Assembly (NCBI GenBank): GCA_051005355.1 | Contig: JBPCJL010000105.1 | Location: 1-60,046 of the forward strand | Length of the DNA stretch: 60,046 nt | Direction: 5' to 3' | Origin: Ilumatobacteraceae bacterium | GTDB lineage: Bacteria > Actinomycetota > Acidimicrobiia > Acidimicrobiales > Ilumatobacteraceae | Shown here: piece by piece, positions 1 through 60,046 of the stretch | How positions within the stretch are numbered: the first letter of the stretch is position 1 | Layout of the letters: the number at the start of each line of letters is the position of its first letter | Notes under the pieces: model-generated | Seen by the model: the letters and a program-made list of their open reading frames with translations, nothing else | The model's database searches: none | What the model was told of the DNA's origin: nothing | Translations under genes and position numbers: made by a program

Positions 1-379
1 GCTCCAGCTCGAAGCCGAGCTGCGGCTCGAAGCCGATCGCCCGCCAGCCGTCGACGGCGCGGCCGAGCGCGGCGCGATGGCAGATGGCCAACGTTCCGTC
101 GCCGTAGCGCAGCTCGCACACGGCGACGTCGGTCTCCGGTTCCCAGCCCGGACGTCGCGAGTCCTCCAGCGGGACGGCGTCGAGGTCCGGGAAACCGGCG
201 TCCGATGCGTAGCCGGTGATGGGCAGGATCTCGCCCTGCGGCGTCATCGACAGCGTCGTCACGGCGTGGTGGGTGGCGTGGTCGAACTTGGCCGCCGGGA
301 TGTACCGGCCGTGCGTCAAGCCGTTCAAGTCGCTCCACACCGTCCGGATCCGGCGGTTGCCGGTGTTGCCACGTAGCAC
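1..379 (-). CDS. Glutamine synthetase-like gamma-glutamyl ligase, N-terminal part only (gene continues beyond the left edge)
   Basis: Not in the ORF track because there is no stop in the window. Hand translation of the minus strand from GTG 379-377 gives VLRGNTGNRRIRTVWSDLNGLTHGRYIPAAKFDHATHH...GWRAIGFEPQLGFELE. That resembles the GS beta-grasp N-domain followed by the G-x-E-x-E start of the catalytic domain. GGAGGG lies 6 nt upstream. The start is 1 nt after the stop of the upstream oxygenase gene. Confidence 0.6.
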   Translation of the reverse strand, partial: MLRGNTGNRRIRTVWSDLNGLTHGRYIPAAKFDHATHHAVTTLSMTPQGEILPITGYASDAGFPDLDAVPLEDSRRPGWEPETDVAVCELRYGDGTLAICHRAALGRAVDGWRAIGFEPQLGFELE

Positions 380-380
380 G

Positions 381-1349
381 TCACACCCTCCTGGCGTCTT
401 CGACGAGGTTGATCTGGTACAGCACCTCGTCGAGCGCGTCGGCGGCGGTGATCGAGGCGACGCGGAGCGGGTGCTCGGGCGTCACGCACGTCGGCACCGG
501 CGTCAGCACGGTCCACGGCCGGGGGTGGCAGAACTGCACCACGCTGTACCGCTCGCCTTCGAAGCCCGGCGCGGCCACGACCCGGTGCCAGCCGATCGGG
601 ATCTGGCCGTTGGTCAGGCGCTCCAACATGATCCCGGTGTTGATGATCACCTGACCCTCCGGCGCAACAGCGTCGACCCAATCGTCGTCGACGCGCACCT
701 GCAGACCGGGCGCCGTGGCCCGTGGCAGCGCCGTGATCAGGTTGATGTCGCCGTGTTGGCCGGCCCATTCGTACTGGCCGCTGTCGGGCACCTCGTACAT
801 CGGCGGGTAGCGAATGGCGCGGGTCAGCGTGGGGCCGTCCGTGACCATCTCGTCGAAGAACGACTCGTGACAGCCGATGCCCTCGGCGATCACACGGAGG
901 AAGCGCCGCTGCAGGTCGGCGATCGTGTCGTGGAACTCGTAGAGCACCTTGGTGATGCCGGGCACGGTCGTCTCCGGCAGCGTCTGCTCCGGATAGGCGT
1001 GGGGGAACTTGCGGCGCAGCGGGTGCCCGGCCGGGATCGGCGTCGACCAGTTGAGCATCTCCTTCCAGTCCGGTTGATCGCTCGACGCGGCCGTCTCGAC
1101 GAGCAGCCCCGTGTAGCCGGTCTGGCCGTTGGCCCCGGGCGCCACCCACTGCTGCTTGTCCTCGGCAGAGGTCTGGAAGAACTCGACCAGCATCCCGTAC
1201 GCCGTGTCGAGCAGGTCCTCCGAGAGGTCCGAGCGGGCGTACACGAACCCGGTCTCCAGGCTGCGCCGGACGCCGTCGACGACGGCCCGGCGCTCCTCCG
1301 GCGTGCCCCGCTCGAACGCCAGCAGATCGACGTCGAGGATCTCCGACAT
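381..1349 (-). CDS. 2-oxoglutarate/Fe(II)-dependent oxygenase (isopenicillin N synthase-like family)
   Basis: C-terminal 322 codons of ORF 381..2075(-), starting at MSEILDVDLLAFERG (ATG 1349-1347). HxD in QHGDINLITAL, distal His in GWHRV, and family-typical RAIRYPP. The upstream 242 codons of the track ORF are Arg-rich junk. Confidence 0.85.
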   Translation of the reverse strand: MSEILDVDLLAFERGTPEERRAVVDGVRRSLETGFVYARSDLSEDLLDTAYGMLVEFFQTSAEDKQQWVAPGANGQTGYTGLLVETAASSDQPDWKEMLNWSTPIPAGHPLRRKFPHAYPEQTLPETTVPGITKVLYEFHDTIADLQRRFLRVIAEGIGCHESFFDEMVTDGPTLTRAIRYPPMYEVPDSGQYEWAGQHGDINLITALPRATAPGLQVRVDDDWVDAVAPEGQVIINTGIMLERLTNGQIPIGWHRVVAAPGFEGERYSVVQFCHPRPWTVLTPVPTCVTPEHPLRVASITAADALDEVLYQINLVEDARRV

Positions 1350-1397
1350 TCCGGTCACGCTAGTGGTGCGTCGTCGGACGCCGATCAGGATGGGGGC

Positions 1398-2087
1398 GTG
1401 CCAAGCCAAGAGGCCACCCGCATCACCCTGCAGCAGCTCGCCGTGCACGTGCTGGCCCGGCGCCGCTTCGCGGTGACGGGTCGGTTCGGGCTGCGACCGT
1501 CGCCGGGCGGACTGGCCACGCCGGCGTTCGGTGATGAGATCGAGGTCGGGCGCATGGGTGGCGACCTGTTCGTGCACGAGCGTGGCGGCGAGGCGCGCGT
1601 CGAGCCGATCTCGACGTTGGCGGCGGCGGCGGAGCTGGTCGGCGCCGACCTGTCGGCCGACTTCTCGGTCGGTGGCGACACGCCGGCCCTCGGCCCGGTC
1701 GACGACCCGCTCGGGATCGACGGCGGTCAGGTCCGGGCGCTCGGCGCGTGGTGGGCGTTCGGGGTCGAGGTCATCGATCACGTCGTGGGGACCGGTCCGT
1801 GGCGCGCCGGAGCCACGACGCTGCAGCTGTGGCCCGAGCACTTCGACGTCGGCGGTGCGGTCACCGTCGGTGGCACCAGCGTCAACGTCGGCGCGTCGCC
1901 CGGCGACGGGCACGAGCCGGCGCCGTACCTCTACATCGGCCCGACCACGGCCGATCGGCCGGGCGACGCGGCGTATTGGAACGCGCCGTTCGGGGCCGTG
2001 CTCCGATGGTCCGAGCTGAGCGGCCCGGCCGATCGTCAGGTCATCGCCGCCGACTTCCTCCGCCAAGGCCTCCAACAGTTCACCTGA
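1398..2087 (+). CDS. Conserved hypothetical protein
   Basis: 3' third of ORF 216..2087(+). It reads as a real protein (GRFGLRPSPGGLATPAF, LQLWPEHFDVG, PAPYLYIGP), whereas the 5' part is antisense to the oxygenase. Start is uncertain: GTG 1398 with AGGA upstream, or alternatives GTG 1443 and ATG ~1553. Confidence 0.5.
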   Translation: MPSQEATRITLQQLAVHVLARRRFAVTGRFGLRPSPGGLATPAFGDEIEVGRMGGDLFVHERGGEARVEPISTLAAAAELVGADLSADFSVGGDTPALGPVDDPLGIDGGQVRALGAWWAFGVEVIDHVVGTGPWRAGATTLQLWPEHFDVGGAVTVGGTSVNVGASPGDGHEPAPYLYIGPTTADRPGDAAYWNAPFGAVLRWSELSGPADRQVIAADFLRQGLQQFT

Positions 2088-2120
2088 CCGCCTGATCGCT
2101 CATCGCAGTCCCAACTACCG

Positions 2121-2223
2121 CAATGACCGTTCGGCCCGTGCCGCAGTGGGCATGAGAGCCCAGGCCGGCCTTGCCCGGCCCAGGCCGAGGAGCGAAGTCT
2201 TCGGAGCGATCGAGGCCATCAGA
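2121..2223. repeat. Inverted-repeat copy 1 (~103 bp), partner of 4140..4243
   Basis: The reverse complement of 2121..2223 aligns by hand to 4140..4243. The first ~63 nt differ at 5 positions (tctgatGgcctcgatcgctccgaagactTcgctcctcggcCtgggccggGcaaggccggcct), there is a divergent ~10 nt core, and similarity then resumes to acggtcattg. Confidence 0.8.
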
Positions 2224-3226
2224 CAAAGACGCCGGGGAGCCCGCCGGTGTGCAGGAACACGACGTCGGTGCCGGGACCCCACCGGCCGCTGGCGGCGTTG
2301 CCGAGGAGCCCGGCGAAGCCCTTGCCGCTGTAGGTGTCGTCGAGGACCCAACCCCCGTGGACGGCGCCCCAGCGGATCGCCTCGGCGCCGGCCGCAGTGG
2401 GGACGCCGTAGTCACTGCCCATCCAGCGGGTGTCGACCTCGACGTCCGCTTCGTGCACGAGACCCGGCGCCGCTTCGACCCGGGCCAGCGCTTCACCGGC
2501 CAGCGCCCGCACGCCCGGGAACCCGGCGACGACGCCCTTGGCGACACCGATGGCCAGGATGTCCGGCAGCGCATCGTGGCCGACCGACCGCAGCAGCGCT
2601 CGACCGGCGACCAGACCGGCGTGGGTCCCGCCGCTCGACGACGTGTGGACCACCGTCGCCGGACGCACGCCCATGGCCGCACACTGCTCCACCAGCTCGA
2701 CGTAGGCGACGACGTAGCCGAGCGCGCCGGTCGCCGTGCTCCCGCCGATCGGGATGGCGTACGGCGCCGCACCGGCGGCCGCCAGCTCGTCGGTCAGCTG
2801 CTCGCGGGCGATCTCCAGCTCGCCCCAGTGGTGCGGCGGGCAGCCGACGAAGTGCAGCTGGGCGCCGAAACGCTGTGACAGCAACACGTTGCCGGTCAGG
2901 CGAGCCGGCCGCGATCCCGACAGCACGAGGTGGACCTCGAGGCCGAGCACGGCACCGGCGGCAGCCGTCATCCGGCAGTGGTTGGACTGCGCGGCACCCA
3001 CCGTGACGAGCGATCGTGCGCCGGCGGCCAGCGCCTCGGCGCACAGGAACTCCAGCTTGCGCGCCTTGTTGCCGCCGGCACCGAGCCCGGTCAGATCGTC
3101 GCGCTTGACCCACAGGCGCGCCCCACCGGGAAGCCCCGGTCCCCGTTCGAGCGGCGTCGGCAGCGTGGCCAGCCTCGAGCGCGGCAGGGCGTTGAGCCGC
3201 GCGAGGGCTTCGGTCGCTTGAGGCAT
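2219..3226 (-). CDS. PLP-dependent ACC deaminase / D-cysteine desulfhydrase family protein
   Basis: ORF 2219..3424(-) trimmed to MPQATEALARLNALP (ATG 3226-3224). PLP-lysine motif GGNKARKLEFL, TVGAAQSNH, and C-terminal GGLPGVF. Confidence 0.85.
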   Translation of the reverse strand: MPQATEALARLNALPRSRLATLPTPLERGPGLPGGARLWVKRDDLTGLGAGGNKARKLEFLCAEALAAGARSLVTVGAAQSNHCRMTAAAGAVLGLEVHLVLSGSRPARLTGNVLLSQRFGAQLHFVGCPPHHWGELEIAREQLTDELAAAGAAPYAIPIGGSTATGALGYVVAYVELVEQCAAMGVRPATVVHTSSSGGTHAGLVAGRALLRSVGHDALPDILAIGVAKGVVAGFPGVRALAGEALARVEAAPGLVHEADVEVDTRWMGSDYGVPTAAGAEAIRWGAVHGGWVLDDTYSGKGFAGLLGNAASGRWGPGTDVVFLHTGGLPGVFV

Positions 3227-3281
3227 GTGGCCGACAGTGTGGCGCACGCTCGGACGTGGCGAACCGCGGAAGACTGCGCTG

Positions 3282-4139
3282 GTGGCGGGTCGGCGGGAGG
3301 TCCTCATTGGCGCGGCCGGCGCTGCGCTGTGGCTCGCCGGGTGCCGATCCGGCGGGTCGACGGCGCCGTCATCGACGCCAACATCAGCCCGCGCGGGCGG
3401 CGATGCTGCTGCGGTGCAGACCATCCGCTACGGCGATCATCCCGCCCAGTTCGTCGAGCTGACGCGGCCGGCCGGCGGCACGCCAGCGCCGGTGGCAGTG
3501 GTGATCCACGGTGGGTTCTGGAAGCCGCAGTTCGACCTGTCCCTGGGCCGGCCGCTGGCGGCGACGCTGCCGGCGCACGGCTGGGCGGCGCTCAACATCG
3601 AGTATCGGCGGGTCGGCGACGGCGGTGGCTACCCGTCGACGCTCGACGATGTCGGGGCGGCCATCGATGCGCTGGCTGACGTCGAGGGCGCCCGGCTCGA
3701 CCTGTCGACCGTCGTCACCATCGGCCACTCCGCCGGCGGCCACCTGGCGGCGTGGGCAGCGACACGTGACGACCCGGCGGTGCCCGTCACGGCCGTGATC
3801 CCGCAGGCCGGCGTGCTCGATCTCCGCCAGGCGGCGCGGGACGGCCTCGGCGGCGGGGCGGCGCAAGCGCTTCTCGGCGGCGACCCGGGCGAGGTCGGTG
3901 CGCGCTACGACGACGCCAGCCCCATCGAGCACCTGCCCCTCGGCGTGCCGATCCGCTGCATTCACGGGCGGGCGGACGACATCGTGCCGCTCGCCCAGAG
4001 CGAGTCGTTCGTCGACGCCGCCCTTGCCGCCGGCGACGACGCCGAGCTGGCCGTCGTCGAGGGCGACCACTTCGTCGTGATCGACCCGGAGAGCGAAGCC
4101 TGGGCCACCGTCCAGCGCTGGCTCGAAGAGCTGCGCTGA
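3282..4139 (+). CDS. Secreted alpha/beta hydrolase (esterase/lipase-like) with Tat-lipoprotein signal
   Basis: ORF 3225..4139(+). HGGFW oxyanion motif and GHSAGG nucleophile elbow. GTG 3282 gives MAGRREVLIGAAGAALWLAGC (twin-Arg plus LAGC lipobox). The alternative ATG 3225 would overlap the divergent start codon at 3226 within CATG. Confidence 0.8.
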   Translation: MAGRREVLIGAAGAALWLAGCRSGGSTAPSSTPTSARAGGDAAAVQTIRYGDHPAQFVELTRPAGGTPAPVAVVIHGGFWKPQFDLSLGRPLAATLPAHGWAALNIEYRRVGDGGGYPSTLDDVGAAIDALADVEGARLDLSTVVTIGHSAGGHLAAWAATRDDPAVPVTAVIPQAGVLDLRQAARDGLGGGAAQALLGGDPGEVGARYDDASPIEHLPLGVPIRCIHGRADDIVPLAQSESFVDAALAAGDDAELAVVEGDHFVVIDPESEAWATVQRWLEELR

Positions 4140-4243
4140 TCTGATCGCCTCGATCGCTCCGAAGACTCCGCTCCTCGGCGTGGGCCGGACAAGGCCGGCC
4201 TCGACTGCACGCCTCACTGCGGCATGAGCCAAGACGGTCATTG
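4140..4243. repeat. Inverted-repeat copy 2 (~104 bp), partner of 2121..2223
   Basis: Begins immediately after the TGA of the hydrolase gene. See copy 1. Contains a GC hairpin, ggccgg-acaagg-ccggcc. Confidence 0.8.
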
Positions 4244-4305
4244 ACCTCACCCAATTGTGAAGGGGTCACTTGACAACTGGCGCTCGGGCGGGTGATCGTG
4301 AAGGG

Positions 4306-4905
4306 ATGCCTTCACGTCGTCGGGTGCCACGGGCCGAGCAACGTCGGGTCATCACGGACGTGCGGGTCCTCGCCGCCCTCGGCCATCCTGTGCGTGCCCG
4401 GCTCCTCGGCCACCTGGTCGAGCTGGGGCCGAGCACGGCGACGGAGTGCGCCGCCGACGCGGGCGTGTCACCCTCGGCGTGCAGCTACCACCTGCGCCAC
4501 CTCGAGCGGTTCGGGCTCGTCGAGCGGGTCCAGGACGCCAGCGACGGCCGGAACCGACCGTGGCGGGCGGTCGCCACGGGCTACTCGATCGGACCGTCGC
4601 CGAGCACCCATGACATCGTCACCCGCACGGCGACCTTCGCCGCCGTCAGCGCCAGCGTCGCCGCCACCAACGACTTGGCCGAGACCTTCCTGGCCGGCGT
4701 GCTGGCGCTGTCCGACGAATGGCAGGACGCGGCGGAGTTCAACAGCTACGGCCTCGCCGTCGACGCCGACGAACTGCGCACGTTGACGGCGGCCATCGAC
4801 GCCCTCGTGCGGCCGTACCTCGCGGCGACGCGCACCGACGCGCCGCCAGGCGCCCGCAACGTCCACGTCACCGTGCAGGCCTTTCCTCGCGACGTCCCTC
4901 GATGA
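4306..4905 (+). CDS. ArsR-family winged-helix transcriptional regulator
   Basis: ORF 4270..4905(+). The wHTH segment is VLAALGHPVRARLLGHLVELGPSTATECAADAGVSPSACSYHLRHLERFGLV. ATG 4306 is preferred over TTG 4270 (gtgaaggg upstream). Confidence 0.8.
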   Translation: MPSRRRVPRAEQRRVITDVRVLAALGHPVRARLLGHLVELGPSTATECAADAGVSPSACSYHLRHLERFGLVERVQDASDGRNRPWRAVATGYSIGPSPSTHDIVTRTATFAAVSASVAATNDLAETFLAGVLALSDEWQDAAEFNSYGLAVDADELRTLTAAIDALVRPYLAATRTDAPPGARNVHVTVQAFPRDVPR

Positions 4906-6161
4906 TGCGGGGTCCCTGGCGCCACCGCGACTTCCGGTTGATCTGGGCCGGCGGACTGGTCAACGACACCGGCGACTGGCTGCTGATGGTCGCCCTGCCC
5001 GCCTACGTGCTCGTCGAGACGGGCTCTGGGCTGACCACCGCCCTCCTGGTCCTCGCCCAGCTCGTCCCCACCGCGCTGCTCGGCTCGCACCTGGGCAACC
5101 TCGTCGACCGCTGGGACCTCCGCCGGACGGTGGTGGCCACCAACGTCGCTCAAGCCGTCACGCTCCTGCCGCTGCTCGCCGTGACCGCCGATCGGACCTG
5201 GCCGGCGTTCGTCGTGGCGGGCGCCCAATCGGTGCTCACGCGGTTCAACAACCCGGCCAACGCCGCCCTGCTCGTGCGGGTCGTGCCACCGGCGGAGCTC
5301 GGCGCCGCCAACGCGGCGCGCGCGGCGAGCGAGAACGTGGCCCGTCTGGTCGGTTCGCCGCTCGGGGGCATCGTCGTTGCCGTTGGTGGCCTGCCCGCAG
5401 TCGTCGTCGTCGACGGCCTGAGCTTCCTGTGCGTCGCCCTGGCGACGGCGGCCGTGCGGGCCGACGCTTCTCCTGCGCCTCGTCACGACGAAGCCGGCAT
5501 CGACGCGAGGCGAACTGCGGCCGGGTTGCGCGTCCTCGCCCGCACCCGTCCGTTCCCGGCGCTGCTGGCGACGATGACGATCTCCCAGGTCGCCCAGGGC
5601 ATGTTCGTCGTGCTGTTCCTGGTGTTCGTCGTGCGTCGCCTGGGCGGCGGCGAAGCGGACGTCGGGATGGTCCGCGGCATGCAGGCCGTCGGCGGCATCC
5701 TCGGCGGGCTGCTCCTGGCCCGCCGGCTGTCCAGCGCGCCGGTGGCCGCGCTGCTCGGTGTGGGGTTCGGTGGGATGGCGGCGTGGGGCTTCGTCATGTG
5801 GAACCTGCCCGGCCTCACCACGGCGATCGCCGTGTACGCGGTGGTGATGGCGCTGGCCGGGCCGTTCGCCGTGACGTGCAGCGTCGGCGTGACCACCGGC
5901 GCGCAGGTGTTCCCACCTCCCGGCTACCTCGGCCTGGGCGTCGGCACGCTCGAGGCGGCCGGGGCGATCGGCCAGGGCATCGGCGCGCTGGCCGCCGGCG
6001 TCCTCGTCGACCGGGTCGAACTGGCGTGGTTGCTCAACGGGCAGGCGATGCTCTACGTCGCGACGGCCGCCATCGGCTGGCGGTTCGTCCGCCGATCGCC
6101 GGACGATCAGCAACGTGCGGTCCCTGGGCACACCTCGGTCCTCGCCGACCGGGCATCATGA
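4902..6161 (+). CDS. MFS transporter
   Basis: ORF 4719..6161(+) trimmed to MMRGPWRHRDFRLIWAGGLV (ATG 4902). About 12 hydrophobic segments. ATGA overlap with the ArsR stop suggests a co-translated pair. Confidence 0.85.
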   Translation: MMRGPWRHRDFRLIWAGGLVNDTGDWLLMVALPAYVLVETGSGLTTALLVLAQLVPTALLGSHLGNLVDRWDLRRTVVATNVAQAVTLLPLLAVTADRTWPAFVVAGAQSVLTRFNNPANAALLVRVVPPAELGAANAARAASENVARLVGSPLGGIVVAVGGLPAVVVVDGLSFLCVALATAAVRADASPAPRHDEAGIDARRTAAGLRVLARTRPFPALLATMTISQVAQGMFVVLFLVFVVRRLGGGEADVGMVRGMQAVGGILGGLLLARRLSSAPVAALLGVGFGGMAAWGFVMWNLPGLTTAIAVYAVVMALAGPFAVTCSVGVTTGAQVFPPPGYLGLGVGTLEAAGAIGQGIGALAAGVLVDRVELAWLLNGQAMLYVATAAIGWRFVRRSPDDQQRAVPGHTSVLADRAS

Positions 6162-6170
6162 CGACCCGGG

Positions 6171-6830
6171 ATGCCGAGCACCGACTGGAACCCGATCCTG
6201 CGCGCCGAGCTGGCCAAGCCGTACTGGCCCGACCTGCAGGCGTTCGTCTCCGCTGAGCGCGAGCGCAACACCGTCTACCCGCCCGCCGACGAGGTGTTCG
6301 CCGCCCTGCACCTGACGCCGTTCGCCGAGACCCGGGTCCTGATCCCCGGCCAGGACCCGTACCACGGGCCGCGCCAGGCCCACGGCCTGTGCTTCTCGGT
6401 GCGCCGCGGTGTCCCTGCGCCGCCGTCGCTGGCCAACATCCATCGAGAGCTCGAGACGGACGTCGGCGTCCCCAAGCCGGACCACGGGAACCTCGAAGCC
6501 TGGGCCGTGCAGGGCGTGCTGCTGCTCAACTCGACGCTGACCGTGCGCGCCGGGCAGGCGGCGTCGCACCAGGATCACGGCTGGGAGACGTTCACCGACG
6601 AGGTCATCCGCGCCGTCGCCGCCAAGGATGACCACGTGGTGTTCATCCTCTGGGGCACCCACGCCCGCAAGAAGCAGGCGCTGATCGACACCACCCGCCA
6701 CACGATCATCGAGTCGGCCCACCCGTCGCCACTGTCCGCGCACAACGGCTTCTTCGGCTCCCGCCCGTTCTCGCGCGCCAACGCCGCCCTCGTGACCGCC
6801 GGCCGAGACCCCATCGATTGGCGCCTCTGA
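6171..6830 (+). CDS. ung: Uracil-DNA glycosylase, family 1
   Basis: GQDPYHGPRQAHGLCFSV (water-activating loop), LLLNSTLTV, and HPSPLSAHNGFFG (Leu-intercalation loop/His). Length is 219 aa. Confidence 0.95.
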   Translation: MPSTDWNPILRAELAKPYWPDLQAFVSAERERNTVYPPADEVFAALHLTPFAETRVLIPGQDPYHGPRQAHGLCFSVRRGVPAPPSLANIHRELETDVGVPKPDHGNLEAWAVQGVLLLNSTLTVRAGQAASHQDHGWETFTDEVIRAVAAKDDHVVFILWGTHARKKQALIDTTRHTIIESAHPSPLSAHNGFFGSRPFSRANAALVTAGRDPIDWRL

Positions 6831-6884
6831 TCGATTCCATGGCGCGATCGATACCCGTACGGGTACCGAAGTGTCGTCAGAACG

Positions 6885-9233
6885 TCAGGTGAGGCGGGCG
6901 ACGGGTTGCAGATCACGTGACGACCGTCCGACGAGCACGACGTACTCACCGTCTTGGACCGTCCAGTCGCCGTCGATCCAGGAGGCGAACGAGCGCCGAT
7001 CGAGCTCGATGCGCACCCGCTGTTCAGCGCCCGCTTCGAGGTCGACACGAGCGAACCCGGCGAGCTGTCGGCGGGGCCGGTCCGCATCACCCCCCGCCGG
7101 CTCGATGTACACCTGCACCACGTCGCTTCCGGCCCGTCCACCGGTGTTCCTGACCGTCACCTCGACGCTGGCGCCGTGTTCGGCACCGCCCTCGATGACT
7201 GGCGCGTCCAGCTCGAACGTCGTGTAGCCGAGCCCGAACCCGAACGGGAACAGCGGCTCGATCTCCTCCCGGTCGTACCAGCGGTGGCCGATCAGCAGGC
7301 CCTCGCCGTAGACGGCGCGGCCGTCTTTGCCCGGATGGTGGGCGAAGGCCGGCGTGTCGTCCAGCCGTCGCGGAAACGTGATCGGCAGTCGCCCACCCGG
7401 CTCGGACTCCCCGGTCAGCACGTCGACCAGGGCGTCACCGATCTCCTGACCTGGGAACCACAGCTGTAGAACCGCTGGCACGTCGTCGAGCCACGGCATC
7501 GTGACCGGCGACCCGGTGTTGAGGACCACGACGGTCTGCGGGTTGGCGGCAACCACGGTGCGCACCAGCTCGTCCTGGTCACCCGGCAGCTCCAGCGCGG
7601 TGCGGTCCTCGCCCTCGGTCTCCCAGTCGTCGTCCGTGCCGACGATGACGACGGCGACGTCGGCGTCCGCAGCGAGCGCCGCCGCCCGTTCGAGGTGGTC
7701 GCCCGGCGGCACGGGTCGGGCGCCGACGACGAGGCCGCGCACGATGTCGTCCGCCCCGGCCGGGTAGTCGACGGTCAGCTCGTACGGGCGGTCCTCGAGC
7801 GTGAGGGTGGTGCGGATCTCCGGGCTGCCGAGTCCGAAGAAGGCGCCGCCGCGCTCCACCTCAGGGAGCTCGATCACCGTCTCACCGTCGAGCCCGACGG
7901 TCGCCACGCCGACGGATCGCAGGCCGAGCTCCCACTCGCCGGCGTGCTCGGGCTGGAACGTGCCGACGATGCGGGCACTGAACTTTCGCGGGTCAACGCC
8001 CGCCACCGGCGCCTTGTCCCAGAACCACGCCAACCGGCTGACGGTGCTGCGGCCGGCGCCACCCGATTCGTCGGCGAACTCGGCGGTGAAATGCCCGCGC
8101 ACCGCCGGCAGGTACTTGGCGATCGTGCCGCCTGGCTCGAACGTGACGTCCGCAAAGCGGGCCTGCAGCGCCTCGAGCGGGCCACGGCCGTGGTTGGGCT
8201 TGACCCGTGCGCTGCCGCCCCCTTGCAGCCGGCCGAAGCGTGCGTACGGTCCGATCAGCGCCACCCGACCGACCGTCGACGCCAGCGGCAACCGGTCGCC
8301 CCCGTTCTTCAGCAGCACCATCCCGCGCGTCGCTGCCGCCCGGATCACCTCGCGCGTCTCCGGATCGTCGGCGGTCTCCTCCGTCGTCTTCGCGTCCGCC
8401 GCCCGGGTCCAGTCGGCCAGCGCCAGCAGCCGGTCGCCGGCGACGTCCAGGTCGTGCTCGCCCACGGTGCCGTCTCGGACCTCGTCGAGCAGACGCTGGC
8501 CCCGTTGGCGCGCCGGTCCGGGCATCTCGAGGTCGAGCCCGGCCAGCAGCGACTCGCCGGCGCTGTGGCAGCCGTGCCAGTCGCTGATGACGACACCATC
8601 GAAGGCCCACTCGCCGCGCAGCACGTCGTTCAGGAGCCACGGGTGCTCGCCGCAGAACGTCCCGTTCAGTCGGTTGTAGCCGCTCATGACGGCCCGCACG
8701 TCGGCCCGCTTCACGGCCGCCTCGAACGGCAGGAGGTACAGCTCGCGCAGGACGCGTTCATCGATCTCGGATGAGATGCTCATCCGCTCGAACTCGGTGT
8801 CGTTGCCGGCGAAGTGCTTGATGCACGCCGCCACGCCCTCGGACTGCAGGCCCTCGATGTAGGCCACAGCCAGTTCGGCGGTCAGCACCGGGTCCTCGCT
8901 GAAGCACTCGAAGTTGCGGCCGCCGATCGGCGTGCGGTGCAGGTTGACGGTGGGGCCGAGCAGGACCTGGGCGCTCTTCGAGCGGGCCTCACGCCCGAGG
9001 GCTCGCCCGACGCGCCGCACGAGCTCGGGATCCCATGTCGCCCCCAGCGCGGCACCGCACGGGAACGACGCCGATGCGGCGCCGGTCCAAGACGTCCCGC
9101 GGACGCCGGCCGGACCGTCGGACATGCGGATCGCCGGCACCGGCGGGTCCTCGAAGCTGGCGGTGTGCCAGACGTCGGCGCCGGCCAGCAGCTCGACCTT
9201 CTGCTCGACGGACAGTTCCGCGGCGCGTACCAC
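6885..9233 (-). CDS. Glycoside hydrolase family 3 beta-glucosidase
   Basis: ORF 6885..9449(-). SDGPAGVR, KHFAGNDTE, GVVISDW (nucleophile Asp region), plus a C-terminal PA14/Fn3-like tail. Start trimmed to GTG 9233 (VVRAAELSVEQK) because the upstream 72 codons run through the non-coding 67-bp tandem repeat. Confidence 0.9.
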   Translation of the reverse strand: MVRAAELSVEQKVELLAGADVWHTASFEDPPVPAIRMSDGPAGVRGTSWTGAASASFPCGAALGATWDPELVRRVGRALGREARSKSAQVLLGPTVNLHRTPIGGRNFECFSEDPVLTAELAVAYIEGLQSEGVAACIKHFAGNDTEFERMSISSEIDERVLRELYLLPFEAAVKRADVRAVMSGYNRLNGTFCGEHPWLLNDVLRGEWAFDGVVISDWHGCHSAGESLLAGLDLEMPGPARQRGQRLLDEVRDGTVGEHDLDVAGDRLLALADWTRAADAKTTEETADDPETREVIRAAATRGMVLLKNGGDRLPLASTVGRVALIGPYARFGRLQGGGSARVKPNHGRGPLEALQARFADVTFEPGGTIAKYLPAVRGHFTAEFADESGGAGRSTVSRLAWFWDKAPVAGVDPRKFSARIVGTFQPEHAGEWELGLRSVGVATVGLDGETVIELPEVERGGAFFGLGSPEIRTTLTLEDRPYELTVDYPAGADDIVRGLVVGARPVPPGDHLERAAALAADADVAVVIVGTDDDWETEGEDRTALELPGDQDELVRTVVAANPQTVVVLNTGSPVTMPWLDDVPAVLQLWFPGQEIGDALVDVLTGESEPGGRLPITFPRRLDDTPAFAHHPGKDGRAVYGEGLLIGHRWYDREEIEPLFPFGFGLGYTTFELDAPVIEGGAEHGASVEVTVRNTGGRAGSDVVQVYIEPAGGDADRPRRQLAGFARVDLEAGAEQRVRIELDRRSFASWIDGDWTVQDGEYVVLVGRSSRDLQPVARLT

Positions 9234-9270
9234 GCCGCCGACCGTACTGGGAGGTGGAGTGGGCGCCAGT

Positions 9271-9533
9271 GTGAGCGAGCGTCCGGGCCGAGATCCCGAG
9301 CTGACGGCAGAAGCAAGCGAGCGAACGATCGTTGCGTGTGAGCGAGCGTCCGGGCCGAGATCCCGAGCTGACGGCAGAAGCAAGCGAGCGAACGATCGTT
9401 GCGTGGGAGCGAGCGTCGGGCCGAGATCCCGAGCTGACGACAGAAGCAAGCGAGCGAACGGTCGTTGCGTGGGAGCGAGCGTCCGGGCCGAGATCCCGAG
9501 CTGACGGCAAAAGCAAGCGAGCGAACGATCGTG
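9271..9533. repeat. Tandem repeat, 4 copies of a 66-67-bp unit, in the divergent intergenic region
   Basis: Units are 9271-9337 and 9338-9404 (identical), 9405-9470 (4 changes including a 1-nt deletion) and 9471-~9533 (end diverged). The unit is gtgagcgagcgtccgggccgagatcccgagctgacggcagaagcaagcgagcgaacgatcgttgcgt. The period is not a multiple of 3. Each unit ends with the palindrome AACGATCGTT (intact in units 1 and 2). Confidence 0.95.
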
Positions 9534-9550
9534 AGTAGCGTCCCGGCCCG

Positions 9551-10450
9551 ATGGATGCAGCAGCGACCGTCGAGCGGCGGCGCATCCTCCTCGACGGGTA
9601 CCCGACCGCCGTCGAGCGCCACGGTGATCTTGTCGTGGCCGGCGACGGGCGCGAGGTCGCTATCGACGAGGCCGTCCACCTGCCGCCCGTCGAGCCGACG
9701 AAGATCCTGTGCATTCACCTCAACTACGCCAGCCGCGTGCGGGAGTTCATGACCAAGCTGCCGCCGGCGCCGACGTACTTCCACAAGCCGATCACGGCAC
9801 TCAACGCCCACGGCGGCGACGTGGTGCGCCCCCACCGCTGCCAGTGGCTGAACTACGAGGGTGAGATCGCCATCGTGATCGGCCGCACGTGCCGCAACGT
9901 CGCCCCGGCCGACGCCGGCCGGTACATCGCCGGGTACACGATCGCCAACGACTACGGGCTGCACGACTTCCGCGACACCGACGCTGGTTCGATGCTGCGC
10001 GTCAAGGGCTCCGACACGCTGTGCCCGGTCGGACCTGCGGTGGTGGAGGGCTGGGACCCCCGACGCAAGGGCATCCGTACGCTGGTCAACGGCGTCGTCC
10101 GCCAGGACGGCTCGACGGACGAGATGGAGTGGGACATGCACTACCTCGTCGCCGACCTGGCCCGCACGATCACGCTCGTGCCGGGCGACCTCGTGCTGTC
10201 GGGCACGCCGGCCAACTCGCGGCCGGTCGAGCCGGGTGACGTCGTGACGGTCGAGGTCGAGGGCCTGGGCGCGCTGACCAACCGGATCGTCGCCGGGCCG
10301 GCGCCGATCCGCGACGACGTCGGCGCCCAACCGTCCGAGTCGGAGGAGGTCCGCTCGACCGCCCTCGGCGGCGACTGGGAGTTCCGCGGCGTGCGCGCCC
10401 CCGAGGGCCCCGGCGCCCGCCACTACGAGTCCGCCCTGGACCAGCGATGA
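9551..10450 (+). CDS. Fumarylacetoacetate hydrolase (FAH) family protein, HpaG-like decarboxylase/isomerase
   Basis: KILCIHLNYASR, YEGEIAIVIG, and GDLVLSGTPAN, which are FAH-fold metal and substrate motifs. Sits next to hpaE and hpaD. Confidence 0.85.
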   Translation: MDAAATVERRRILLDGYPTAVERHGDLVVAGDGREVAIDEAVHLPPVEPTKILCIHLNYASRVREFMTKLPPAPTYFHKPITALNAHGGDVVRPHRCQWLNYEGEIAIVIGRTCRNVAPADAGRYIAGYTIANDYGLHDFRDTDAGSMLRVKGSDTLCPVGPAVVEGWDPRRKGIRTLVNGVVRQDGSTDEMEWDMHYLVADLARTITLVPGDLVLSGTPANSRPVEPGDVVTVEVEGLGALTNRIVAGPAPIRDDVGAQPSESEEVRSTALGGDWEFRGVRAPEGPGARHYESALDQR

Positions 10451-10520
10451 CCCCATCCGAGGGTTTGCTGCATCGGAGGGTTTGGTGAGGGGAAGCCCCT
10501 CGTGAAACCCTCCGATGGGG
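10451..10520. repeat. REP-like nested palindromic element, copy A (three arms plus central hairpin)
   Basis: L1 ccccatccgagggttt (10451-66), L2 catcggagggttt (10471-83), hairpin gagggg-aag-cccctc (10487-501), R aaaccctccgatgggg (10505-20). L2:R is a perfect 13 bp. L1:R is 16 bp with 1 mismatch. Confidence 0.85.
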
Positions 10521-11968
10521 CCATTGACGTTGCTGGCGTGCTCGTGTCGCCGGACCACCTGATCGGCGGCGCGCGGGTGTCGTCGCCGAGGACGTTCGAG
10601 GACCGGTCGCCACTCGACTGGTCGTGGAAGCTGGCCGACGTCGCTCGGGGCGACGCGTCGACGGCCGCCGCCGCCGTCAGCGCCGCCGTCGATGCATTTC
10701 CTGCGTGGGCCGCACTCGGACCGCTCCGACGAGGCGAGCTGCTGCACCGCCTGGCCGACCTCATCGACGCCCGCACGGAGGACATCGCCATCGTCGAGAC
10801 GGTCGACATGGCGATGCTGCACGAGTCGATGCGCCTGCGCCTCGTGGCCCGCGGTGCCGTCAACTTCCGGACCTATGCGGACCTGGCGGCGAGCTACGAG
10901 GAGCGGCACTGGTCGTCGAAGGGCACGGCCAACACCGTCGTGCGGATGCCGGCCGGACCGGCCGTGATCATCACGCCGTGGAACGCCCCGTTCATGCTGT
11001 CGACGTGGAAGGTGGCGCCGGCGCTGGCCGCCGGCAACACCGTCATCCTCAAGCCGGCCGAATGGTCGCCGCTGTCGTGCTCGCTGCTCGCCGACCTGAC
11101 CGTCGAGGCCGGCTTCCCGCCCGGCGTGTTCAACCTCGTGCAGGGCATCGGCGAGGAGGTCGGTCCACCACTCGTCAGCGACCCGCGGATCCGGCGGATC
11201 AGCTTCACCGGGTCGCCGGAGACGGCCCGCCACATCGGGAAGGCGGCGGCCGAGAACATCGTGCCCTTCACGGCCGAGCTCGGCGGCAAGGGCCCGCTGA
11301 TCGTGTTCGCCGACGCCGACCTCGACGCCGCCGCCCGCAAGGCGGCCGGGCAGTACGACGATTCCGGGCAGGTCTGCCTGGCCGGGACCCGGCTGCTCGT
11401 CGAGGCGTCCGCGCGGGACGACTTCGTCGGCCGCTTCGAGCGCTTCGTCGACGAGCATGTCCTCGGCGACAGCCGCGACCCGACGACGACGATCGCCCCG
11501 ATGATCCACCCCGACCACGTGACCCGCGTGCTCGGCTTCGTCGAGCGGGCCCATGATGCCGGCGACGCGATCGTGCGCGGCGGTCACCGTGTGGGCGACA
11601 CCCTGCACGTCGAGCCGACGCTGATCGAGCCGCAGTCCAACGACAGCGAGGTGGTCCAGCAGGAGGTGTTCGGCCCGGTCCTCACGCTGCAGACGTTCGA
11701 GACCGAGGACGAGGCCGTGGAGCTGGCCAACTCGACCGTCTACGGACTGTCGGCGATCGTGTACACGTCGTCGCAGGAGCGCGCCGAGCGCGTCGGCCGG
11801 GCGGTCCGGGCGGGCATCGTGTGGGTCAACACGTTCCTCGTGCGCGACCTGACGGCGCCGTTCGGCGGCATCGGCATCTCCGGCATCGGTCGCGAGGGCG
11901 GCGACTACGCCCTCGACTTCCACAGCGACCTCAAGACACTCCAGATCCTGGAGCACACCACCAGCTGA
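10502..11968 (+). CDS. hpaE: 5-carboxymethyl-2-hydroxymuconate semialdehyde dehydrogenase (aldehyde dehydrogenase family)
   Basis: FTAELGGKGP and GQVCLAGTR (catalytic Cys). The C-terminal VWVNTFLVRDLTAPFGGIGISGIGREGGDYALDF closely parallels E. coli HpaE as I remember it. Start is ambiguous: GTG 10502 lies inside the repeat element, and GTG 10538 is an alternative. Confidence 0.85.
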   Translation: MKPSDGAIDVAGVLVSPDHLIGGARVSSPRTFEDRSPLDWSWKLADVARGDASTAAAAVSAAVDAFPAWAALGPLRRGELLHRLADLIDARTEDIAIVETVDMAMLHESMRLRLVARGAVNFRTYADLAASYEERHWSSKGTANTVVRMPAGPAVIITPWNAPFMLSTWKVAPALAAGNTVILKPAEWSPLSCSLLADLTVEAGFPPGVFNLVQGIGEEVGPPLVSDPRIRRISFTGSPETARHIGKAAAENIVPFTAELGGKGPLIVFADADLDAAARKAAGQYDDSGQVCLAGTRLLVEASARDDFVGRFERFVDEHVLGDSRDPTTTIAPMIHPDHVTRVLGFVERAHDAGDAIVRGGHRVGDTLHVEPTLIEPQSNDSEVVQQEVFGPVLTLQTFETEDEAVELANSTVYGLSAIVYTSSQERAERVGRAVRAGIVWVNTFLVRDLTAPFGGIGISGIGREGGDYALDFHSDLKTLQILEHTTS

Positions 11969-12055
11969 CCATCGGAGGGTTTCGAGGCTCCGGAGGGTTT
12001 CGTGCGCCCCTGCCGGTACGCAAACCCTCCGGTGCGCTGAAACCCTCCGATGGGG
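11969..12055. repeat. REP-like nested palindromic element, copy B (four arms); fills the whole convergent intergenic gap
   Basis: Outer pair ccatcggagggttt (11969-82) / aaaccctccgatgggg (12040-55). Inner pair ccggagggttt (11990-12000) / aaaccctccgg (12022-32). Bounded exactly by the hpaE stop (11968) and the hpaD stop (12056). Confidence 0.9.
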
Positions 12056-12937
12056 TCAGGCCGGAGCTGTCCAGCCGGATTGGGGGCGGTCGAACCAGAC
12101 GTGGACCTGGCCGGTGCCGAGCGCGTTCTCGTAGTCGCTGTAGCGGACGCCAGGGGCGGCGCAGTTGCGACCGCCGATCGCCGCCACCATCATCAGGTAG
12201 TGCCCGAACATCGCCTCCGGCTTGTACCGCAGGAACTCGGGCATCGTGTCGATGACCTTGGCGTGGTCGCCGGCCTCGAGCCACGCCAACCGTTCGAGGT
12301 CCGCCTCCCGCGCCTCCGGCGTGCGGATGTGCGCCGGGTCCGACGACTCGTGGTCGCGCACCTGGCGCAGCTTCCAGAACGTGTGGCTCATCGCCCCGCT
12401 GGCCAGCAGGACCACCCGCCGGTCGCTGCGCTGGATGGCGCGCCCGATCGCCTCACCGACGAGCAGGAAGTCGTCGGTCTCGGCCGTCTGCGCCGTGCTC
12501 ACGCTGACCCACCGCTCGTCGCCCTGCAGGAACGGCAGCAGGTTCGTCGTCGGATAGTGGATGGGCAAGAACGGGTCGTCGATCGGCGTCATCCACGACC
12601 CGGCTGCGCCGACCTCCTCGGCGATCAGCTTCGCCAGCTCCGGATCACCCGGGAAGTCGTACGGCATCTGGCGCATGCCACGTGGCAGCTCCTCTGACGT
12701 GTACGTGCCCGCGCGCCGATCGTGCGCAGCGACGACGAACTCGACCGTCGTGTGCCAGTGGGCGTCGAAGACGACGATCGTGTCCGAGTGCAGCGGATCG
12801 AGCACCTCCGCCTTCATCCGGTGCAAGCCCGGCACGAGGCTGATCTCGTGCCCTTCGTTCAACTCGCGGCGCGTCTCCTCGGGCAGCACCATCGTCGGGA
12901 CGTGGGCGACGAGTGCGGCGCCGACGACTTCACCCAC
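12056..12937 (-). CDS. hpaD: 3,4-dihydroxyphenylacetate (homoprotocatechuate) 2,3-dioxygenase, LigB-type extradiol dioxygenase
   Basis: AHVPTMVL, TIVVFDAHWH, LLASGAMSH, and C-terminal GTGQVHVWF, collinear with E. coli HpaD as I remember it. GTG start at 12937. Confidence 0.9.
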   Translation of the reverse strand: MGEVVGAALVAHVPTMVLPEETRRELNEGHEISLVPGLHRMKAEVLDPLHSDTIVVFDAHWHTTVEFVVAAHDRRAGTYTSEELPRGMRQMPYDFPGDPELAKLIAEEVGAAGSWMTPIDDPFLPIHYPTTNLLPFLQGDERWVSVSTAQTAETDDFLLVGEAIGRAIQRSDRRVVLLASGAMSHTFWKLRQVRDHESSDPAHIRTPEAREADLERLAWLEAGDHAKVIDTMPEFLRYKPEAMFGHYLMMVAAIGGRNCAAPGVRYSDYENALGTGQVHVWFDRPQSGWTAPA

Positions 12938-12940
12938 GGC

Positions 12941-13690
12941 TCAGCTCCGGACGGAGCGGGCCGCGCCGGCGCGCTCGACGAGCCAGGCGAACACCGGGTC
13001 GGTGGCGCTCGTGGTGAGCAGCTCGGGATGCCACTGCACGGCGAGCACGTCGTGACCAGGCCACTCGAGCGCCTCGATCGTCCCGTCGGTGCTGCGGGCC
13101 GCCACCACCCAGCCCTCGGCTACCTGATCGACGGTCTGGTGGTGCAACGAGTTGACCGTGTGCGCCGCGCCGTACATCTCGTGCAGTTGCGTGCCGTCCT
13201 CGACGGTCAGCTCGTCGACGCGCTCGGCCGGCGGGACGTCGTAGCGGGCGTGCTCTGGCACGTGCTGGTGCAGCGACCCGCCGGCCCAGACGTTGAGCAA
13301 CTGCAACCCGCGACAGATGCCGAGCACCGGCACGTCGTCGGCCATCGCCACGTCGATGAAGCCGAGCTCGAGCCGATCACGGGCCGGCTCGGGCGGATAG
13401 ATGTCCGTCTCGGGCGGCGCCCCGTAGAGCGACGGATCGACGTCGGCACCCCCGGACAGCAGCAGTCCATCGAGGCGACCGACGAACTCCGCCGGATCGA
13501 CGTGCAACGGCAGGTGCACGGGCAAGCCTCCGGCCGCCGTCACCGCGCGGGCGTACTCGTTCACGTAGACGTCGATGTCGACGTCGGCGAGGCTGGTCGG
13601 GAAGCCCTTGATGTCCCCGCCCCGCTTGCGCCGGCCAGTCAGACCGATCAGCGGCCGCGCACCCACAGCACCCACGGTACCCATGCTCAC
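12941..13690 (-). CDS. Gamma-glutamyl-gamma-aminobutyrate hydrolase family (PuuD-like, peptidase C26 / class I amidotransferase-like)
   Basis: GICRGLQLLNV (nucleophile Cys) and LAVQWHPE (catalytic His). Ends 3 nt before the hpaD start. Confidence 0.85.
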   Translation of the reverse strand: MSMGTVGAVGARPLIGLTGRRKRGGDIKGFPTSLADVDIDVYVNEYARAVTAAGGLPVHLPLHVDPAEFVGRLDGLLLSGGADVDPSLYGAPPETDIYPPEPARDRLELGFIDVAMADDVPVLGICRGLQLLNVWAGGSLHQHVPEHARYDVPPAERVDELTVEDGTQLHEMYGAAHTVNSLHHQTVDQVAEGWVVAARSTDGTIEALEWPGHDVLAVQWHPELLTTSATDPVFAWLVERAGAARSVRS

Positions 13691-13736
13691 CGACCGTTCG
13701 GCCCGCCTGGGCAGCGAGCACGACCCAGCCCGAGCG

Positions 13737-14015
13737 TCAGCGCGTGAGGGCGCGACGGCGTGTGACAGCGCGGTAGACGAGCAGCGCGATGATCGCGCCC
13801 ACGACAGAACCGATGATCCCGGACGCCTGGAACCACCCGTCCTCGGAGTCGTGGCCGAAGATGAGGCGACCGAGGAAGCCGCCCACGAAGCTGCCGACCA
13901 CGCCGAGCAGCCATGTCGCCCCGAGGCTCATGGGATCGCGGCCGGGCACCAGCAGCCGGGCGAGGAACCCGGCCACGAAGCCGATGATGATGAGGAAGAT
14001 GATGAAGCCGATCAC
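13737..14015 (-). CDS. GlsB/YeaQ/YmgE-family small membrane protein
   Basis: ORF 13737..14189(-) trimmed to GTG 14015 (VIGFIIFLIIIGFVAGFLARLLVPG), with gagagga 6 nt upstream. 92 aa, Gly-rich TM helices. Confidence 0.75.
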   Translation of the reverse strand: MIGFIIFLIIIGFVAGFLARLLVPGRDPMSLGATWLLGVVGSFVGGFLGRLIFGHDSEDGWFQASGIIGSVVGAIIALLVYRAVTRRRALTR

Positions 14016-14114
14016 GGGCGGTCCTCTCGTCGAGCCCGGCCACGGCGCCGAGCGGATCGACCGATACCCGTGGCCACCGCCGGAGAAACCGTGCCCCCAC
14101 GCAGGTCCGGCGAC

Positions 14115-14783
14115 ATGGCCGCCATGAGGCCGCGCTACCGCAACCGTCGTGAGGCGGGTGAGGTGCTGGCCGAGCTCGTCCAGGACCACGTCGAAAAGGC
14201 GACGGACCCGATCACGGTGCTGGGCCTGGCTCGCGGTGGGGTGCCCGTCGGCGCCCCCATCGCCGACCGGATCGGCGCCGTCCTCGACGTCCTGACGGTG
14301 CGCAAGATCGGCGCGCCGGGCCAGCGCGAGCTGGCCATCGGCGCCGTGGCGTCCGGCGGCCTGATGGTCCTCAACGACGACCTGGTCGCCCGCCTCGGGT
14401 TCAGCCGGCGCGACGTCGAGGTGCAGGCCGACGTCGCCCGCCGCGAGCTGTCCGAGCGCGAGGCGCGGTTCCGTCGTGATGCGCTCGCGGAGCCGCTGGC
14501 CGGGCGGATCGTCGTCGTGGTCGACGATGGTCTCGCCACCGGCGCCACGATGCGGGCCGCGCTCGATGCCGTCCGGGCCGCCGGTGCCACCGCGGTGATC
14601 GCCGCCGCCCCAGTCGGTGCGCCGGACTCGTGCCAGCTCGTCGCCGCATCCGCCGACGCGCTGATCTGCCCGATGCAGCCCGAGCGGTTCAGCGCCGTCG
14701 GTCAGTGGTACGACGACTTCTCGACCACCACCGACGACGACGTGCTGCGTCTGCTGGCCACAGCGCGCCGTCCAGCCGGCTGA
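14115..14783 (+). CDS. Phosphoribosyltransferase-family protein
   Basis: ORF 13575..14783(+) trimmed to MAAMRPRYRNRREAGEVLA (ATG 14115). PRPP loop VVVVDDGLATGATMRAA. The upstream part of the ORF is antisense to the GlsB-like gene. Confidence 0.8.
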   Translation: MAAMRPRYRNRREAGEVLAELVQDHVEKATDPITVLGLARGGVPVGAPIADRIGAVLDVLTVRKIGAPGQRELAIGAVASGGLMVLNDDLVARLGFSRRDVEVQADVARRELSEREARFRRDALAEPLAGRIVVVVDDGLATGATMRAALDAVRAAGATAVIAAAPVGAPDSCQLVAASADALICPMQPERFSAVGQWYDDFSTTTDDDVLRLLATARRPAG

Positions 14784-14840
14784 AAATCCCTTCTGTCCTG
14801 CGCAACCGGCCCGTGAGCCGATTCCGACGAACAGAACGTC

Positions 14841-15791
14841 TCAGACCGGCTGCCCGCCGCGGTAACGGAACCGGCCGGCGGCATCCCAGGGGCCGGGGCG
14901 TTCACCCACGAGGTCGGGTCGTCCGGCCAGCAGCCGCTCGAGCTTGGCCGGGTTGACGACGAGGCGCAGCTGCGTCACGTGGTCATTGTCGGCCGAAGCT
15001 ACGAGCACGGCCCAGCCAGCGGCGGTGTAGGCGACCAGCCCGGGCTCGCCGTTGATCCGACACTGCCGCAGCAGCGGGTCGTCACCCAACGCCCGGGCCA
15101 GCCCGCCGAGCAACCGCACCACGCGGTCGCGCCCCTGCACCGGCCGCATCGCCGCGTGCACGACACCGCCGCCGTCGCTCGTCATGACGACGTCGGGCGA
15201 CAGCGTGTCGAGCAGCGCCTCGAGCTCCCCGTCGAGGGTCGCCGAGATGAACCGCTCGGCGATGCGCTCCGCCCGGGCCCGGTCGGCGCGCTCCACTGAT
15301 CTCGGGACCGTCACATGACGCCGGGCGCGGTGCAGCGCTTGCCGGCACGCCGCCTCCGAGCGCCCGACCGCCTCGGCCACGACGCCGTAGGGGTATTCCA
15401 GTACGTCGCGCAGCACCAGCACCGCCCGCTCGATCGGCGTCAACCGCTCGAGCAGCAGCAGGAAGCCCATCGTCAGCGTCTCGTGACGCTCGAGATCGTC
15501 GCCAGGGCTGGCCTCCGTGGCCACCGGCTCGGGTAGCCACACCCCCGGATAGGACTCCCGCTGCAGCCGGGCCGAGCGCAGCACGTCAAGGGCCCGACGG
15601 GTCGTGACCGTGACCATCCACGCCTCCGGCACGTCGATCGCGGACCGGTCGGCGGCGGCCCAGCGCTCGGCCACGTCGCCAACGACGTCCTCGGCCTCGA
15701 CCACGCTGCCGAGCATCCGGTAGGCGATCGACATCAGCTTGGGCCGGGTCGCTTCCAAGGCGTCAGCCGCGTCGTCGCCGTTGTTCCTCAC
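14841..15791 (-). CDS. sigJ: ECF sigma factor, ECF41/SigJ type, with fused C-terminal SnoaL-like domain
   Basis: Sigma2 region (LMSIAYRMLGSVVEAEDVVGDV...W) and sigma4 HTH (ERAVLVLRDVLEYPYGVVAEAVGRSEAACRQALHRARR), followed by a ~140-aa extension. No anti-sigma gene is adjacent. 4-nt overlap with the upstream oxidoreductase gene. Confidence 0.85.
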   Translation of the reverse strand: MRNNGDDAADALEATRPKLMSIAYRMLGSVVEAEDVVGDVAERWAAADRSAIDVPEAWMVTVTTRRALDVLRSARLQRESYPGVWLPEPVATEASPGDDLERHETLTMGFLLLLERLTPIERAVLVLRDVLEYPYGVVAEAVGRSEAACRQALHRARRHVTVPRSVERADRARAERIAERFISATLDGELEALLDTLSPDVVMTSDGGGVVHAAMRPVQGRDRVVRLLGGLARALGDDPLLRQCRINGEPGLVAYTAAGWAVLVASADNDHVTQLRLVVNPAKLERLLAGRPDLVGERPGPWDAAGRFRYRGGQPV

Positions 15792-17062
15792 GCGTAGGAG
15801 AGCTCCGGCTCGGTCGCCATCACGCGCTCCGCCGCCGCCGCACCCGACAGGATCGATGCGTCGGCGAGGACGCCGTCCGGCCCGATCCAGTCCCCGGCGA
15901 CCGCCAGGCCACGCACGCCGGTGACGTCGACCCGTGGGCGCCCGCTGGCGCCACCCGTCGCGGCGCGTGGGTGGTCGCCGGCCACCATCGACCGGGGGAC
16001 GTAGCGGGCATCGACGACGTGGTCACGCCAGTCGGGTTGAGCCACGTCGAGCACGCGCTCGAGGCTGCCCCGATGATCGCCGCCCTCCTCACCCGGCCGG
16101 AGGTAGCGACCCACGTTGATCACGGCCCCGCCCGGCGGGGCGACGTCGGCCACGGAGCTCTGCACGCTGATGAAGACGGGCTCGTCGACGCCGAGGACGT
16201 TGGGGAACCGTCGCTCCGGCAGCGGACGCAGGGCGACGTCGAGGTGCGCCATACGGACCGGTACCGCCGCCGTCGCCGCCGCCTCGACGCGCCGGGCCGC
16301 CTCGCCGCCGAGGAGCCGGGCGACGCGCCCCGGGTCGTTGACGGCGATGACGACGGCATCGGCGGCCATCATGCGCCCGTCGCTCAGCCACACGGCGTGC
16401 ACCGCGTCGTCGCCGTGTTCGACCCCTGTGACGGTCGCCTTCGTCTCGACGGTGCCATCGTGATCGCGCAGAACATCGGCCAGGCCATCGACCAGCGACG
16501 ACCATCCGCCGTGGAGGTACAAGACGCCGTGGGCGGCGGCCCGGAGCTGGGTCGCTGCGGCGCCGGCGTCGAGCAGATCGTGGTCCGCCGTGTACGTCGC
16601 CGTGCGCACCACCGAGGCCAGCATCGCCCGCCCGGCCGGATCATCGGTGACGTCGTCAATCCACTCCTGTGCCGGGCGACCCGCCCAGGACGCGGCATCC
16701 CCGTCGCCCAGCCCGGCCATGGCCCGGGCCACGCGCAGCCGGTCCCGCACCTCGTGGCGCAGGTACCCGAACGCCGGGACGACGATGCCGTCGACGTAGA
16801 CGCCGGCCCGGTCCAGCCGCGGCCGGCGGCCGCGCACGGAAACACCGAGGCGGCGCAGCACGGCGAGACCGCCGCCTCTGCGATACAGCGCGTGCGGTCC
16901 GAGGTTGACGTGGAAGCCGTCGCGGCGGCGAGAGCGGGCGCGACCGCCGAGGTGCTCTCCGCCTTCGAGCAGCGTGACGGTGCGCCCGGTGCGGGCGACG
17001 GTGGCGGCGGCGGTCAGACCGGCGAGTCCGCCGCCGATGACGATGGTGCGTGGTTCATCCAT
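15788..17062 (-). CDS. FAD-dependent oxidoreductase (phytoene desaturase/amine oxidase-like)
   Basis: ORF 15788..17134(-) trimmed to MDEPRTIVIGGGLAGLTAA (GxGxxG) at ATG 17062. LEGGEHLGGR follows. Confidence 0.8.
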   Translation of the reverse strand: MDEPRTIVIGGGLAGLTAAATVARTGRTVTLLEGGEHLGGRARSRRRDGFHVNLGPHALYRRGGGLAVLRRLGVSVRGRRPRLDRAGVYVDGIVVPAFGYLRHEVRDRLRVARAMAGLGDGDAASWAGRPAQEWIDDVTDDPAGRAMLASVVRTATYTADHDLLDAGAAATQLRAAAHGVLYLHGGWSSLVDGLADVLRDHDGTVETKATVTGVEHGDDAVHAVWLSDGRMMAADAVVIAVNDPGRVARLLGGEAARRVEAAATAAVPVRMAHLDVALRPLPERRFPNVLGVDEPVFISVQSSVADVAPPGGAVINVGRYLRPGEEGGDHRGSLERVLDVAQPDWRDHVVDARYVPRSMVAGDHPRAATGGASGRPRVDVTGVRGLAVAGDWIGPDGVLADASILSGAAAAERVMATEPELSYA

Positions 17063-17070
17063 GGCAGTGA

Positions 17071-17097
17071 GACGATTCACCGGATCGGCTTGTGACG
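17071..17097 (-). promoter_or_regulatory. Candidate ECF41-type promoter (cGTCACA-N16-CGTC) directly upstream of the oxidoreductase-sigJ operon
   Basis: The minus strand reads caGCGTCACAagccgatccggtgaatCGTCtcactgccATG. This matches the ECF41 target motif TGTCACA-n16-CGTC (recalled from the literature) at 6 of 7 plus 4 of 4 positions with exact 16-nt spacing. Only 8 nt separate CGTC from the ATG. Confidence 0.5.
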
Positions 17098-17103
17098 CTG
17101 CCG

Positions 17104-17184
17104 ACCCGAGTGTTCCAGCGCGCCCGAGTGCCAAACGGTCCCGAGCGGCACCTCGAGCACTCGGGTGCAGCGAAACACTCGGGT
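17104..17184. repeat. Nested inverted repeats built on CCCGAGTG (possible terminator of the AlkZ-like gene or a regulatory structure)
   Basis: Outer arms acccgagtgtt (17104-14) / aacactcgggt (17174-84), perfect 11 bp. Inner arms cccgagtgc (17123-31) / gcactcggg (17157-65), perfect 9 bp. Starts 3 nt after the AlkZ-like stop. Confidence 0.6.
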
Positions 17185-17186
17185 GA

Positions 17187-18389
17187 TCAACGCCCGGCCA
17201 GCTCCTTGTCGAGCGGCGTCGGGAACCGTGGGATGACGCGTCGGCCGCGCATCCAGTCCGTCAGCCGGGCCGCCTCGTCGGCGATGCGCCGCTCGACCGC
17301 CACCGGCACCGGTTCCAGCAACCTTGTCGCAACGACGCCACCGGCGCGCTGGCTCCACACGCCGACGGCGCGGCCGCCGACCCAGATCGTCGGCCCGGCG
17401 TTGCCGTTGCGATCGAACATCGGCGTCCGGTGCGGACCCAGGTACCAGTGCCGCTCCTTCCAGCCCATGATCGTGGGATCGAGGGCCGGCAGCAGGGTCA
17501 CGATGGGCTCGCCGCGCGGCGACGCCACCGGCGCGTCGTCCTCGGGGAGCAGCCAGGCCGGAGACGCTGACGCACCGTCGCCGTCGCCGTCGACCGTGAC
17601 CGCCTCGGCGCCGATCGCCTCCAGCGCTGCCCGCACCTGGCCCTTCGGCCACTTGCTCCACCAGGCCAGGTCCTCCGTCGTACCCGGACCGAAGGCCCGC
17701 AGCCACCGGCGGGCCAACTCAGCCCGCGCCTCGGGCGCCGGGATGACCGCCAGCGGGCCGACCCAGTCCTCCATGGGTGCCCAGCGGTATTGGCTGGAGA
17801 TCCACGACCCGAGCGGCCGCCCGCGGGCCAGCTTCGCCTCGGCTGACATCATGAAGAGCAGGCGCGTGGAGACCCCGATGGTGCCGGCGTACTGCTTGCC
17901 GACCGCTATGTCGATCCGCCGCCCGAGATCGGGCACCAACGCGGTCAGCCGCGCCGCCGGCAGCGGACCGTGCTCGGCCAGGGCGGCCAACGTCTCACCC
18001 TCCAGCTTGGCGATCCACGCGTCGACGTCGTCGTCAGGTCCGGCGGCCGTGAGCAGCTGGCGCAGCTTGCGCCGCTCGACCGGCACCAGCGCGTCGGTGC
18101 ACGCCCGCTGCAGCACCGCGGCCAGCTCCAGCGGCACGACGAACATCGTGCGCCGCATGGCCAACAGCCGCAGCAGCGAGCGCCGCTCGTAGAGGGCGTC
18201 CTCCAGGTCAGCCACCTCGAAGTTCGTCAGGCGCGCCCACAGGCTGAGCACGACCGTGGCCGGGTCCGAGGAGTGCAGCCCGACCAGGTCCCCTGCCACC
18301 TGCTCGATCGACGATGCCGGCGAGGCCAGGTGGTGCCGGGTGAGCAGGCGGGCTCGCCGCTCGGCGACGTCGACGTGACGCATCGCCAC
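17187..18389 (-). CDS. Winged-helix DNA-binding protein, AlkZ/YcaQ-like (DUF1006) putative crosslink-repair glycosylase family
   Basis: 400-aa ORF with family-typical features as I recall them: N-terminal LL.RH.L, LHSSDPATVVLSLWAR, LAWWSKW, and the C-terminal IWVGGRAVGVW motif. Confidence 0.75.
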   Translation of the reverse strand: MAMRHVDVAERRARLLTRHHLASPASSIEQVAGDLVGLHSSDPATVVLSLWARLTNFEVADLEDALYERRSLLRLLAMRRTMFVVPLELAAVLQRACTDALVPVERRKLRQLLTAAGPDDDVDAWIAKLEGETLAALAEHGPLPAARLTALVPDLGRRIDIAVGKQYAGTIGVSTRLLFMMSAEAKLARGRPLGSWISSQYRWAPMEDWVGPLAVIPAPEARAELARRWLRAFGPGTTEDLAWWSKWPKGQVRAALEAIGAEAVTVDGDGDGASASPAWLLPEDDAPVASPRGEPIVTLLPALDPTIMGWKERHWYLGPHRTPMFDRNGNAGPTIWVGGRAVGVWSQRAGGVVATRLLEPVPVAVERRIADEAARLTDWMRGRRVIPRFPTPLDKELAGR

Positions 18390-18438
18390 GACGTTCGCGC
18401 GGTGGGACAGTCGGCCGGAACCGCGGCGGGTTCAGCCG

Positions 18439-18483
18439 TGAGGTGAGAGATGAGCGGTCAGAGAACGCTCATCTCTCACCTCA
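18439..18483 (-). terminator. Perfect 18-bp stem hairpin downstream of the MOSC gene
   Basis: tgaggtgagagatgagcg (18439-56), loop gtcagagaa, cgctcatctctcacctca (18466-83). No U-tract. Lies between the MOSC stop (18538) and the AlkZ-like start (18389). Confidence 0.5.
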
Positions 18484-18537
18484 TTGGGGCCGAGCCGAGA
18501 CGCACGGTGGTCGAGCCCGTCGCCAGTACGGCAGCGC

Positions 18538-19098
18538 CTACAAAACGCTCACCACGCACGAGATCGGATCGCCCCGGCGGATGGTGCCGCCGACCAGCAC
18601 CCGGGCGCAGATGCCGCGCAGGTTGAGCGCCCGCCCGGCCGGCGAGTTGACGAAGCGCATGGCGTCCTTGCCGTAGCGCGCCGTGAACTTGACGCAGCCG
18701 CGGTGCGGCGGCTCGGTCACCTCGACCACGGCCTCGCCGATCTGCAGCCGCGACCCCGGCGGCAGCTCAGCGGAGCCGAGGTGCAGGTCGACGTAGAGCT
18801 GGTCGCCGGCGAACGGCCAGTCGGCGATGTCACCGGCGATCGCCGCCGCCGCCCGGGCGTTCATGATGTTCAGCTGCTTCAGGGGGTGGGGCGAGCGGTC
18901 GACGGTCTGCTTGCTCGGCCGCGTGCTCCAGTTGTCGCCGATCAGCCCGAGCTCCGTGTCGAGCTCTGCGACGGCGAGCACCTCGCGCGTCGCGTTGCTG
19001 GGCCGGCTCACGATCGGCTCCAGCCGCCCGTCACCGATGGGCGAGGCGCACACGTGGTCCAGCGCCGCCTCCAACTGGGCGATCGGCCGATGCTCCAC
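18538..19098 (-). CDS. MOSC domain-containing protein
   Basis: 186 aa. The beta-barrel MOSC pattern includes GDNWS, LNIMNARA, PPHRGCVKF (conserved Cys), and NLRGICARVLVGG. Confidence 0.8.
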   Translation of the reverse strand: MEHRPIAQLEAALDHVCASPIGDGRLEPIVSRPSNATREVLAVAELDTELGLIGDNWSTRPSKQTVDRSPHPLKQLNIMNARAAAAIAGDIADWPFAGDQLYVDLHLGSAELPPGSRLQIGEAVVEVTEPPHRGCVKFTARYGKDAMRFVNSPAGRALNLRGICARVLVGGTIRRGDPISCVVSVL

Positions 19099-19148
19099 GA
19101 TGTGCAGTCTTCACGGCGGGCCGGTGGCGATGCACGTCGATTCGTCGG

Positions 19149-19559
19149 TCATCCGGCGATCACGGTTTGCGTCTGGGTCACCTGGGCGACGGGCTTGCCG
19201 CGGTCGTCGCGCAGATCGGTCTGCACCACGATCGTCGTCCGCCCGACGTGCAGCGGGCGGGTGGTCGAGTGCAGGTCGCCATTGCGCACGCCGCGAAAGA
19301 AGTTGGTCTTCGACTCGATGGTCGCCGTCGACGCGCCCTCGGGCAGGTTGAGGAAGGCGCAGATGCCACCGACGCTGTCGGCCATGGCCATGATGGCGCC
19401 GCCGTGCAGGGCACCGAACGTGGTGCACAGCTCCGGTCGCCACGGCATGGACGCCGTCACCTCCGCCGGCTCGGCCTTGGTCAGGCGGATGCCGAGCTCG
19501 ACCGTGAACGGCATCAGTGCCGCCATGGCCTCGAGATCGGGCGCGGGCTCGCTCGTCAT
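19149..19559 (-). CDS. PaaI-family hotdog-fold thioesterase
   Basis: ORF 19149..20627(-) trimmed to MTSEPAPDLEAMAALMPF (ATG 19559). GALHGGAIMAMADSVGG motif. Confidence 0.85.
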   Translation of the reverse strand: MTSEPAPDLEAMAALMPFTVELGIRLTKAEPAEVTASMPWRPELCTTFGALHGGAIMAMADSVGGICAFLNLPEGASTATIESKTNFFRGVRNGDLHSTTRPLHVGRTTIVVQTDLRDDRGKPVAQVTQTQTVIAG

Positions 19560-19664
19560 CGTGTCGACCTCCGTTGGCCTCGTGCCGGCTCGGCACCAGC
19601 CTGGTCGACGGGCATGGCCGCCGGACGAACCGACGCCGTTGCTCGCGCCTGCTAGCAAGCGGTC

Positions 19665-20267
19665 GTGCCACGAGGAGCGGCTCGGGACGCCGAGGAGCGC
19701 CGGCGGGCGTTGCTCGAGGCGGCGACGGCCGTGGTGCGCGCGGACGGTCCCCGGGCGACGATGGAATCGATGGCCGCCGCCGGCGGGGTCACCAAGCCGA
19801 TCCTGTACCGCCACTTCGGCGACCGCCAGGGGCTGGTGGCGGCGATCGGCGAGCGGTTCCAGCGCGAGCTCAGCGACGCCATCGCCGCCGCCCTCGAGAC
19901 GTTCGGACGCACGGGTGACGGCGCCGTGCTGCGGGCGACGATCGATGCCTACCTGTCGCTTGTCGAACGGGAGACCGAGCTGTACCGGTTCCTGGTCCAG
20001 CAGGACGCCAGGACGGGCAACGAGATCTCGTCGGCCTTCGTCGCCAAGGTGACCGAGCGGGTGGCCGGCGCGGTCGCCGCTGCGCTGCGGGCGAGCGGGC
20101 GGGACCCCGCTCCGGCAGAGCTGTGGTCGGTCGGCATCGTCGGGATGGTCCATGCCGCCGGCGACTGGTGGGCGCAGGAGCGCCCGGAGCTGGACCGCAC
20201 GGCGGTGGTGGACGGCCTGACGGCGCTGCTCTGGGGTGGGCTCGGGGCGCTGGCCGAGGAGTCGTGA
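19665..20267 (+). CDS. TetR/AcrR-family transcriptional regulator
   Basis: N-terminal HTH ATMESMAAAGGVTKPILYRHFGDRQGL. GTG start. Divergent from the thioesterase. Confidence 0.85.
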   Translation: MPRGAARDAEERRRALLEAATAVVRADGPRATMESMAAAGGVTKPILYRHFGDRQGLVAAIGERFQRELSDAIAAALETFGRTGDGAVLRATIDAYLSLVERETELYRFLVQQDARTGNEISSAFVAKVTERVAGAVAAALRASGRDPAPAELWSVGIVGMVHAAGDWWAQERPELDRTAVVDGLTALLWGGLGALAEES

Positions 20268-20304
20268 CGTTGTCGCGAGAGTCTTGACGTCCCCGGCGCC
20301 GATG

Positions 20305-20319
20305 GTTACCGTTGGTAAC
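20305..20319. promoter_or_regulatory. Inverted repeat GTTACC-gtt-GGTAAC abutting the diiron oxygenase start codon (candidate TetR operator)
   Basis: Perfect 6-bp arms with a 3-bp spacer, ending 1 nt before ATG 20320. The TetR gene is immediately upstream. Confidence 0.3.
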
Positions 20320-21234
20320 ATGACCACCACACTCGGTGCTGCTTCCACCACCACCACGACCACGACGAGCAAGGTCGAGCGACTGAACGCGGTGTCCGCC
20401 CGGCGCGTCATCGAGCCCGACCGCGACGTCGCCGGCTCGATCGGCGACGGGCAGCTACTGCCCGACGACCTGCTGAGCATCGCCGGACTCGACCTCGATC
20501 TGACGCCCGACCAGCGCCGGACGCTGGCGCGCGAGGAGGTGGCATCGATCACCGAGTCGGGCATCCGCTTCGAGGCGGTGCTCGAGGCCGGGTTCGCCCT
20601 CGAGGTGCTGCGCACCGTCGACCTCACCGACCCACGGGTGACCTACCTGCTGCACGAGGTCGGCGAGGAGACGCGCCACCAGCGGCTGTTCGTGCGGCTG
20701 CTCGCACAGTGCGCGCCGACGGCCCGCAATCCCTTCCGCGGCACGATCGCCGAACGGCTGCTGCGGCGGGTCGTGCGGCGCGTCATCAGGATGCCGGCCA
20801 CGTTCATGGCGATGGTGCTGGCCGGCGAGGAGATGCCGGACCTGCTGCAGAAGCTGGCGTCGGAGCATCCGGACACGGATCCGTTCATCCGTGAGGTGAA
20901 CCGGTACCACCGGCTGGAGGAGGCGCGGCACCTGTCGTTCGCCCGCCTGCGCCTGGCCGAGGTGTGGCCGACCGCCGATCGTCGCGATCGCTTCGCGCTG
21001 CGCCATGTCGCGCCGCGGTTGATCGCGCTGATGTTCGGCCAGTTCGTGCACCCGGGCGTCTACGCCACCGTCGGGCTGCCGGCGATGAAGACGTGGCGAG
21101 CCGCCAACGCCACACCCCAGCGCCGCCGGCTGCGCGCCGACGCCTGCCGCCCCGTGCTCGACGCCGTCATCGCCGCCGGCGCCCTCCACCCCAACCGCCT
21201 CCCCCGCCCCTGGCGCCGCCTCGTCCACCCCTGA
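20320..21234 (+). CDS. Diiron oxygenase (AurF-like / ferritin-like four-helix-bundle family)
   Basis: ORF 20236..21234(+) trimmed to MTTTLGAAS (ATG 20320). Two E-x-x-H motifs: HEVGEETRHQRLF and YHRLEEARHLSF. Confidence 0.7.
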   Translation: MTTTLGAASTTTTTTTSKVERLNAVSARRVIEPDRDVAGSIGDGQLLPDDLLSIAGLDLDLTPDQRRTLAREEVASITESGIRFEAVLEAGFALEVLRTVDLTDPRVTYLLHEVGEETRHQRLFVRLLAQCAPTARNPFRGTIAERLLRRVVRRVIRMPATFMAMVLAGEEMPDLLQKLASEHPDTDPFIREVNRYHRLEEARHLSFARLRLAEVWPTADRRDRFALRHVAPRLIALMFGQFVHPGVYATVGLPAMKTWRAANATPQRRRLRADACRPVLDAVIAAGALHPNRLPRPWRRLVHP

Positions 21235-21307
21235 AATCGGTTTTCAAGCGTTTTCAGTAGTCACCAGCGAACGAAAATCACCAGAAGAATCGCCAGACTC
21301 GGCGCGG

Positions 21308-21823
21308 GTGGGGCCGTTGCAGCACTTCTCCGAGGATCCCGGGATCACCCGGTTCGTGCCCCACGTGCCGGTGACGAACCCGGGCCACCGCCCGGCCGTG
21401 TGGGCCATGGACGAGGAGCACGCACCGCTGTACTGGTTCCCGCGTGACTGTCCGCGGGTCACGGTGTGGCCCCGCGACGAGGTCGAGCGGACGGCGTTCC
21501 GCACGGCGTTCACCACGGATGCCTGGCGCCTCCACGCCATGGAGCTCACCTGGCTCGAGCGGATGCGCACGACGACGCTGTACCGCTACCTGCTGCCGGC
21601 CGAGCGGTTCGCTCCATGGGCCGACGCCACCGGTCAATGGATCTGCGAGCACGAGGTGGAGCCGATCGCCGTCGAGCCGGTCGGCGATCTCCCGGCCGCC
21701 CACGTCGCCGCCTACATCGAACTGCGCATCGTGCCGTCGCTCCGGCCGCTGCGCGACGCCGTGATCGACGGCACCTGGGACTTCAGCATCGTGCGCATGG
21801 CCAACGCCGCGCCACGGTGCTGA
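21308..21823 (+). CDS. Conserved hypothetical protein (DUF-type; FSEDP...RFVPHVP...LYWFPRDCPR)
   Basis: 171-aa ORF with high GC3 and a non-repetitive composition. I recognise the N-terminal motif only as an uncharacterised family. Confidence 0.6.
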   Translation: MGPLQHFSEDPGITRFVPHVPVTNPGHRPAVWAMDEEHAPLYWFPRDCPRVTVWPRDEVERTAFRTAFTTDAWRLHAMELTWLERMRTTTLYRYLLPAERFAPWADATGQWICEHEVEPIAVEPVGDLPAAHVAAYIELRIVPSLRPLRDAVIDGTWDFSIVRMANAAPRC

Positions 21824-21839
21824 CGGCTCCGTCCATCAG

Positions 21840-22190
21840 TCAGCCGGACGTTTTGTCGAGATGCTGCAGCAGGTCGTGGGCGGCCAGCTCGACGGCCTTG
21901 TGCCGCCACTCAGACGCCCGGTAGACGCAGGCGATGAGGCCGCTGCGGTGCACCCGCCGGAGGTCGCCGTAAACAAAGGCGTAGCGGGCCTTCGTCTCGT
22001 CGGCGGCGCCGTCGGTGAGGCCGAGGTGCCACGCCGCGTAGTCCGCCCACGCGTGGGACTCGAGATACGCGTTCTGGTCATCGGCCCTCGGCTGCACGTC
22101 CCCCCAATCGCTGTCCAGGACGTGCTGGCGGGCATCGATCAGACGGCGGGCGTTGGCCACTGCCGCCTCGTTGAGCGTGTACGACGTCAT
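21840..22190 (-). CDS. Hypothetical protein
   Basis: ORF 21840..22247(-) trimmed to MTSYTLNEAAV (ATG 22190). ATGA overlap with the upstream cupin gene. Confidence 0.5.
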   Translation of the reverse strand: MTSYTLNEAAVANARRLIDARQHVLDSDWGDVQPRADDQNAYLESHAWADYAAWHLGLTDGAADETKARYAFVYGDLRRVHRSGLIACVYRASEWRHKAVELAAHDLLQHLDKTSG

Positions 22191-22570
22191 CCGTCCAGCA
22201 GCGGTTCGACGTCGAACGGGCCGTCGAAGATCGTCACGAACCGGCACGGCTGCCCGTCGGCTGGGGCGTGGTGCATCGGCTGGCCGGCTGGGAAGTGGCA
22301 GTAGCCCCCTGGGCCGATCACCTCGCCGTTAGCGGCCAGCCGTCCGTCCAGCACGACGACGGTGTGCGCCGCCGTGTGCCGGTGCTGCTGGGCGACGAGG
22401 TCGGCCGGGTAGCGGATCACGTAGTGCTCGGCACCAGACACCGGGTCCGCGAACAGCAACCGCACCCCGATCGGACGGTCGTAGATCGCCGGCTGGGACT
22501 CCTTCAGCTCGAGCGAACGGACATCGTCGAAGACGATCGCCGCCATCTCGTCTTCGGGGTTCGCGTTCAT
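22187..22570 (-). CDS. Cupin domain protein
   Basis: 127 aa. The His cluster HRHTAAHTVVVLDGRL...CHFPAG is typical of a cupin metal site. Confidence 0.7.
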   Translation of the reverse strand: MNANPEDEMAAIVFDDVRSLELKESQPAIYDRPIGVRLLFADPVSGAEHYVIRYPADLVAQQHRHTAAHTVVVLDGRLAANGEVIGPGGYCHFPAGQPMHHAPADGQPCRFVTIFDGPFDVEPLLDG

Positions 22571-22782
22571 TGCGTCGGCCGGTTCGGTGATGAAGCGGGC
22601 GGCAGCCCGATGCGCCGGCCCACCTCGGCGATCTGTTCATCGGCGCTGGACCGCACGACGAGCAGGCGCACGTCCGGCGCCATCACGGAGGCCAGCAGCT
22701 GGATGTCGGCCGACTCCAGACCCGAACGAACGGTGCGCAGGATGTTCCCGACCGTACCCGCCGCGCCGCGCTGGGTGAGCAA
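22567..22782 (-). CDS. Small ORF, possible NTF2/SnoaL-like N-terminal fragment
   Basis: 71 codons with high GC3. NILRTVRSGLESADIQLLASVMAPDVRLLVV resembles the first helix and strand of SnoaL-like proteins but is too short for a full domain. TTG start with no SD. ATGA overlap with the cupin gene. Confidence 0.3.
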   Translation of the reverse strand: MLTQRGAAGTVGNILRTVRSGLESADIQLLASVMAPDVRLLVVRSSADEQIAEVGRRIGLPPASSPNRPTQ

Positions 22783-22832
22783 GAACGCCGGAGCGGCGCC
22801 GTTCGCTCACGCAGAGCGGGAGGTCGACGACG

Positions 22833-23738
22833 TCATCGGGGGTCGTAGGACGGGGCGACGGCGAACACGAGCTCGGTGGTCTCGGCACCGACGTTGTGCA
22901 GCTCGTAGGTCGTGCCCTCCGGGACGTAGAACCCGTCACCGGGCTGCAGCTCGTACCACCGCTTGCCGACGGTCGGCTCGCCGTCGATCGCCGTGATCAA
23001 CATGTACTGCGTGCCCCGCACGACATGGAAGCTGGCGTCGCCGCCGTGGGAGCGGGGGGCGGTGGCACCCGGTCGCTGCTCGATCACGCCGGCGGTGAGG
23101 TGCTCCGTGCTCGCATGGATCCCGACCAGGGTGTCGTGTCCGTCCATCATCCACAGGACGTCGCCCGGTGCGATCGGCACGATCGTCGCCTTCGCGTCGC
23201 GTTCGGCTCGTGCCGCTGGCCACCGCCCGAGCCAGCGGTCGTCCCGGTAGCTCGACTCGTCGAGGTACGGCTGCGCGCGGGCGTACGAGCTCGACGTGCC
23301 GGCGGCCGGTGGAGGGGCGAAGAACTCGAGCACGCGCAGCGGCTCAGGACCGAAGGCGAAGGCGTGGTGCCACGTGTCGCGACGGAAGAACACCGTGGCG
23401 CCCGTCTCGATCCGGTTCACCTCGCCGAGCTGCGGGTTGACGATGACCATCGTCCCGGACAGCACGTAGAGCAACTCGTCGGCGGCGAACACGGTGCGAA
23501 AGTCCGGCGAGTGACGGAACGACCGGCCCGGGGCGAGCCCGAACACCAGGTGGTGGATCTTGCTCGTCGACGCGTAGACCCAGTCGGCGACGTGGCCCGA
23601 TTCCTGGTCGCCCCACAGGTGCTGCGCGGCCGCCGACGCCGGGATGTGCGCCGGGCCGTCGTAGGTCGGTCGTGGCGTGGGGGCCAGCGGGACGGCGGGC
23701 GTCATGGTGTCGGTCGGCCGGCTCATGTGATCGTTCAT
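22833..23738 (-). CDS. Bicupin protein
   Basis: 301 aa with two cupin-like halves (ELLYVLSGTMVIVNP...VFFRRDTWHHAF and ASFHVVRGTQYMLI...GFYVPEGTTYELHN). Confidence 0.7.
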   Translation of the reverse strand: MNDHMSRPTDTMTPAVPLAPTPRPTYDGPAHIPASAAAQHLWGDQESGHVADWVYASTSKIHHLVFGLAPGRSFRHSPDFRTVFAADELLYVLSGTMVIVNPQLGEVNRIETGATVFFRRDTWHHAFAFGPEPLRVLEFFAPPPAAGTSSSYARAQPYLDESSYRDDRWLGRWPAARAERDAKATIVPIAPGDVLWMMDGHDTLVGIHASTEHLTAGVIEQRPGATAPRSHGGDASFHVVRGTQYMLITAIDGEPTVGKRWYELQPGDGFYVPEGTTYELHNVGAETTELVFAVAPSYDPR

Positions 23739-23762
23739 CGGACCTCCCGGGCGCGCCCGAGG

Positions 23763-24572
23763 CTAGCGGTCGGGCAGACCGGTAGCGAGACCGGTACGTA
23801 ACCCAACGGGATCGGGCTGGTCGGCGGTCAGCACGGTGCGGAACCGGTAGCGGTCGCCGCGGTACACGATGCGACTCGTCTCGACGGCGACGTCCTGCTG
23901 GTCGTAGGCGGTCTGGCGCGAGACGAGCACCGGAGCCGCTTCGTCGAGGTCGAGCAGCGGCGCCATCACCGGGCCGGCCGCCGTCGCCTTGAGCGTGCAG
24001 CTGTCCCGGGACGGGACGACCCGGCCCTCCGTGCGGAGCACCTCGTACAGGGAGGCGCTCGAGAAGTCGGCATCGACGAGGGCGGGGCAGCGTTGCAGTG
24101 GGACGACGCTGTGGTCGACCGCCACCGGCAGCCCATCGAGGAGCCGGATCCGCTCCAGTTCGAACAGCTCTGCGCCCGGCGCGACGCCGAGGACGTCGGC
24201 CTCGTCCATCGACGCCGGTCGGACCTGTCGGCGCAGGACCTTCGCCGTCGGCGCCAGTCCCCTCGCCCGCGCCAACGCAGTGAAGCTGAGCAGCATGTTC
24301 GGCGGTTCGCTCAGCGGCCCGTCCGTGACGAACCATCCCCGCCCCGGCGAGGCGCCGATCAGGCCGTCCTCCTCGAGGGCGATCAGCGCCCGGCGGGCGG
24401 TGACGCGGCTGATGCCGAACTCTTCGCACAGACGCCGCTCGGACAACAGCTGGTCACCGGCGGCGAGCTGCCCGGCGGTGATCTGTGCTGCGATGGCGTC
24501 GCGCGCCTGCTGGTACAGCGGGGCGCCCGTGCTGGCGTCCAACTCGAGCTTCGACCGATTGGCGGGGGTCAT
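23763..24572 (-). CDS. GntR-family transcriptional regulator, HutC subfamily (wHTH + UTRA domain)
   Basis: ORF 23763..25358(-) trimmed to MTPANRSKLELD (ATG 24572). LLSERRLCEEFGISRVTARRALIALEEDGLI, and a C-terminal UTRA-like YRGDRYRF. Confidence 0.9.
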   Translation of the reverse strand: MTPANRSKLELDASTGAPLYQQARDAIAAQITAGQLAAGDQLLSERRLCEEFGISRVTARRALIALEEDGLIGASPGRGWFVTDGPLSEPPNMLLSFTALARARGLAPTAKVLRRQVRPASMDEADVLGVAPGAELFELERIRLLDGLPVAVDHSVVPLQRCPALVDADFSSASLYEVLRTEGRVVPSRDSCTLKATAAGPVMAPLLDLDEAAPVLVSRQTAYDQQDVAVETSRIVYRGDRYRFRTVLTADQPDPVGLRTGLATGLPDR

Positions 24573-25393
24573 GAGACCAGCCCGAGGATCGTCGTCGCCA
24601 CCAGCATCGTGCCCACCCCTACCCACTGGTGGTGTTGCAGCCGCTCGTGCAGCAGCGTCGCCGCGAGGATGACGGCGATGGTCGAGAACTGGGCGCTGAC
24701 GACCGCCACCACCGCCACCGGCCCTTGTTCCAGCCCGATGGTGAAGCTGATGAAGCCGATCGTGTCGAGGACCGCGGCGACGGCGAGGATCGCCGCCTGT
24801 CCGGTGGTGAGCCGGATGTCGATCCGCCGGACCACGGCGGCGACGGCCAGCACGATCCCGCCGACGACGCGGTAGCCGAGCAGCGCCCAGTAGACCCCGA
24901 CGCGCTCGGCGGCGACGGCGAGCAGGACGGTGTACCCACCGAGCGCGATCGCCGCCGGGGCCGCCCAGGCGGCGCCCGTTCGCTCGCCGATCCGGCTGAA
25001 CGACGCCAGCACCACGCCGACCGTGGCGAGGATCACGCCGAGGGCGGCAGCCGCTGGGAGGCGCTCGCCGAGGGCGATCACGGCGATCACCGCCCCGATG
25101 CCTCCGCTGGTCGCCACCGTCGGCGAGACGACGGACAGGGAGCCCCGCCGCAGGGCCACCCAGTACAGCACCGACCCGACCATGCCGACGGCGGCGGCGG
25201 CGACCGGGACGACCCACTCGCCCGCCGACGGCAACGCCGACGAACCCACGGCCAGCGGGAGCGTCAGCGCACCGCCGATCAACATCAGCCACAGCCCGAG
25301 CACCACCGGGCCGTGCCGCTTGGCGGCGCCGAGCATCAGCACCTCGGCGAACCCCCACGCGACCGCGGTCGACAATGCGAGCAGGATGGCCAC
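24569..25393 (-). CDS. EamA/DMT-family transporter
   Basis: ORF 24569..25480(-). 10 hydrophobic segments. Start placed at GTG 25393 (VAILLALSTAVAWGF), downstream of the ATPase stop at 25410. 4-nt overlap with the GntR start. Confidence 0.75.
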   Translation of the reverse strand: MAILLALSTAVAWGFAEVLMLGAAKRHGPVVLGLWLMLIGGALTLPLAVGSSALPSAGEWVVPVAAAAVGMVGSVLYWVALRRGSLSVVSPTVATSGGIGAVIAVIALGERLPAAAALGVILATVGVVLASFSRIGERTGAAWAAPAAIALGGYTVLLAVAAERVGVYWALLGYRVVGGIVLAVAAVVRRIDIRLTTGQAAILAVAAVLDTIGFISFTIGLEQGPVAVVAVVSAQFSTIAVILAATLLHERLQHHQWVGVGTMLVATTILGLVS

Positions 25394-25409
25394 GGGACGG
25401 ACGTGCCGG

Positions 25410-26546
25410 TCACGACTGGCTTGGCGGGCGCGCCAGCAGCGTGGCGGCGCTGGTCGGCCACTCGACCGCCACGTCGTCACCGACGGGAAGCGGCCGGCCG
25501 CCGGCCACCTCGGCCTTGAGCGGTTCGGCGAGTCCGGTCACCGAGATGCGGTACGAGAAGCCGGTGCCGCGGAAGGACACGTCGGCCACCGTGCCCGTGA
25601 CCCCGTGGTGCGTCGAATCGAGCACCTCCTCGTCGCCCGCCGTGGCGGGACGCACGCGCACGTTCTCCGGGCGCAGCACCAGCCAGGCCGCGCCCCGCAC
25701 GACGCCGTCGATCAACAAGGGGCGGCCGCCGACACGGACGCACGCCCGCACTTCGTCGCCGGGCTCGGCCTCGACGGCCACGACGTTGGCGTTGCCCACG
25801 AGCCGGGCGACGAACGGGGTCGCCGGCCGGTTGTACACCTCGTCGGGCGTCCCGACCTGCTCGACCCGTCCGGCGCTGAACACGGCGATCCGGTCGGACA
25901 GCGCCAACGCTTCGCGCTGGTCGTGGGTCACGTAGACGAAGGTGCCGCCCAGTTCGCGATGCAACCGTCGCAGCTCTTCCTCCATCTCCAGCCGGATCTT
26001 CAGGTCGAGCGCCGAGAGCGGCTCGTCGAGCAGCAGCACGTCGGGCCGGTTGACGATGGCGCGGGCCAGGGCGACGCGTTGCAGCTGACCGCCCGACAGC
26101 TCATGGGCGCGACGATCCTGGTAACCGGACAGCCGCACGAGCGCCAGCGCCTCGTCGACTCGCGCCTTCATGTCGGGCTTGGCCATGCGGGCGATGCGCG
26201 GGCCGAAGGCGACGTTGCCGGCGACGTCGAGGTGGGGGAACAGCGTCGGACGCTGGAAGACCATGTTCACTGGGCGGCGGTTGGCGGGCAGTCGCGTGAC
26301 GTCGCGCCCACTCAGGCGCACGGTCCCCGAGGTCGGCCGGTCGAAGCCGCCGATGATCCGCAGCAACGTCGACTTGCCGCAGCCGGAGGGACCGAGCAGC
26401 GTGAGGAACTCGCCCTGCCCGACCGTCAGCGTGACGCCGTCCAGCGCCTTCACCGTGCCGAAGCGTCGCGACACGTCGACCACCTCGACGCGGGCGTCGC
26501 CGACCGTCGGGGCGGCGCCGACTTCGGCGCCGGCGTCGACGTTCAT
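25410..26546 (-). CDS. ABC transporter ATP-binding protein (PotA-like, with C-terminal TOBE-like domain)
   Basis: Trimmed to MNVDAGAEV (ATG 26546). Walker A GPSGCGKST, signature LSGGQLQRVALARA, Walker B LLLDEPLSALD. Confidence 0.9.
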   Translation of the reverse strand: MNVDAGAEVGAAPTVGDARVEVVDVSRRFGTVKALDGVTLTVGQGEFLTLLGPSGCGKSTLLRIIGGFDRPTSGTVRLSGRDVTRLPANRRPVNMVFQRPTLFPHLDVAGNVAFGPRIARMAKPDMKARVDEALALVRLSGYQDRRAHELSGGQLQRVALARAIVNRPDVLLLDEPLSALDLKIRLEMEEELRRLHRELGGTFVYVTHDQREALALSDRIAVFSAGRVEQVGTPDEVYNRPATPFVARLVGNANVVAVEAEPGDEVRACVRVGGRPLLIDGVVRGAAWLVLRPENVRVRPATAGDEEVLDSTHHGVTGTVADVSFRGTGFSYRISVTGLAEPLKAEVAGGRPLPVGDDVAVEWPTSAATLLARPPSQS

Positions 26547-27373
26547 GGCGCCGGCTCCCGGTCTCCGGCGGGGGCGATCACGCCGCGCCGGTCGCCGCGC
26601 AGGGTGAGGACGAACGACCCGGCGAACAGGACCAGCGAGATCAGCAGCAGCAGCGTGGAGATGGCGTTGATCGACGGATCGACAGTGCGGCGCAGGCTGG
26701 AGAAGATGAACAACGGCAGCGTCGACTGCGGCCCGATGACGAAGAACGTGATCACGAACTCGTCGAAGCTGAGCGCGAAGCCGAGGAACGTGGCCCCCAT
26801 CAGCACCGGCCACACCTGCGGCAGGGTGACGCGGGTGAACACGAGCCAGCCGTTGGCGCCGAGGTCCGCACCGGCCTCCTCGAGCGCCGGGTCAAGGCGT
26901 TGGAGCGCAGCGAGGGCGATGAGCAGGAAGTACGGCATGACGTAGACGAGGTGGGCGATCGTCACGGTCGTCAGCGACAGCGACACGTCGACGCGCCCGA
27001 ACAGCACCAGCAGCGCCAGCCCGATGAACAGTCCGGGCAGCGTCAGCGGCAGGAACAGCAGCAGGGCGAGGGGCGCCCTCCACCGGCTCCGTGCCTTGCT
27101 CAACGCGTACGCAGCAAGGGTGCCGAGCACCAACGTCGTCACGGCCGTCGCCGTCGCCACCACGGCGCTGCTGCGGATCGACGACCGGAACTCCTCGGAC
27201 TCGAAGATCTGCTCGTACCAGCGCAATGAGAACCCCCGGAACGGCAGCGAGAGGCTGCCCACCGAGTTGAACGAGAAGAGCACGACGACGAGCAGCGGCG
27301 CGAACAGGAACACCAGCGAGGCCACCACGACGCCGGTCGTGAGCGGGCTGCGCTGGCGGCGCGCGCTGTCCAT
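26543..27373 (-). CDS. ABC transporter permease (PotC-like)
   Basis: 276 aa, 6 TM segments, EAA-type loop LEEAGADLGANGWLVFTRVTLP. 4-nt overlap with the ATPase. Confidence 0.9.
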   Translation of the reverse strand: MDSARRQRSPLTTGVVVASLVFLFAPLLVVVLFSFNSVGSLSLPFRGFSLRWYEQIFESEEFRSSIRSSAVVATATAVTTLVLGTLAAYALSKARSRWRAPLALLLFLPLTLPGLFIGLALLVLFGRVDVSLSLTTVTIAHLVYVMPYFLLIALAALQRLDPALEEAGADLGANGWLVFTRVTLPQVWPVLMGATFLGFALSFDEFVITFFVIGPQSTLPLFIFSSLRRTVDPSINAISTLLLLISLVLFAGSFVLTLRGDRRGVIAPAGDREPAP

Positions 27374-28314
27374 CAGGTCGCCAGCCGAACGTCGTGCAGC
27401 CGGAGTCGACGCAGCACGAAGGCGCCGACGACGTACAGCAGCACGAAGCTGCCGAGCATCAGGAACGACGTGGCGGCGGCGAGCGGCCAGTCACCGACGG
27501 TGATGAAGGCGGCCTGGATCCGCACGCCGAGCGTCGTGCCCTCGCGACCGCCGAGGAACTGCGGCGTCACGTAGTCCGATGCAGCCAGGACGAAGACGAA
27601 GACGAACGCGTTCCAGCAGGGCGCGGCCATGATCGGCACGACGACGCGGCGCCAGAGGAGGCCGGCGCCGGCGCCGAGGTCCTGGCCGGCTTCGAGCAAG
27701 CCATCGCTGATCGGCGTCATGGCCGCGTACAGCACGAGGACCACGAACGGCAAGAAGATGTGCACCAGCGCGATGACGACGGCGATTCGGTTGTACAGGA
27801 GGAAGTCGAGCGGCTGGTCGATGAGGCCAAGCGAGTCGAGACCGCCGTTGATCACCCCCTCGCTGCCGAGGACCGTGCGCCAGGCGTAGATGCGCACGAG
27901 GTAGCTGGCGAACATCGACGCCGTGATGAGGAACAGCACGATCAACCTCGACCGGCCGGCGACGAAGCGCAGCCAGTAGGCGATCGGCAGGCCGACCAGC
28001 ACGCACACCGCCCCCGTCGCCAGCCCGACGACGAGGGAGTTGCGGGCCAGCGTCCGGTTCAGCGGATCGGACAGCGCCTCTGAGTACGCATCCGTCGTGA
28101 ACGGGGTCGACACCTCGTAGAGGCCGGCCGTCATCAAGCTGTAGACGGCGAAGATCACGAGCGGCACGGCAAAGAACAGCAGCATCCACACGAACGCGGG
28201 GAGTGCGGCGACGAGGGGCTTGCGGCGGCGGTCGGAGGACGGACCACCACTGCGACGGTCGCCGGAAGGGACCGCCCCCGTGCCGGAGCCGCGCACCGAT
28301 CTCGGTGCCGACAC
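27373..28314 (-). CDS. ABC transporter permease (PotB-like)
   Basis: ORF 27373..28374(-). EAA loop LLEAGQDLGAGAGLLWRRVVVP. Start uncertain: GTG 28314 was chosen because it lies downstream of the SBP stop at 28335. Confidence 0.85.
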   Translation of the reverse strand: MSAPRSVRGSGTGAVPSGDRRSGGPSSDRRRKPLVAALPAFVWMLLFFAVPLVIFAVYSLMTAGLYEVSTPFTTDAYSEALSDPLNRTLARNSLVVGLATGAVCVLVGLPIAYWLRFVAGRSRLIVLFLITASMFASYLVRIYAWRTVLGSEGVINGGLDSLGLIDQPLDFLLYNRIAVVIALVHIFLPFVVLVLYAAMTPISDGLLEAGQDLGAGAGLLWRRVVVPIMAAPCWNAFVFVFVLAASDYVTPQFLGGREGTTLGVRIQAAFITVGDWPLAAATSFLMLGSFVLLYVVGAFVLRRLRLHDVRLAT

Positions 28315-28334
28315 CGGCGCGTCGGAGACCAGGC

Positions 28335-29585
28335 TCAGACGCCCGCCTTGATCTGCTGCCACGCATCGGACCACTCCGAGAACGTGACGACGTCGCTCGA
28401 CTCCGTCGGCGGCACGGTCGCCAGCGGCGCCCGCTCCAGCAGCTCCTCGAGCTCCTCGTAGGGGTACAGCGCTCTCGTCGCCTCGTCGAGCTGGTCAACG
28501 GAATCGGCGACGGTGACCGCGCCCACGAGGTAGATGGCCGCCTCGGCGTTGGTGGTCGGGTCGAGGCTCTGGTTGATCCAGGCGTGGGCGGCGTCGGGGT
28601 TGACCGCCGTCGGCGGGATGGCGTAGGCGTCGCAGAAGCTGTGGCTGCCCTCCTCGGGCAGGTTGGTCATGATCGTCGTGACGCCCTCGGCGGCGGCGAA
28701 GCTGTTCATCGCCGCCCAGCCGTGGAAGCAGGCGACGATGTCACCGGAGACGAGCTGCGTGGTCATGTCGCCGAAGGACGGCGCCACGCCCTTGGTCTGG
28801 GCGGCGAACTGCTCGAGCAACTCGACGACATCGGCCATCTGGTCCTTGGGCAGCGCGCCCGAGTCGAGCGATAGGATCTTGCACGCCAGCGCCAGGTTGC
28901 CGACGGGATCGTCGACCATGCCCACCCTGCCGGTCAGTGAGGGGTCGAGCAGGTCGTACCAGGATGACATCTCGGAGATCTCGTCGGAGTTGTAGGTCAG
29001 CCCGATCGAGCCCCACGTGAACGGCACGCCCGTACGGGCGCCGTCGGCATCGATCCAGAAGTTCTGCTCCTCGGACCCCCAGAACGGCAGCAGACCAGCC
29101 AGGTTGGGGATCTTGCTCTCGTCGAGCCGGGTGAGGATCTCCAGCTCTGCGTACAGCGGTTTGTAGCCCTGGTAGTAGGTGATCAGGTCGTAGCCGGCGC
29201 TGTCGCCACCGGCGAGCAGCTTGGCCTGGATCTCGTCGTGGTTGGCGATGTAGGTCGGGTTGACGCTGATGCCGTTCTCGGTCTCGAACGCCTCGACCGA
29301 CTCGACCGGCAGGTCGTAGCCCTCCCACGACAGGTCGTTGATAGCGCCGGTCGCAGCTCCGCCGGCAGGCGCCGCGCTCGAGCCCGTGGCACCGGCGGTG
29401 GTGGCGCTCGACCCGCCCGTGGTCGGCGTCGTGGTCGCGCCCGCACCCTCGTCGTCGTTGCTGCCGCAGGCGGCGAGGGTGGACGGCGCCGCGCCCAGTG
29501 CCACCACGGTGAGCCCGGCGCGGCGCATCACCTCCCGGCGGGTCAGCCCCAGCGTGAACGGACTCGGTGCAGGACAGCGGTTCAT
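28335..29585 (-). CDS. ABC transporter substrate-binding lipoprotein, PotD/PotF (polyamine-type) family
   Basis: Trimmed to MNRCPAPSPF (ATG 29585). Tat-lipoprotein signal TRREVMRRAGLTVVALGAAPSTLAAC. Thr/Gly/Ser-rich linker, then a PotD-like body (WEGYDLP, IPNLAGLLP, VPFTWGSIGLTYN). Confidence 0.8.
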   Translation of the reverse strand: MNRCPAPSPFTLGLTRREVMRRAGLTVVALGAAPSTLAACGSNDDEGAGATTTPTTGGSSATTAGATGSSAAPAGGAATGAINDLSWEGYDLPVESVEAFETENGISVNPTYIANHDEIQAKLLAGGDSAGYDLITYYQGYKPLYAELEILTRLDESKIPNLAGLLPFWGSEEQNFWIDADGARTGVPFTWGSIGLTYNSDEISEMSSWYDLLDPSLTGRVGMVDDPVGNLALACKILSLDSGALPKDQMADVVELLEQFAAQTKGVAPSFGDMTTQLVSGDIVACFHGWAAMNSFAAAEGVTTIMTNLPEEGSHSFCDAYAIPPTAVNPDAAHAWINQSLDPTTNAEAAIYLVGAVTVADSVDQLDEATRALYPYEELEELLERAPLATVPPTESSDVVTFSEWSDAWQQIKAGV

Positions 29586-29689
29586 GTCGGTTCCCCCTGG
29601 CTCAGGTCGCCGGCCGCAACCGGCTGGATCGGGCACCCTACGGCTCGTGCCGGCGCCGCTTCCGTCGCCCCCCGACGGATCACCGCACA

Positions 29690-29701
29690 CATACCGGTAT
29701 G
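29690..29701. promoter_or_regulatory. Perfect 12-bp palindrome CATACCGGTATG plus an extra ATACC half-site, in the divergent promoter region
   Basis: cATACCGGTATgaATACCact at 29690-29710, in a locally AT-richer stretch 40 nt upstream of the Gfo gene ATG (29740) and ~105 nt upstream of the SBP gene start. Confidence 0.3.
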
Positions 29702-29739
29702 AATACCACTGCCCGACTGTACGTTAGGGTGCGAAGCGC

Positions 29740-30867
29740 ATGCAAGGGTCCGCCGAGACGCTCGCCCGTCCGGTGCGGGTCGGGTTCGTGGGCTCGGGCA
29801 GCGTACTGTCGGCCTACCTCCGCCTCGTCGATCAGCTCGTCCCGCGTGGCCTGGCCGTCGAGAGCGCCATCTGGGTGCGCGACCCCGAACGGCGCACCGA
29901 GCTGACGGCACGGCGCCCCGCTGGTCGCTACGTCGACGAGCTCGACGACGTGCTGGCCGGCGACGCCGACGTCATTGCCGTGATCACGCCCCCGCACCTC
30001 CACGCCGAGCACGTCACCGCCGCGCTCGAGGCCGGCAAGCACGTCCTCTGCGAGAAGCCGATCGCCATGACCCGCGATCAAGCCGTGCCGCTCTACGAGC
30101 TGGCCGAGCGCCGGGGGCTGCGACTCGTGGCGGCGCCGTTCGTGCACCTGTGCCCGACGCTGCGCCACCTCTGGGCGCAGGTCAGCGCCGGGGAGATCGG
30201 TGACGTGCACGCAGCGCGGGCGCTCTACGGGAACCCGGGCTCGTCGTGGTCGCGGTGGTTTCACGAGACCGGCGTCGGGCCCCTGCCCGAGGTGGGCATC
30301 TACAACCTGAAGACGCTGGCCGTCCTGCTCGGCCGCGTCGCCGAGGTGATCGCCGTGGAGAGCCGTAGCACGACGGCTCGCGTGGTCGGCGGCGAGCGGA
30401 TCGAGGACCCGGACCCCGACGGGTTCCAGCTCCTTCTCCGCCACGAGGCCGGCGCCGTCTCGGTGGTGACGGCGAGCCATGCCATCCACCAGTACCGCCG
30501 TCCCGCTGCCGAGCTCTATGGCACGCGGGGCACGGCCAACCTGCTCGGTGACGACTGGGACCCTTCCGGCTTCGCGATCTGGACCACAGCGACCGGCGCG
30601 TGGACCGAGCACGACGCCATCGACCGGACCTGGCCGTGGACCGACGGCCTGCGCGATCTCGTCGTGGCCGCACGCGAGGGTCGGGCACCGACCTCGTCGG
30701 CGTCGCTCGACCTGCACCTGCTCGACATCGTCGATGCGGCGAGATCGTCAGCGTCGACCGGCCACTGCGTCGAGCTGACGTCGACGTTCGAACCGGTCGA
30801 CATGACCCACACGGTGCGCCACGGCGTCGCCGTCCACGACCACACCCGTCCGGCGGACGAGCAGTGA
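29740..30867 (+). CDS. Gfo/Idh/MocA-family oxidoreductase
   Basis: Rossmann VRVGFVGSGSV and HVLCEKPIAMT (EKP motif). Confidence 0.85.
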   Translation: MQGSAETLARPVRVGFVGSGSVLSAYLRLVDQLVPRGLAVESAIWVRDPERRTELTARRPAGRYVDELDDVLAGDADVIAVITPPHLHAEHVTAALEAGKHVLCEKPIAMTRDQAVPLYELAERRGLRLVAAPFVHLCPTLRHLWAQVSAGEIGDVHAARALYGNPGSSWSRWFHETGVGPLPEVGIYNLKTLAVLLGRVAEVIAVESRSTTARVVGGERIEDPDPDGFQLLLRHEAGAVSVVTASHAIHQYRRPAAELYGTRGTANLLGDDWDPSGFAIWTTATGAWTEHDAIDRTWPWTDGLRDLVVAAREGRAPTSSASLDLHLLDIVDAARSSASTGHCVELTSTFEPVDMTHTVRHGVAVHDHTRPADEQ

Positions 30868-31553
30868 CCATCGATCGGGAGGTCGAGTCGGACGGCAGCG
30901 GGATCGACCCCGGGCTGGTGTACATCGAGATGATCAGCCGCCGCCCCGGCGTCGGCCTGCACGAGTTCCACGCCGTCGCCGGCATGGGGCAATCGGGCTG
31001 GGGCGACGAGTACGGCGACGACATCGCGGTGCTCAACGTGGGCCGCACCTGGCGAATGGGCGAGGAGCCGGAGTACCTGTGCGCCTGGTACAGCCCCGGC
31101 CACGGGCTCGAGCGAATCGACGAATGGGAAGCCACGTTCGCCTCCGGCGCCGCCGACCGGTTCGAGGAACCGTTCCGGATCGCCGCCCGGATCGATCGCG
31201 CCGGCTGCTACGTCCCGCTCCTCGAACCCGTGGTCGGGACGGCCGGCCGCTACTACGCCGAGTGGTTCGACGTCGCGCCGGGCCGGTCACGCGACGACGT
31301 GGCCGACGGGTTCCGCCACCGCCGAGAGCGCCATGGGGCGCTGACGCTGAACCTGCTCGTCGACCGAATCGGGCTGCTCGGCCCGGCGCCGCGCGGCCTG
31401 GCCGTGTGGGGCGTGCCGTCGTGGGCCGCGGTCGCCGAGATCGCCGAGGACCTGACCGGTGACTTTGACGGTGACGGTGACGACGGCGCGATGCGGCCGG
31501 TCCGCCTGGTCAGTGCGTCGTTCTACGCCGACTTCGGTCGCGAGCAGTTGTGA
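30864..31553 (+). CDS. Hypothetical protein (two similar halves; possibly tandem EthD/NIPSNAP-like alpha/beta-barrel domains, which is inference only)
   Basis: 3' part of ORF 30600..31553(+). GTG 30864 overlaps the Gfo stop (GTGA). Sequence is non-repetitive with high GC3 and an acidic DGDGDD insert near the C-terminus. Confidence 0.55.
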   Translation: MTIDREVESDGSGIDPGLVYIEMISRRPGVGLHEFHAVAGMGQSGWGDEYGDDIAVLNVGRTWRMGEEPEYLCAWYSPGHGLERIDEWEATFASGAADRFEEPFRIAARIDRAGCYVPLLEPVVGTAGRYYAEWFDVAPGRSRDDVADGFRHRRERHGALTLNLLVDRIGLLGPAPRGLAVWGVPSWAAVAEIAEDLTGDFDGDGDDGAMRPVRLVSASFYADFGREQL

Positions 31554-31617
31554 GCGAACCGCACCCGAGTGTTGGCGGGAGCCCGTCCCGCCGGCCACCG
31601 ATCGGCCAGGTCGCCGC

Positions 31618-32388
31618 GTGACCACTGCTCGGCTGGCTGGTCGCGTGGCCCTCATCACCGGGGCGGGCGTCGGCATCGGGCGGGCCGTCGCCGTTCGCCT
31701 CGCCGAGGAGGGCGCCGACGTCATCGTCACCTCGCGCACGTTGGCCAACGCCGACGAGACGGCGGCCGAGGTCGAAGCGGCCGCCGGACAGGCACCGGCG
31801 ACGCACGCCCTCGATGTCGCCGACCGGTCGGCGATCGACCGGGTGGTCGGCGACGTCGTGGCCGCGAAGGGACGCATCGACGTCGTCGTGGCCAACGCCG
31901 GCGTCGACCTGCCCCGCGGCCCATCAGTGGAGGCAACGACCGACGACGAGTGGGACCATGTGTTCGAGGTCAACGTCGGTGGCATGTTCCGCGTCGTGCG
32001 GGCCGCGCTGCCAGCGATGCCGGCGGGCGGCTCCATCGTCACCGTCGGTTCGATCAACTCGTTCATCGCGTGGCCCAACAACGCGGCGTACACCGCCACC
32101 AAGGGCGCCGTTCTGCAGTTCACGCGCGCCATCGCCCTCGAGCTGGCGCCACGGGGCATCCGGGCCAACTGCGTCTGCCCCGGCGTCATTGACACGCCGC
32201 TGACTCGCTCGTTCCTGCAGGGCGACGACGCCACACAGCTCGAAGCCGAGTACGCCGCGATCTCGCCGATGAACCGCATGGGCACGGCCCGCGAGGTCGC
32301 CGACGCCGTGCTGTTCCTCGCCTCCGACGAGGCCACGTTCATCACCGGCTCCGCCCTGATGGTCGACGGCGGAACCACCGCCCGCTGA
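31618..32388 (+). CDS. Short-chain dehydrogenase/reductase (SDR)
   Basis: Trimmed to GTG 31618 (VTTARLAGRVALITGAGVGIGRA). NAG, and the YTATKGAV (YxxxK) motif. Confidence 0.85.
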   Translation: MTTARLAGRVALITGAGVGIGRAVAVRLAEEGADVIVTSRTLANADETAAEVEAAAGQAPATHALDVADRSAIDRVVGDVVAAKGRIDVVVANAGVDLPRGPSVEATTDDEWDHVFEVNVGGMFRVVRAALPAMPAGGSIVTVGSINSFIAWPNNAAYTATKGAVLQFTRAIALELAPRGIRANCVCPGVIDTPLTRSFLQGDDATQLEAEYAAISPMNRMGTAREVADAVLFLASDEATFITGSALMVDGGTTAR

Positions 32389-32391
32389 GCG

Positions 32392-33156
32392 CTACCAGAC
32401 GCCGCCCAGCGCCGCCGTCACGGCCTCCCCGTTGACGGCGGTGGCGTCGTCGCTGGCCAGCCACACGATCACGCGAGCGATCTCCTCCGGCTCCAGCACG
32501 CGGCCGCGCGGGTAGTGGGCGTCGTGCTCGGCCCACACGAGTTCGGGCGAGGTCGATCGCGTCGCCGCCTCGTGCTCGACGTCGATTTCGGCCATCGGGG
32601 TGCGCACCCAGCCTGGCAGCACAGCGTTGCAGGTACCGCCGAACGTCCCGACGTCGTGGGCGACGGAGCGCATGAGGCCGAGCAGCCCGTGCTTGGAGGC
32701 GCAGTAGGCCGCCATCTCCGGGGCCCCGAGTTGCCCCGCGGTCGAGCTGGTCATGACGACACGCCCCCACCCGCCCTGGCGCATGTCCAGCGTGCACGCC
32801 CGCGTGAGCAGGAATGCGGCGTCGAGGTTGATCGCCATCGTCGCCCGCCACTCGGCCGGGTCCTGATCCCAGATCGGGCCCTCGGCGAACCAGCGGCCGG
32901 CGTTGCTGACGAGGATCTCCACCGGGCCGAGCCGGCGCCTCGTCTCGCCCACCGCGTGTGCGCACCCCTCGGGGTCCTCGAGCGATGCGACGCAGTGGGC
33001 GACGCCGGTCTCCTCGGTCAACACCGTCAGCTGTTCGGCGTCGTGGGACACGGCCATCACCTGCGCCCCGCGCGCGGCGAGGAGGATGGCCGTCGCCCGT
33101 CCGATGCCCGAGCTACCGCCGGTGACCAGCGCGACACGGCCTTCCATCCCCGTCAC
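32392..33156 (-). CDS. Short-chain dehydrogenase/reductase (SDR)
   Basis: VALVTGGSSGIGRA, NAG, YCASKHGL. The stop lies 3 nt from the stop of the convergent SDR gene. Confidence 0.85.
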   Translation of the reverse strand: MTGMEGRVALVTGGSSGIGRATAILLAARGAQVMAVSHDAEQLTVLTEETGVAHCVASLEDPEGCAHAVGETRRRLGPVEILVSNAGRWFAEGPIWDQDPAEWRATMAINLDAAFLLTRACTLDMRQGGWGRVVMTSSTAGQLGAPEMAAYCASKHGLLGLMRSVAHDVGTFGGTCNAVLPGWVRTPMAEIDVEHEAATRSTSPELVWAEHDAHYPRGRVLEPEEIARVIVWLASDDATAVNGEAVTAALGGVW

Positions 33157-33932
33157 GGGACGAGCACCTCATCCTGCGGAGGTGGCCCGTGCACCGCCTC
33201 GTGCAACCTACGGACGGTCTCCGCAGGGTCGGGCGATCCCCAGACGTTGCGCCCGAAGGCGACGCCGGCGGCCCCCGCCGCGCAGGCGCGTCGAACGGCG
33301 GCGAACATCGCTTCGCGATCATCGGCCGGATCACCACCGGCCAGCACCACCGGGACACCGAACGCGTTCGTTTCCCTCATGGCGTCGGGCGTCGAGGGCA
33401 TCGTTGTCTTGATCACGTGGGCGCCCAGCTCGGCGCCAACCCGGCAGGCGGCGACGATGGCGAGCGGTGCGCTCGGCTCAGGAAAGCGCTCGCTCTCGAC
33501 GGGCATGATCTCGCAAACGTACGGGACGCCGGCGCGATCGGCGGCGGCCGCCACGGCGGCGGCGTTGCGCAGCGCCTCGAGCTCGAACGGCGCGCCCAGC
33601 TGGACGAAGGTCAGGACCGCATCGGCGCCGAGTCGGGTCGCATCGTCCAAGGTCCACGCCAGCGAGTACTCAGAGACGGGGTAGCTGCCACCGACGGCGA
33701 CGGTCGTCAGGTCGAGCTTGAGGATCGTCGCGCACGTGCCAAAGACGGGCCGCTCATCCCGCAGGCTGCCGTAACTGCAGATGATCGCGTCGGCACCGGC
33801 GTCCACGACCGTGCGGATCACCGCCCGCCGATCCTCCAGGCCGGCGCACGGCCACGAGTAGAGCGGGTGGTCCACGGCGACGACGACGATGCGGCCGCCG
33901 TCCCCGAGCAGCGTGCGGCGGAGGTCGGTCAC
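33153..33932 (-). CDS. Class I aldolase, DhnA/LsrF/FbaB-like family
   Basis: Trimmed to GTG 33932 (GTGA overlap). VVAVDHPL, GADAVLTFV, and HVIKTTMP (candidate Schiff-base Lys), then VVLAGG. The family call rests on overall resemblance. Confidence 0.7.
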   Translation of the reverse strand: MTDLRRTLLGDGGRIVVVAVDHPLYSWPCAGLEDRRAVIRTVVDAGADAIICSYGSLRDERPVFGTCATILKLDLTTVAVGGSYPVSEYSLAWTLDDATRLGADAVLTFVQLGAPFELEALRNAAAVAAAADRAGVPYVCEIMPVESERFPEPSAPLAIVAACRVGAELGAHVIKTTMPSTPDAMRETNAFGVPVVLAGGDPADDREAMFAAVRRACAAGAAGVAFGRNVWGSPDPAETVRRLHEAVHGPPPQDEVLVP

Positions 33933-34903
33933 GGGATGAACACCGACTTGAGCACGGTCGACGACGACCGGCCGACCAGCGCGTCCTCGAGATCGTCGAA
34001 CGAGCAGTGGTCGGTGACGAGCTGTTCGAGGGGCAACGTGCCGCCGGCGATCAGCTCGACAGCCTCGTCGTACCAGTGCCGGCGCTGGTTGGGCGGCGTG
34101 CCGATCCACTCGCTGCCGACCAGGGCGACCTCACGGTAGTGCAGGACGTTGAGGTCGATCGTCATCAGTTGACGATCCCCGAACCCGGCGAAGAGCACGA
34201 CCCGCCCGCCGTTGGCCGCAGCGTCGATGCACGACGGGACCAAGTCGGGGTCACCGGTGCACAGCACCACCGACGCTGCGCCGCCGTCGAACCGTTGACG
34301 CACCTTGGCGACCCAGCCATCGGGCTCGACGGCGTCGATCGCCCCGAGCTGGCGCGCCAGTCGCCGGCGCTCCTCCTGGGGCTCCACCGCCACGACGGCC
34401 ACGCCGGCCTGCGCGGCGACGGCGATCGTCATGAGGCCCATCGAGCCGGCGGCGACGACGGCCATCGACGAGCCCGGCGACGCCGCCGCCTGGTCGAAGC
34501 AGGCGTGCAGGCAGTCGGCGAGGGGTTCGACGAAGACGGCGCGATCCGTCGGCACGCCATCCGGTACCCGCACCGCACCGCACGACCACCCGTCGGCCTC
34601 GCCGCGCACGATGTTGAAATCGGCATAGCCGCCGTAGGTGTCGCCGTACACCCGCTCGCCGGCGGCCCACCCGCTCACCTCCGGTCCGACCTCGGCGATC
34701 CGCCCGACCCACTCGTGGCCGGGGTTGAACGGGTACTCACCATCGTTCACGCCGACGCGGTACTTGCGGGCGTCGGTCGCGCACACCCCGTTGGCCTCGA
34801 CGCGCACAAGCAGCTCGCCCGCCGATGGTGATGGGCGGGGCACGATCTCGGTGCGCAGGTCACCGATGCCGTGCAGTCGGCAGGCCCGCATGGTGACTGT
34901 CAT
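33929..34903 (-). CDS. Zinc-dependent medium-chain alcohol/polyol dehydrogenase
   Basis: GVCATDARKY, GHEWVGRIAEVG, and the nucleotide loop VVAAGSMGLM. Confidence 0.85.
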   Translation of the reverse strand: MTVTMRACRLHGIGDLRTEIVPRPSPSAGELLVRVEANGVCATDARKYRVGVNDGEYPFNPGHEWVGRIAEVGPEVSGWAAGERVYGDTYGGYADFNIVRGEADGWSCGAVRVPDGVPTDRAVFVEPLADCLHACFDQAAASPGSSMAVVAAGSMGLMTIAVAAQAGVAVVAVEPQEERRRLARQLGAIDAVEPDGWVAKVRQRFDGGAASVVLCTGDPDLVPSCIDAAANGGRVVLFAGFGDRQLMTIDLNVLHYREVALVGSEWIGTPPNQRRHWYDEAVELIAGGTLPLEQLVTDHCSFDDLEDALVGRSSSTVLKSVFIP

Positions 34904-36189
34904 CGCGCGTCGAGCGCGTCGAGCGCGTGGAGGCGGTCAGCGAGCGTGTCGTACAGACCGCGGCGGATCTCGGCGAGGTGCGCGAGGCGGGCATGGCGGG
35001 ACGGGTCCGGGTCGATCGAGCACGCCGGCGCCAGCTCGATTGGGTGACCGAGGGCGGTGAGGGCGAGCACCGCCGCGCCCCGGCCGCTGTCGAGGTCGAA
35101 GGCGTCGAGCGGCGCGCCGAGGGCGTCCGCCAACGAATGAGCCAGCGCCACGTTGCGTAGGGCGCCCCCTGCGGCCCGCCAACGTGCCACCTCGCCGCTC
35201 ACCGGTCGCAGTCGTTCGGCGATGTCGGCGGCGGCCAGCGCGACCGCGTCGATGACGGCGCGGTAGAGGTGGATCCGGTCGGTGCGGGCGGTAAGCCCGA
35301 GCACGAGGCCGCGAGCCCGATCGTCCCAGATCGGCGCCCGCTCCCCGTCGAGGTGGGCCAGGGCGAGGAGTCCGCCGGCACCCGGACCGGCGTCGTGGGC
35401 CGCGTCGGCGAGATCGCCATGGTCGAGCAGGTCAGCGGCCCACTCGATCGCGGAGCCGGCGGTCGAGGTCCACCCGCCGACGAACTGACCCGCGCCAACG
35501 TGGGCGACGGAGCGCAGGCCGTCCGGGACGGCCGGTGCGTCGTCGGCGATGACACCGAGGACGAGCGTGCTGCCGACGAGCAGGCCGGCGTCGCCGGCGT
35601 CGACGGCGCCAATGGCACGGAGGTCGACGAACGAGTCGTAGGTCCCCACGACCACGGGCGTGCCCGCCGGCACGCCGATCACGCCCGCCGCCGCAGCGCA
35701 CACCTCGCCGGCGATCGCCGTCGGCTCGAGCGGGTCGGGCCGGGCGACGATCGAGCCACGGTGGTCCTCGGCCGTGATCCGGTCCATCACCGGGCGGCCG
35801 ACGAGCGCCGACACCAGCGCACCGGTGGCGTCGAGCTGCCATGCGCTGGCCGTCGGTTCGGTGCGCGCAAGCGCCGCTGCGACCTGGCGGACGGGGTCGT
35901 CGCTCGACAGCAGCTCGCCGGTCCACACCGGCTGCAGGTCCTCGTCGACGAGTACGGGCAGCGGTCCGAAGGCGCCGATCGCCAGTGCGCCGACGCCGCC
36001 CTCGATGCGAGCATCGGCGCAGGCGGCCCGGACCGCGTGGCCAGCGTCGCGCAACCACTCGTCCGGTGTTCCGAGGCCGGCCGGTCGAGCCGCCCGTCCC
36101 GCCCCGACCGTGATGCCGCGCTCGTCGACGACTGCGGCTCGCGCCCCGGAGACGCCGACGTCGACGCCAACGACGAGCTCGCCGTTCAT
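34900..36189 (-). CDS. FGGY-family carbohydrate kinase
   Basis: Trimmed to MNGELVVGVDVGVSGARAAVVD (ATG 36189). GGWTSTAGSAIEW and the second actin-fold half AAGGALRN. Confidence 0.85.
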   Translation of the reverse strand: MNGELVVGVDVGVSGARAAVVDERGITVGAGRAARPAGLGTPDEWLRDAGHAVRAACADARIEGGVGALAIGAFGPLPVLVDEDLQPVWTGELLSSDDPVRQVAAALARTEPTASAWQLDATGALVSALVGRPVMDRITAEDHRGSIVARPDPLEPTAIAGEVCAAAAGVIGVPAGTPVVVGTYDSFVDLRAIGAVDAGDAGLLVGSTLVLGVIADDAPAVPDGLRSVAHVGAGQFVGGWTSTAGSAIEWAADLLDHGDLADAAHDAGPGAGGLLALAHLDGERAPIWDDRARGLVLGLTARTDRIHLYRAVIDAVALAAADIAERLRPVSGEVARWRAAGGALRNVALAHSLADALGAPLDAFDLDSGRGAAVLALTALGHPIELAPACSIDPDPSRHARLAHLAEIRRGLYDTLADRLHALDALDAR

Positions 36190-37283
36190 CCTTCGACCGG
36201 CACCAGCGCCAGCTCGAGGCGGATGAAGCCGGCCGTGCTCTCGTCCAGCGTGCCCAGTGGTCGCTCGCGCACCGACGCGACGACGGTCGGATGCTGGACC
36301 GTGGACGTCGCGACGTCGAGGACGCGGCGCACGATTGCTCTCGCCAGGTGCACGCCGAGGCAGAGGTGCGGCCCGGCGCCGAAGGAGAGGTGGCGGTTGG
36401 GCGTGCGTCGGAGGACGCATTCGTCGGGTCGTTCGAAGACGCTCGGATCACGGTTGGCCTCGCGGAACCCGAGGGCGACGGGCGTGCCGGCGGCGATGGC
36501 ATGCTCACCGAGCCGCGTGTGCTGGGTGGTGACGCGGGCGATCGCCGGCAGCGGCGTCACGATGCGGATCAGCTCGTCCGTCGCCGTCTCGAGCACGCTG
36601 CGGTCGGCGACCAACGCGTCCCAGTGCTCCCGGTGGCGGGCGAGGTGGAACAGCGCTCCGGCCACGGCATCGCTCGTCGTGTCGCGCCCTGCGCCGAGCA
36701 CGAGCGTGGCGAGGCCACGCAGCTCTGCCGCGGTGACGGCGCGACCCAGCCTGGCGAAGAGGTCGTCGCCCGAGGAGCGATCACGCGCGGCGACGAGCTG
36801 GTCGAGGTAGTCGTCGAAGTCGGCGTTCGCCCGGTCGGCCGTGTACACGAGCTTGCCCCACGACCGCCAGCGCGATTCGTCCTGCGGCCGCCCGGTCAGG
36901 TCGGTCAGGGCGCGCACGAAGACCGGGACGGTCAGCTCTCCGACCACCTCGAGGGTGCCGCGCTGGGCTGCTCGTCTCATGATCTCGCCTACGTGCGATC
37001 TGATCGCGTCATCGATGCGGGCGATGCGGCGCCGATCGAAGTGTTCGACCAGCAGCGCCCGGTAGACACCGTGGCGCGGCGGATCGCTCTCCAGCGGGAG
37101 CTGGGCGTGCGTGCGCACGGCCCGTTCGTCGGGGATGGGGACGCCGGCGACGATCGCCGACGAGAAGCGCCGCCAATCGATCGCCGCCGCCCGCACATCC
37201 GCGTAGGACCGCAGGTGGGCGTAGGAGCAGCGCCCGAGCGGCGAGTCGACGACGAGCGTGTCGAGTTCCTTCGACTCGTTCAA
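36186..37283 (-). CDS. Cytochrome P450 (short, ~365 aa)
   Basis: I-helix LGAGRDTTS, ExxR in ETATDELIR, heme loop FGAGPHLCLG. The only start compatible with the upstream gene is TTG 37283, in a TTGA overlap with the Gfo stop. Confidence 0.8.
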   Translation of the reverse strand: MNESKELDTLVVDSPLGRCSYAHLRSYADVRAAAIDWRRFSSAIVAGVPIPDERAVRTHAQLPLESDPPRHGVYRALLVEHFDRRRIARIDDAIRSHVGEIMRRAAQRGTLEVVGELTVPVFVRALTDLTGRPQDESRWRSWGKLVYTADRANADFDDYLDQLVAARDRSSGDDLFARLGRAVTAAELRGLATLVLGAGRDTTSDAVAGALFHLARHREHWDALVADRSVLETATDELIRIVTPLPAIARVTTQHTRLGEHAIAAGTPVALGFREANRDPSVFERPDECVLRRTPNRHLSFGAGPHLCLGVHLARAIVRRVLDVATSTVQHPTVVASVRERPLGTLDESTAGFIRLELALVPVEG

Positions 37284-38437
37284 GGTCGCAGTGGCGCCAG
37301 TTCGAACGTGGTCGTGAGCGGCTGGGTCTGACCGGTCTCGGCGGCCCGGTAGCCGCTCTCGATGATGTCGACGACGTGCCGGGCGTGCTCGGCCGTCGCC
37401 TCCGACGCCACGCCGTCGCGCACCCAGCGCACGAGCTGCATGATGTCCTCGAACACGTGCGACTCCGCGATCTCGAGGTGCGGACCAGTGACGTGGTCGA
37501 GCACGCGCATCTGGCCCTCCCAGTCCTCCGACGACGCACCCATCGTGCGCTCCTTGCGCTCGTAGTCGATCTCGACGCCGTTCAGCTGGAGGCCGGCCAG
37601 CGTGCCGGTCGTGCCGAAGAACGTCGTGGCGCCGAAGTCGCCCGGCAGCGCCTCCGCCGACGCCGTCCCGTAGGCCACGACGAACCGACCGGCGCCGAAG
37701 TCGAGCAGCAGGACGCTGTTGTCGTCGGCGTCGACGCCAACCTCGGCGCCGGCGAAGCTGCGCACGGGCAGCACCTGACCGGACATCGCCGTCACGGCGC
37801 GAGCGGGACCGAGGATCCCGGTCAGCTGGTGCAGCGCGTAGACCGTCATGTCGTAGAGCGGTCCACCGCCGGGCTTGCGGAAGTACCACGTCGGGTCGAT
37901 GGTGGTGCCGCCGGGTGCATCGGTGCGCTCCGGCTCCTCCTCGTGGTACACCCCGAACGCACACCCGCAGACGCCCCAGGCCAGCCGCCCGATGGCGCCG
38001 TCATCGAGCAGGCGCCGGATCGCCTTGACCTGCGGCCGCAGCACCTCGCCTGGCGAGGCGACGATGCGCAGGTCGCGCGCTCGCGCCAACTTGATCAACG
38101 CGTCGGCCTCGGCGACGGTGGTGGAGATCGTCTTGTTCACGTGCAGGTGCAAGTCAGCTTCGAGCACCTTGCGACCGTGCTCGGCATGCAGGCCGATCGG
38201 CGTCACGAGCGTCACGGCGTCGAGCTCGGCCTGGGCGAGCATCTCGTCGAGGTCCCCGTAGGCCTTGGGGACGTCGAACATCTTCGCCGCCGCAGTGGCC
38301 CGATCGAGGTCGTGGTCGCAGACGGCCGCCACGGTCAGCCGGTCGGCGACGTCGGGCTGCGTCAGGTGGGGCAGCACGGCCCGCAAGGTCAGGGTGCCGA
38401 CGCCGGCGATGCCGATCCGTGTCGGTGGTGAGGTCAT
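37280..38437 (-). CDS. Gfo/Idh/MocA-family oxidoreductase (EKP motif replaced by NKT)
   Basis: RIGIAGVGTL Rossmann start. HLHVNKTIS at the usual EKP position. 385 aa. Confidence 0.8.
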   Translation of the reverse strand: MTSPPTRIGIAGVGTLTLRAVLPHLTQPDVADRLTVAAVCDHDLDRATAAAKMFDVPKAYGDLDEMLAQAELDAVTLVTPIGLHAEHGRKVLEADLHLHVNKTISTTVAEADALIKLARARDLRIVASPGEVLRPQVKAIRRLLDDGAIGRLAWGVCGCAFGVYHEEEPERTDAPGGTTIDPTWYFRKPGGGPLYDMTVYALHQLTGILGPARAVTAMSGQVLPVRSFAGAEVGVDADDNSVLLLDFGAGRFVVAYGTASAEALPGDFGATTFFGTTGTLAGLQLNGVEIDYERKERTMGASSEDWEGQMRVLDHVTGPHLEIAESHVFEDIMQLVRWVRDGVASEATAEHARHVVDIIESGYRAAETGQTQPLTTTFELAPLRP

Positions 38438-39537
38438 TGGCGGAACGCTCCTTCGGTCGAGCCGATGGCGCTGAAGGTCGTCGTGAGGTCGGCGGCGACA
38501 CCCTCGGTGGCCGATCGGTCAGCGGCATGGACGATGTCGATCACGTGCGTGGCGTGTTCCGCCGACAGCACGTTGGAAGTACCGCTGAGCACGCAATCGA
38601 CGAGGTGGGCGACGCCGAGCAGGTGATCCGGCCCGTCGGCGCGCGCTTCGGGAAGGTGCTCGTCGGTCCAGCTACTGCCGTCGTGAACGCGCAGCGGCGC
38701 CGTCATGTCGATCAGTTGAAAGGCGATCGTGCCGGTCTCACCGTCGAGCTCGACGTCCGGGGTCGCCGAAGCGCCGAGGGTGGCGAAGTCACTGCGCACG
38801 GTGGCCACCGCCCCGCAGTCGAAGCGCAGGGTCACGTGCCAGGTGTCGTCGACGTCGACCGGGATCGTCCGGCCGCCCATCGATCCGTCGAGCTGGACGA
38901 AGTCCGCGCGGGATCGCGTCGCCATCGCCGTGACACGCCGCACCGGGCCGAGCAGCCCGGTGAGCGCGTGCAGCGGGTACACGCCGATGTCGACGAGCGG
39001 TCCGGATCCGACGGCGAAGAAGGGCGACGGGTCGCTCTCGTAGCCGGCCCACGGCGGCAGTCCGCCGAGGAACTGGCCGGTGGCGTTCCACACCGAACCG
39101 ATGGCGCCGGCGGCGAGCAGCTGTCGCGCCCGCGCGACCTGTGGGAAGACCATCACCGAGGGTGCGCAGACGAGTACCACGCCCTGGCGCTCGGCGGCGG
39201 TGGTGAGCTCGACGGCCTCGGGGACGGTCGGGGCGAACGGCTTCTCGCTGTACAGGTGGCGCCCCGCTTCGATCGCGGCCCGGTTGACGTCTCCGTGCAG
39301 CCGCGCCGGCGTGAGGTTGACCACGGCATCGACGTCGTCCCGGGCCAGCAGTTGCTCGTAGCCGGCACAACTGGCCGGGAGGGCGAACCGTTCGGCGACG
39401 GCCGCCGCTCTGCGCCCGTCGCTCGAAGCGATGGCCACGATGCGAGCTCGCGGATGGAGGCGGTGCGCCTCGGGCAGGTAGTCGCGCGTCGCCACGTCGC
39501 CGGCACCGACGACGCCGATGCGCAGCTCGTCCGTCAC
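38434..39537 (-). CDS. Gfo/Idh/MocA-family oxidoreductase
   Basis: ORF 38434..39624(-). GTG 39537 gives MTDELRIGVVGAGDVA. HLYSEKPFAP. ATG 39624 would add 29 atypical residues. Confidence 0.8.
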   Translation of the reverse strand: MTDELRIGVVGAGDVATRDYLPEAHRLHPRARIVAIASSDGRRAAAVAERFALPASCAGYEQLLARDDVDAVVNLTPARLHGDVNRAAIEAGRHLYSEKPFAPTVPEAVELTTAAERQGVVLVCAPSVMVFPQVARARQLLAAGAIGSVWNATGQFLGGLPPWAGYESDPSPFFAVGSGPLVDIGVYPLHALTGLLGPVRRVTAMATRSRADFVQLDGSMGGRTIPVDVDDTWHVTLRFDCGAVATVRSDFATLGASATPDVELDGETGTIAFQLIDMTAPLRVHDGSSWTDEHLPEARADGPDHLLGVAHLVDCVLSGTSNVLSAEHATHVIDIVHAADRSATEGVAADLTTTFSAIGSTEGAFRQ

Positions 39538-39642
39538 GACGCCATCGCCGGGTTCGACCTGGCCGACGGTCCGCCCACCTCCGTCGAGGCGGCACGATGC
39601 ATCGACACTGCGGCAGCCTGCCATGGCGCGACGCGAGGGTCA

Positions 39643-39675
39643 ACAACTGGTCTGCATTGGTCTCAGACCAGTTGT
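39643..39675. promoter_or_regulatory. dre-like (HutC/GntR-type) operator array: ACAACTGGTCTG-N9-CAGACCAGTTGT with nested TGGTCTcAGACCA
   Basis: Perfect 12-bp arms (39643-54 / 39664-75). There is a third TGGTCT half-site at 39658-63, 1 nt from AGACCA (39665-70). The half-sites equal the DasR/NagR-type dre half-site ACTGGTCT as I recall it. Located between the divergent Gfo operon and the ROK kinase gene. Confidence 0.5.
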
Positions 39676-39711
39676 CAATGGCGGAGCGCAACGTCGTGGG
39701 AGGATCGTCGG

Positions 39712-40527
39712 ATGGCGACGGCGATCGGCATCGACGTCGGAGGGACGAAGATCGCCGCCGGCCTCGTGGAGGTGGAGACGGGCCGGATCAGCGAGGCGGT
39801 GGTGGTGCTCACGCTGGCGTCGCGCCCGCCGATCGAGATCCTGCGCCAGTGCGTGGCGATCGCCGCCGATCTCGCCGATCACGCGCCCGCCCGCCCCGTC
39901 GCCATCGGCATCGGCGTGTGCGAGCTCGTCGGCCGGGATGGCCGCATCACCAGTGCCAACAGCTTCGACTGGCGCACGCTCGACGTCGCTGCTGCGTTCG
40001 CCGCGCTCGGTCCATGCCGTGTCGAGTCCGACATGCGTGCCGCCGCCCGCGCCGAGTCGTGCGTCGGTGCCGGGGCGAGCTTCGAGTCGTTCCTCTACGC
40101 CGGCGTCGGGACCGGCGCGGCGTGTGCGCTCGTCGACGGCGGCGTCGTGCGCGTCGGCGCTCGCGGCAACGCAACATACCTCGGGACACCGGCGCTGGAA
40201 CCGCGCAGCGGCGGCGCCGAGCTGAACCGGCGTTTCGGCGCTGACCTCGACGGTGCGATGGACGATCCCGCCGTCGCCGAGGCGATCGCGCGTGCCGCCG
40301 CCGATGTCGGCGAGGCGATCGGCATCGTCGTCAACGCCGTCGACCCGGACGCCGTCGTCGTGGGTGGCGGCCTCGGGACGAACGAGCGCTACTTCACCTG
40401 GCTCGAGGCTGCGGTGCGGGCGACGATCTACGCACGCGATACGGCCCAGCTGCCGATCGTGCGATCCACCCTCGGCGGCTACGCCGGTGTGATCGGCGCA
40501 GCCATGGCGGCGTGGGATCATCTGTGA
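39712..40527 (+). CDS. ROK-family sugar kinase (no N-terminal HTH)
   Basis: 3' part of ORF 38419..40527(+). ATG 39712 with gggagga 7 nt upstream. IGIDVGGTKIAAGLV. 271 aa. Confidence 0.85.
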   Translation: MATAIGIDVGGTKIAAGLVEVETGRISEAVVVLTLASRPPIEILRQCVAIAADLADHAPARPVAIGIGVCELVGRDGRITSANSFDWRTLDVAAAFAALGPCRVESDMRAAARAESCVGAGASFESFLYAGVGTGAACALVDGGVVRVGARGNATYLGTPALEPRSGGAELNRRFGADLDGAMDDPAVAEAIARAAADVGEAIGIVVNAVDPDAVVVGGGLGTNERYFTWLEAAVRATIYARDTAQLPIVRSTLGGYAGVIGAAMAAWDHL

Positions 40528-40725
40528 GCTCAGCGGGCGGAGATCGACAGGGCGGAGATCGACACGGACAGCTCACCGATCTCGCGAGCAACGTTCGCCG
40601 CAACGCACGGAGGCGGCACTCGCCGAGCGCGACGCCGCCTACCCGCGTCCGGCCGCGGAATGCAGTGGTGCGGGGGGCGGTCTGTGTGCTGGGCTGGCGA
40701 CGCCGATCTCACCGAGGAGGGCCTG

Positions 40726-40836
40726 ATGCGCCAAGCGTTGCTGTTCATCGATCCGGGACTTGATGCCGATCTGAAGGACGTGACGCGAATTGGCGACGTT
40801 GAACTTGGGGATCCTGGCGCACGTCGACGCCGGTAA
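40726..40836 (+). promoter_or_regulatory. Candidate leader-peptide uORF (36 codons) overlapping the start of the ribosomal protection gene
   Basis: AGGAGG (40715-20), 5 nt, then ATG 40726. Encodes [36 protein letters not shown] and stops at TAA 40834-36, 47 nt into the TTG-started main ORF in another frame. It has unusually many A/T-ending codons for this genome. Confidence 0.25.
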
Positions 40837-42787
40837 GACCACCCTCACCGAACGGCTGCTGCACGCGGCTGGGGTCATCGACGAGATCGGTCGCGTCGAC
40901 GACGGCACAACGCAGACCGACTCGCTCGCCCTGGAGCGCCAACGCGGGATCACGATCAAGTCCTCCGTCGTGTCCTTCGTGGTCGACGGCGTGACGATCA
41001 ACCTCATCGAAACGCCTGGACACCCAGACTTCATCGCCGAGGTCGAACGCGTGCTCGGCACCCTCGACGGCGCCGTCCTGGTCGTTTCGGCGGTCGAGGG
41101 CGTGCAGTCGCAGACGTTGCTGCTGTTTCGCGCGTTGCGCCGGCTCGGCGTGCCCACGGTCGTGTTCATCAACAAGATCGACCGAGTCGGCGCCGACGGC
41201 CAACGAGTGCTCGCAGCCCTCGCGAAGCGCCTCGCCGCGAAGGTCCTGGCGATGGGGGCGCATTGGGGCGTCGGCACGAAACGAGCCGGCGTCGCATCGC
41301 ATCGGCTTGACGATCCGACCTTCGCCGAGGCTGCCATCGAGGTGCTGGCCACCAACGACGACGCGATCCTGCACCGTTACCTCGACGAGGCATCGATCGC
41401 TCCCGGCCCACTGGGCGAGGCGCTCACCGCACAGACGGCGCTACTGCAGATCGTGCCCGTGTACTTCGGCGCGGCCCTGACCGGTGTCGGCGTCGAAGAT
41501 CTCCTGCACGCGATCCCCAAGCTGCTGCCCTCCGTCGAGGGCGAGTGGACGGGACCGGCGTCCGGGGCGGTGTTCAAGATCGAGCGGGGACCGAGCGGCG
41601 AGAAGATCGCCTTTGTGCGCATGTTCTCCGGGACACTACGGACGCGGGATCGCCTTCAGCTCGGCGTCGACGTCGAGACCGTCACCGCGATCGAGGTCTT
41701 CGATCGCGCCACGACGCAGTCGCGTCCGGCGACCCATGCGGGCGAGATCGCCAAGGTCCACGGACTCTCGACCGCACGCATCGGCGACACCTTCGGCCCG
41801 AGCGCCCGCACCATCGACCAGCACGCCTTCGCCCCACCCACCCTGGAAACTGCGATCGCCCCCCGGCGCGAGGGCCAGAAGCGGGCCGTGTTCGAGGCGC
41901 TCACCGAACTCGCCGAACAGGATCCGCTCATCAACCTGCGCCAGGACGACACCCGACAAGAGCTGTACCTGTCGCTGTACGGAGAGGTGCAGAAGGAGAT
42001 CGTCGCCCAGACACTGGCCGGTGACTACGGACTCGACATCGACTTCCGACCGACGACACCGGTCTGCATCGAGCGACCGGACTGCGTCGGCGCAGCCGTC
42101 GAACTGCTCCGACCTGGCCGGTCGCCGAGCCATCCGTTCCTGGCCACCGTCGGCTTGGAGATCTCGCCACTGCCGCCCGCCTCGGGCGTGACCTTCGAGC
42201 TCGCCGTGAATGTCAAGTCGATCCCGATCCACGTCTTCGACAGCGTCGACGCGTTCCGTCAGCTCATGCAGCGCACCGTTCTCGACACGCTGCGCCAAGG
42301 CATCCACGGCTGGGCGGTCACCGACTGCCGCGTCGTCATGACCGACTGCGGCTACCGGGCACCGCCGCGCAAGTGGCCCGGCACGACCCTGTCGGACTAC
42401 CGGCTCCTCACGCCGCTCGTGCTGATGGCGGCGCTGCAGCAGGCCGGCACGACCGTGCTCGAACCCGTCCTCGAGTTCCATGTGAAGTTCCCCGTCCAAG
42501 ACCTCGGCCCGATCATGTCGATCCTCAGGGAACTCGAAGCCCACCCCCGCTCGCCGAACACGAACGGCTCGATCTCCGTGCTGGAGGGCGTGATCCGGGT
42601 GGCGCCGTTCCATCAGCTGCAAACACGGCTCCCCGAACTCACCCGCGGCGAGGGCGTCATCGAGTCTGCGTTCGCCGGCTACCGCCCGGTTCACGGCGCG
42701 CCCCCTTCCCGCCCACGGACCGACCGCAACCCGCTCGACCGGGTCGACTACCTCCGCCGCGTCACCCGCCCATCCCTGCTCACGTGA
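40790..42787 (+). CDS. Tet(M)/Tet(O)/OtrA-like ribosomal protection GTPase (EF-G paralogue)
   Basis: TTG start. [20 protein letters not shown] (G1), [22 protein letters not shown] (G3), INKIDR (G4). 665 aa and collinear with Tet(M) through domains IV and V ([10 protein letters not shown]..., [12 protein letters not shown]). Confidence 0.85.
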
Positions 42788-42805
42788 CCCTAAGGTGCAA
42801 CGCCG

Positions 42806-44913
42806 ATGCCTGCGACGCCGCCGTCGACCAGATCGTCCGCGCGCACCAACCCGTTGTCGCGGTCGTCGCTGCCGGCGTCTCGGCCGAGCCGGGCCGTGGT
42901 CGAGGTGGTCGGGCCGGTGGTCGACAGTGGTGCGTTCCCGGCCAAGGCCACGGTCGGCGAGCCGGTGACGGTGACGGCGGACGTGTTCGTCGACGGGCAC
43001 GACCGGGCGGCGGCGGCGCTGCGCTACCGGATCGCCGGGCGAGGCCGGTGGACCGAGGTGCCGATGGAGGCCCTCGGCAACGACCGGTTCGCCGCCACGT
43101 TCGTCCCCGACCGGCTTGGTCGGTGGCAGTTCCAGGTCGTGGGCTGGCTCGACCACCTCGGGACCTGGCTGCACGGCATGGAGCTGAAGCTCGCCGCCCC
43201 GCCGGAAATGGACGTCGACGTCACCGTCGACCTCCAGATTGGGTCGGCCCTCGTCGCCGCTGCCGCCGAGCACGCCACGGGCCACGACCGCGCCGCCCTC
43301 ACGGCTCTCCGCGACGCGCTCGACCGCGACGACACCCGCGCCCTCGGTCACCTCGCCGACGACGAGCTCGCGCCGCACGACGACGGCCACGTGCCGGACC
43401 TGCAGGACGTCGAGCCGGAGCACGGCGCCGCCGAGCTCCTCGAACCGCTTTTCTGGCGCGCCGGCCGCCGCGACCCGACGGCCACCTCGCCGACCTACGA
43501 CCTCGATGTCGACCCGGAACGGGCCCGGTTCAGCGCGTGGTACGAGCTGTTCCCCCGGTCGACCGTCGCCCCCGCCACCGGGCACGGCACCCTCGCCGAC
43601 GTCATCGACCGGCTCGACCACGTCGCCGCGATGGGCTTCGACGTGCTCTACCTCCCGCCCGTGCACCCGATCGGGCGGACCCAGCGCAAGGGCCGCAACA
43701 ACACCGTCACGTGCCGCGCCGACGACACCGGCAGCCCGTGGGCCATCGGCGGCGTCGAGGGCGGCCACCTCGCCGTCCACCCGCAGCTCGGGACGGTCGA
43801 CGACGTGGCCAAGCTGGCCGACGCCTGCCAGCAGCGCGGCCTGGAGCTGGCCATGGACATCGCCTTCCAGTGCACACCCGACCACCCGTGGGTGACCGAG
43901 CACCCCGACTGGTTCGCCCATCGTCCCGACGGCACGATCCAGTACGCCGAGAACCCACCCAAGAAGTACCAGGACATCTACCCGCTCGACTTCGAGAGCG
44001 CGGACTGGCGAGGCCTGTGGGACGGCCTGTCCGACGTGTTCCGGTTCTGGAGCGACGCCGGCGTGTCGATCTTCCGCGTCGACAACCCGCACACCAAGGC
44101 CTTCGCCTTCTGGCAGTGGGCCCTCGCCACCATCCGCGCCGAGCACCCCGAGGCCATCTTCCTGGCCGAGGCGTTCACGCGGCCCCGCGTGATGGAGCGC
44201 CTCGCCAAGCTCGGCTTCAACCAGTCCTACACCTACTTCACGTGGCGCCAGTCGTCCTGGGAGCTGCGCCAGTACTTCGAGGACCTCTCGACGCGCACCG
44301 TCGACTACTTCCGGCCCAACGCCTGGCCCAACACGCCCGACATCCTCACCGCGCAGCTGCAGATCGGCGGGCGGGCGATGTTCGCCAGCCGCGCCGCCCT
44401 CGCCGCCACGCTGTCGCCGTCGTGGGGGGTCTACGGCCCGGCCTTCGAGCTCGGCGAGCACGCACCCGTCCGACCCGGCTCGGAGGAGTACCTCGAGTCC
44501 GAGAAGTACCAGCTGCGCCAGTGGGACCTCGACCGGCCCGACACGCTGGCACCGCTGCTCACCCGCCTCAACGAGATCCGCCGCGCCCAGCCGGCGCTGG
44601 CCCACCTGCGCACGCTGCGCTTCCACGAGGTCGCCAACCCGGCGCTGCTGTGCTACTCGAAGACCGACCCCGCCTGGGCCGGCGCGCCCATCCTCGTCGT
44701 CGCCAACCTCGACGCCGCCCAGCGTCAGCAGGGGTTCGTCGATGTCGACCTGGAGCCGCTGGGACTTGCCTACGAATCCGACTACGACCTCGAGGATCAG
44801 CTCACCGGGGCGACGTTCCGCTGGCACGGGGCGTGGAACTTCGTCGACCTCGACCCGACCGTCACGCCGATGCACATCTTCAAGGTGCACCCGGTACCGG
44901 GCCCGACAACCTC

Positions 44914-44917
<4 letters not shown>
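42806..44917 (+). CDS. glgE: Alpha-1,4-glucan:maltose-1-phosphate maltosyltransferase
   Basis: [48 protein letters not shown] lies 8 nt upstream of ATG 42806. Confidence 0.9.
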
Positions 44918-48173
<3,256 letters not shown>

Positions 48174-48177
<4 letters not shown>

Positions 48178-49985
48178 TCTCGGCCGCCGGGCGCCTCGGC
48201 GCTACGCCGACGGGCGACGACTGGGTGCGCTTCGAGGTGTGGGCACCGGACGCGAGCCGAGCGGAGGTGGTGCTGGCCGACGGACGGCTGGCGCCGCTGC
48301 AGCTCGACGACGAGCACGGCACCTGGGTCGGCACCGTCGACACCGTCCGCCACGGCGACCGCTACCAGTACCGGCTCGACGGCGGCGAGCCGCTGGCCGA
48401 CCCGGCTTCCGGCTGTCAGCCGGACGGGGTCCTCGGCGCGTCGGCGGTGGTCGACAGCGGGAAGTTCACCTGGACCGACGACGCGTGGACCGGCGTCACG
48501 CTGACCGACACCGTGCTCTACGAGCTGCACGTCGGGACGTTCACACCCGAGGGCACGCTCGACGCGGCCATCGCGCAGCTCGATCGACTGGCGACGCTCG
48601 GCGTCACCGCCGTCGAGCTGATGCCGGTGAACGCCTTTCCGGGCCGGCGCAACTGGGGTTACGACGGCGTGTTCCCGTCGGCCGTGCAGCACTCGTACGG
48701 CGGGCCGGAGGCCTTGGCCCGGTTCGTCGACGCCGCCCACGCCCGCGGCCTGGCCGTCGTGCTCGACGTGGTCTACAACCACATCGGCCCTGAAGGCGCC
48801 GTGATCACCGAGTACGGGCCCTACTTCACGGCCACCTACCAGACGCCGTGGGGAGACGGGCTCAACGTCGCCGAGGCCGGCAGCGACCACGTGCGCCGGG
48901 CCTTCATCGAGAGCGCCGTGCGGTGGATCGCGGACTTCCATGTCGACGGGCTGCGCATCGACGCCATCGACACCATCTACGACCCGACCGCGCTCCCGTT
49001 CCTCGAGCAGTTGGTCGATGCCGTCCACGGCGCCGGCGCGCAGGCGGGGCGCACCGTGCTCACCTTCGTCGAGAGCGCGGCGAACAACCCCCACCACCTT
49101 CGTCTCCCCACGGAGGGCGGGATCGGATCCGACGCAGCGTGGAACGACGACGTCCACCACTCGCTGCGGGTGGCGCTCACGGGCGACCGCCGCGGCTACT
49201 ACGTCGACTACGACGGCGCCGCCGATCTCGCCCACGCCCTCGAGCACCGCTGGGTCCTCACCGGGCGCTACTCCCCGTTCCGCGGCCGCCACCACGGCCG
49301 AGCGGCCGACGACATCGACTTCAACCGCTTCGTCGTCTTCGCCTCCAACCACGACCACGTCGGCAACACGCCCGGTGGCGCACGGCCGCCATACGACGAC
49401 CGTCAGCGGCTCGTCGCCGCCGCGGCCACCGTGGTGTCGCCGTTCACGCCGATGCTGTTCCAGGGCGAGGAGTACGGCGAGACGCGCCCGTTCCCGTACT
49501 TCGTCGACCACCACGATCCGGCACTGCGCGAGTCCGTCCGACAAGGGCGCCGCCAGCAGTTCGGCCGCGAGTGGCCCGAGGCCTTCGCCGACCCGGGCGA
49601 TCCAGCCACGTTCGACGCCGCCGTGCTCGACCCGTCGGTTGTCGACCGCGAGCCGCACCGTTCGGTCCTCGCCGCCTTCACGGAACTGCTGGCGCTGCGC
49701 CGCCGGCATGACGTGCTGCACGATCCCGCTGCCGACCACCACGTCGAACTCCACGGCGATGTCATCGTCGTCGATCGAGCCGTCGACGGTCGACGGGTGG
49801 TGCTCGTCCTCCACCTCGGCCGTGGCTCGCTCGACGTCCCGGTGCGCTCGACCCCCGACCTGACCGTCGCCTTCGACGTCGGCGACCCGCGGTGGGGCAC
49901 GACAGGATCGCCAGTGGAAGTGACCGACGACGGGCTGCGCCTCGTTGGCCCGACGGCGGTCCTCCTGACCGCCTGCGTCGGTTGA
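48174..49985 (+). CDS. treZ: Malto-oligosyltrehalose trehalohydrolase
   Basis: GTG 48174 overlaps the treS-mak stop (GTGA). [41 protein letters not shown]. Confidence 0.9.
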
Positions 49986-52301
49986 TCAGGCGCGGACGAG
50001 GACCACGGCGGGGAAGCGGGCGAGGGCCGGACCGAGCTCGAGGCGCGCGGACGCGACCGGTGACCCGTCGTCGAGGACGTGGCGCCACCGGCCCGCCGGC
50101 AGCTCGACGACGGCGTCGGTCGCCGCCGGACGCGCCACCACCGTGATCACCCGCAGTTCGCCGCGCGCGTCCAAGCGCCCGAACGCCACCGTCGAGTCGT
50201 CGTCACCGTCCGCGGTGAGCGGTCGATAGCCGCCCTCCCGGCCGAAGACGTCGAGAAGGTCTCGGCGCAGCGCCAGCAGGCGGCACAGCACCACGGCGCG
50301 CGCGGCCGGCACGCCCGGCTCGGCCCAGGCCGCCGGACCGTCGAGGGAGGCCGAGCGGGCGACCAGCTCGTCCAGCGCGTCCTCGTCGGGCGGCACGCGG
50401 TTGTCCGGATCGACGAGGAGGGCGCGGAACGCCTCCGTGCCCTGGTACACGTCGGGCACCCCGGGCGCCGTGCACCGCGCGGCCAACATCGCCAGGTCGA
50501 ACGCCCTGCCCGACCGTTCGAGCGACGCCGCCAGCTCGGCGATCGGTGGCCACGCCAGGACGTCGTGGGCCAGTGCGCCGAGGCGCGCCTCGTACAGGTC
50601 GTCCGGGTCGGACCATGACGTGTGCAGGTCCGCCTCGCGAGCCGCCTTCACGAGGAACGCCTCCAGGCGCGCCGCCGTCAGCTCCGGCGTGGTGGCCACC
50701 GTCTGCAGCGCCAACCACTGCGCCGGCACCTCGAGGTCGGGGAAGCTGGCGTTTGCCATCCACTCGTCGTACACGCGCATCCACGGTGCCGCTGTCGCCG
50801 CCAGGGCGAGACCGAACGCTCGCACGCCGTCGCTGCGCTTGGTGTCGTGAGTGGTTCCGGCCAGCATCGTCGTCGGCCAGCGGTCCTGTGCCGCGGCGTG
50901 CTCAGCGTGCAGCGCAGCAACCGGATCGCCACGGTCGGCCTCTGGATGCCCGCCCACCTCGCCGAGCGACGCCAGTGGCAGGTACCGCCAGAACGCTCGG
51001 TCCTCCACGCCCTTGGCCGTCGCCGGGCCGGTCAGCTGCTGCCAGCGCGTGCGCAGCGCCGCCCGGGCAGCATCGTCTGGGGAGGCGAGGGCGTCGGCGA
51101 CGGCGTCGATCGTCGTGATCAGATCCGGGCGGTCGGCCGCCGCCTCGGCGCGCGCCTCCTCGAGCGCATCACGTCCGTCGGGATCGTCCGGCAGGTACGT
51201 GCGGTAGCGGCGCAGCTGGGCAGTGAGCTGGGTCACGGCGTCGGCAAGCACCTCTGGCTCCTCGTCCGGCAGGGCCGCCGCAGCGACGACGGCCACGCGG
51301 TCCCGGTCGGGGCGCAGGCCGCCGGCCAGCACCTCGCGCCGAGCGTCGAGCTCCCAGGCCCGATACGGCCGGGTGTCGCCCGTCGTCTCCGACCACCGCC
51401 GGGACAGCTGGGACCAACCGGGCCCGTCGAGCAGCGCGTGCTCCAGCACCCGGGCGTGGTCGTAGCCGGTCGTGCCGTCGACGGGCCAGTCGGCGGGCAG
51501 GTGCTCACCCGGCGCCAGGATCTTCTCGACCAACAGCCAGCGGTCACCGATGAGGTCACGCAACCCGTGCAGGTAGGCGGCGGGATCGGCGAGGCCGTCG
51601 ACGTGGTCGACGCGCACCCCGTCGAAGGCAACGTGGTCTCGAAGCAACCGCGGCACGGTGTCCACCTCCGCCGCCACCTCCGCATGCTCGACGCGCACCG
51701 CGACGAGCTGGTCGATGGTGAAGAAGCGGCGCACGTTGCGCGCCGGGTCACGCCAGTGGATCGGGCGGTAGTGCTGACGGGCCAGCGCCTCCCCGGCGGG
51801 GAGCTGTTCGGTGTCCGACGCCAGTGGGAACGTCAGCGCGCCGACGCGCAGTTGCGTGCCTTCGATGCGGACGTCCAGGTCCTCCGGCGCATCCGCCAGG
51901 ACCGGCAGGAGCACGGCGCCGTCGCCGGCGTCCCAGTCGATGTCGAACCAACGATCGGCCGCACTGCCCCGGCCATCGCGCAACACCTCCCACCAGTGCC
52001 GGTTCAGCTCGGGCCGCTCGACCGAGACGTGGTTGGCGACGTGGTCGACGATCGCCGCCATCTCTCGCCGCGCCAACTCGTCGAGCAGACCCGTCAGGCC
52101 GTCGAGACCTCCGAGCTCCTCACGCACTCGGGCGTGGTCGACGACGTCGTAGCCGTGCGTGCTGCCAGGCACCGCTTCGGTGACCGGCGAGAGGTAGAGG
52201 TGGCTGATGCCGAGCGCCTGCAGCCGGGGCAAGGAGCGGCGGACGGCGTCGAACCCGTGCTCCGGTGTCAGCTGCACCCGGTAGGAGGCGACCGGAATCA
52301 C
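49986..52301 (-). CDS. treY: Malto-oligosyltrehalose synthase
   Basis: SYRVQLTPEHGF, SHLYLSPV, HGYDVVDH, FDGVRVDHVDGL, TTHDTKRSDGVR. Its stop abuts the treZ stop (TGATCA). Confidence 0.9.
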   Translation of the reverse strand: MIPVASYRVQLTPEHGFDAVRRSLPRLQALGISHLYLSPVTEAVPGSTHGYDVVDHARVREELGGLDGLTGLLDELARREMAAIVDHVANHVSVERPELNRHWWEVLRDGRGSAADRWFDIDWDAGDGAVLLPVLADAPEDLDVRIEGTQLRVGALTFPLASDTEQLPAGEALARQHYRPIHWRDPARNVRRFFTIDQLVAVRVEHAEVAAEVDTVPRLLRDHVAFDGVRVDHVDGLADPAAYLHGLRDLIGDRWLLVEKILAPGEHLPADWPVDGTTGYDHARVLEHALLDGPGWSQLSRRWSETTGDTRPYRAWELDARREVLAGGLRPDRDRVAVVAAAALPDEEPEVLADAVTQLTAQLRRYRTYLPDDPDGRDALEEARAEAAADRPDLITTIDAVADALASPDDAARAALRTRWQQLTGPATAKGVEDRAFWRYLPLASLGEVGGHPEADRGDPVAALHAEHAAAQDRWPTTMLAGTTHDTKRSDGVRAFGLALAATAAPWMRVYDEWMANASFPDLEVPAQWLALQTVATTPELTAARLEAFLVKAAREADLHTSWSDPDDLYEARLGALAHDVLAWPPIAELAASLERSGRAFDLAMLAARCTAPGVPDVYQGTEAFRALLVDPDNRVPPDEDALDELVARSASLDGPAAWAEPGVPAARAVVLCRLLALRRDLLDVFGREGGYRPLTADGDDDSTVAFGRLDARGELRVITVVARPAATDAVVELPAGRWRHVLDDGSPVASARLELGPALARFPAVVLVRA

Positions 52302-53368
52302 CGCAGCGACGGAGGTTGTCGAGCCACGAGCGACAGCGACTCGAGGTCGATCGCTTGCTGCGCGTGCCGGTCGGCCATCGTGATGAACATCTCGTCGCCG
52401 CGAGCGGTCCGCCGCACCAGTGCCGACGCAGCAACGGCCATGATCAGCCCGCCGAAAGCCCAGCGCCGGTAGCCCTCCCAGAGGGCGTCACGATCGACGG
52501 CGACGCCCTGCTCACCGAGGCGGCCGACGTAGCGGTCGACGAGCTCGCCCTCGTGCCGCCGGCGCAGCTCGGGCGTGAGGCTGGCCCCGAGGAGGTACGA
52601 CAGGTCGCCGGCGGCGGGACCGACCCCAACGGTCTGCCAGTCCACGACGACCACGCGCGGCCCGCCGAACAGCAGGTTGTCGGCGCGGAAGTCTCCGTGC
52701 ACGATCGTCCAGGGCTCCGGACGGTGGCGGAGGTACGCACCGAGGTGCGGCGTCAGCTCGTCGAGCACGTCCATGGTCTGTGGCGTGACGAGGTCCCGGT
52801 ACTGCTCGTGGAACGGCCCGACCGTGTAGCCAACCAGGTCGACCGTGGCGGCGAGCTGCTCGGGCTTGGCGCGGTGTAGCCAGTCGAGGTCGAGCAGCGA
52901 CGCATCGCCCCAACGCGGGCCGTGCAGCAGGGCCAGCTCGTCGACGGCGGCGGCAATGTCTTCGACCGTGCACCCGGCCATCTGGTCGCCCTGCGTCGCC
53001 GGTGCCACGTCCTCGAGCAGCACGACGTAGGCGTCGGTCTCGGGGTCGTGGGCGGCGTGGTGGCAGTGCGGGGTGCGCACCGGGAGGCCGGGGGCCAGGT
53101 CGCGGTAGAAGCTGGCCTCGATCTCGTACGTGCGGGTCAGCCGGGCGCCGGCGCGGCTGGCCTCCTCGGCGGCGGGCACCTTGGCGATCACTGTCGCTGG
53201 ACCGGTGCCCGCCTCGGCGTAGTCCACGCCGATGCGGACGGTGTCGGCGACCTGACCGGTACCGACCGGCTCCAGCGTCACCCCCGTCACCACCGTGCCG
53301 AGCGCCGCCGACAGCCATTCGGCCGTGAGATCGCCGGCTCCGGTCAGGGGCGGGGCGGCGGTCGGCAT
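52298..53368 (-). CDS. Phosphotransferase, APH/eukaryotic-like-kinase fold (aminoglycoside phosphotransferase / EcKL-like family)
   Basis: Trimmed to MPTAAPPLTG (ATG 53368). Catalytic loop IVHGDFRADNLLF and metal-binding VVVDWQ. ATGA overlap with the treY start. Confidence 0.8.
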   Translation of the reverse strand: MPTAAPPLTGAGDLTAEWLSAALGTVVTGVTLEPVGTGQVADTVRIGVDYAEAGTGPATVIAKVPAAEEASRAGARLTRTYEIEASFYRDLAPGLPVRTPHCHHAAHDPETDAYVVLLEDVAPATQGDQMAGCTVEDIAAAVDELALLHGPRWGDASLLDLDWLHRAKPEQLAATVDLVGYTVGPFHEQYRDLVTPQTMDVLDELTPHLGAYLRHRPEPWTIVHGDFRADNLLFGGPRVVVVDWQTVGVGPAAGDLSYLLGASLTPELRRRHEGELVDRYVGRLGEQGVAVDRDALWEGYRRWAFGGLIMAVAASALVRRTARGDEMFITMADRHAQQAIDLESLSLVARQPPSLR

Positions 53369-53414
53369 CGGCGCGAAGGTACGGCAGCGACAGGGTGACG
53401 CAACACTTGAGCTG

Positions 53415-54758
53415 GTGAGGCTGCGCGTCGTCGCCGTGGGACTGGTGCTCGCGGCCTGCAGCGGCGGGGACGACGCCGCTCCCGTCCCTAGTGCGGCGCC
53501 GACCACCACGGCGCCAACCCCCGCGACGACCGTGGTCACGACCGCCGCGTCGACCAGCGTCCCGAGCCCGGCGGGCAGACCGTCGACGGCGACCGGACCG
53601 AGCAGCGCAGGCTGCCCCCCGGTCGATGGCCTCGCTGACCTTTCGCTGTCGGAGGGACTGGCGGCCATCCCCGAGCTGTCGACGTTCGCGGCTGCGCACG
53701 CAGCCATGTTCCCGCCCAACAGCGGCACCCAGTTCACGGTGCTCGCACCGATCGACAGTGCGTTCGCCGCCGTGCCCGACCGAGCAGCGCTGCTGGCCAG
53801 CCCTGAGCGCACCACCGGCATGGTGACCCTGCACATGATCCCGCAGCGCCGGATGAGCGCAGTCGAGCTGACGGACATCGGCATCCTCCAACACGTCGGC
53901 GTCGACCTGTCCTTCACGAACGACGGCGGCGTGGCGCGGGTCAACGGCGCGCAGATCCTGTGCCCCGACATCGAGACGGCGAATGGGACGATCCACCTCA
54001 TCGACGCCGTCCTGACACCGCCGATCGACGAGGAGACGGTCGGTGGCTCGCAGCTGTACGAGGTCGACTTGGCGACGGGCGCCACGACGCCGCTCGGCGC
54101 CATCGGCTCCGAGCTGGGCGTCATCGGTCTGACCATTGACGACGAGACCACCGTCTACGGCGTGACCGACGCCAATGAACTGATCACCTTCGATCCAGCC
54201 GACCCCGCCGCCGTGACGACCCTGCCGATCACCGGTGTCGCTGCGGGTTCGACGCTGATCGCCATGGAGATCGGGACCGCCGTCCTGGCGGTCAGAGACG
54301 CCAGCGTGCTGTACGCCATCGAGCCGACCACCGGGGTCGCCACGCAGATCGGGGACGGCATCAACCCGCCGCTCACCGATCCCGGAGTTGGCTTCGCAGT
54401 CACGCCGCGCGGGAACTCCGCACGTCTCGCCGTGGCCACCGGCGAGAACCTGCCCATCAACATGTTGACGGGCACGGTCGAGGTCGACCCATCGACGGAG
54501 CAGCCGCTGACGGACGAGATCTTGGTGTCCGCCGACGGTGCGGCGCCGCCCCGCATCGTCGCCATTGCGTGGGAGTACGGCCCCACCGACGCCATCACCC
54601 TGTACGGCATCGACTCGGCGGCGGGCACGCTGGTGCGCATCGAGCCGCCCGACGACGGCGTGGTGAGCACCGTCGGCTCGCTCGGCATCACCGTCACCGA
54701 CGGCGCCTCGTTCGACATCATCGGGGACGGGACAGGGTTGCTCGCCGTGCCCGGCTGA
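53415..54758 (+). CDS. Lipoprotein with N-terminal FAS1 (fasciclin) domain and C-terminal DUF4394-like domain
   Basis: GTG 53415 gives MRLRVVAVGLVLAACSGG (lipobox LAAC). Pro/Thr-rich linker. FAS1: FTVLAPIDSAFAAVP...NGTIHLIDAVLTP. DUF4394-like: VYGVTDANELITFDPADP...ITGV...LYAIEPTTG. Confidence 0.75.
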   Translation: MRLRVVAVGLVLAACSGGDDAAPVPSAAPTTTAPTPATTVVTTAASTSVPSPAGRPSTATGPSSAGCPPVDGLADLSLSEGLAAIPELSTFAAAHAAMFPPNSGTQFTVLAPIDSAFAAVPDRAALLASPERTTGMVTLHMIPQRRMSAVELTDIGILQHVGVDLSFTNDGGVARVNGAQILCPDIETANGTIHLIDAVLTPPIDEETVGGSQLYEVDLATGATTPLGAIGSELGVIGLTIDDETTVYGVTDANELITFDPADPAAVTTLPITGVAAGSTLIAMEIGTAVLAVRDASVLYAIEPTTGVATQIGDGINPPLTDPGVGFAVTPRGNSARLAVATGENLPINMLTGTVEVDPSTEQPLTDEILVSADGAAPPRIVAIAWEYGPTDAITLYGIDSAAGTLVRIEPPDDGVVSTVGSLGITVTDGASFDIIGDGTGLLAVPG

Positions 54759-54782
54759 TCGCGTACCGCCTACGGTCCGGTC

Positions 54783-55724
54783 ATGTCCGAACGGGTCGAC
54801 TACGACGAGTTCGCCTACTTCCCGGACAACGCGTCCGAGTACGGGATCGCCTACGCCGGACCGCCAACGGTGCGCCGGGAATCCGTCGAGCTGCCCGATG
54901 GCCGACAGCTCAGCGCGCTGGTGTGGGGGGACAGCGAGCCCGAGCTGGTGCTGGTCCACGGCGGCGCCCAGAACGCCCACACGTGGGACACGGTCGCCCT
55001 TGCCCTCGACCGGCCGCTGGTCGCCGTCGATCTGCCCGGCCACGGCCACTCCGACGGCGTCGTGCCGGCCGCGGATGGCGTGGCCGACCGCACGGAGCTG
55101 CTCGCCGCCGACGTGGCCGTGGCCGTGCGCCGCCTCGCACCCAGCGCCGCCGGTGTGGTGGGCATGTCGCTCGGCGGGCTGACGTCGATCGCCCTGGCCG
55201 GGCAGGCGCCCGAGCTGGTGCGATCCCTCGTGCTGGTCGACATCACGCCGGGCATCACCGGCGGCAAGGCCAAGGCGATCCTCGACTTCGTCCGTGGCCC
55301 GGCCACGTTCGCCAGCTTCGACGACCTGCTGGCCCGCACCGTCGAGCACAACCCGACGCGCACGGAATCGTCGCTGCGGCGCGGGATCCTGCACAACGCC
55401 GTGCAGCAAGACGACGGCTCGTGGATCTGGCGCTACCGCCGCCACGACGGCCCGTTGATCGAGGAGGAAGCGGCCGATGCGAGCGATGACTTCGCGGCGG
55501 CCGCCCGGGCGGCGCTGTGGGACGTGCTGGGCGCGATCGCCGTGCCCGTGATGCTGGTGCGCGGCATGCGCCCGCAGTCGGTCGTCGACGACGCCGACGA
55601 GGCCGAGCTGCGCCGCCGCCTGCCTGCCGCCCGCGTCGAGCACGTCGCCGAGGCCGGCCACAGCGTCCAGGGCGACACCCCCGTCGAGTTGGCCACCCTG
55701 ATCGCCGACTTCCTCCCCGCCTGA
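54783..55724 (+). CDS. Alpha/beta hydrolase
   Basis: LVLVHGGAQNAHTW, GMSLGG nucleophile elbow, and C-terminal AGHSVQGD (catalytic His). Confidence 0.85.
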   Translation: MSERVDYDEFAYFPDNASEYGIAYAGPPTVRRESVELPDGRQLSALVWGDSEPELVLVHGGAQNAHTWDTVALALDRPLVAVDLPGHGHSDGVVPAADGVADRTELLAADVAVAVRRLAPSAAGVVGMSLGGLTSIALAGQAPELVRSLVLVDITPGITGGKAKAILDFVRGPATFASFDDLLARTVEHNPTRTESSLRRGILHNAVQQDDGSWIWRYRRHDGPLIEEEAADASDDFAAAARAALWDVLGAIAVPVMLVRGMRPQSVVDDADEAELRRRLPAARVEHVAEAGHSVQGDTPVELATLIADFLPA

Positions 55725-55729
55725 CCCGT

Positions 55730-55815
55730 CCCCATCCGAGGGTTTGTTGCATCGGAGGGTTACGGGAGGGGAGGCCCCTCTGCAAACCCTCGGATGCAGG
55801 TAACCCTCGGATGGG
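55730..55815. repeat. REP-like nested palindromic element, copy C (four arms plus central hairpin)
   Basis: L1 ccccatccgagggttt (55730-45), L2 catcggagggtta (55750-62), hairpin gagggg-agg-cccctc (55766-80), R2 aaaccctcggatg (55784-96), R1 taaccctcggatggg (55801-15). Confidence 0.9.
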
Positions 55816-56905
55816 ATCTACGGTGCGGCGGGTGCAGCTGGGGGTGTGCGTCGCCTCCAAGGTGGACGACGTCGAGCACTTTCGGTTGGCCGAGCAGCTG
55901 GGCTACGCCGACCTGTGGATCGCCGACAGCCAGCTGCTGTGGTCGGACTGCTACGTCACGATGGCGCTGGCTGCGCTCAACACCGAGCGCATTCGCATCG
56001 GCACCGGCGTCGCTGTCGCCGGAACGCGCACCAGCGCGGTCACCGCCGCCGCCCATGCCACCCTCAACCGTCTGGCCCCCGGTCGCATCTTCTGCGGCAT
56101 TGGCACGGGCAACACCGCCATGCGGGTGATGGGCGCCAAGCCGATCCCGATCGCCGAGTTCGAGCGCTACCTCGTCGAGCTGCGCCTGCTGCTCGACGGT
56201 GACGAGGCCGAGGTTGCGTTCCGACGCGGGACGAAGCCGATCCGCCACCTCATGCCCGACGCTGGCTTCGTCGCGTTCCAGCCGCGCATCCCGCTGTACG
56301 TCTCCGGCTTCGGGCCGCGGGCGATGGCGGCGGCGGTCCGCCACGGTGACGGTCTCGTGATGTCGATCCACCCCGACGTCGAGTCGCTCGAGCTCACCTG
56401 GGCCCGGCTCGACGCCGCCGCCGCCGATGCGGGCACGACCCTCGATCGCGACGAGTTCCTCACCTGCACCCTCACGACGATGGTGGTACTGCAGCCCGGC
56501 GAGGCGATCGACAGCGACCGGGTGCGCCTCGAGTGCGGCGCCTTCGCCATGGCCGCCCTGCACTACGTCTACGAGCAGTGGCGCGAGGCGGGACGACCCG
56601 ACCGCCACCCCGGCTTCGAGTTCTGGGACGACTACGTGGCGATGCTGGACCGGGTCGACCCGGCGCGGCTGCACCAGCGGATCCACCAGGGCCACAACTG
56701 CTGGGTCGTCGAGGAGGAGTGGCCGTTCGTCACCGCCGACCTGATCCAGGCCTCCTGCATGGTCGGCACGGCCGAGGACCTGGGCCGCCGGCTGAACGAG
56801 CTGGGCGCAGCCGGCCTCAGCCAGGTCATGATCCTCCCGCCACTGGCCACCCGTGACCAGACCCTCCGCGACGTGGCCACCCACGTGATGCCGCTGATCG
56901 CCTGA
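55811..56905 (+). CDS. LLM-class (luciferase-like) flavin/F420-dependent oxidoreductase
   Basis: 3' part of ORF 55517..56905(+). QLGVCVAS...[15 protein letters not shown], the TIM-barrel LLM pattern. Start ambiguous: ATG 55811 lies inside repeat arm R1, and GTG 55823/55832 are alternatives. Confidence 0.8.
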
Positions 56906-56922
56906 CCGGTACGGTTCGCGGC

Positions 56923-58296
56923 ATGGCTACATCGGTTGACATGCGGACGAAGATCCTGCTCGACGAATCGCAGATCCCGACGCAGTGGTACAACGTCATC
57001 CCCGACCTGCCCTCGCCGCCCCCGCCGCCGCTGCACCCGGGCACCCACCAGCCTGTCGGTCCGGATGACCTGGCGCCGCTGTTCCCGATGGCCCTCATCG
57101 AGCAGGAGGTGACCGGCGCCAGCTACGTCGACATCCCGGGCGGCGTGATCGACGTCTACCGGCTGTGGCGGCCCTCGCCGCTGTTCCGCGCCCACCGCCT
57201 CGAGCGGCTCCTCGACACCCCGGCGAAGATCTTCTACAAGTACGAGGGCGTCAGCCCGGCCGGTTCGCACAAGCCGAACACGGCCGTGCCCCAGGCCTTC
57301 TACAACCACGAGGAGGGCATCCGCCGCTTGACCACCGAGACCGGCGCCGGCCAGTGGGGCAGCGCCCTGGCCTTCGCCACCGCCCAGTACGACATGGACT
57401 GCGAGATCTGGCAGGTCGCTGCGTCCTACCGGTCCAAGCCCCACCGCAAGACGATGATGGAGGTCTGGGGCGCCACGCTGCACAGCAGCCCGTCGGCGCT
57501 CACCGAGTACGGCCGCGGCCTGCTGGCCGAGTGGCCCGATCACCCCGGCAGCCTCGGCATCGCCATCTCCGAAGCGGTGGCCATGGCCGCTGCCGACCCG
57601 GGCACCCGCTACTCCCTCGGCAGCGTGCTCAACCACGTCCTGCTGCACCAGACCGTGATCGGCGAGGAGGCGCTGCTCCAGCTGGCCGAGGTCGGCGAGA
57701 CACCCGACCTCCTCGTCGGCTGCACCGGCGGCGGGTCGAACTTCGGCGGCCTCGCCTTCCCGTTCCTGCGCGAGAAGCTGGCCGGGCGGATGGACCCGAC
57801 GATCCGTTGCGTCGAGCCCGCCGCCTGCCCCAGCCTGACGAAGGGCGAGTACCGCTACGACTTCGGCGACACGGCCGGAATGACGCCGCTGCTCAAGATG
57901 CACACGCTCGGCCACGGGTTCATCCCCGAGCCGATCCACGCCGGCGGGCTGCGCTACCACGGCATGGCCCCGCTCGTGTCGCACATCTACGAGCTCGGCC
58001 TCGTCGAGGCCGTCGCCATCCCGCAGCGCGAGTGCTTCGCCGGTGCGCTGCAGTTCGCCAGGACCGAAGGGATCGTCCCTGCGCCCGAGCCGACACACGC
58101 CATCGCGGCGGCGATCCGCGAGGCGCTGGCCTGCAAGGAGGCGGGTGAGTCGAAGGTCATCCTGACCGCGCTGTGCGGCCACGGCCACCTCGACCTCGCC
58201 GCCTACGAGCAGTACCTCGCCGGCACGATGGTCGACTTCGAGCTGCCGGAGGCCGAGGTGGCGGCGGCCATGGCCGACGTCCCGGTGCTCGCGTGA
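56923..58296 (+). CDS. TrpB-like PLP-dependent enzyme (tryptophan synthase beta chain 2, TrpB2 type)
   Basis: [10 protein letters not shown] (PLP Lys), [11 protein letters not shown] (phosphate loop), GGLRYHGM. 457 aa with the TrpB2-type N-terminal extension. No trpA adjacent. Confidence 0.85.
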
Positions 58297-58409
58297 CGGG
58301 GCCGTTCGAGTGCTGACCATGCATCCGGTGCGCGGGCGCGCCTAGGGTGACGCCGGTCGGGGAGCGATCTCCGGCCTCAGCCGTGGTGGGCGGGACAAGG
58401 AGTTCACTC

Positions 58410-59525
58410 ATGTTGATGTTCCCCCGCCCGACCTCGCGCCTGCGCCGATTCGCGCTGGCCACGCTGGCGCTTGGCACCATCGGTGCGGCCACCGTGTCCT
58501 GCCGGGTCCCGCAGCGCTACGACGTCACGACCTACCAGGGCGGCCTCAACACCCCGTGGGACCTGGCCTTCCTTCCCAACGGCACGATGTTCGTCACCGA
58601 GCGCGTCGGCGACATCGGTGTCCGACTGCCCGACGGCACGTTCCGACGCTTCCCCCGCACCGACAACGTCGTTGCAGCCGGCGAGGGCGGGATGATGGGC
58701 CTGGCCATCGATCCGGGCTTCGCCAACGCCAGCACGCGTCGGATCTACACGTGCTACCTCACGACGAACGACGTGCGCGTGGTGCGCTTCAACGTGAACA
58801 GCGACCTCACGTCCCTGAGCAACCGCACCAACTTGGTCACCGGCATCCCCCGAACGTCCGGTCGTCACTCGGGCTGCCGGCTGGCCTTCGGACCCGACGG
58901 CGCGCTCTGGGTCACCACCGGTGACGCGGCGCGCTGCGAGAACCCGCAGAACCTCCAGTCGCTGGCCGGCAAGGTGCTGCGCATCGACACCAACGGCAAC
59001 GCCGTCAGCGGCAACATGACCATCGGCGGGGCACTCTCGAAGATCTACGCCTTCGGGTTCCGCAACCCGCAGGGCATCACCTTCCGGCCGAGCGACGGCA
59101 AGCCGTTCATCGTCGAGCACGGCCCCGACCGGGACGACGAGATCACGCCGCTGGCGGCCGGCGGCAACGGCGGTTGGGCGCCCGGCTGCGGTTACAACGA
59201 AGGCGTGCCGATGACCGACTACCGCCTCGGCAGCAACGTGCTGCGGCCGTTCTGGCAGTCGGGCGTGCCGACGATCGCGCCGTCCGGTGCTGACTTCGTG
59301 ACTGACGCCGACTGGGGCGACCGCGCCGGGCAGCTGGCCGTGGCGGTGCTGAAGGGCCGCCAGTTGCGGCTGTTCAACGTCACCGACGGCACGACAGACG
59401 GCGGTGGCGCGGTGGTCGAAACCGGCGAACGCTTGCGCGCTGCGGTCGAAGGACCGGACGGGCGCCTGTACGTCGCTACCGACTCCGACAACGGCCGCAT
59501 CTTCGCCGTCCAGCCGGTGCTCTGA
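58410..59525 (+). CDS. PQQ-dependent sugar dehydrogenase (soluble glucose/sorbosone dehydrogenase beta-propeller family), secreted
   Basis: ATG 58410 with acaaggag 7 nt upstream. Signal peptide RLRRFALATLALGTIGAATVSC. NTPWDLAFLPNG, GLAIDPGF, GFRNPQGITF. Confidence 0.85.
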   Translation: MLMFPRPTSRLRRFALATLALGTIGAATVSCRVPQRYDVTTYQGGLNTPWDLAFLPNGTMFVTERVGDIGVRLPDGTFRRFPRTDNVVAAGEGGMMGLAIDPGFANASTRRIYTCYLTTNDVRVVRFNVNSDLTSLSNRTNLVTGIPRTSGRHSGCRLAFGPDGALWVTTGDAARCENPQNLQSLAGKVLRIDTNGNAVSGNMTIGGALSKIYAFGFRNPQGITFRPSDGKPFIVEHGPDRDDEITPLAAGGNGGWAPGCGYNEGVPMTDYRLGSNVLRPFWQSGVPTIAPSGADFVTDADWGDRAGQLAVAVLKGRQLRLFNVTDGTTDGGGAVVETGERLRAAVEGPDGRLYVATDSDNGRIFAVQPVL

Positions 59526-59536
59526 CGTCTGACAAA

Positions 59537-59564
59537 CGGCTGACGGTGCACTGACCGTCAGCCG
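59537..59564 (+). terminator. 11-bp stem hairpin after the PQQ dehydrogenase gene
   Basis: cggctgacggt-gcactg-accgtcagccg, starting 12 nt after the stop. No U-tract. Confidence 0.4.
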
Positions 59565-59569
59565 GCGCG

Positions 59570-60046
59570 GTGCGGCAGGATCTCCGGGTGCTGCCGCACC
59601 GCGCCGACGTCGACCACCTCGGGCTCGAGCTCTTGCCGGACGCGCCCCTTGCCCGGCTGCCCGTCGTCGAACGGCTGTGCGCGCCGTTCGGGTTCCTCTA
59701 CGGCGGGACCGGGCTGGCGGCCTGTGCCGTCGCCGCTGAGGCGGTGACCGGTCGGCCGCTGGTGTGGATCACAACGCAGTACGTCGCCAACGCCTGGCCC
59801 GGCGAGGTCGTCGAGCTGGCCGTCGACGTCGTGGTGGAGGGCCGGGCCACGAGCCAGACGCACGTGCGCGGCACCGTTGGCGAGCGCACCGTCCTCCACG
59901 CCACCACCGCCCACACCGACCGCCCGATCGCCACGCCGACGTGGTGGGGCGAGCCGCCTGCGGTGGCTGGGCCGGAAGACAGCCCGCCGCTCGACGTGTC
60001 GTGGGCGCCGAGCGATCGACCGAGCTTCTTCGACCAGCTCGACCGC
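59570..60046 (+). CDS. Hotdog-fold acyl-CoA thioesterase (TesB-like), 5' part; runs off the right edge
   Basis: Not in the ORF track because there is no stop. Hand translation from GTG 59570 gives VRQDLRVLPHRADVDHLGLELL...FGFLYGGTGLAACAVAAEAVTGRPLVWITTQYVANAWPGEVVELAVDVVVEGRATSQTHVRG, which matches the first hotdog domain pattern of TesB-like proteins. Confidence 0.5.
   Translation, partial: MRQDLRVLPHRADVDHLGLELLPDAPLARLPVVERLCAPFGFLYGGTGLAACAVAAEAVTGRPLVWITTQYVANAWPGEVVELAVDVVVEGRATSQTHVRGTVGERTVLHATTAHTDRPIATPTWWGEPPAVAGPEDSPPLDVSWAPSDRPSFFDQLDR

Follow-up and report, generated by a model that had tools for sequence, protein, structure and literature searches.

A carbohydrate-type cytochrome P450 inserted into a conserved, probably catabolic operon of uncultured soil Actinomycetota

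What a cytochrome P450 does in an operon that otherwise encodes a sugar-type kinase, an aldolase and four dehydrogenases is the question raised by positions 32392–39537 of the window, the whole 60,046-nucleotide (60 kb) stretch of DNA analyzed here. A sequence-only reading had proposed an uncharacterized catabolic or tailoring gene set, possibly acting on an O-alkylated sugar, polyol or cyclitol. The best explanation that we can offer, held with about even confidence, is a conserved six-gene catabolic core together with an inserted P450 that would demethylate a methyl-ether form of the substrate.

All seven minus-strand reading frames are open, and at each of the six junctions the start codon overlaps the upstream TGA by 4 nt (ATGA, TTGA, ATGA, ATGA, GTGA and GTGA). 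The six consecutive overlaps noticed in the sequence-only reading recur identically in an independent gene call for the same DNA in a public assembly, which deviates only at the start of the first gene, GFO1 (ATG at 39624, 396 aa). GTG at 39537 is the better start, because the orthologue in related locus L088 begins at the equivalent codon and the upstream ATG of L088 is out of frame. For the P450, the N terminus of the nearest homologue, which likewise begins MNE..., backs the rare TTG start. A simple scan for consensus promoters and terminators inside the operon came back empty, and the seven genes read as one translationally coupled operon within a larger catabolic locus. Of 14 same-strand junctions in 21 kb of the independent gene call, 9 are 4-nt overlaps (3 of 8 outside the operon); such overlaps are common in this genome, and the run of six points to a tight operon but is not extraordinary in a high-GC actinobacterium. 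The stoichiometric co-expression earlier deduced from the overlaps was an over-reading, as such overlaps are the norm here and no proof of stoichiometry.

Pfam and profile searches, together with the nearest solved relatives, agreed with the family first assigned to each of the seven products. GFO1 (38434–39537, minus strand; 367 aa; PF01408/PF22725/PF02894) is a Gfo/Idh/MocA oxidoreductase with an EKP motif, whose closest relatives of solved structure, KijD10 3-ketoreductase, levoglucosan dehydrogenase and DgpA, work on sugar C3 and whose orthologues occur in L088 (74%), L172 (58%) and L086 (48%). GFO2 (37280–38437, minus strand; 385 aa), placed by Pfam in the same family, has NKT replacing EKP, as had been noticed earlier; its orthologues (L171, 91% over a C-terminal fragment; L088, 85%; L172, 75%) keep NKT and D-x3-Y-x2-H, and among solved proteins it is closest to scyllo-inositol/l-glucose dehydrogenase and DgpA. 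The FGGY-family carbohydrate kinase (34900–36189, minus strand; 429 aa) combines a strong C-domain match (PF02782, 3.8e-19) with a weakly matching, divergent N domain, in which the motif G-x-D-x-G-x-SGAR is kept in orthologues. Its best family matches, XylB and gluconokinase, fall far under cut-off, and it has only 88 homologues, all metagenomic. The MDR (Zn-dependent) dehydrogenase of polyol-dehydrogenase type (33929–34903, minus strand; 324 aa; PF08240/PF00107/PF16912) is closest among solved proteins to 4ej6, l-threonine dehydrogenase, sorbitol dehydrogenase and ketose reductase; its translation, read by eye, appears to hold the catalytic Zn ligands and to lack the four-Cys structural Zn loop (orthologues: L171, 82%; L172, 69%; L086, 65%). 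The class I (Schiff-base) aldolase of DhnA/LsrF/MJ0400 type (33153–33932, minus strand; 259 aa; PF01791; orthologues: L091, 75%; L086, 67%) has MJ0400, Thermoproteus FBP aldolase and LsrF as nearest solved relatives. Its K175 aligns with the lysines at chain positions 184 of MJ0400 and 205 of LsrF, which we take to be the Schiff-base lysines. SDR1, a short-chain dehydrogenase (32392–33156, minus strand; 254 aa; PF13561/PF00106), ends the operon and has orthologues in L091 (77%) and other loci (54–65%).

The seven-gene string is not the full functional locus that it had been taken for. Comparison with related sequences places it in a conserved catabolic locus of ~18 kb (22833–40527) in uncultured soil Actinomycetota, which also takes in an importer, a regulator and a further operon. 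Divergent from GFO1 lies a ROK-like ASKHA kinase (39712–40527, plus strand; 271 aa; PF00480) that starts with the nucleotide-binding motif GIDVGGTK, without the Cys zinc motif CxCGxxGC or a DNA-binding domain; orthologues take the same divergent position in L088 (68%) and L172 (48%). The convergent plus-strand operon begins with a third Gfo/Idh/MocA oxidoreductase identified by Pfam, GFO3 (29740–30867; orthologues: L091, 72%; many loci, 52–59%), followed with a 4-nt overlap by the conserved protein HYP229 (30864–31553, plus strand), which matched no family in Pfam or NCBIfam. HYP229 has 325 homologues; the 120 among the matches listed come from Actinomycetota metagenome-assembled genomes and metagenomes, are 57–73% identical and mostly ~204 aa long. 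Its AF2 model (pLDDT 86) predicts a tandem ferredoxin-like alpha+beta barrel, for which Foldseek matched HemQ/Cld and 2pgc at a TM of only 0.5–0.7 and ~10% identity; no His or Cys is invariant in the family. The short-chain dehydrogenase SDR2 (31645–32388, plus strand; Pfam and gene call) stops 3 nt from the opposite-strand stop of SDR1, passes a broad SDR subfamily model of NCBIfam, which is not an equivalog, and has orthologues in L091 (88%), L003 (80%) and L086 (69%).

On the minus strand, an ABC importer (25410–29585; Pfam, coordinates partly from the gene call) comprises a PotD/PotF-like binding protein (28335–29585), with only polyamine binders among its nearest solved relatives, two permeases (27373–28296 and 26543–27373) and an ATPase with a TOBE domain (25410–26546), with orthologues in L086 and L091 (65–86%). 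Next to it are an EamA-family membrane transporter (24569–25480, minus strand; PF00892; orthologues: L091, 67%; L086, 46%), given as the longest ORF with its start uncertain, and a GntR/HutC-family regulator with a UTRA domain (23763–24572, minus strand; L086, 66%), whose ATG, read from the sequence, overlaps the EamA stop by 4 nt. The closest NCBIfam models of the regulator, PhnR, HutC and PhnF, are all under cut-off. The importer operon ends with a bicupin protein of 301 aa and two Cupin_2 domains (22833–23738, minus strand), without an NCBIfam or PDB sequence match and with an orthologue (56%) in both L086 and L106. In the divergent ROK/GFO1 promoter region lies the perfect palindrome TGGTCTGAGACCA (39658–39670), the sole perfect site within the window, kept in the equivalent intergenic region of L088 as ACTGGTCTCAGACCGGT. 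In our view it resembles DasR/HutC-type operators, and it is a candidate operator for the GntR/HutC regulator.

In the three closest relatives, L171, L088 and L172, the order GFO1–GFO2–FGGY–ZnADH is maintained, with a spacer of 42–100 nt at the place of the P450. Because this short GFO2–FGGY spacer holds no P450, the gene is a lineage-specific insertion between GFO2 and the FGGY kinase of a conserved six-gene operon (GFO1, GFO2, FGGY kinase, MDR dehydrogenase, class I aldolase and SDR), and the seven genes do not form the single evolutionary and functional unit first supposed. The ~18-kb locus recurs in soil Actinomycetota metagenomes, with the P450 almost always absent (lacking in all three close relatives and in the 29 related loci that are at least 5 kb long). 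P450s 47% identical to that of the window do occur in a rearranged version of the locus (L003 and L004), adjoining HYP229, SDR and Zn-ADH orthologues. L003 has its P450 at the head of a sugar ABC importer operon that runs divergently from the FGGY kinase; P450 and importer genes form a single same-strand string there, and the binding protein is of sugar type, not PotD-like. The L004 arrangement is more fragmented, and L089 is the P450-less counterpart; the truncated L104 is a third case, with another P450 beside the same gene set. Binding proteins vary among locus variants (PotD-like, SBP_bac_1 and SBP_bac_5), so the variants may import different compounds. Related loci also carry a NagB/Pgl-like gene (Pfam Glucosamine_iso), and AP_endonuc_2, split transketolase or ThDP E1 subunits are found in some variants.

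The P450 itself (36186–37283, minus strand; 365 aa, TTG start; PF00067) is of carbohydrate type. A pseudogene had been considered; the gene is intact, with all catalytic motifs present (Cys308, ExxR and I-helix D201-T202), its sequence is identical in two independent assemblies, and GC content and codon use match the neighboring genes. The best PDB match is P450ZoGa (6G5O/6G5Q; 37% identity; E 3e-52 versus 1e-39, and 181 versus 140 bits, for the next solved P450), the 6-O-methyl-d-galactose demethylase (PMC6292453), in which Glu62, Arg66 and Gln70 hold the sugar hydroxyls and mutation of the Glu, Q70 or L267 abolishes binding. This polar triad is retained as E53/R57/Q61, L267 as L245 and the heme Cys as C308, which lends independent support to the guess of an O-alkylated substrate. 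Four hydrophobic contacts of ZoGa are altered (V58P, F73L, G220A and M270I, at P49/L64/A198/I248), and in ZoGa binding is lost with V58A and with F73A; 6-O-methyl-galactose was therefore rejected as the ligand, also in view of the 37% identity, and the chemistry could differ from that of ZoGa. Assignment to CYP236A was likewise rejected, as the hydrophobic contact residues differ from those of ZoGa. The B-C loop motif (V/I)PIPxExxxRxxxQxPxExDPP is common to the clade of the window and to P450s 46–51% identical to ZoGa, and is absent from more distant P450s. Homologues in Acidimicrobiia occupy heterogeneous gene contexts, so the clade is not bound to one pathway. Marine P450 systems need ferredoxin and ferredoxin-reductase partners, which are encoded beside the P450, whereas the 60-kb window encodes neither; no formaldehyde-detoxification gene was evident in it either.

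Taken with the locus, these features suggest that the P450 most likely O-demethylates a methyl-ether form of a sugar, polyol or cyclitol-like substrate and feeds a dehydrogenase/kinase/class I aldolase route, the substrate class and the demethylation being what we infer. A hydroxyl-rich compound of this kind, perhaps amino-bearing, would be imported by the adjacent ABC system. If the compound bears a methyl ether, the P450 would hydroxylate its methyl group with O2 and with electrons supplied by a ferredoxin system whose genes lie elsewhere, and collapse of the hemiacetal would give formaldehyde and the free hydroxyl compound. In the order of core steps that we infer from family analogy, the Gfo/Idh/MocA pair would perform NAD(P)-dependent keto-sugar chemistry on the unmasked compound, probably at C3; the FGGY kinase would phosphorylate the product, and the MDR dehydrogenase would yield a ketose phosphate or diketone phosphate. 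Cleavage by the aldolase would then release a triose phosphate and a short carbonyl fragment, the latter to be converted by the SDR.

The P450 might also serve the locus by other chemistry, either hydroxylating an unactivated C–H bond (for instance at the terminal methyl group of a deoxy sugar, or at a ring carbon in a cyclitol or carbocycle) or N-demethylating an N-methyl amino sugar or amino polyol. The remodeled hydrophobic half of the ZoGa pocket, the amine-binding PotD/PotF family of the importer's binding protein, the NagB/Pgl-like gene of related loci and the in vitro hydroxylation of cyclohexane by a CYP236A member (PMC11910816) would suit such a role. We nevertheless consider it unlikely: methoxy-sugar O-demethylation is the sole physiological role demonstrated in this lineage, ZoGa being the only known sugar-demethylating P450, the triad positioning sugar hydroxyls is retained, and L003, the other P450-bearing variant, lacks a PotD-like binding protein. 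Nor does the P450 look like a co-transcribed passenger in the GFO2–kinase spacer, with no pathway role and perhaps inactive without dedicated redox partners. Its absence from so many relatives and the missing redox partner genes fit this reading, yet both P450 junctions are exact 4-nt overlaps, the composition is fully native, the catalytic motifs are intact, and the same-clade P450s of L003 and L004 and the further one in L104 form a pattern unexpected for a random passenger, so that we find it quite improbable. Actinobacterial P450s, besides, commonly use ferredoxins encoded elsewhere.

That the locus is a diverged version of a characterized pathway, with only the P450 new, is very improbable. 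The candidates would be inositol iol or Thermotoga IolG/M/N/O, rhizopine moc, Lsr AI-2 processing, d-apiose, levoglucosan or another 3-keto-glycoside route, and erythritol/threitol. Families overlap (Gfo/Idh/MocA dehydrogenases, GntR, and AP_endonuc_2, transketolase or ThDP E1 subunits in some variants), and an LsrK-like FGGY kinase and LsrF-like aldolase accompany a ferredoxin-fold protein, presumably the fold of LsrG. However, IolE/D/B/C, MocC/D/E/F, LsrG proper, RuBisCO-like proteins and AP_endonuc_2 are absent from the window, the conserved HYP229 family is without named relatives, and none of the seven operon proteins or the five flanking locus proteins scanned reached an NCBIfam equivalog cut-off, the seven falling far short of every such model (IolG, 69 of 355 bits; levoglucosan dehydrogenase, 91 of 650; LsrF thiolase, 100 of 297; IolM, 97 of 450; XylB, 96 of 380). 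The earlier dismissal of Lsr, rhizopine and levoglucosan routes was right in that none is orthologous and too sweeping in that Lsr, rhizopine and 3-keto-sugar systems are the closest analogies for parts of the locus. Orthology of the whole gene set to a characterized pathway was not found, and a literature search returned no equivalent, in keeping with the uncharacterized gene set first proposed. A cluster that makes or tailors a product, an aminocyclitol or a modified sugar for example, would accord with an aldolase that has ADH synthase and the bagremycin/ferroverdin aldolase BagB/FevI among its best family matches, with the P450s and multiple dehydrogenases common in such clusters, and with the EamA transporter, of a family that often exports. 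It is barely credible here, because the locus encodes a binding-protein-dependent ABC importer, in L003 in one string with the P450, and a GntR/HutC regulator with a candidate operator, two kinases and an aldolase that suit catabolism; the Pfam-scanned genes at 22833–40527 include no glycosyltransferase, aminotransferase, cyclase, NRPS or PKS.

The locus appears catabolic in character, and its sugar-type P450 was probably acquired to make the methylated form of the compound that it handles usable as well.

Seven open frames run along the minus strand from 39537 to 32392 and encode, in this order, two Gfo/Idh/MocA oxidoreductases (GFO1 and GFO2), a cytochrome P450, an FGGY kinase, a Zn-dependent alcohol dehydrogenase of the MDR type (Zn-ADH), an aldolase and an SDR (SDR1). 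The 4-nt overlaps recorded in the sequence-only reading were recovered at all six junctions, each start codon overlapping the upstream TGA (ATGA, TTGA, ATGA, ATGA, GTGA and GTGA along the operon), and the same six are present in the public gene call for this DNA. The window has a G+C content of 69–75% and is matched by the soil-metagenome assembly GCA_965611675.1. The sole difference in the public call is a GFO1 start at ATG 39624. The GTG at 39537 originally proposed is better supported, because the orthologue in the related locus L088 begins at the equivalent codon, preceded by a Shine–Dalgarno-like GGGGAG, and in L088 the conserved ATG further upstream lies in a different frame. Also conserved upstream of GFO1 is CCATGGCAGGCTGCC, with the inverted repeat GGCAG-N-CTGCC (window 39612–39626, minus strand; L088 7597–7613); since its ATG shares the GFO1 frame in the window but not in L088, a regulatory or 5′-UTR element is more likely than coding sequence. 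The TTG start of the P450 agrees with the N terminus of its nearest homologue.

The 4-nt overlap is the commonest junction type in this stretch (9 of 14 same-strand junctions in the public gene call, and a further ATGA beyond those that joins the EamA and GntR genes), so six in a row indicate a compact operon and no anomaly. The genes are probably translationally coupled, and nothing firm on stoichiometric co-expression, which had been read from the overlaps, follows from so common a junction. A simple scan for promoter and terminator consensus sequences was negative within the operon, and scans for Rfam families, tRNAs and consensus promoters or terminators returned nothing. At its distal end, SDR1 converges with SDR2 on the plus strand (31645–32388), the stops lying 3 nt apart (32388–32392) with no terminator-like hairpin between them; overlap or collision of the two convergent transcripts would thus be unavoidable.

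The seven genes are only part of the actual unit. Orthologues of the block from a bicupin gene (22833) to a ROK-like kinase gene (40527) occur together in a related locus, L086, at 34–73% identity; no FGGY gene was seen in L086, whose retrieved sequence ends inside the Zn-ADH gene. In the window, this block comprises a minus-strand importer operon (PotD/PotF-like binding protein, two permeases, ATPase, EamA, GntR/HutC regulator and bicupin), a plus-strand operon of a third Gfo/Idh/MocA gene (GFO3), HYP229 (30864–31553) and SDR2 whose end is separated by 3 nt from that of the seven-gene operon, and the ROK-like kinase gene (39712–40527, plus strand, 271 aa), divergent from the seven-gene operon. 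Neither NCBIfam nor PDB sequences gave a match to the bicupin. When metagenomes were scanned with the HYP229 family, 80 loci came back, 29 of them at least 5 kb long, and a core set recurs in many of these 29: the importer, GFO3, HYP229, SDR2, SDR1 and sometimes the aldolase, Zn-ADH and FGGY genes. None of the 29 carries a P450. The variants differ in their binding-protein families, and the L086 type carries AP_endonuc_2 lyase/hydratase partners that the window does without. In some variants, ThDP enzymes stand beside HYP229 (L089 17352–19297, L003 695–2646 and L142 11548–13478), either as E1 alpha/beta-like subunits or as a split transketolase with an IclR regulator. No aldolase was seen in the ThDP-bearing L089 and L003, and the ThDP enzymes hint at an alternative carbon–carbon cleavage step.

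HYP229, which belongs to no Pfam or NCBIfam model, gave 325 homologues; the 120 listed are 57–73% identical and mostly about 204 aa long. Its gene always lies beside Gfo/Idh/MocA and SDR genes, in the window as in the family loci L085–L170. The AF2 model is a tandem ferredoxin-like alpha+beta barrel with distant matches to HemQ/Cld/2pgc-like folds. A haem protein was ruled out, as the TM-scores are modest and no His or Cys is invariant across the family, in which many Arg, Glu, Tyr and Trp residues are.

The likelier regulator of the locus is the GntR/HutC gene (23763–24572, minus strand), which is embedded in the importer operon, as its ATG overlaps the EamA stop (ATGA, 24569–24572). The ROK gene was considered as the operon repressor and rejected: its product matches PF00480 at 99 bits with the kinase-type nucleotide-binding motif DxGGT at the N terminus, and the lack of both an HTH domain and the Cys zinc motif (CxCGxxGCxE) makes it an atypical ASKHA kinase-like protein. 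A 13-nt perfect palindrome, TGGTCTGAGACCA, lies in the ROK/GFO1 divergent promoter region (39658–39670). It is conserved in the orthologous intergenic region of L088 (about 7551–7567) and resembles HutC/DasR-type operators; it is unique in the window, with no second copy upstream of the importer or GFO3 operons.

Every family assignment of the sequence-only reading was borne out by Pfam, NCBIfam and comparison with solved structures, and none of the seven operon proteins approached an NCBIfam equivalog cut-off (IolG 69 of 355 bits, LgdA 91 of 650, IolM 97 of 450 and XylB 96 of 380; for the aldolase, LsrF 100.2 of 297 and ADH synthase 133 of 299). GFO1, GFO2 and GFO3 all have the N-terminal Rossmann and C-terminal alpha/beta domains of the Gfo/Idh/MocA family. 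GFO1 carries the EKP motif, and its nearest solved relatives act at sugar C3 (the 3-ketoreductase KijD10, levoglucosan dehydrogenase and DgpA). In GFO2, NKT replaces EKP and is kept in all orthologues examined, which indicates a functional variant and not decay. The kinase scored 69.7 bits against FGGY_C and 17.3 bits against FGGY_N (cut-off, 28.8); its divergent N-terminal phosphate-loop motif (GxDxGxSGAR) is conserved in orthologues, many of which match FGGY_N, and all 88 homologues are from metagenomes or MAGs. The Zn-ADH falls in the polyol-dehydrogenase branch, with threonine dehydrogenase, sorbitol dehydrogenase and ketose reductase. The aldolase belongs to the DeoC/LacD TIM-barrel fold family (PF01791, E value 1.5e-27), and its K175, conserved in orthologues, aligns with Lys 184 of the MJ0400 chain and Lys 205 of the LsrF chain, which we take to be the Schiff-base lysines of these enzymes. 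In another related locus, L090, the FGGY kinase and Zn-ADH are called as one 679-aa protein (P0292, 10001–12040). This fusion may be real or a frameshift artefact of a long-read assembly with many fragmented genes; if real, it would support consecutive kinase and Zn-ADH steps.

The P450 is an insertion into a conserved operon. In the three closest loci, GFO2 is followed by a spacer and then the kinase gene, with no P450; the spacer is 100 nt in L171 (identity to the window of 91% for a GFO2 fragment, 66% for the kinase and 82% for Zn-ADH), 84 nt in L088 (GFO1 74%, GFO2 85%, kinase 63% and ROK 68%) and 42 nt in L172 (GFO2 75%, kinase 53% and Zn-ADH 69%). In the window, the P450 occupies exactly this position with a 4-nt overlap on each side, and it is identical in two independent assemblies. 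There is no compositional signal of a recent horizontal transfer: the gene is indistinguishable in composition from its neighbours. The faster divergence of the kinase raised the possibility that it had arrived together with the P450; this was rejected, as the kinase is also the least conserved shared gene in the P450-less L171 and L088 and the second least in L172. P450s 47% identical to that of the window are also present in L003 and L004, where the locus is rearranged; L089 is their counterpart without a P450. The L003 P450 gene heads an ABC importer operon of sugar type and lies next to orthologues of HYP229, SDR and Zn-ADH and a fragmented FGGY gene, and in L104 the order HYP229–SDR–FGGY is followed by a convergent truncated P450. 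That the locus has taken up this P450 clade in two different arrangements favours a functional link over a passenger gene. No representative genome carrying the complete seven-gene set emerged when genome contigs were scanned with the P450 and all locus proteins were then searched by tblastn, L005 alone sharing nearby GFO1 and GFO2 homologues, and the P450 sub-clade alignment retrieved no relatives from metagenomes. The family-enrichment contexts of ten P450 loci, nine of which encode the sugar-type B–C loop motif, were heterogeneous and uninformative.

The best PDB match of the P450 was 6G5O/6G5Q (E value 3e-52, 181 bits; next match, 140 bits), the structures of P450ZoGa from Zobellia galactanivorans, which catalyzes the oxidative demethylation of 6-O-methyl-D-galactose (PMC6292453). 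In P450ZoGa, Glu62 and Gln70 hydrogen-bond the sugar hydroxyls, Arg66 tunes Glu62, and Val58, Phe73, Leu267 and Met270 form the hydrophobic side of the pocket (Robb et al. 2018, PMC6292453). Mutation of most of the contact residues abolished binding, and the B–C loop was proposed as a signature of carbohydrate-active P450s (PMC6292453); the contacts V58, E62, Q70, F73, L267 and M270 are absolutely conserved in its family, CYP236A (Robb 2018, PMC6292453). The window P450 keeps E53, R57 (equivalent to R66), Q61, L245 (equivalent to L267) and the haem Cys308. Four hydrophobic contacts differ (V58 to P49, F73 to L64, M270 to I248 and G220 to A198), and the absolute conservation of the six contacts thus does not extend to this protein. 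Its loop motif, (V/I)PIPxExxxRxxxQxPxExDPP, is common to the window clade and to P450s 46–51% identical to P450ZoGa and is absent in more distant P450s. The haem loop (F301-G302-x-G304-x-H306-x-C308-x-G310), the ExxR motif (E237-x-x-R240) and the I-helix G199-x-x-T202 with D201 are all present; in a 32-sequence alignment these motifs are invariant except for D201, which is invariant in the four closest homologues. Identity to P450ZoGa residues 33–349 is 35.7% by tblastn and 37% by local alignment, below the thresholds of about 40% for a CYP family and about 55% for a subfamily. With the polar residues and loop motif kept and the hydrophobic positions changed at 37% identity, the P450 is, as judged from these positions, of a carbohydrate-binding type yet not a CYP236A member, and its predicted ligand is not 6-O-methyl-galactose. 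Most reports of CYP236A concern Bacteroidetes and Gammaproteobacteria, its metagenomic matches being confined to aquatic samples; in vitro, one member acts as a cyclohexane hydroxylase (PMC11910816).

In the pathway that we propose, the importer would take up a hydroxyl-rich compound. Where this carries a methyl ether, the P450 would hydroxylate the methyl group to release formaldehyde and the free hydroxyl compound. The conserved route would then begin with keto-sugar chemistry by the Gfo/Idh/MocA pair, whose two paired genes suggest an oxidise-then-reduce scheme. The FGGY kinase would phosphorylate the product, the coupled polyol-type MDR dehydrogenase would oxidise the phosphorylated compound, and the class I aldolase would give triose phosphate and a short carbonyl compound to be handled by the SDR; the ThDP E1 and split transketolase variants fit a cleavage next to a carbonyl. 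The order of these steps is put forward with low confidence. A PotD-like binding protein hints at an amino substituent on the substrate, which is weak evidence because other locus variants use different binding-protein families.

We consider the locus very probably catabolic. For the P450 as a predicted O-demethylase feeding it, the case is evenly balanced: set against the likeness to P450ZoGa are the changed hydrophobic half of the pocket, the heterogeneous contexts of the wider clade and the failure to find redox-partner or obvious formaldehyde-detoxification genes in the window. No ferredoxin, Rieske or adrenodoxin motif was found in the window, L003 or L004, Pfam scans of most other large window ORFs likewise gave no redox partner, and motif and Pfam scans of most large ORFs in the 60-kb window gave no obvious formaldehyde-detoxification gene. 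The earlier failure to match the gene set to a characterised route still stands: there was no match at the equivalog level, and the literature searched describes no equivalent, its incomplete coverage making this weak evidence. That literature contained no bacterial pinitol demethylation; in Erwinia, iol genes degrade pinitol without demethylation. The boldest reading is more tentative, and we hold it as a possibility somewhat short of even: soil Actinomycetota would have an undescribed pathway for some abundant compound rich in hydroxyl groups, perhaps a cyclitol, polyol or sugar with amino or methyl substituents, with HYP229 as a new enzyme that lacks named relatives and, in the lineage of the window, the recruited P450 as a new carbohydrate O-demethylase family that extends the pathway to a methylated substrate.

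Several known systems share parts of this arrangement. The CYP236A enzymes of marine Flavobacteriia (P450ZoGa and P450FoAg) are the best solved relatives of the P450 by about 40 bits, with similar lengths (365 aa in the window versus 387 aa) and equally long unaligned C-terminal tails. In both systems, the P450 gene lies among carbohydrate-utilisation genes with a Zn-dependent alcohol dehydrogenase encoded nearby, although the window Zn-ADH belongs to the P450-less core and is therefore not P450-specific. The hosts differ (a soil actinobacterium versus a marine Bacteroidetes or Gammaproteobacterium), as do the settings (a dehydrogenase/kinase/aldolase operon versus a polysaccharide utilisation locus), and the ferredoxin and ferredoxin-reductase genes that adjoin the P450 in the marine systems are not found in the 60-kb window. 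The closest conceptual match to a demethylase added to a cyclitol or sugar route, by analogy, would be the catabolism of rhizopine (3-O-methyl-scyllo-inosamine), a cyclitol bearing both a methyl and an amine group, by Sinorhizobium mocCABRDEF, which involves import via a binding protein, demethylation by an oxygenase, subsequent Gfo/Idh/MocA oxidation and a GntR-superfamily regulator. There, however, demethylation is by MocD/E/F (a non-haem oxygenase, a Rieske ferredoxin and a reductase) and no P450. MocC (AP_endonuc_2) is absent from the window, as are the iol genes used in the downstream steps, and the window regulator is HutC-type whereas MocR is MocR-type (MocR model, 27 of 650 bits).

The combination of an FGGY kinase, a DhnA/LsrF-type lysine enzyme and a ferredoxin-like alpha+beta-barrel protein (HYP229, of the same general fold class as LsrG) may recall the LsrK/LsrG/LsrF logic of AI-2 catabolism, in which a keto or diketo compound is phosphorylated, rearranged and cleaved to triose phosphate and a C2 unit. 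The transporter differs from that of Lsr, and five to six dehydrogenases are encoded in the locus; the LsrF model reaches only 100 of 297 bits, and HYP229 is a tandem protein of 204–229 aa with no LsrG sequence match. The 3-keto-sugar enzymes (LgdA, DgpA, the Bacteroides 3-dehydrogenases BT2158/BT2159 and KijD10) are the nearest solved relatives or models of GFO1 and GFO2, but the scores lie far below equivalog cut-offs and the NKT of GFO2 is unusual. In polyol-phosphate routes (galactitol-1-phosphate 5-dehydrogenase GatD; erythritol kinase EryA), phosphorylation by a kinase precedes a dehydrogenase step on the polyol phosphate, much as the FGGY kinase gene here adjoins, and is probably translationally coupled to, that of a polyol-type MDR dehydrogenase. 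GatD orthology is absent (66 of 550 bits), and the window aldolase is class I DhnA-type whereas the gat route uses a class II tagatose-bisphosphate aldolase.

Elsewhere in the window, the gene for an EF-G paralogue (665 aa) immediately precedes an alpha-glucan cluster with glgE, treS–pep2-like and alpha-amylase-family (CBM48) genes (40790–49985, plus strand), and the whole looks like ordinary housekeeping unrelated to the locus. A TetR regulator gene is followed by one for an AurF-like di-iron N-oxygenase (19656–21234, plus strand; PF11583, E value 7e-44). Genes for an FAA-hydrolase, an aldehyde dehydrogenase, a LigB-type extradiol dioxygenase and a gamma-glutamyl hydrolase-like Peptidase_C26 (9539–13927) form a probable aromatic or amine catabolic module. 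On the minus strand (381–3427), a 2OG-Fe(II) oxygenase gene with a long open frame upstream of its domain adjoins a gene for a PLP-dependent (PALP) enzyme.

The P450 is what is new: its kinship with the marine sugar demethylase is distant, and both its host group and its genetic context are new. Around it, the pathway consists of ordinary enzyme families plus one highly conserved family, HYP229. To our knowledge, P450s have hardly ever been described in primary carbohydrate catabolism, the one established case being the marine 6-O-methyl-galactose demethylase. The finding is not in itself surprising, but it is a good lead that can be tested. If the proposal is true, this would be the first carbohydrate-active P450 O-demethylase outside marine degraders of algal polysaccharides. 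On land, plants and microbes are rich sources of methylated cyclitols and sugars, and a distinct, related P450 in a soil actinobacterial operon raises the prospect that removing methyl ethers oxidatively from sugars, polyols or cyclitols could be a more general strategy there. The P450-bearing and P450-less loci offer a clean handle on the substrate, as a methylated compound should need the P450 and its unmethylated counterpart should not. The locus is widespread in soil metagenomes and carries an unannotated, highly conserved family, so that solving it would annotate hundreds of genes.
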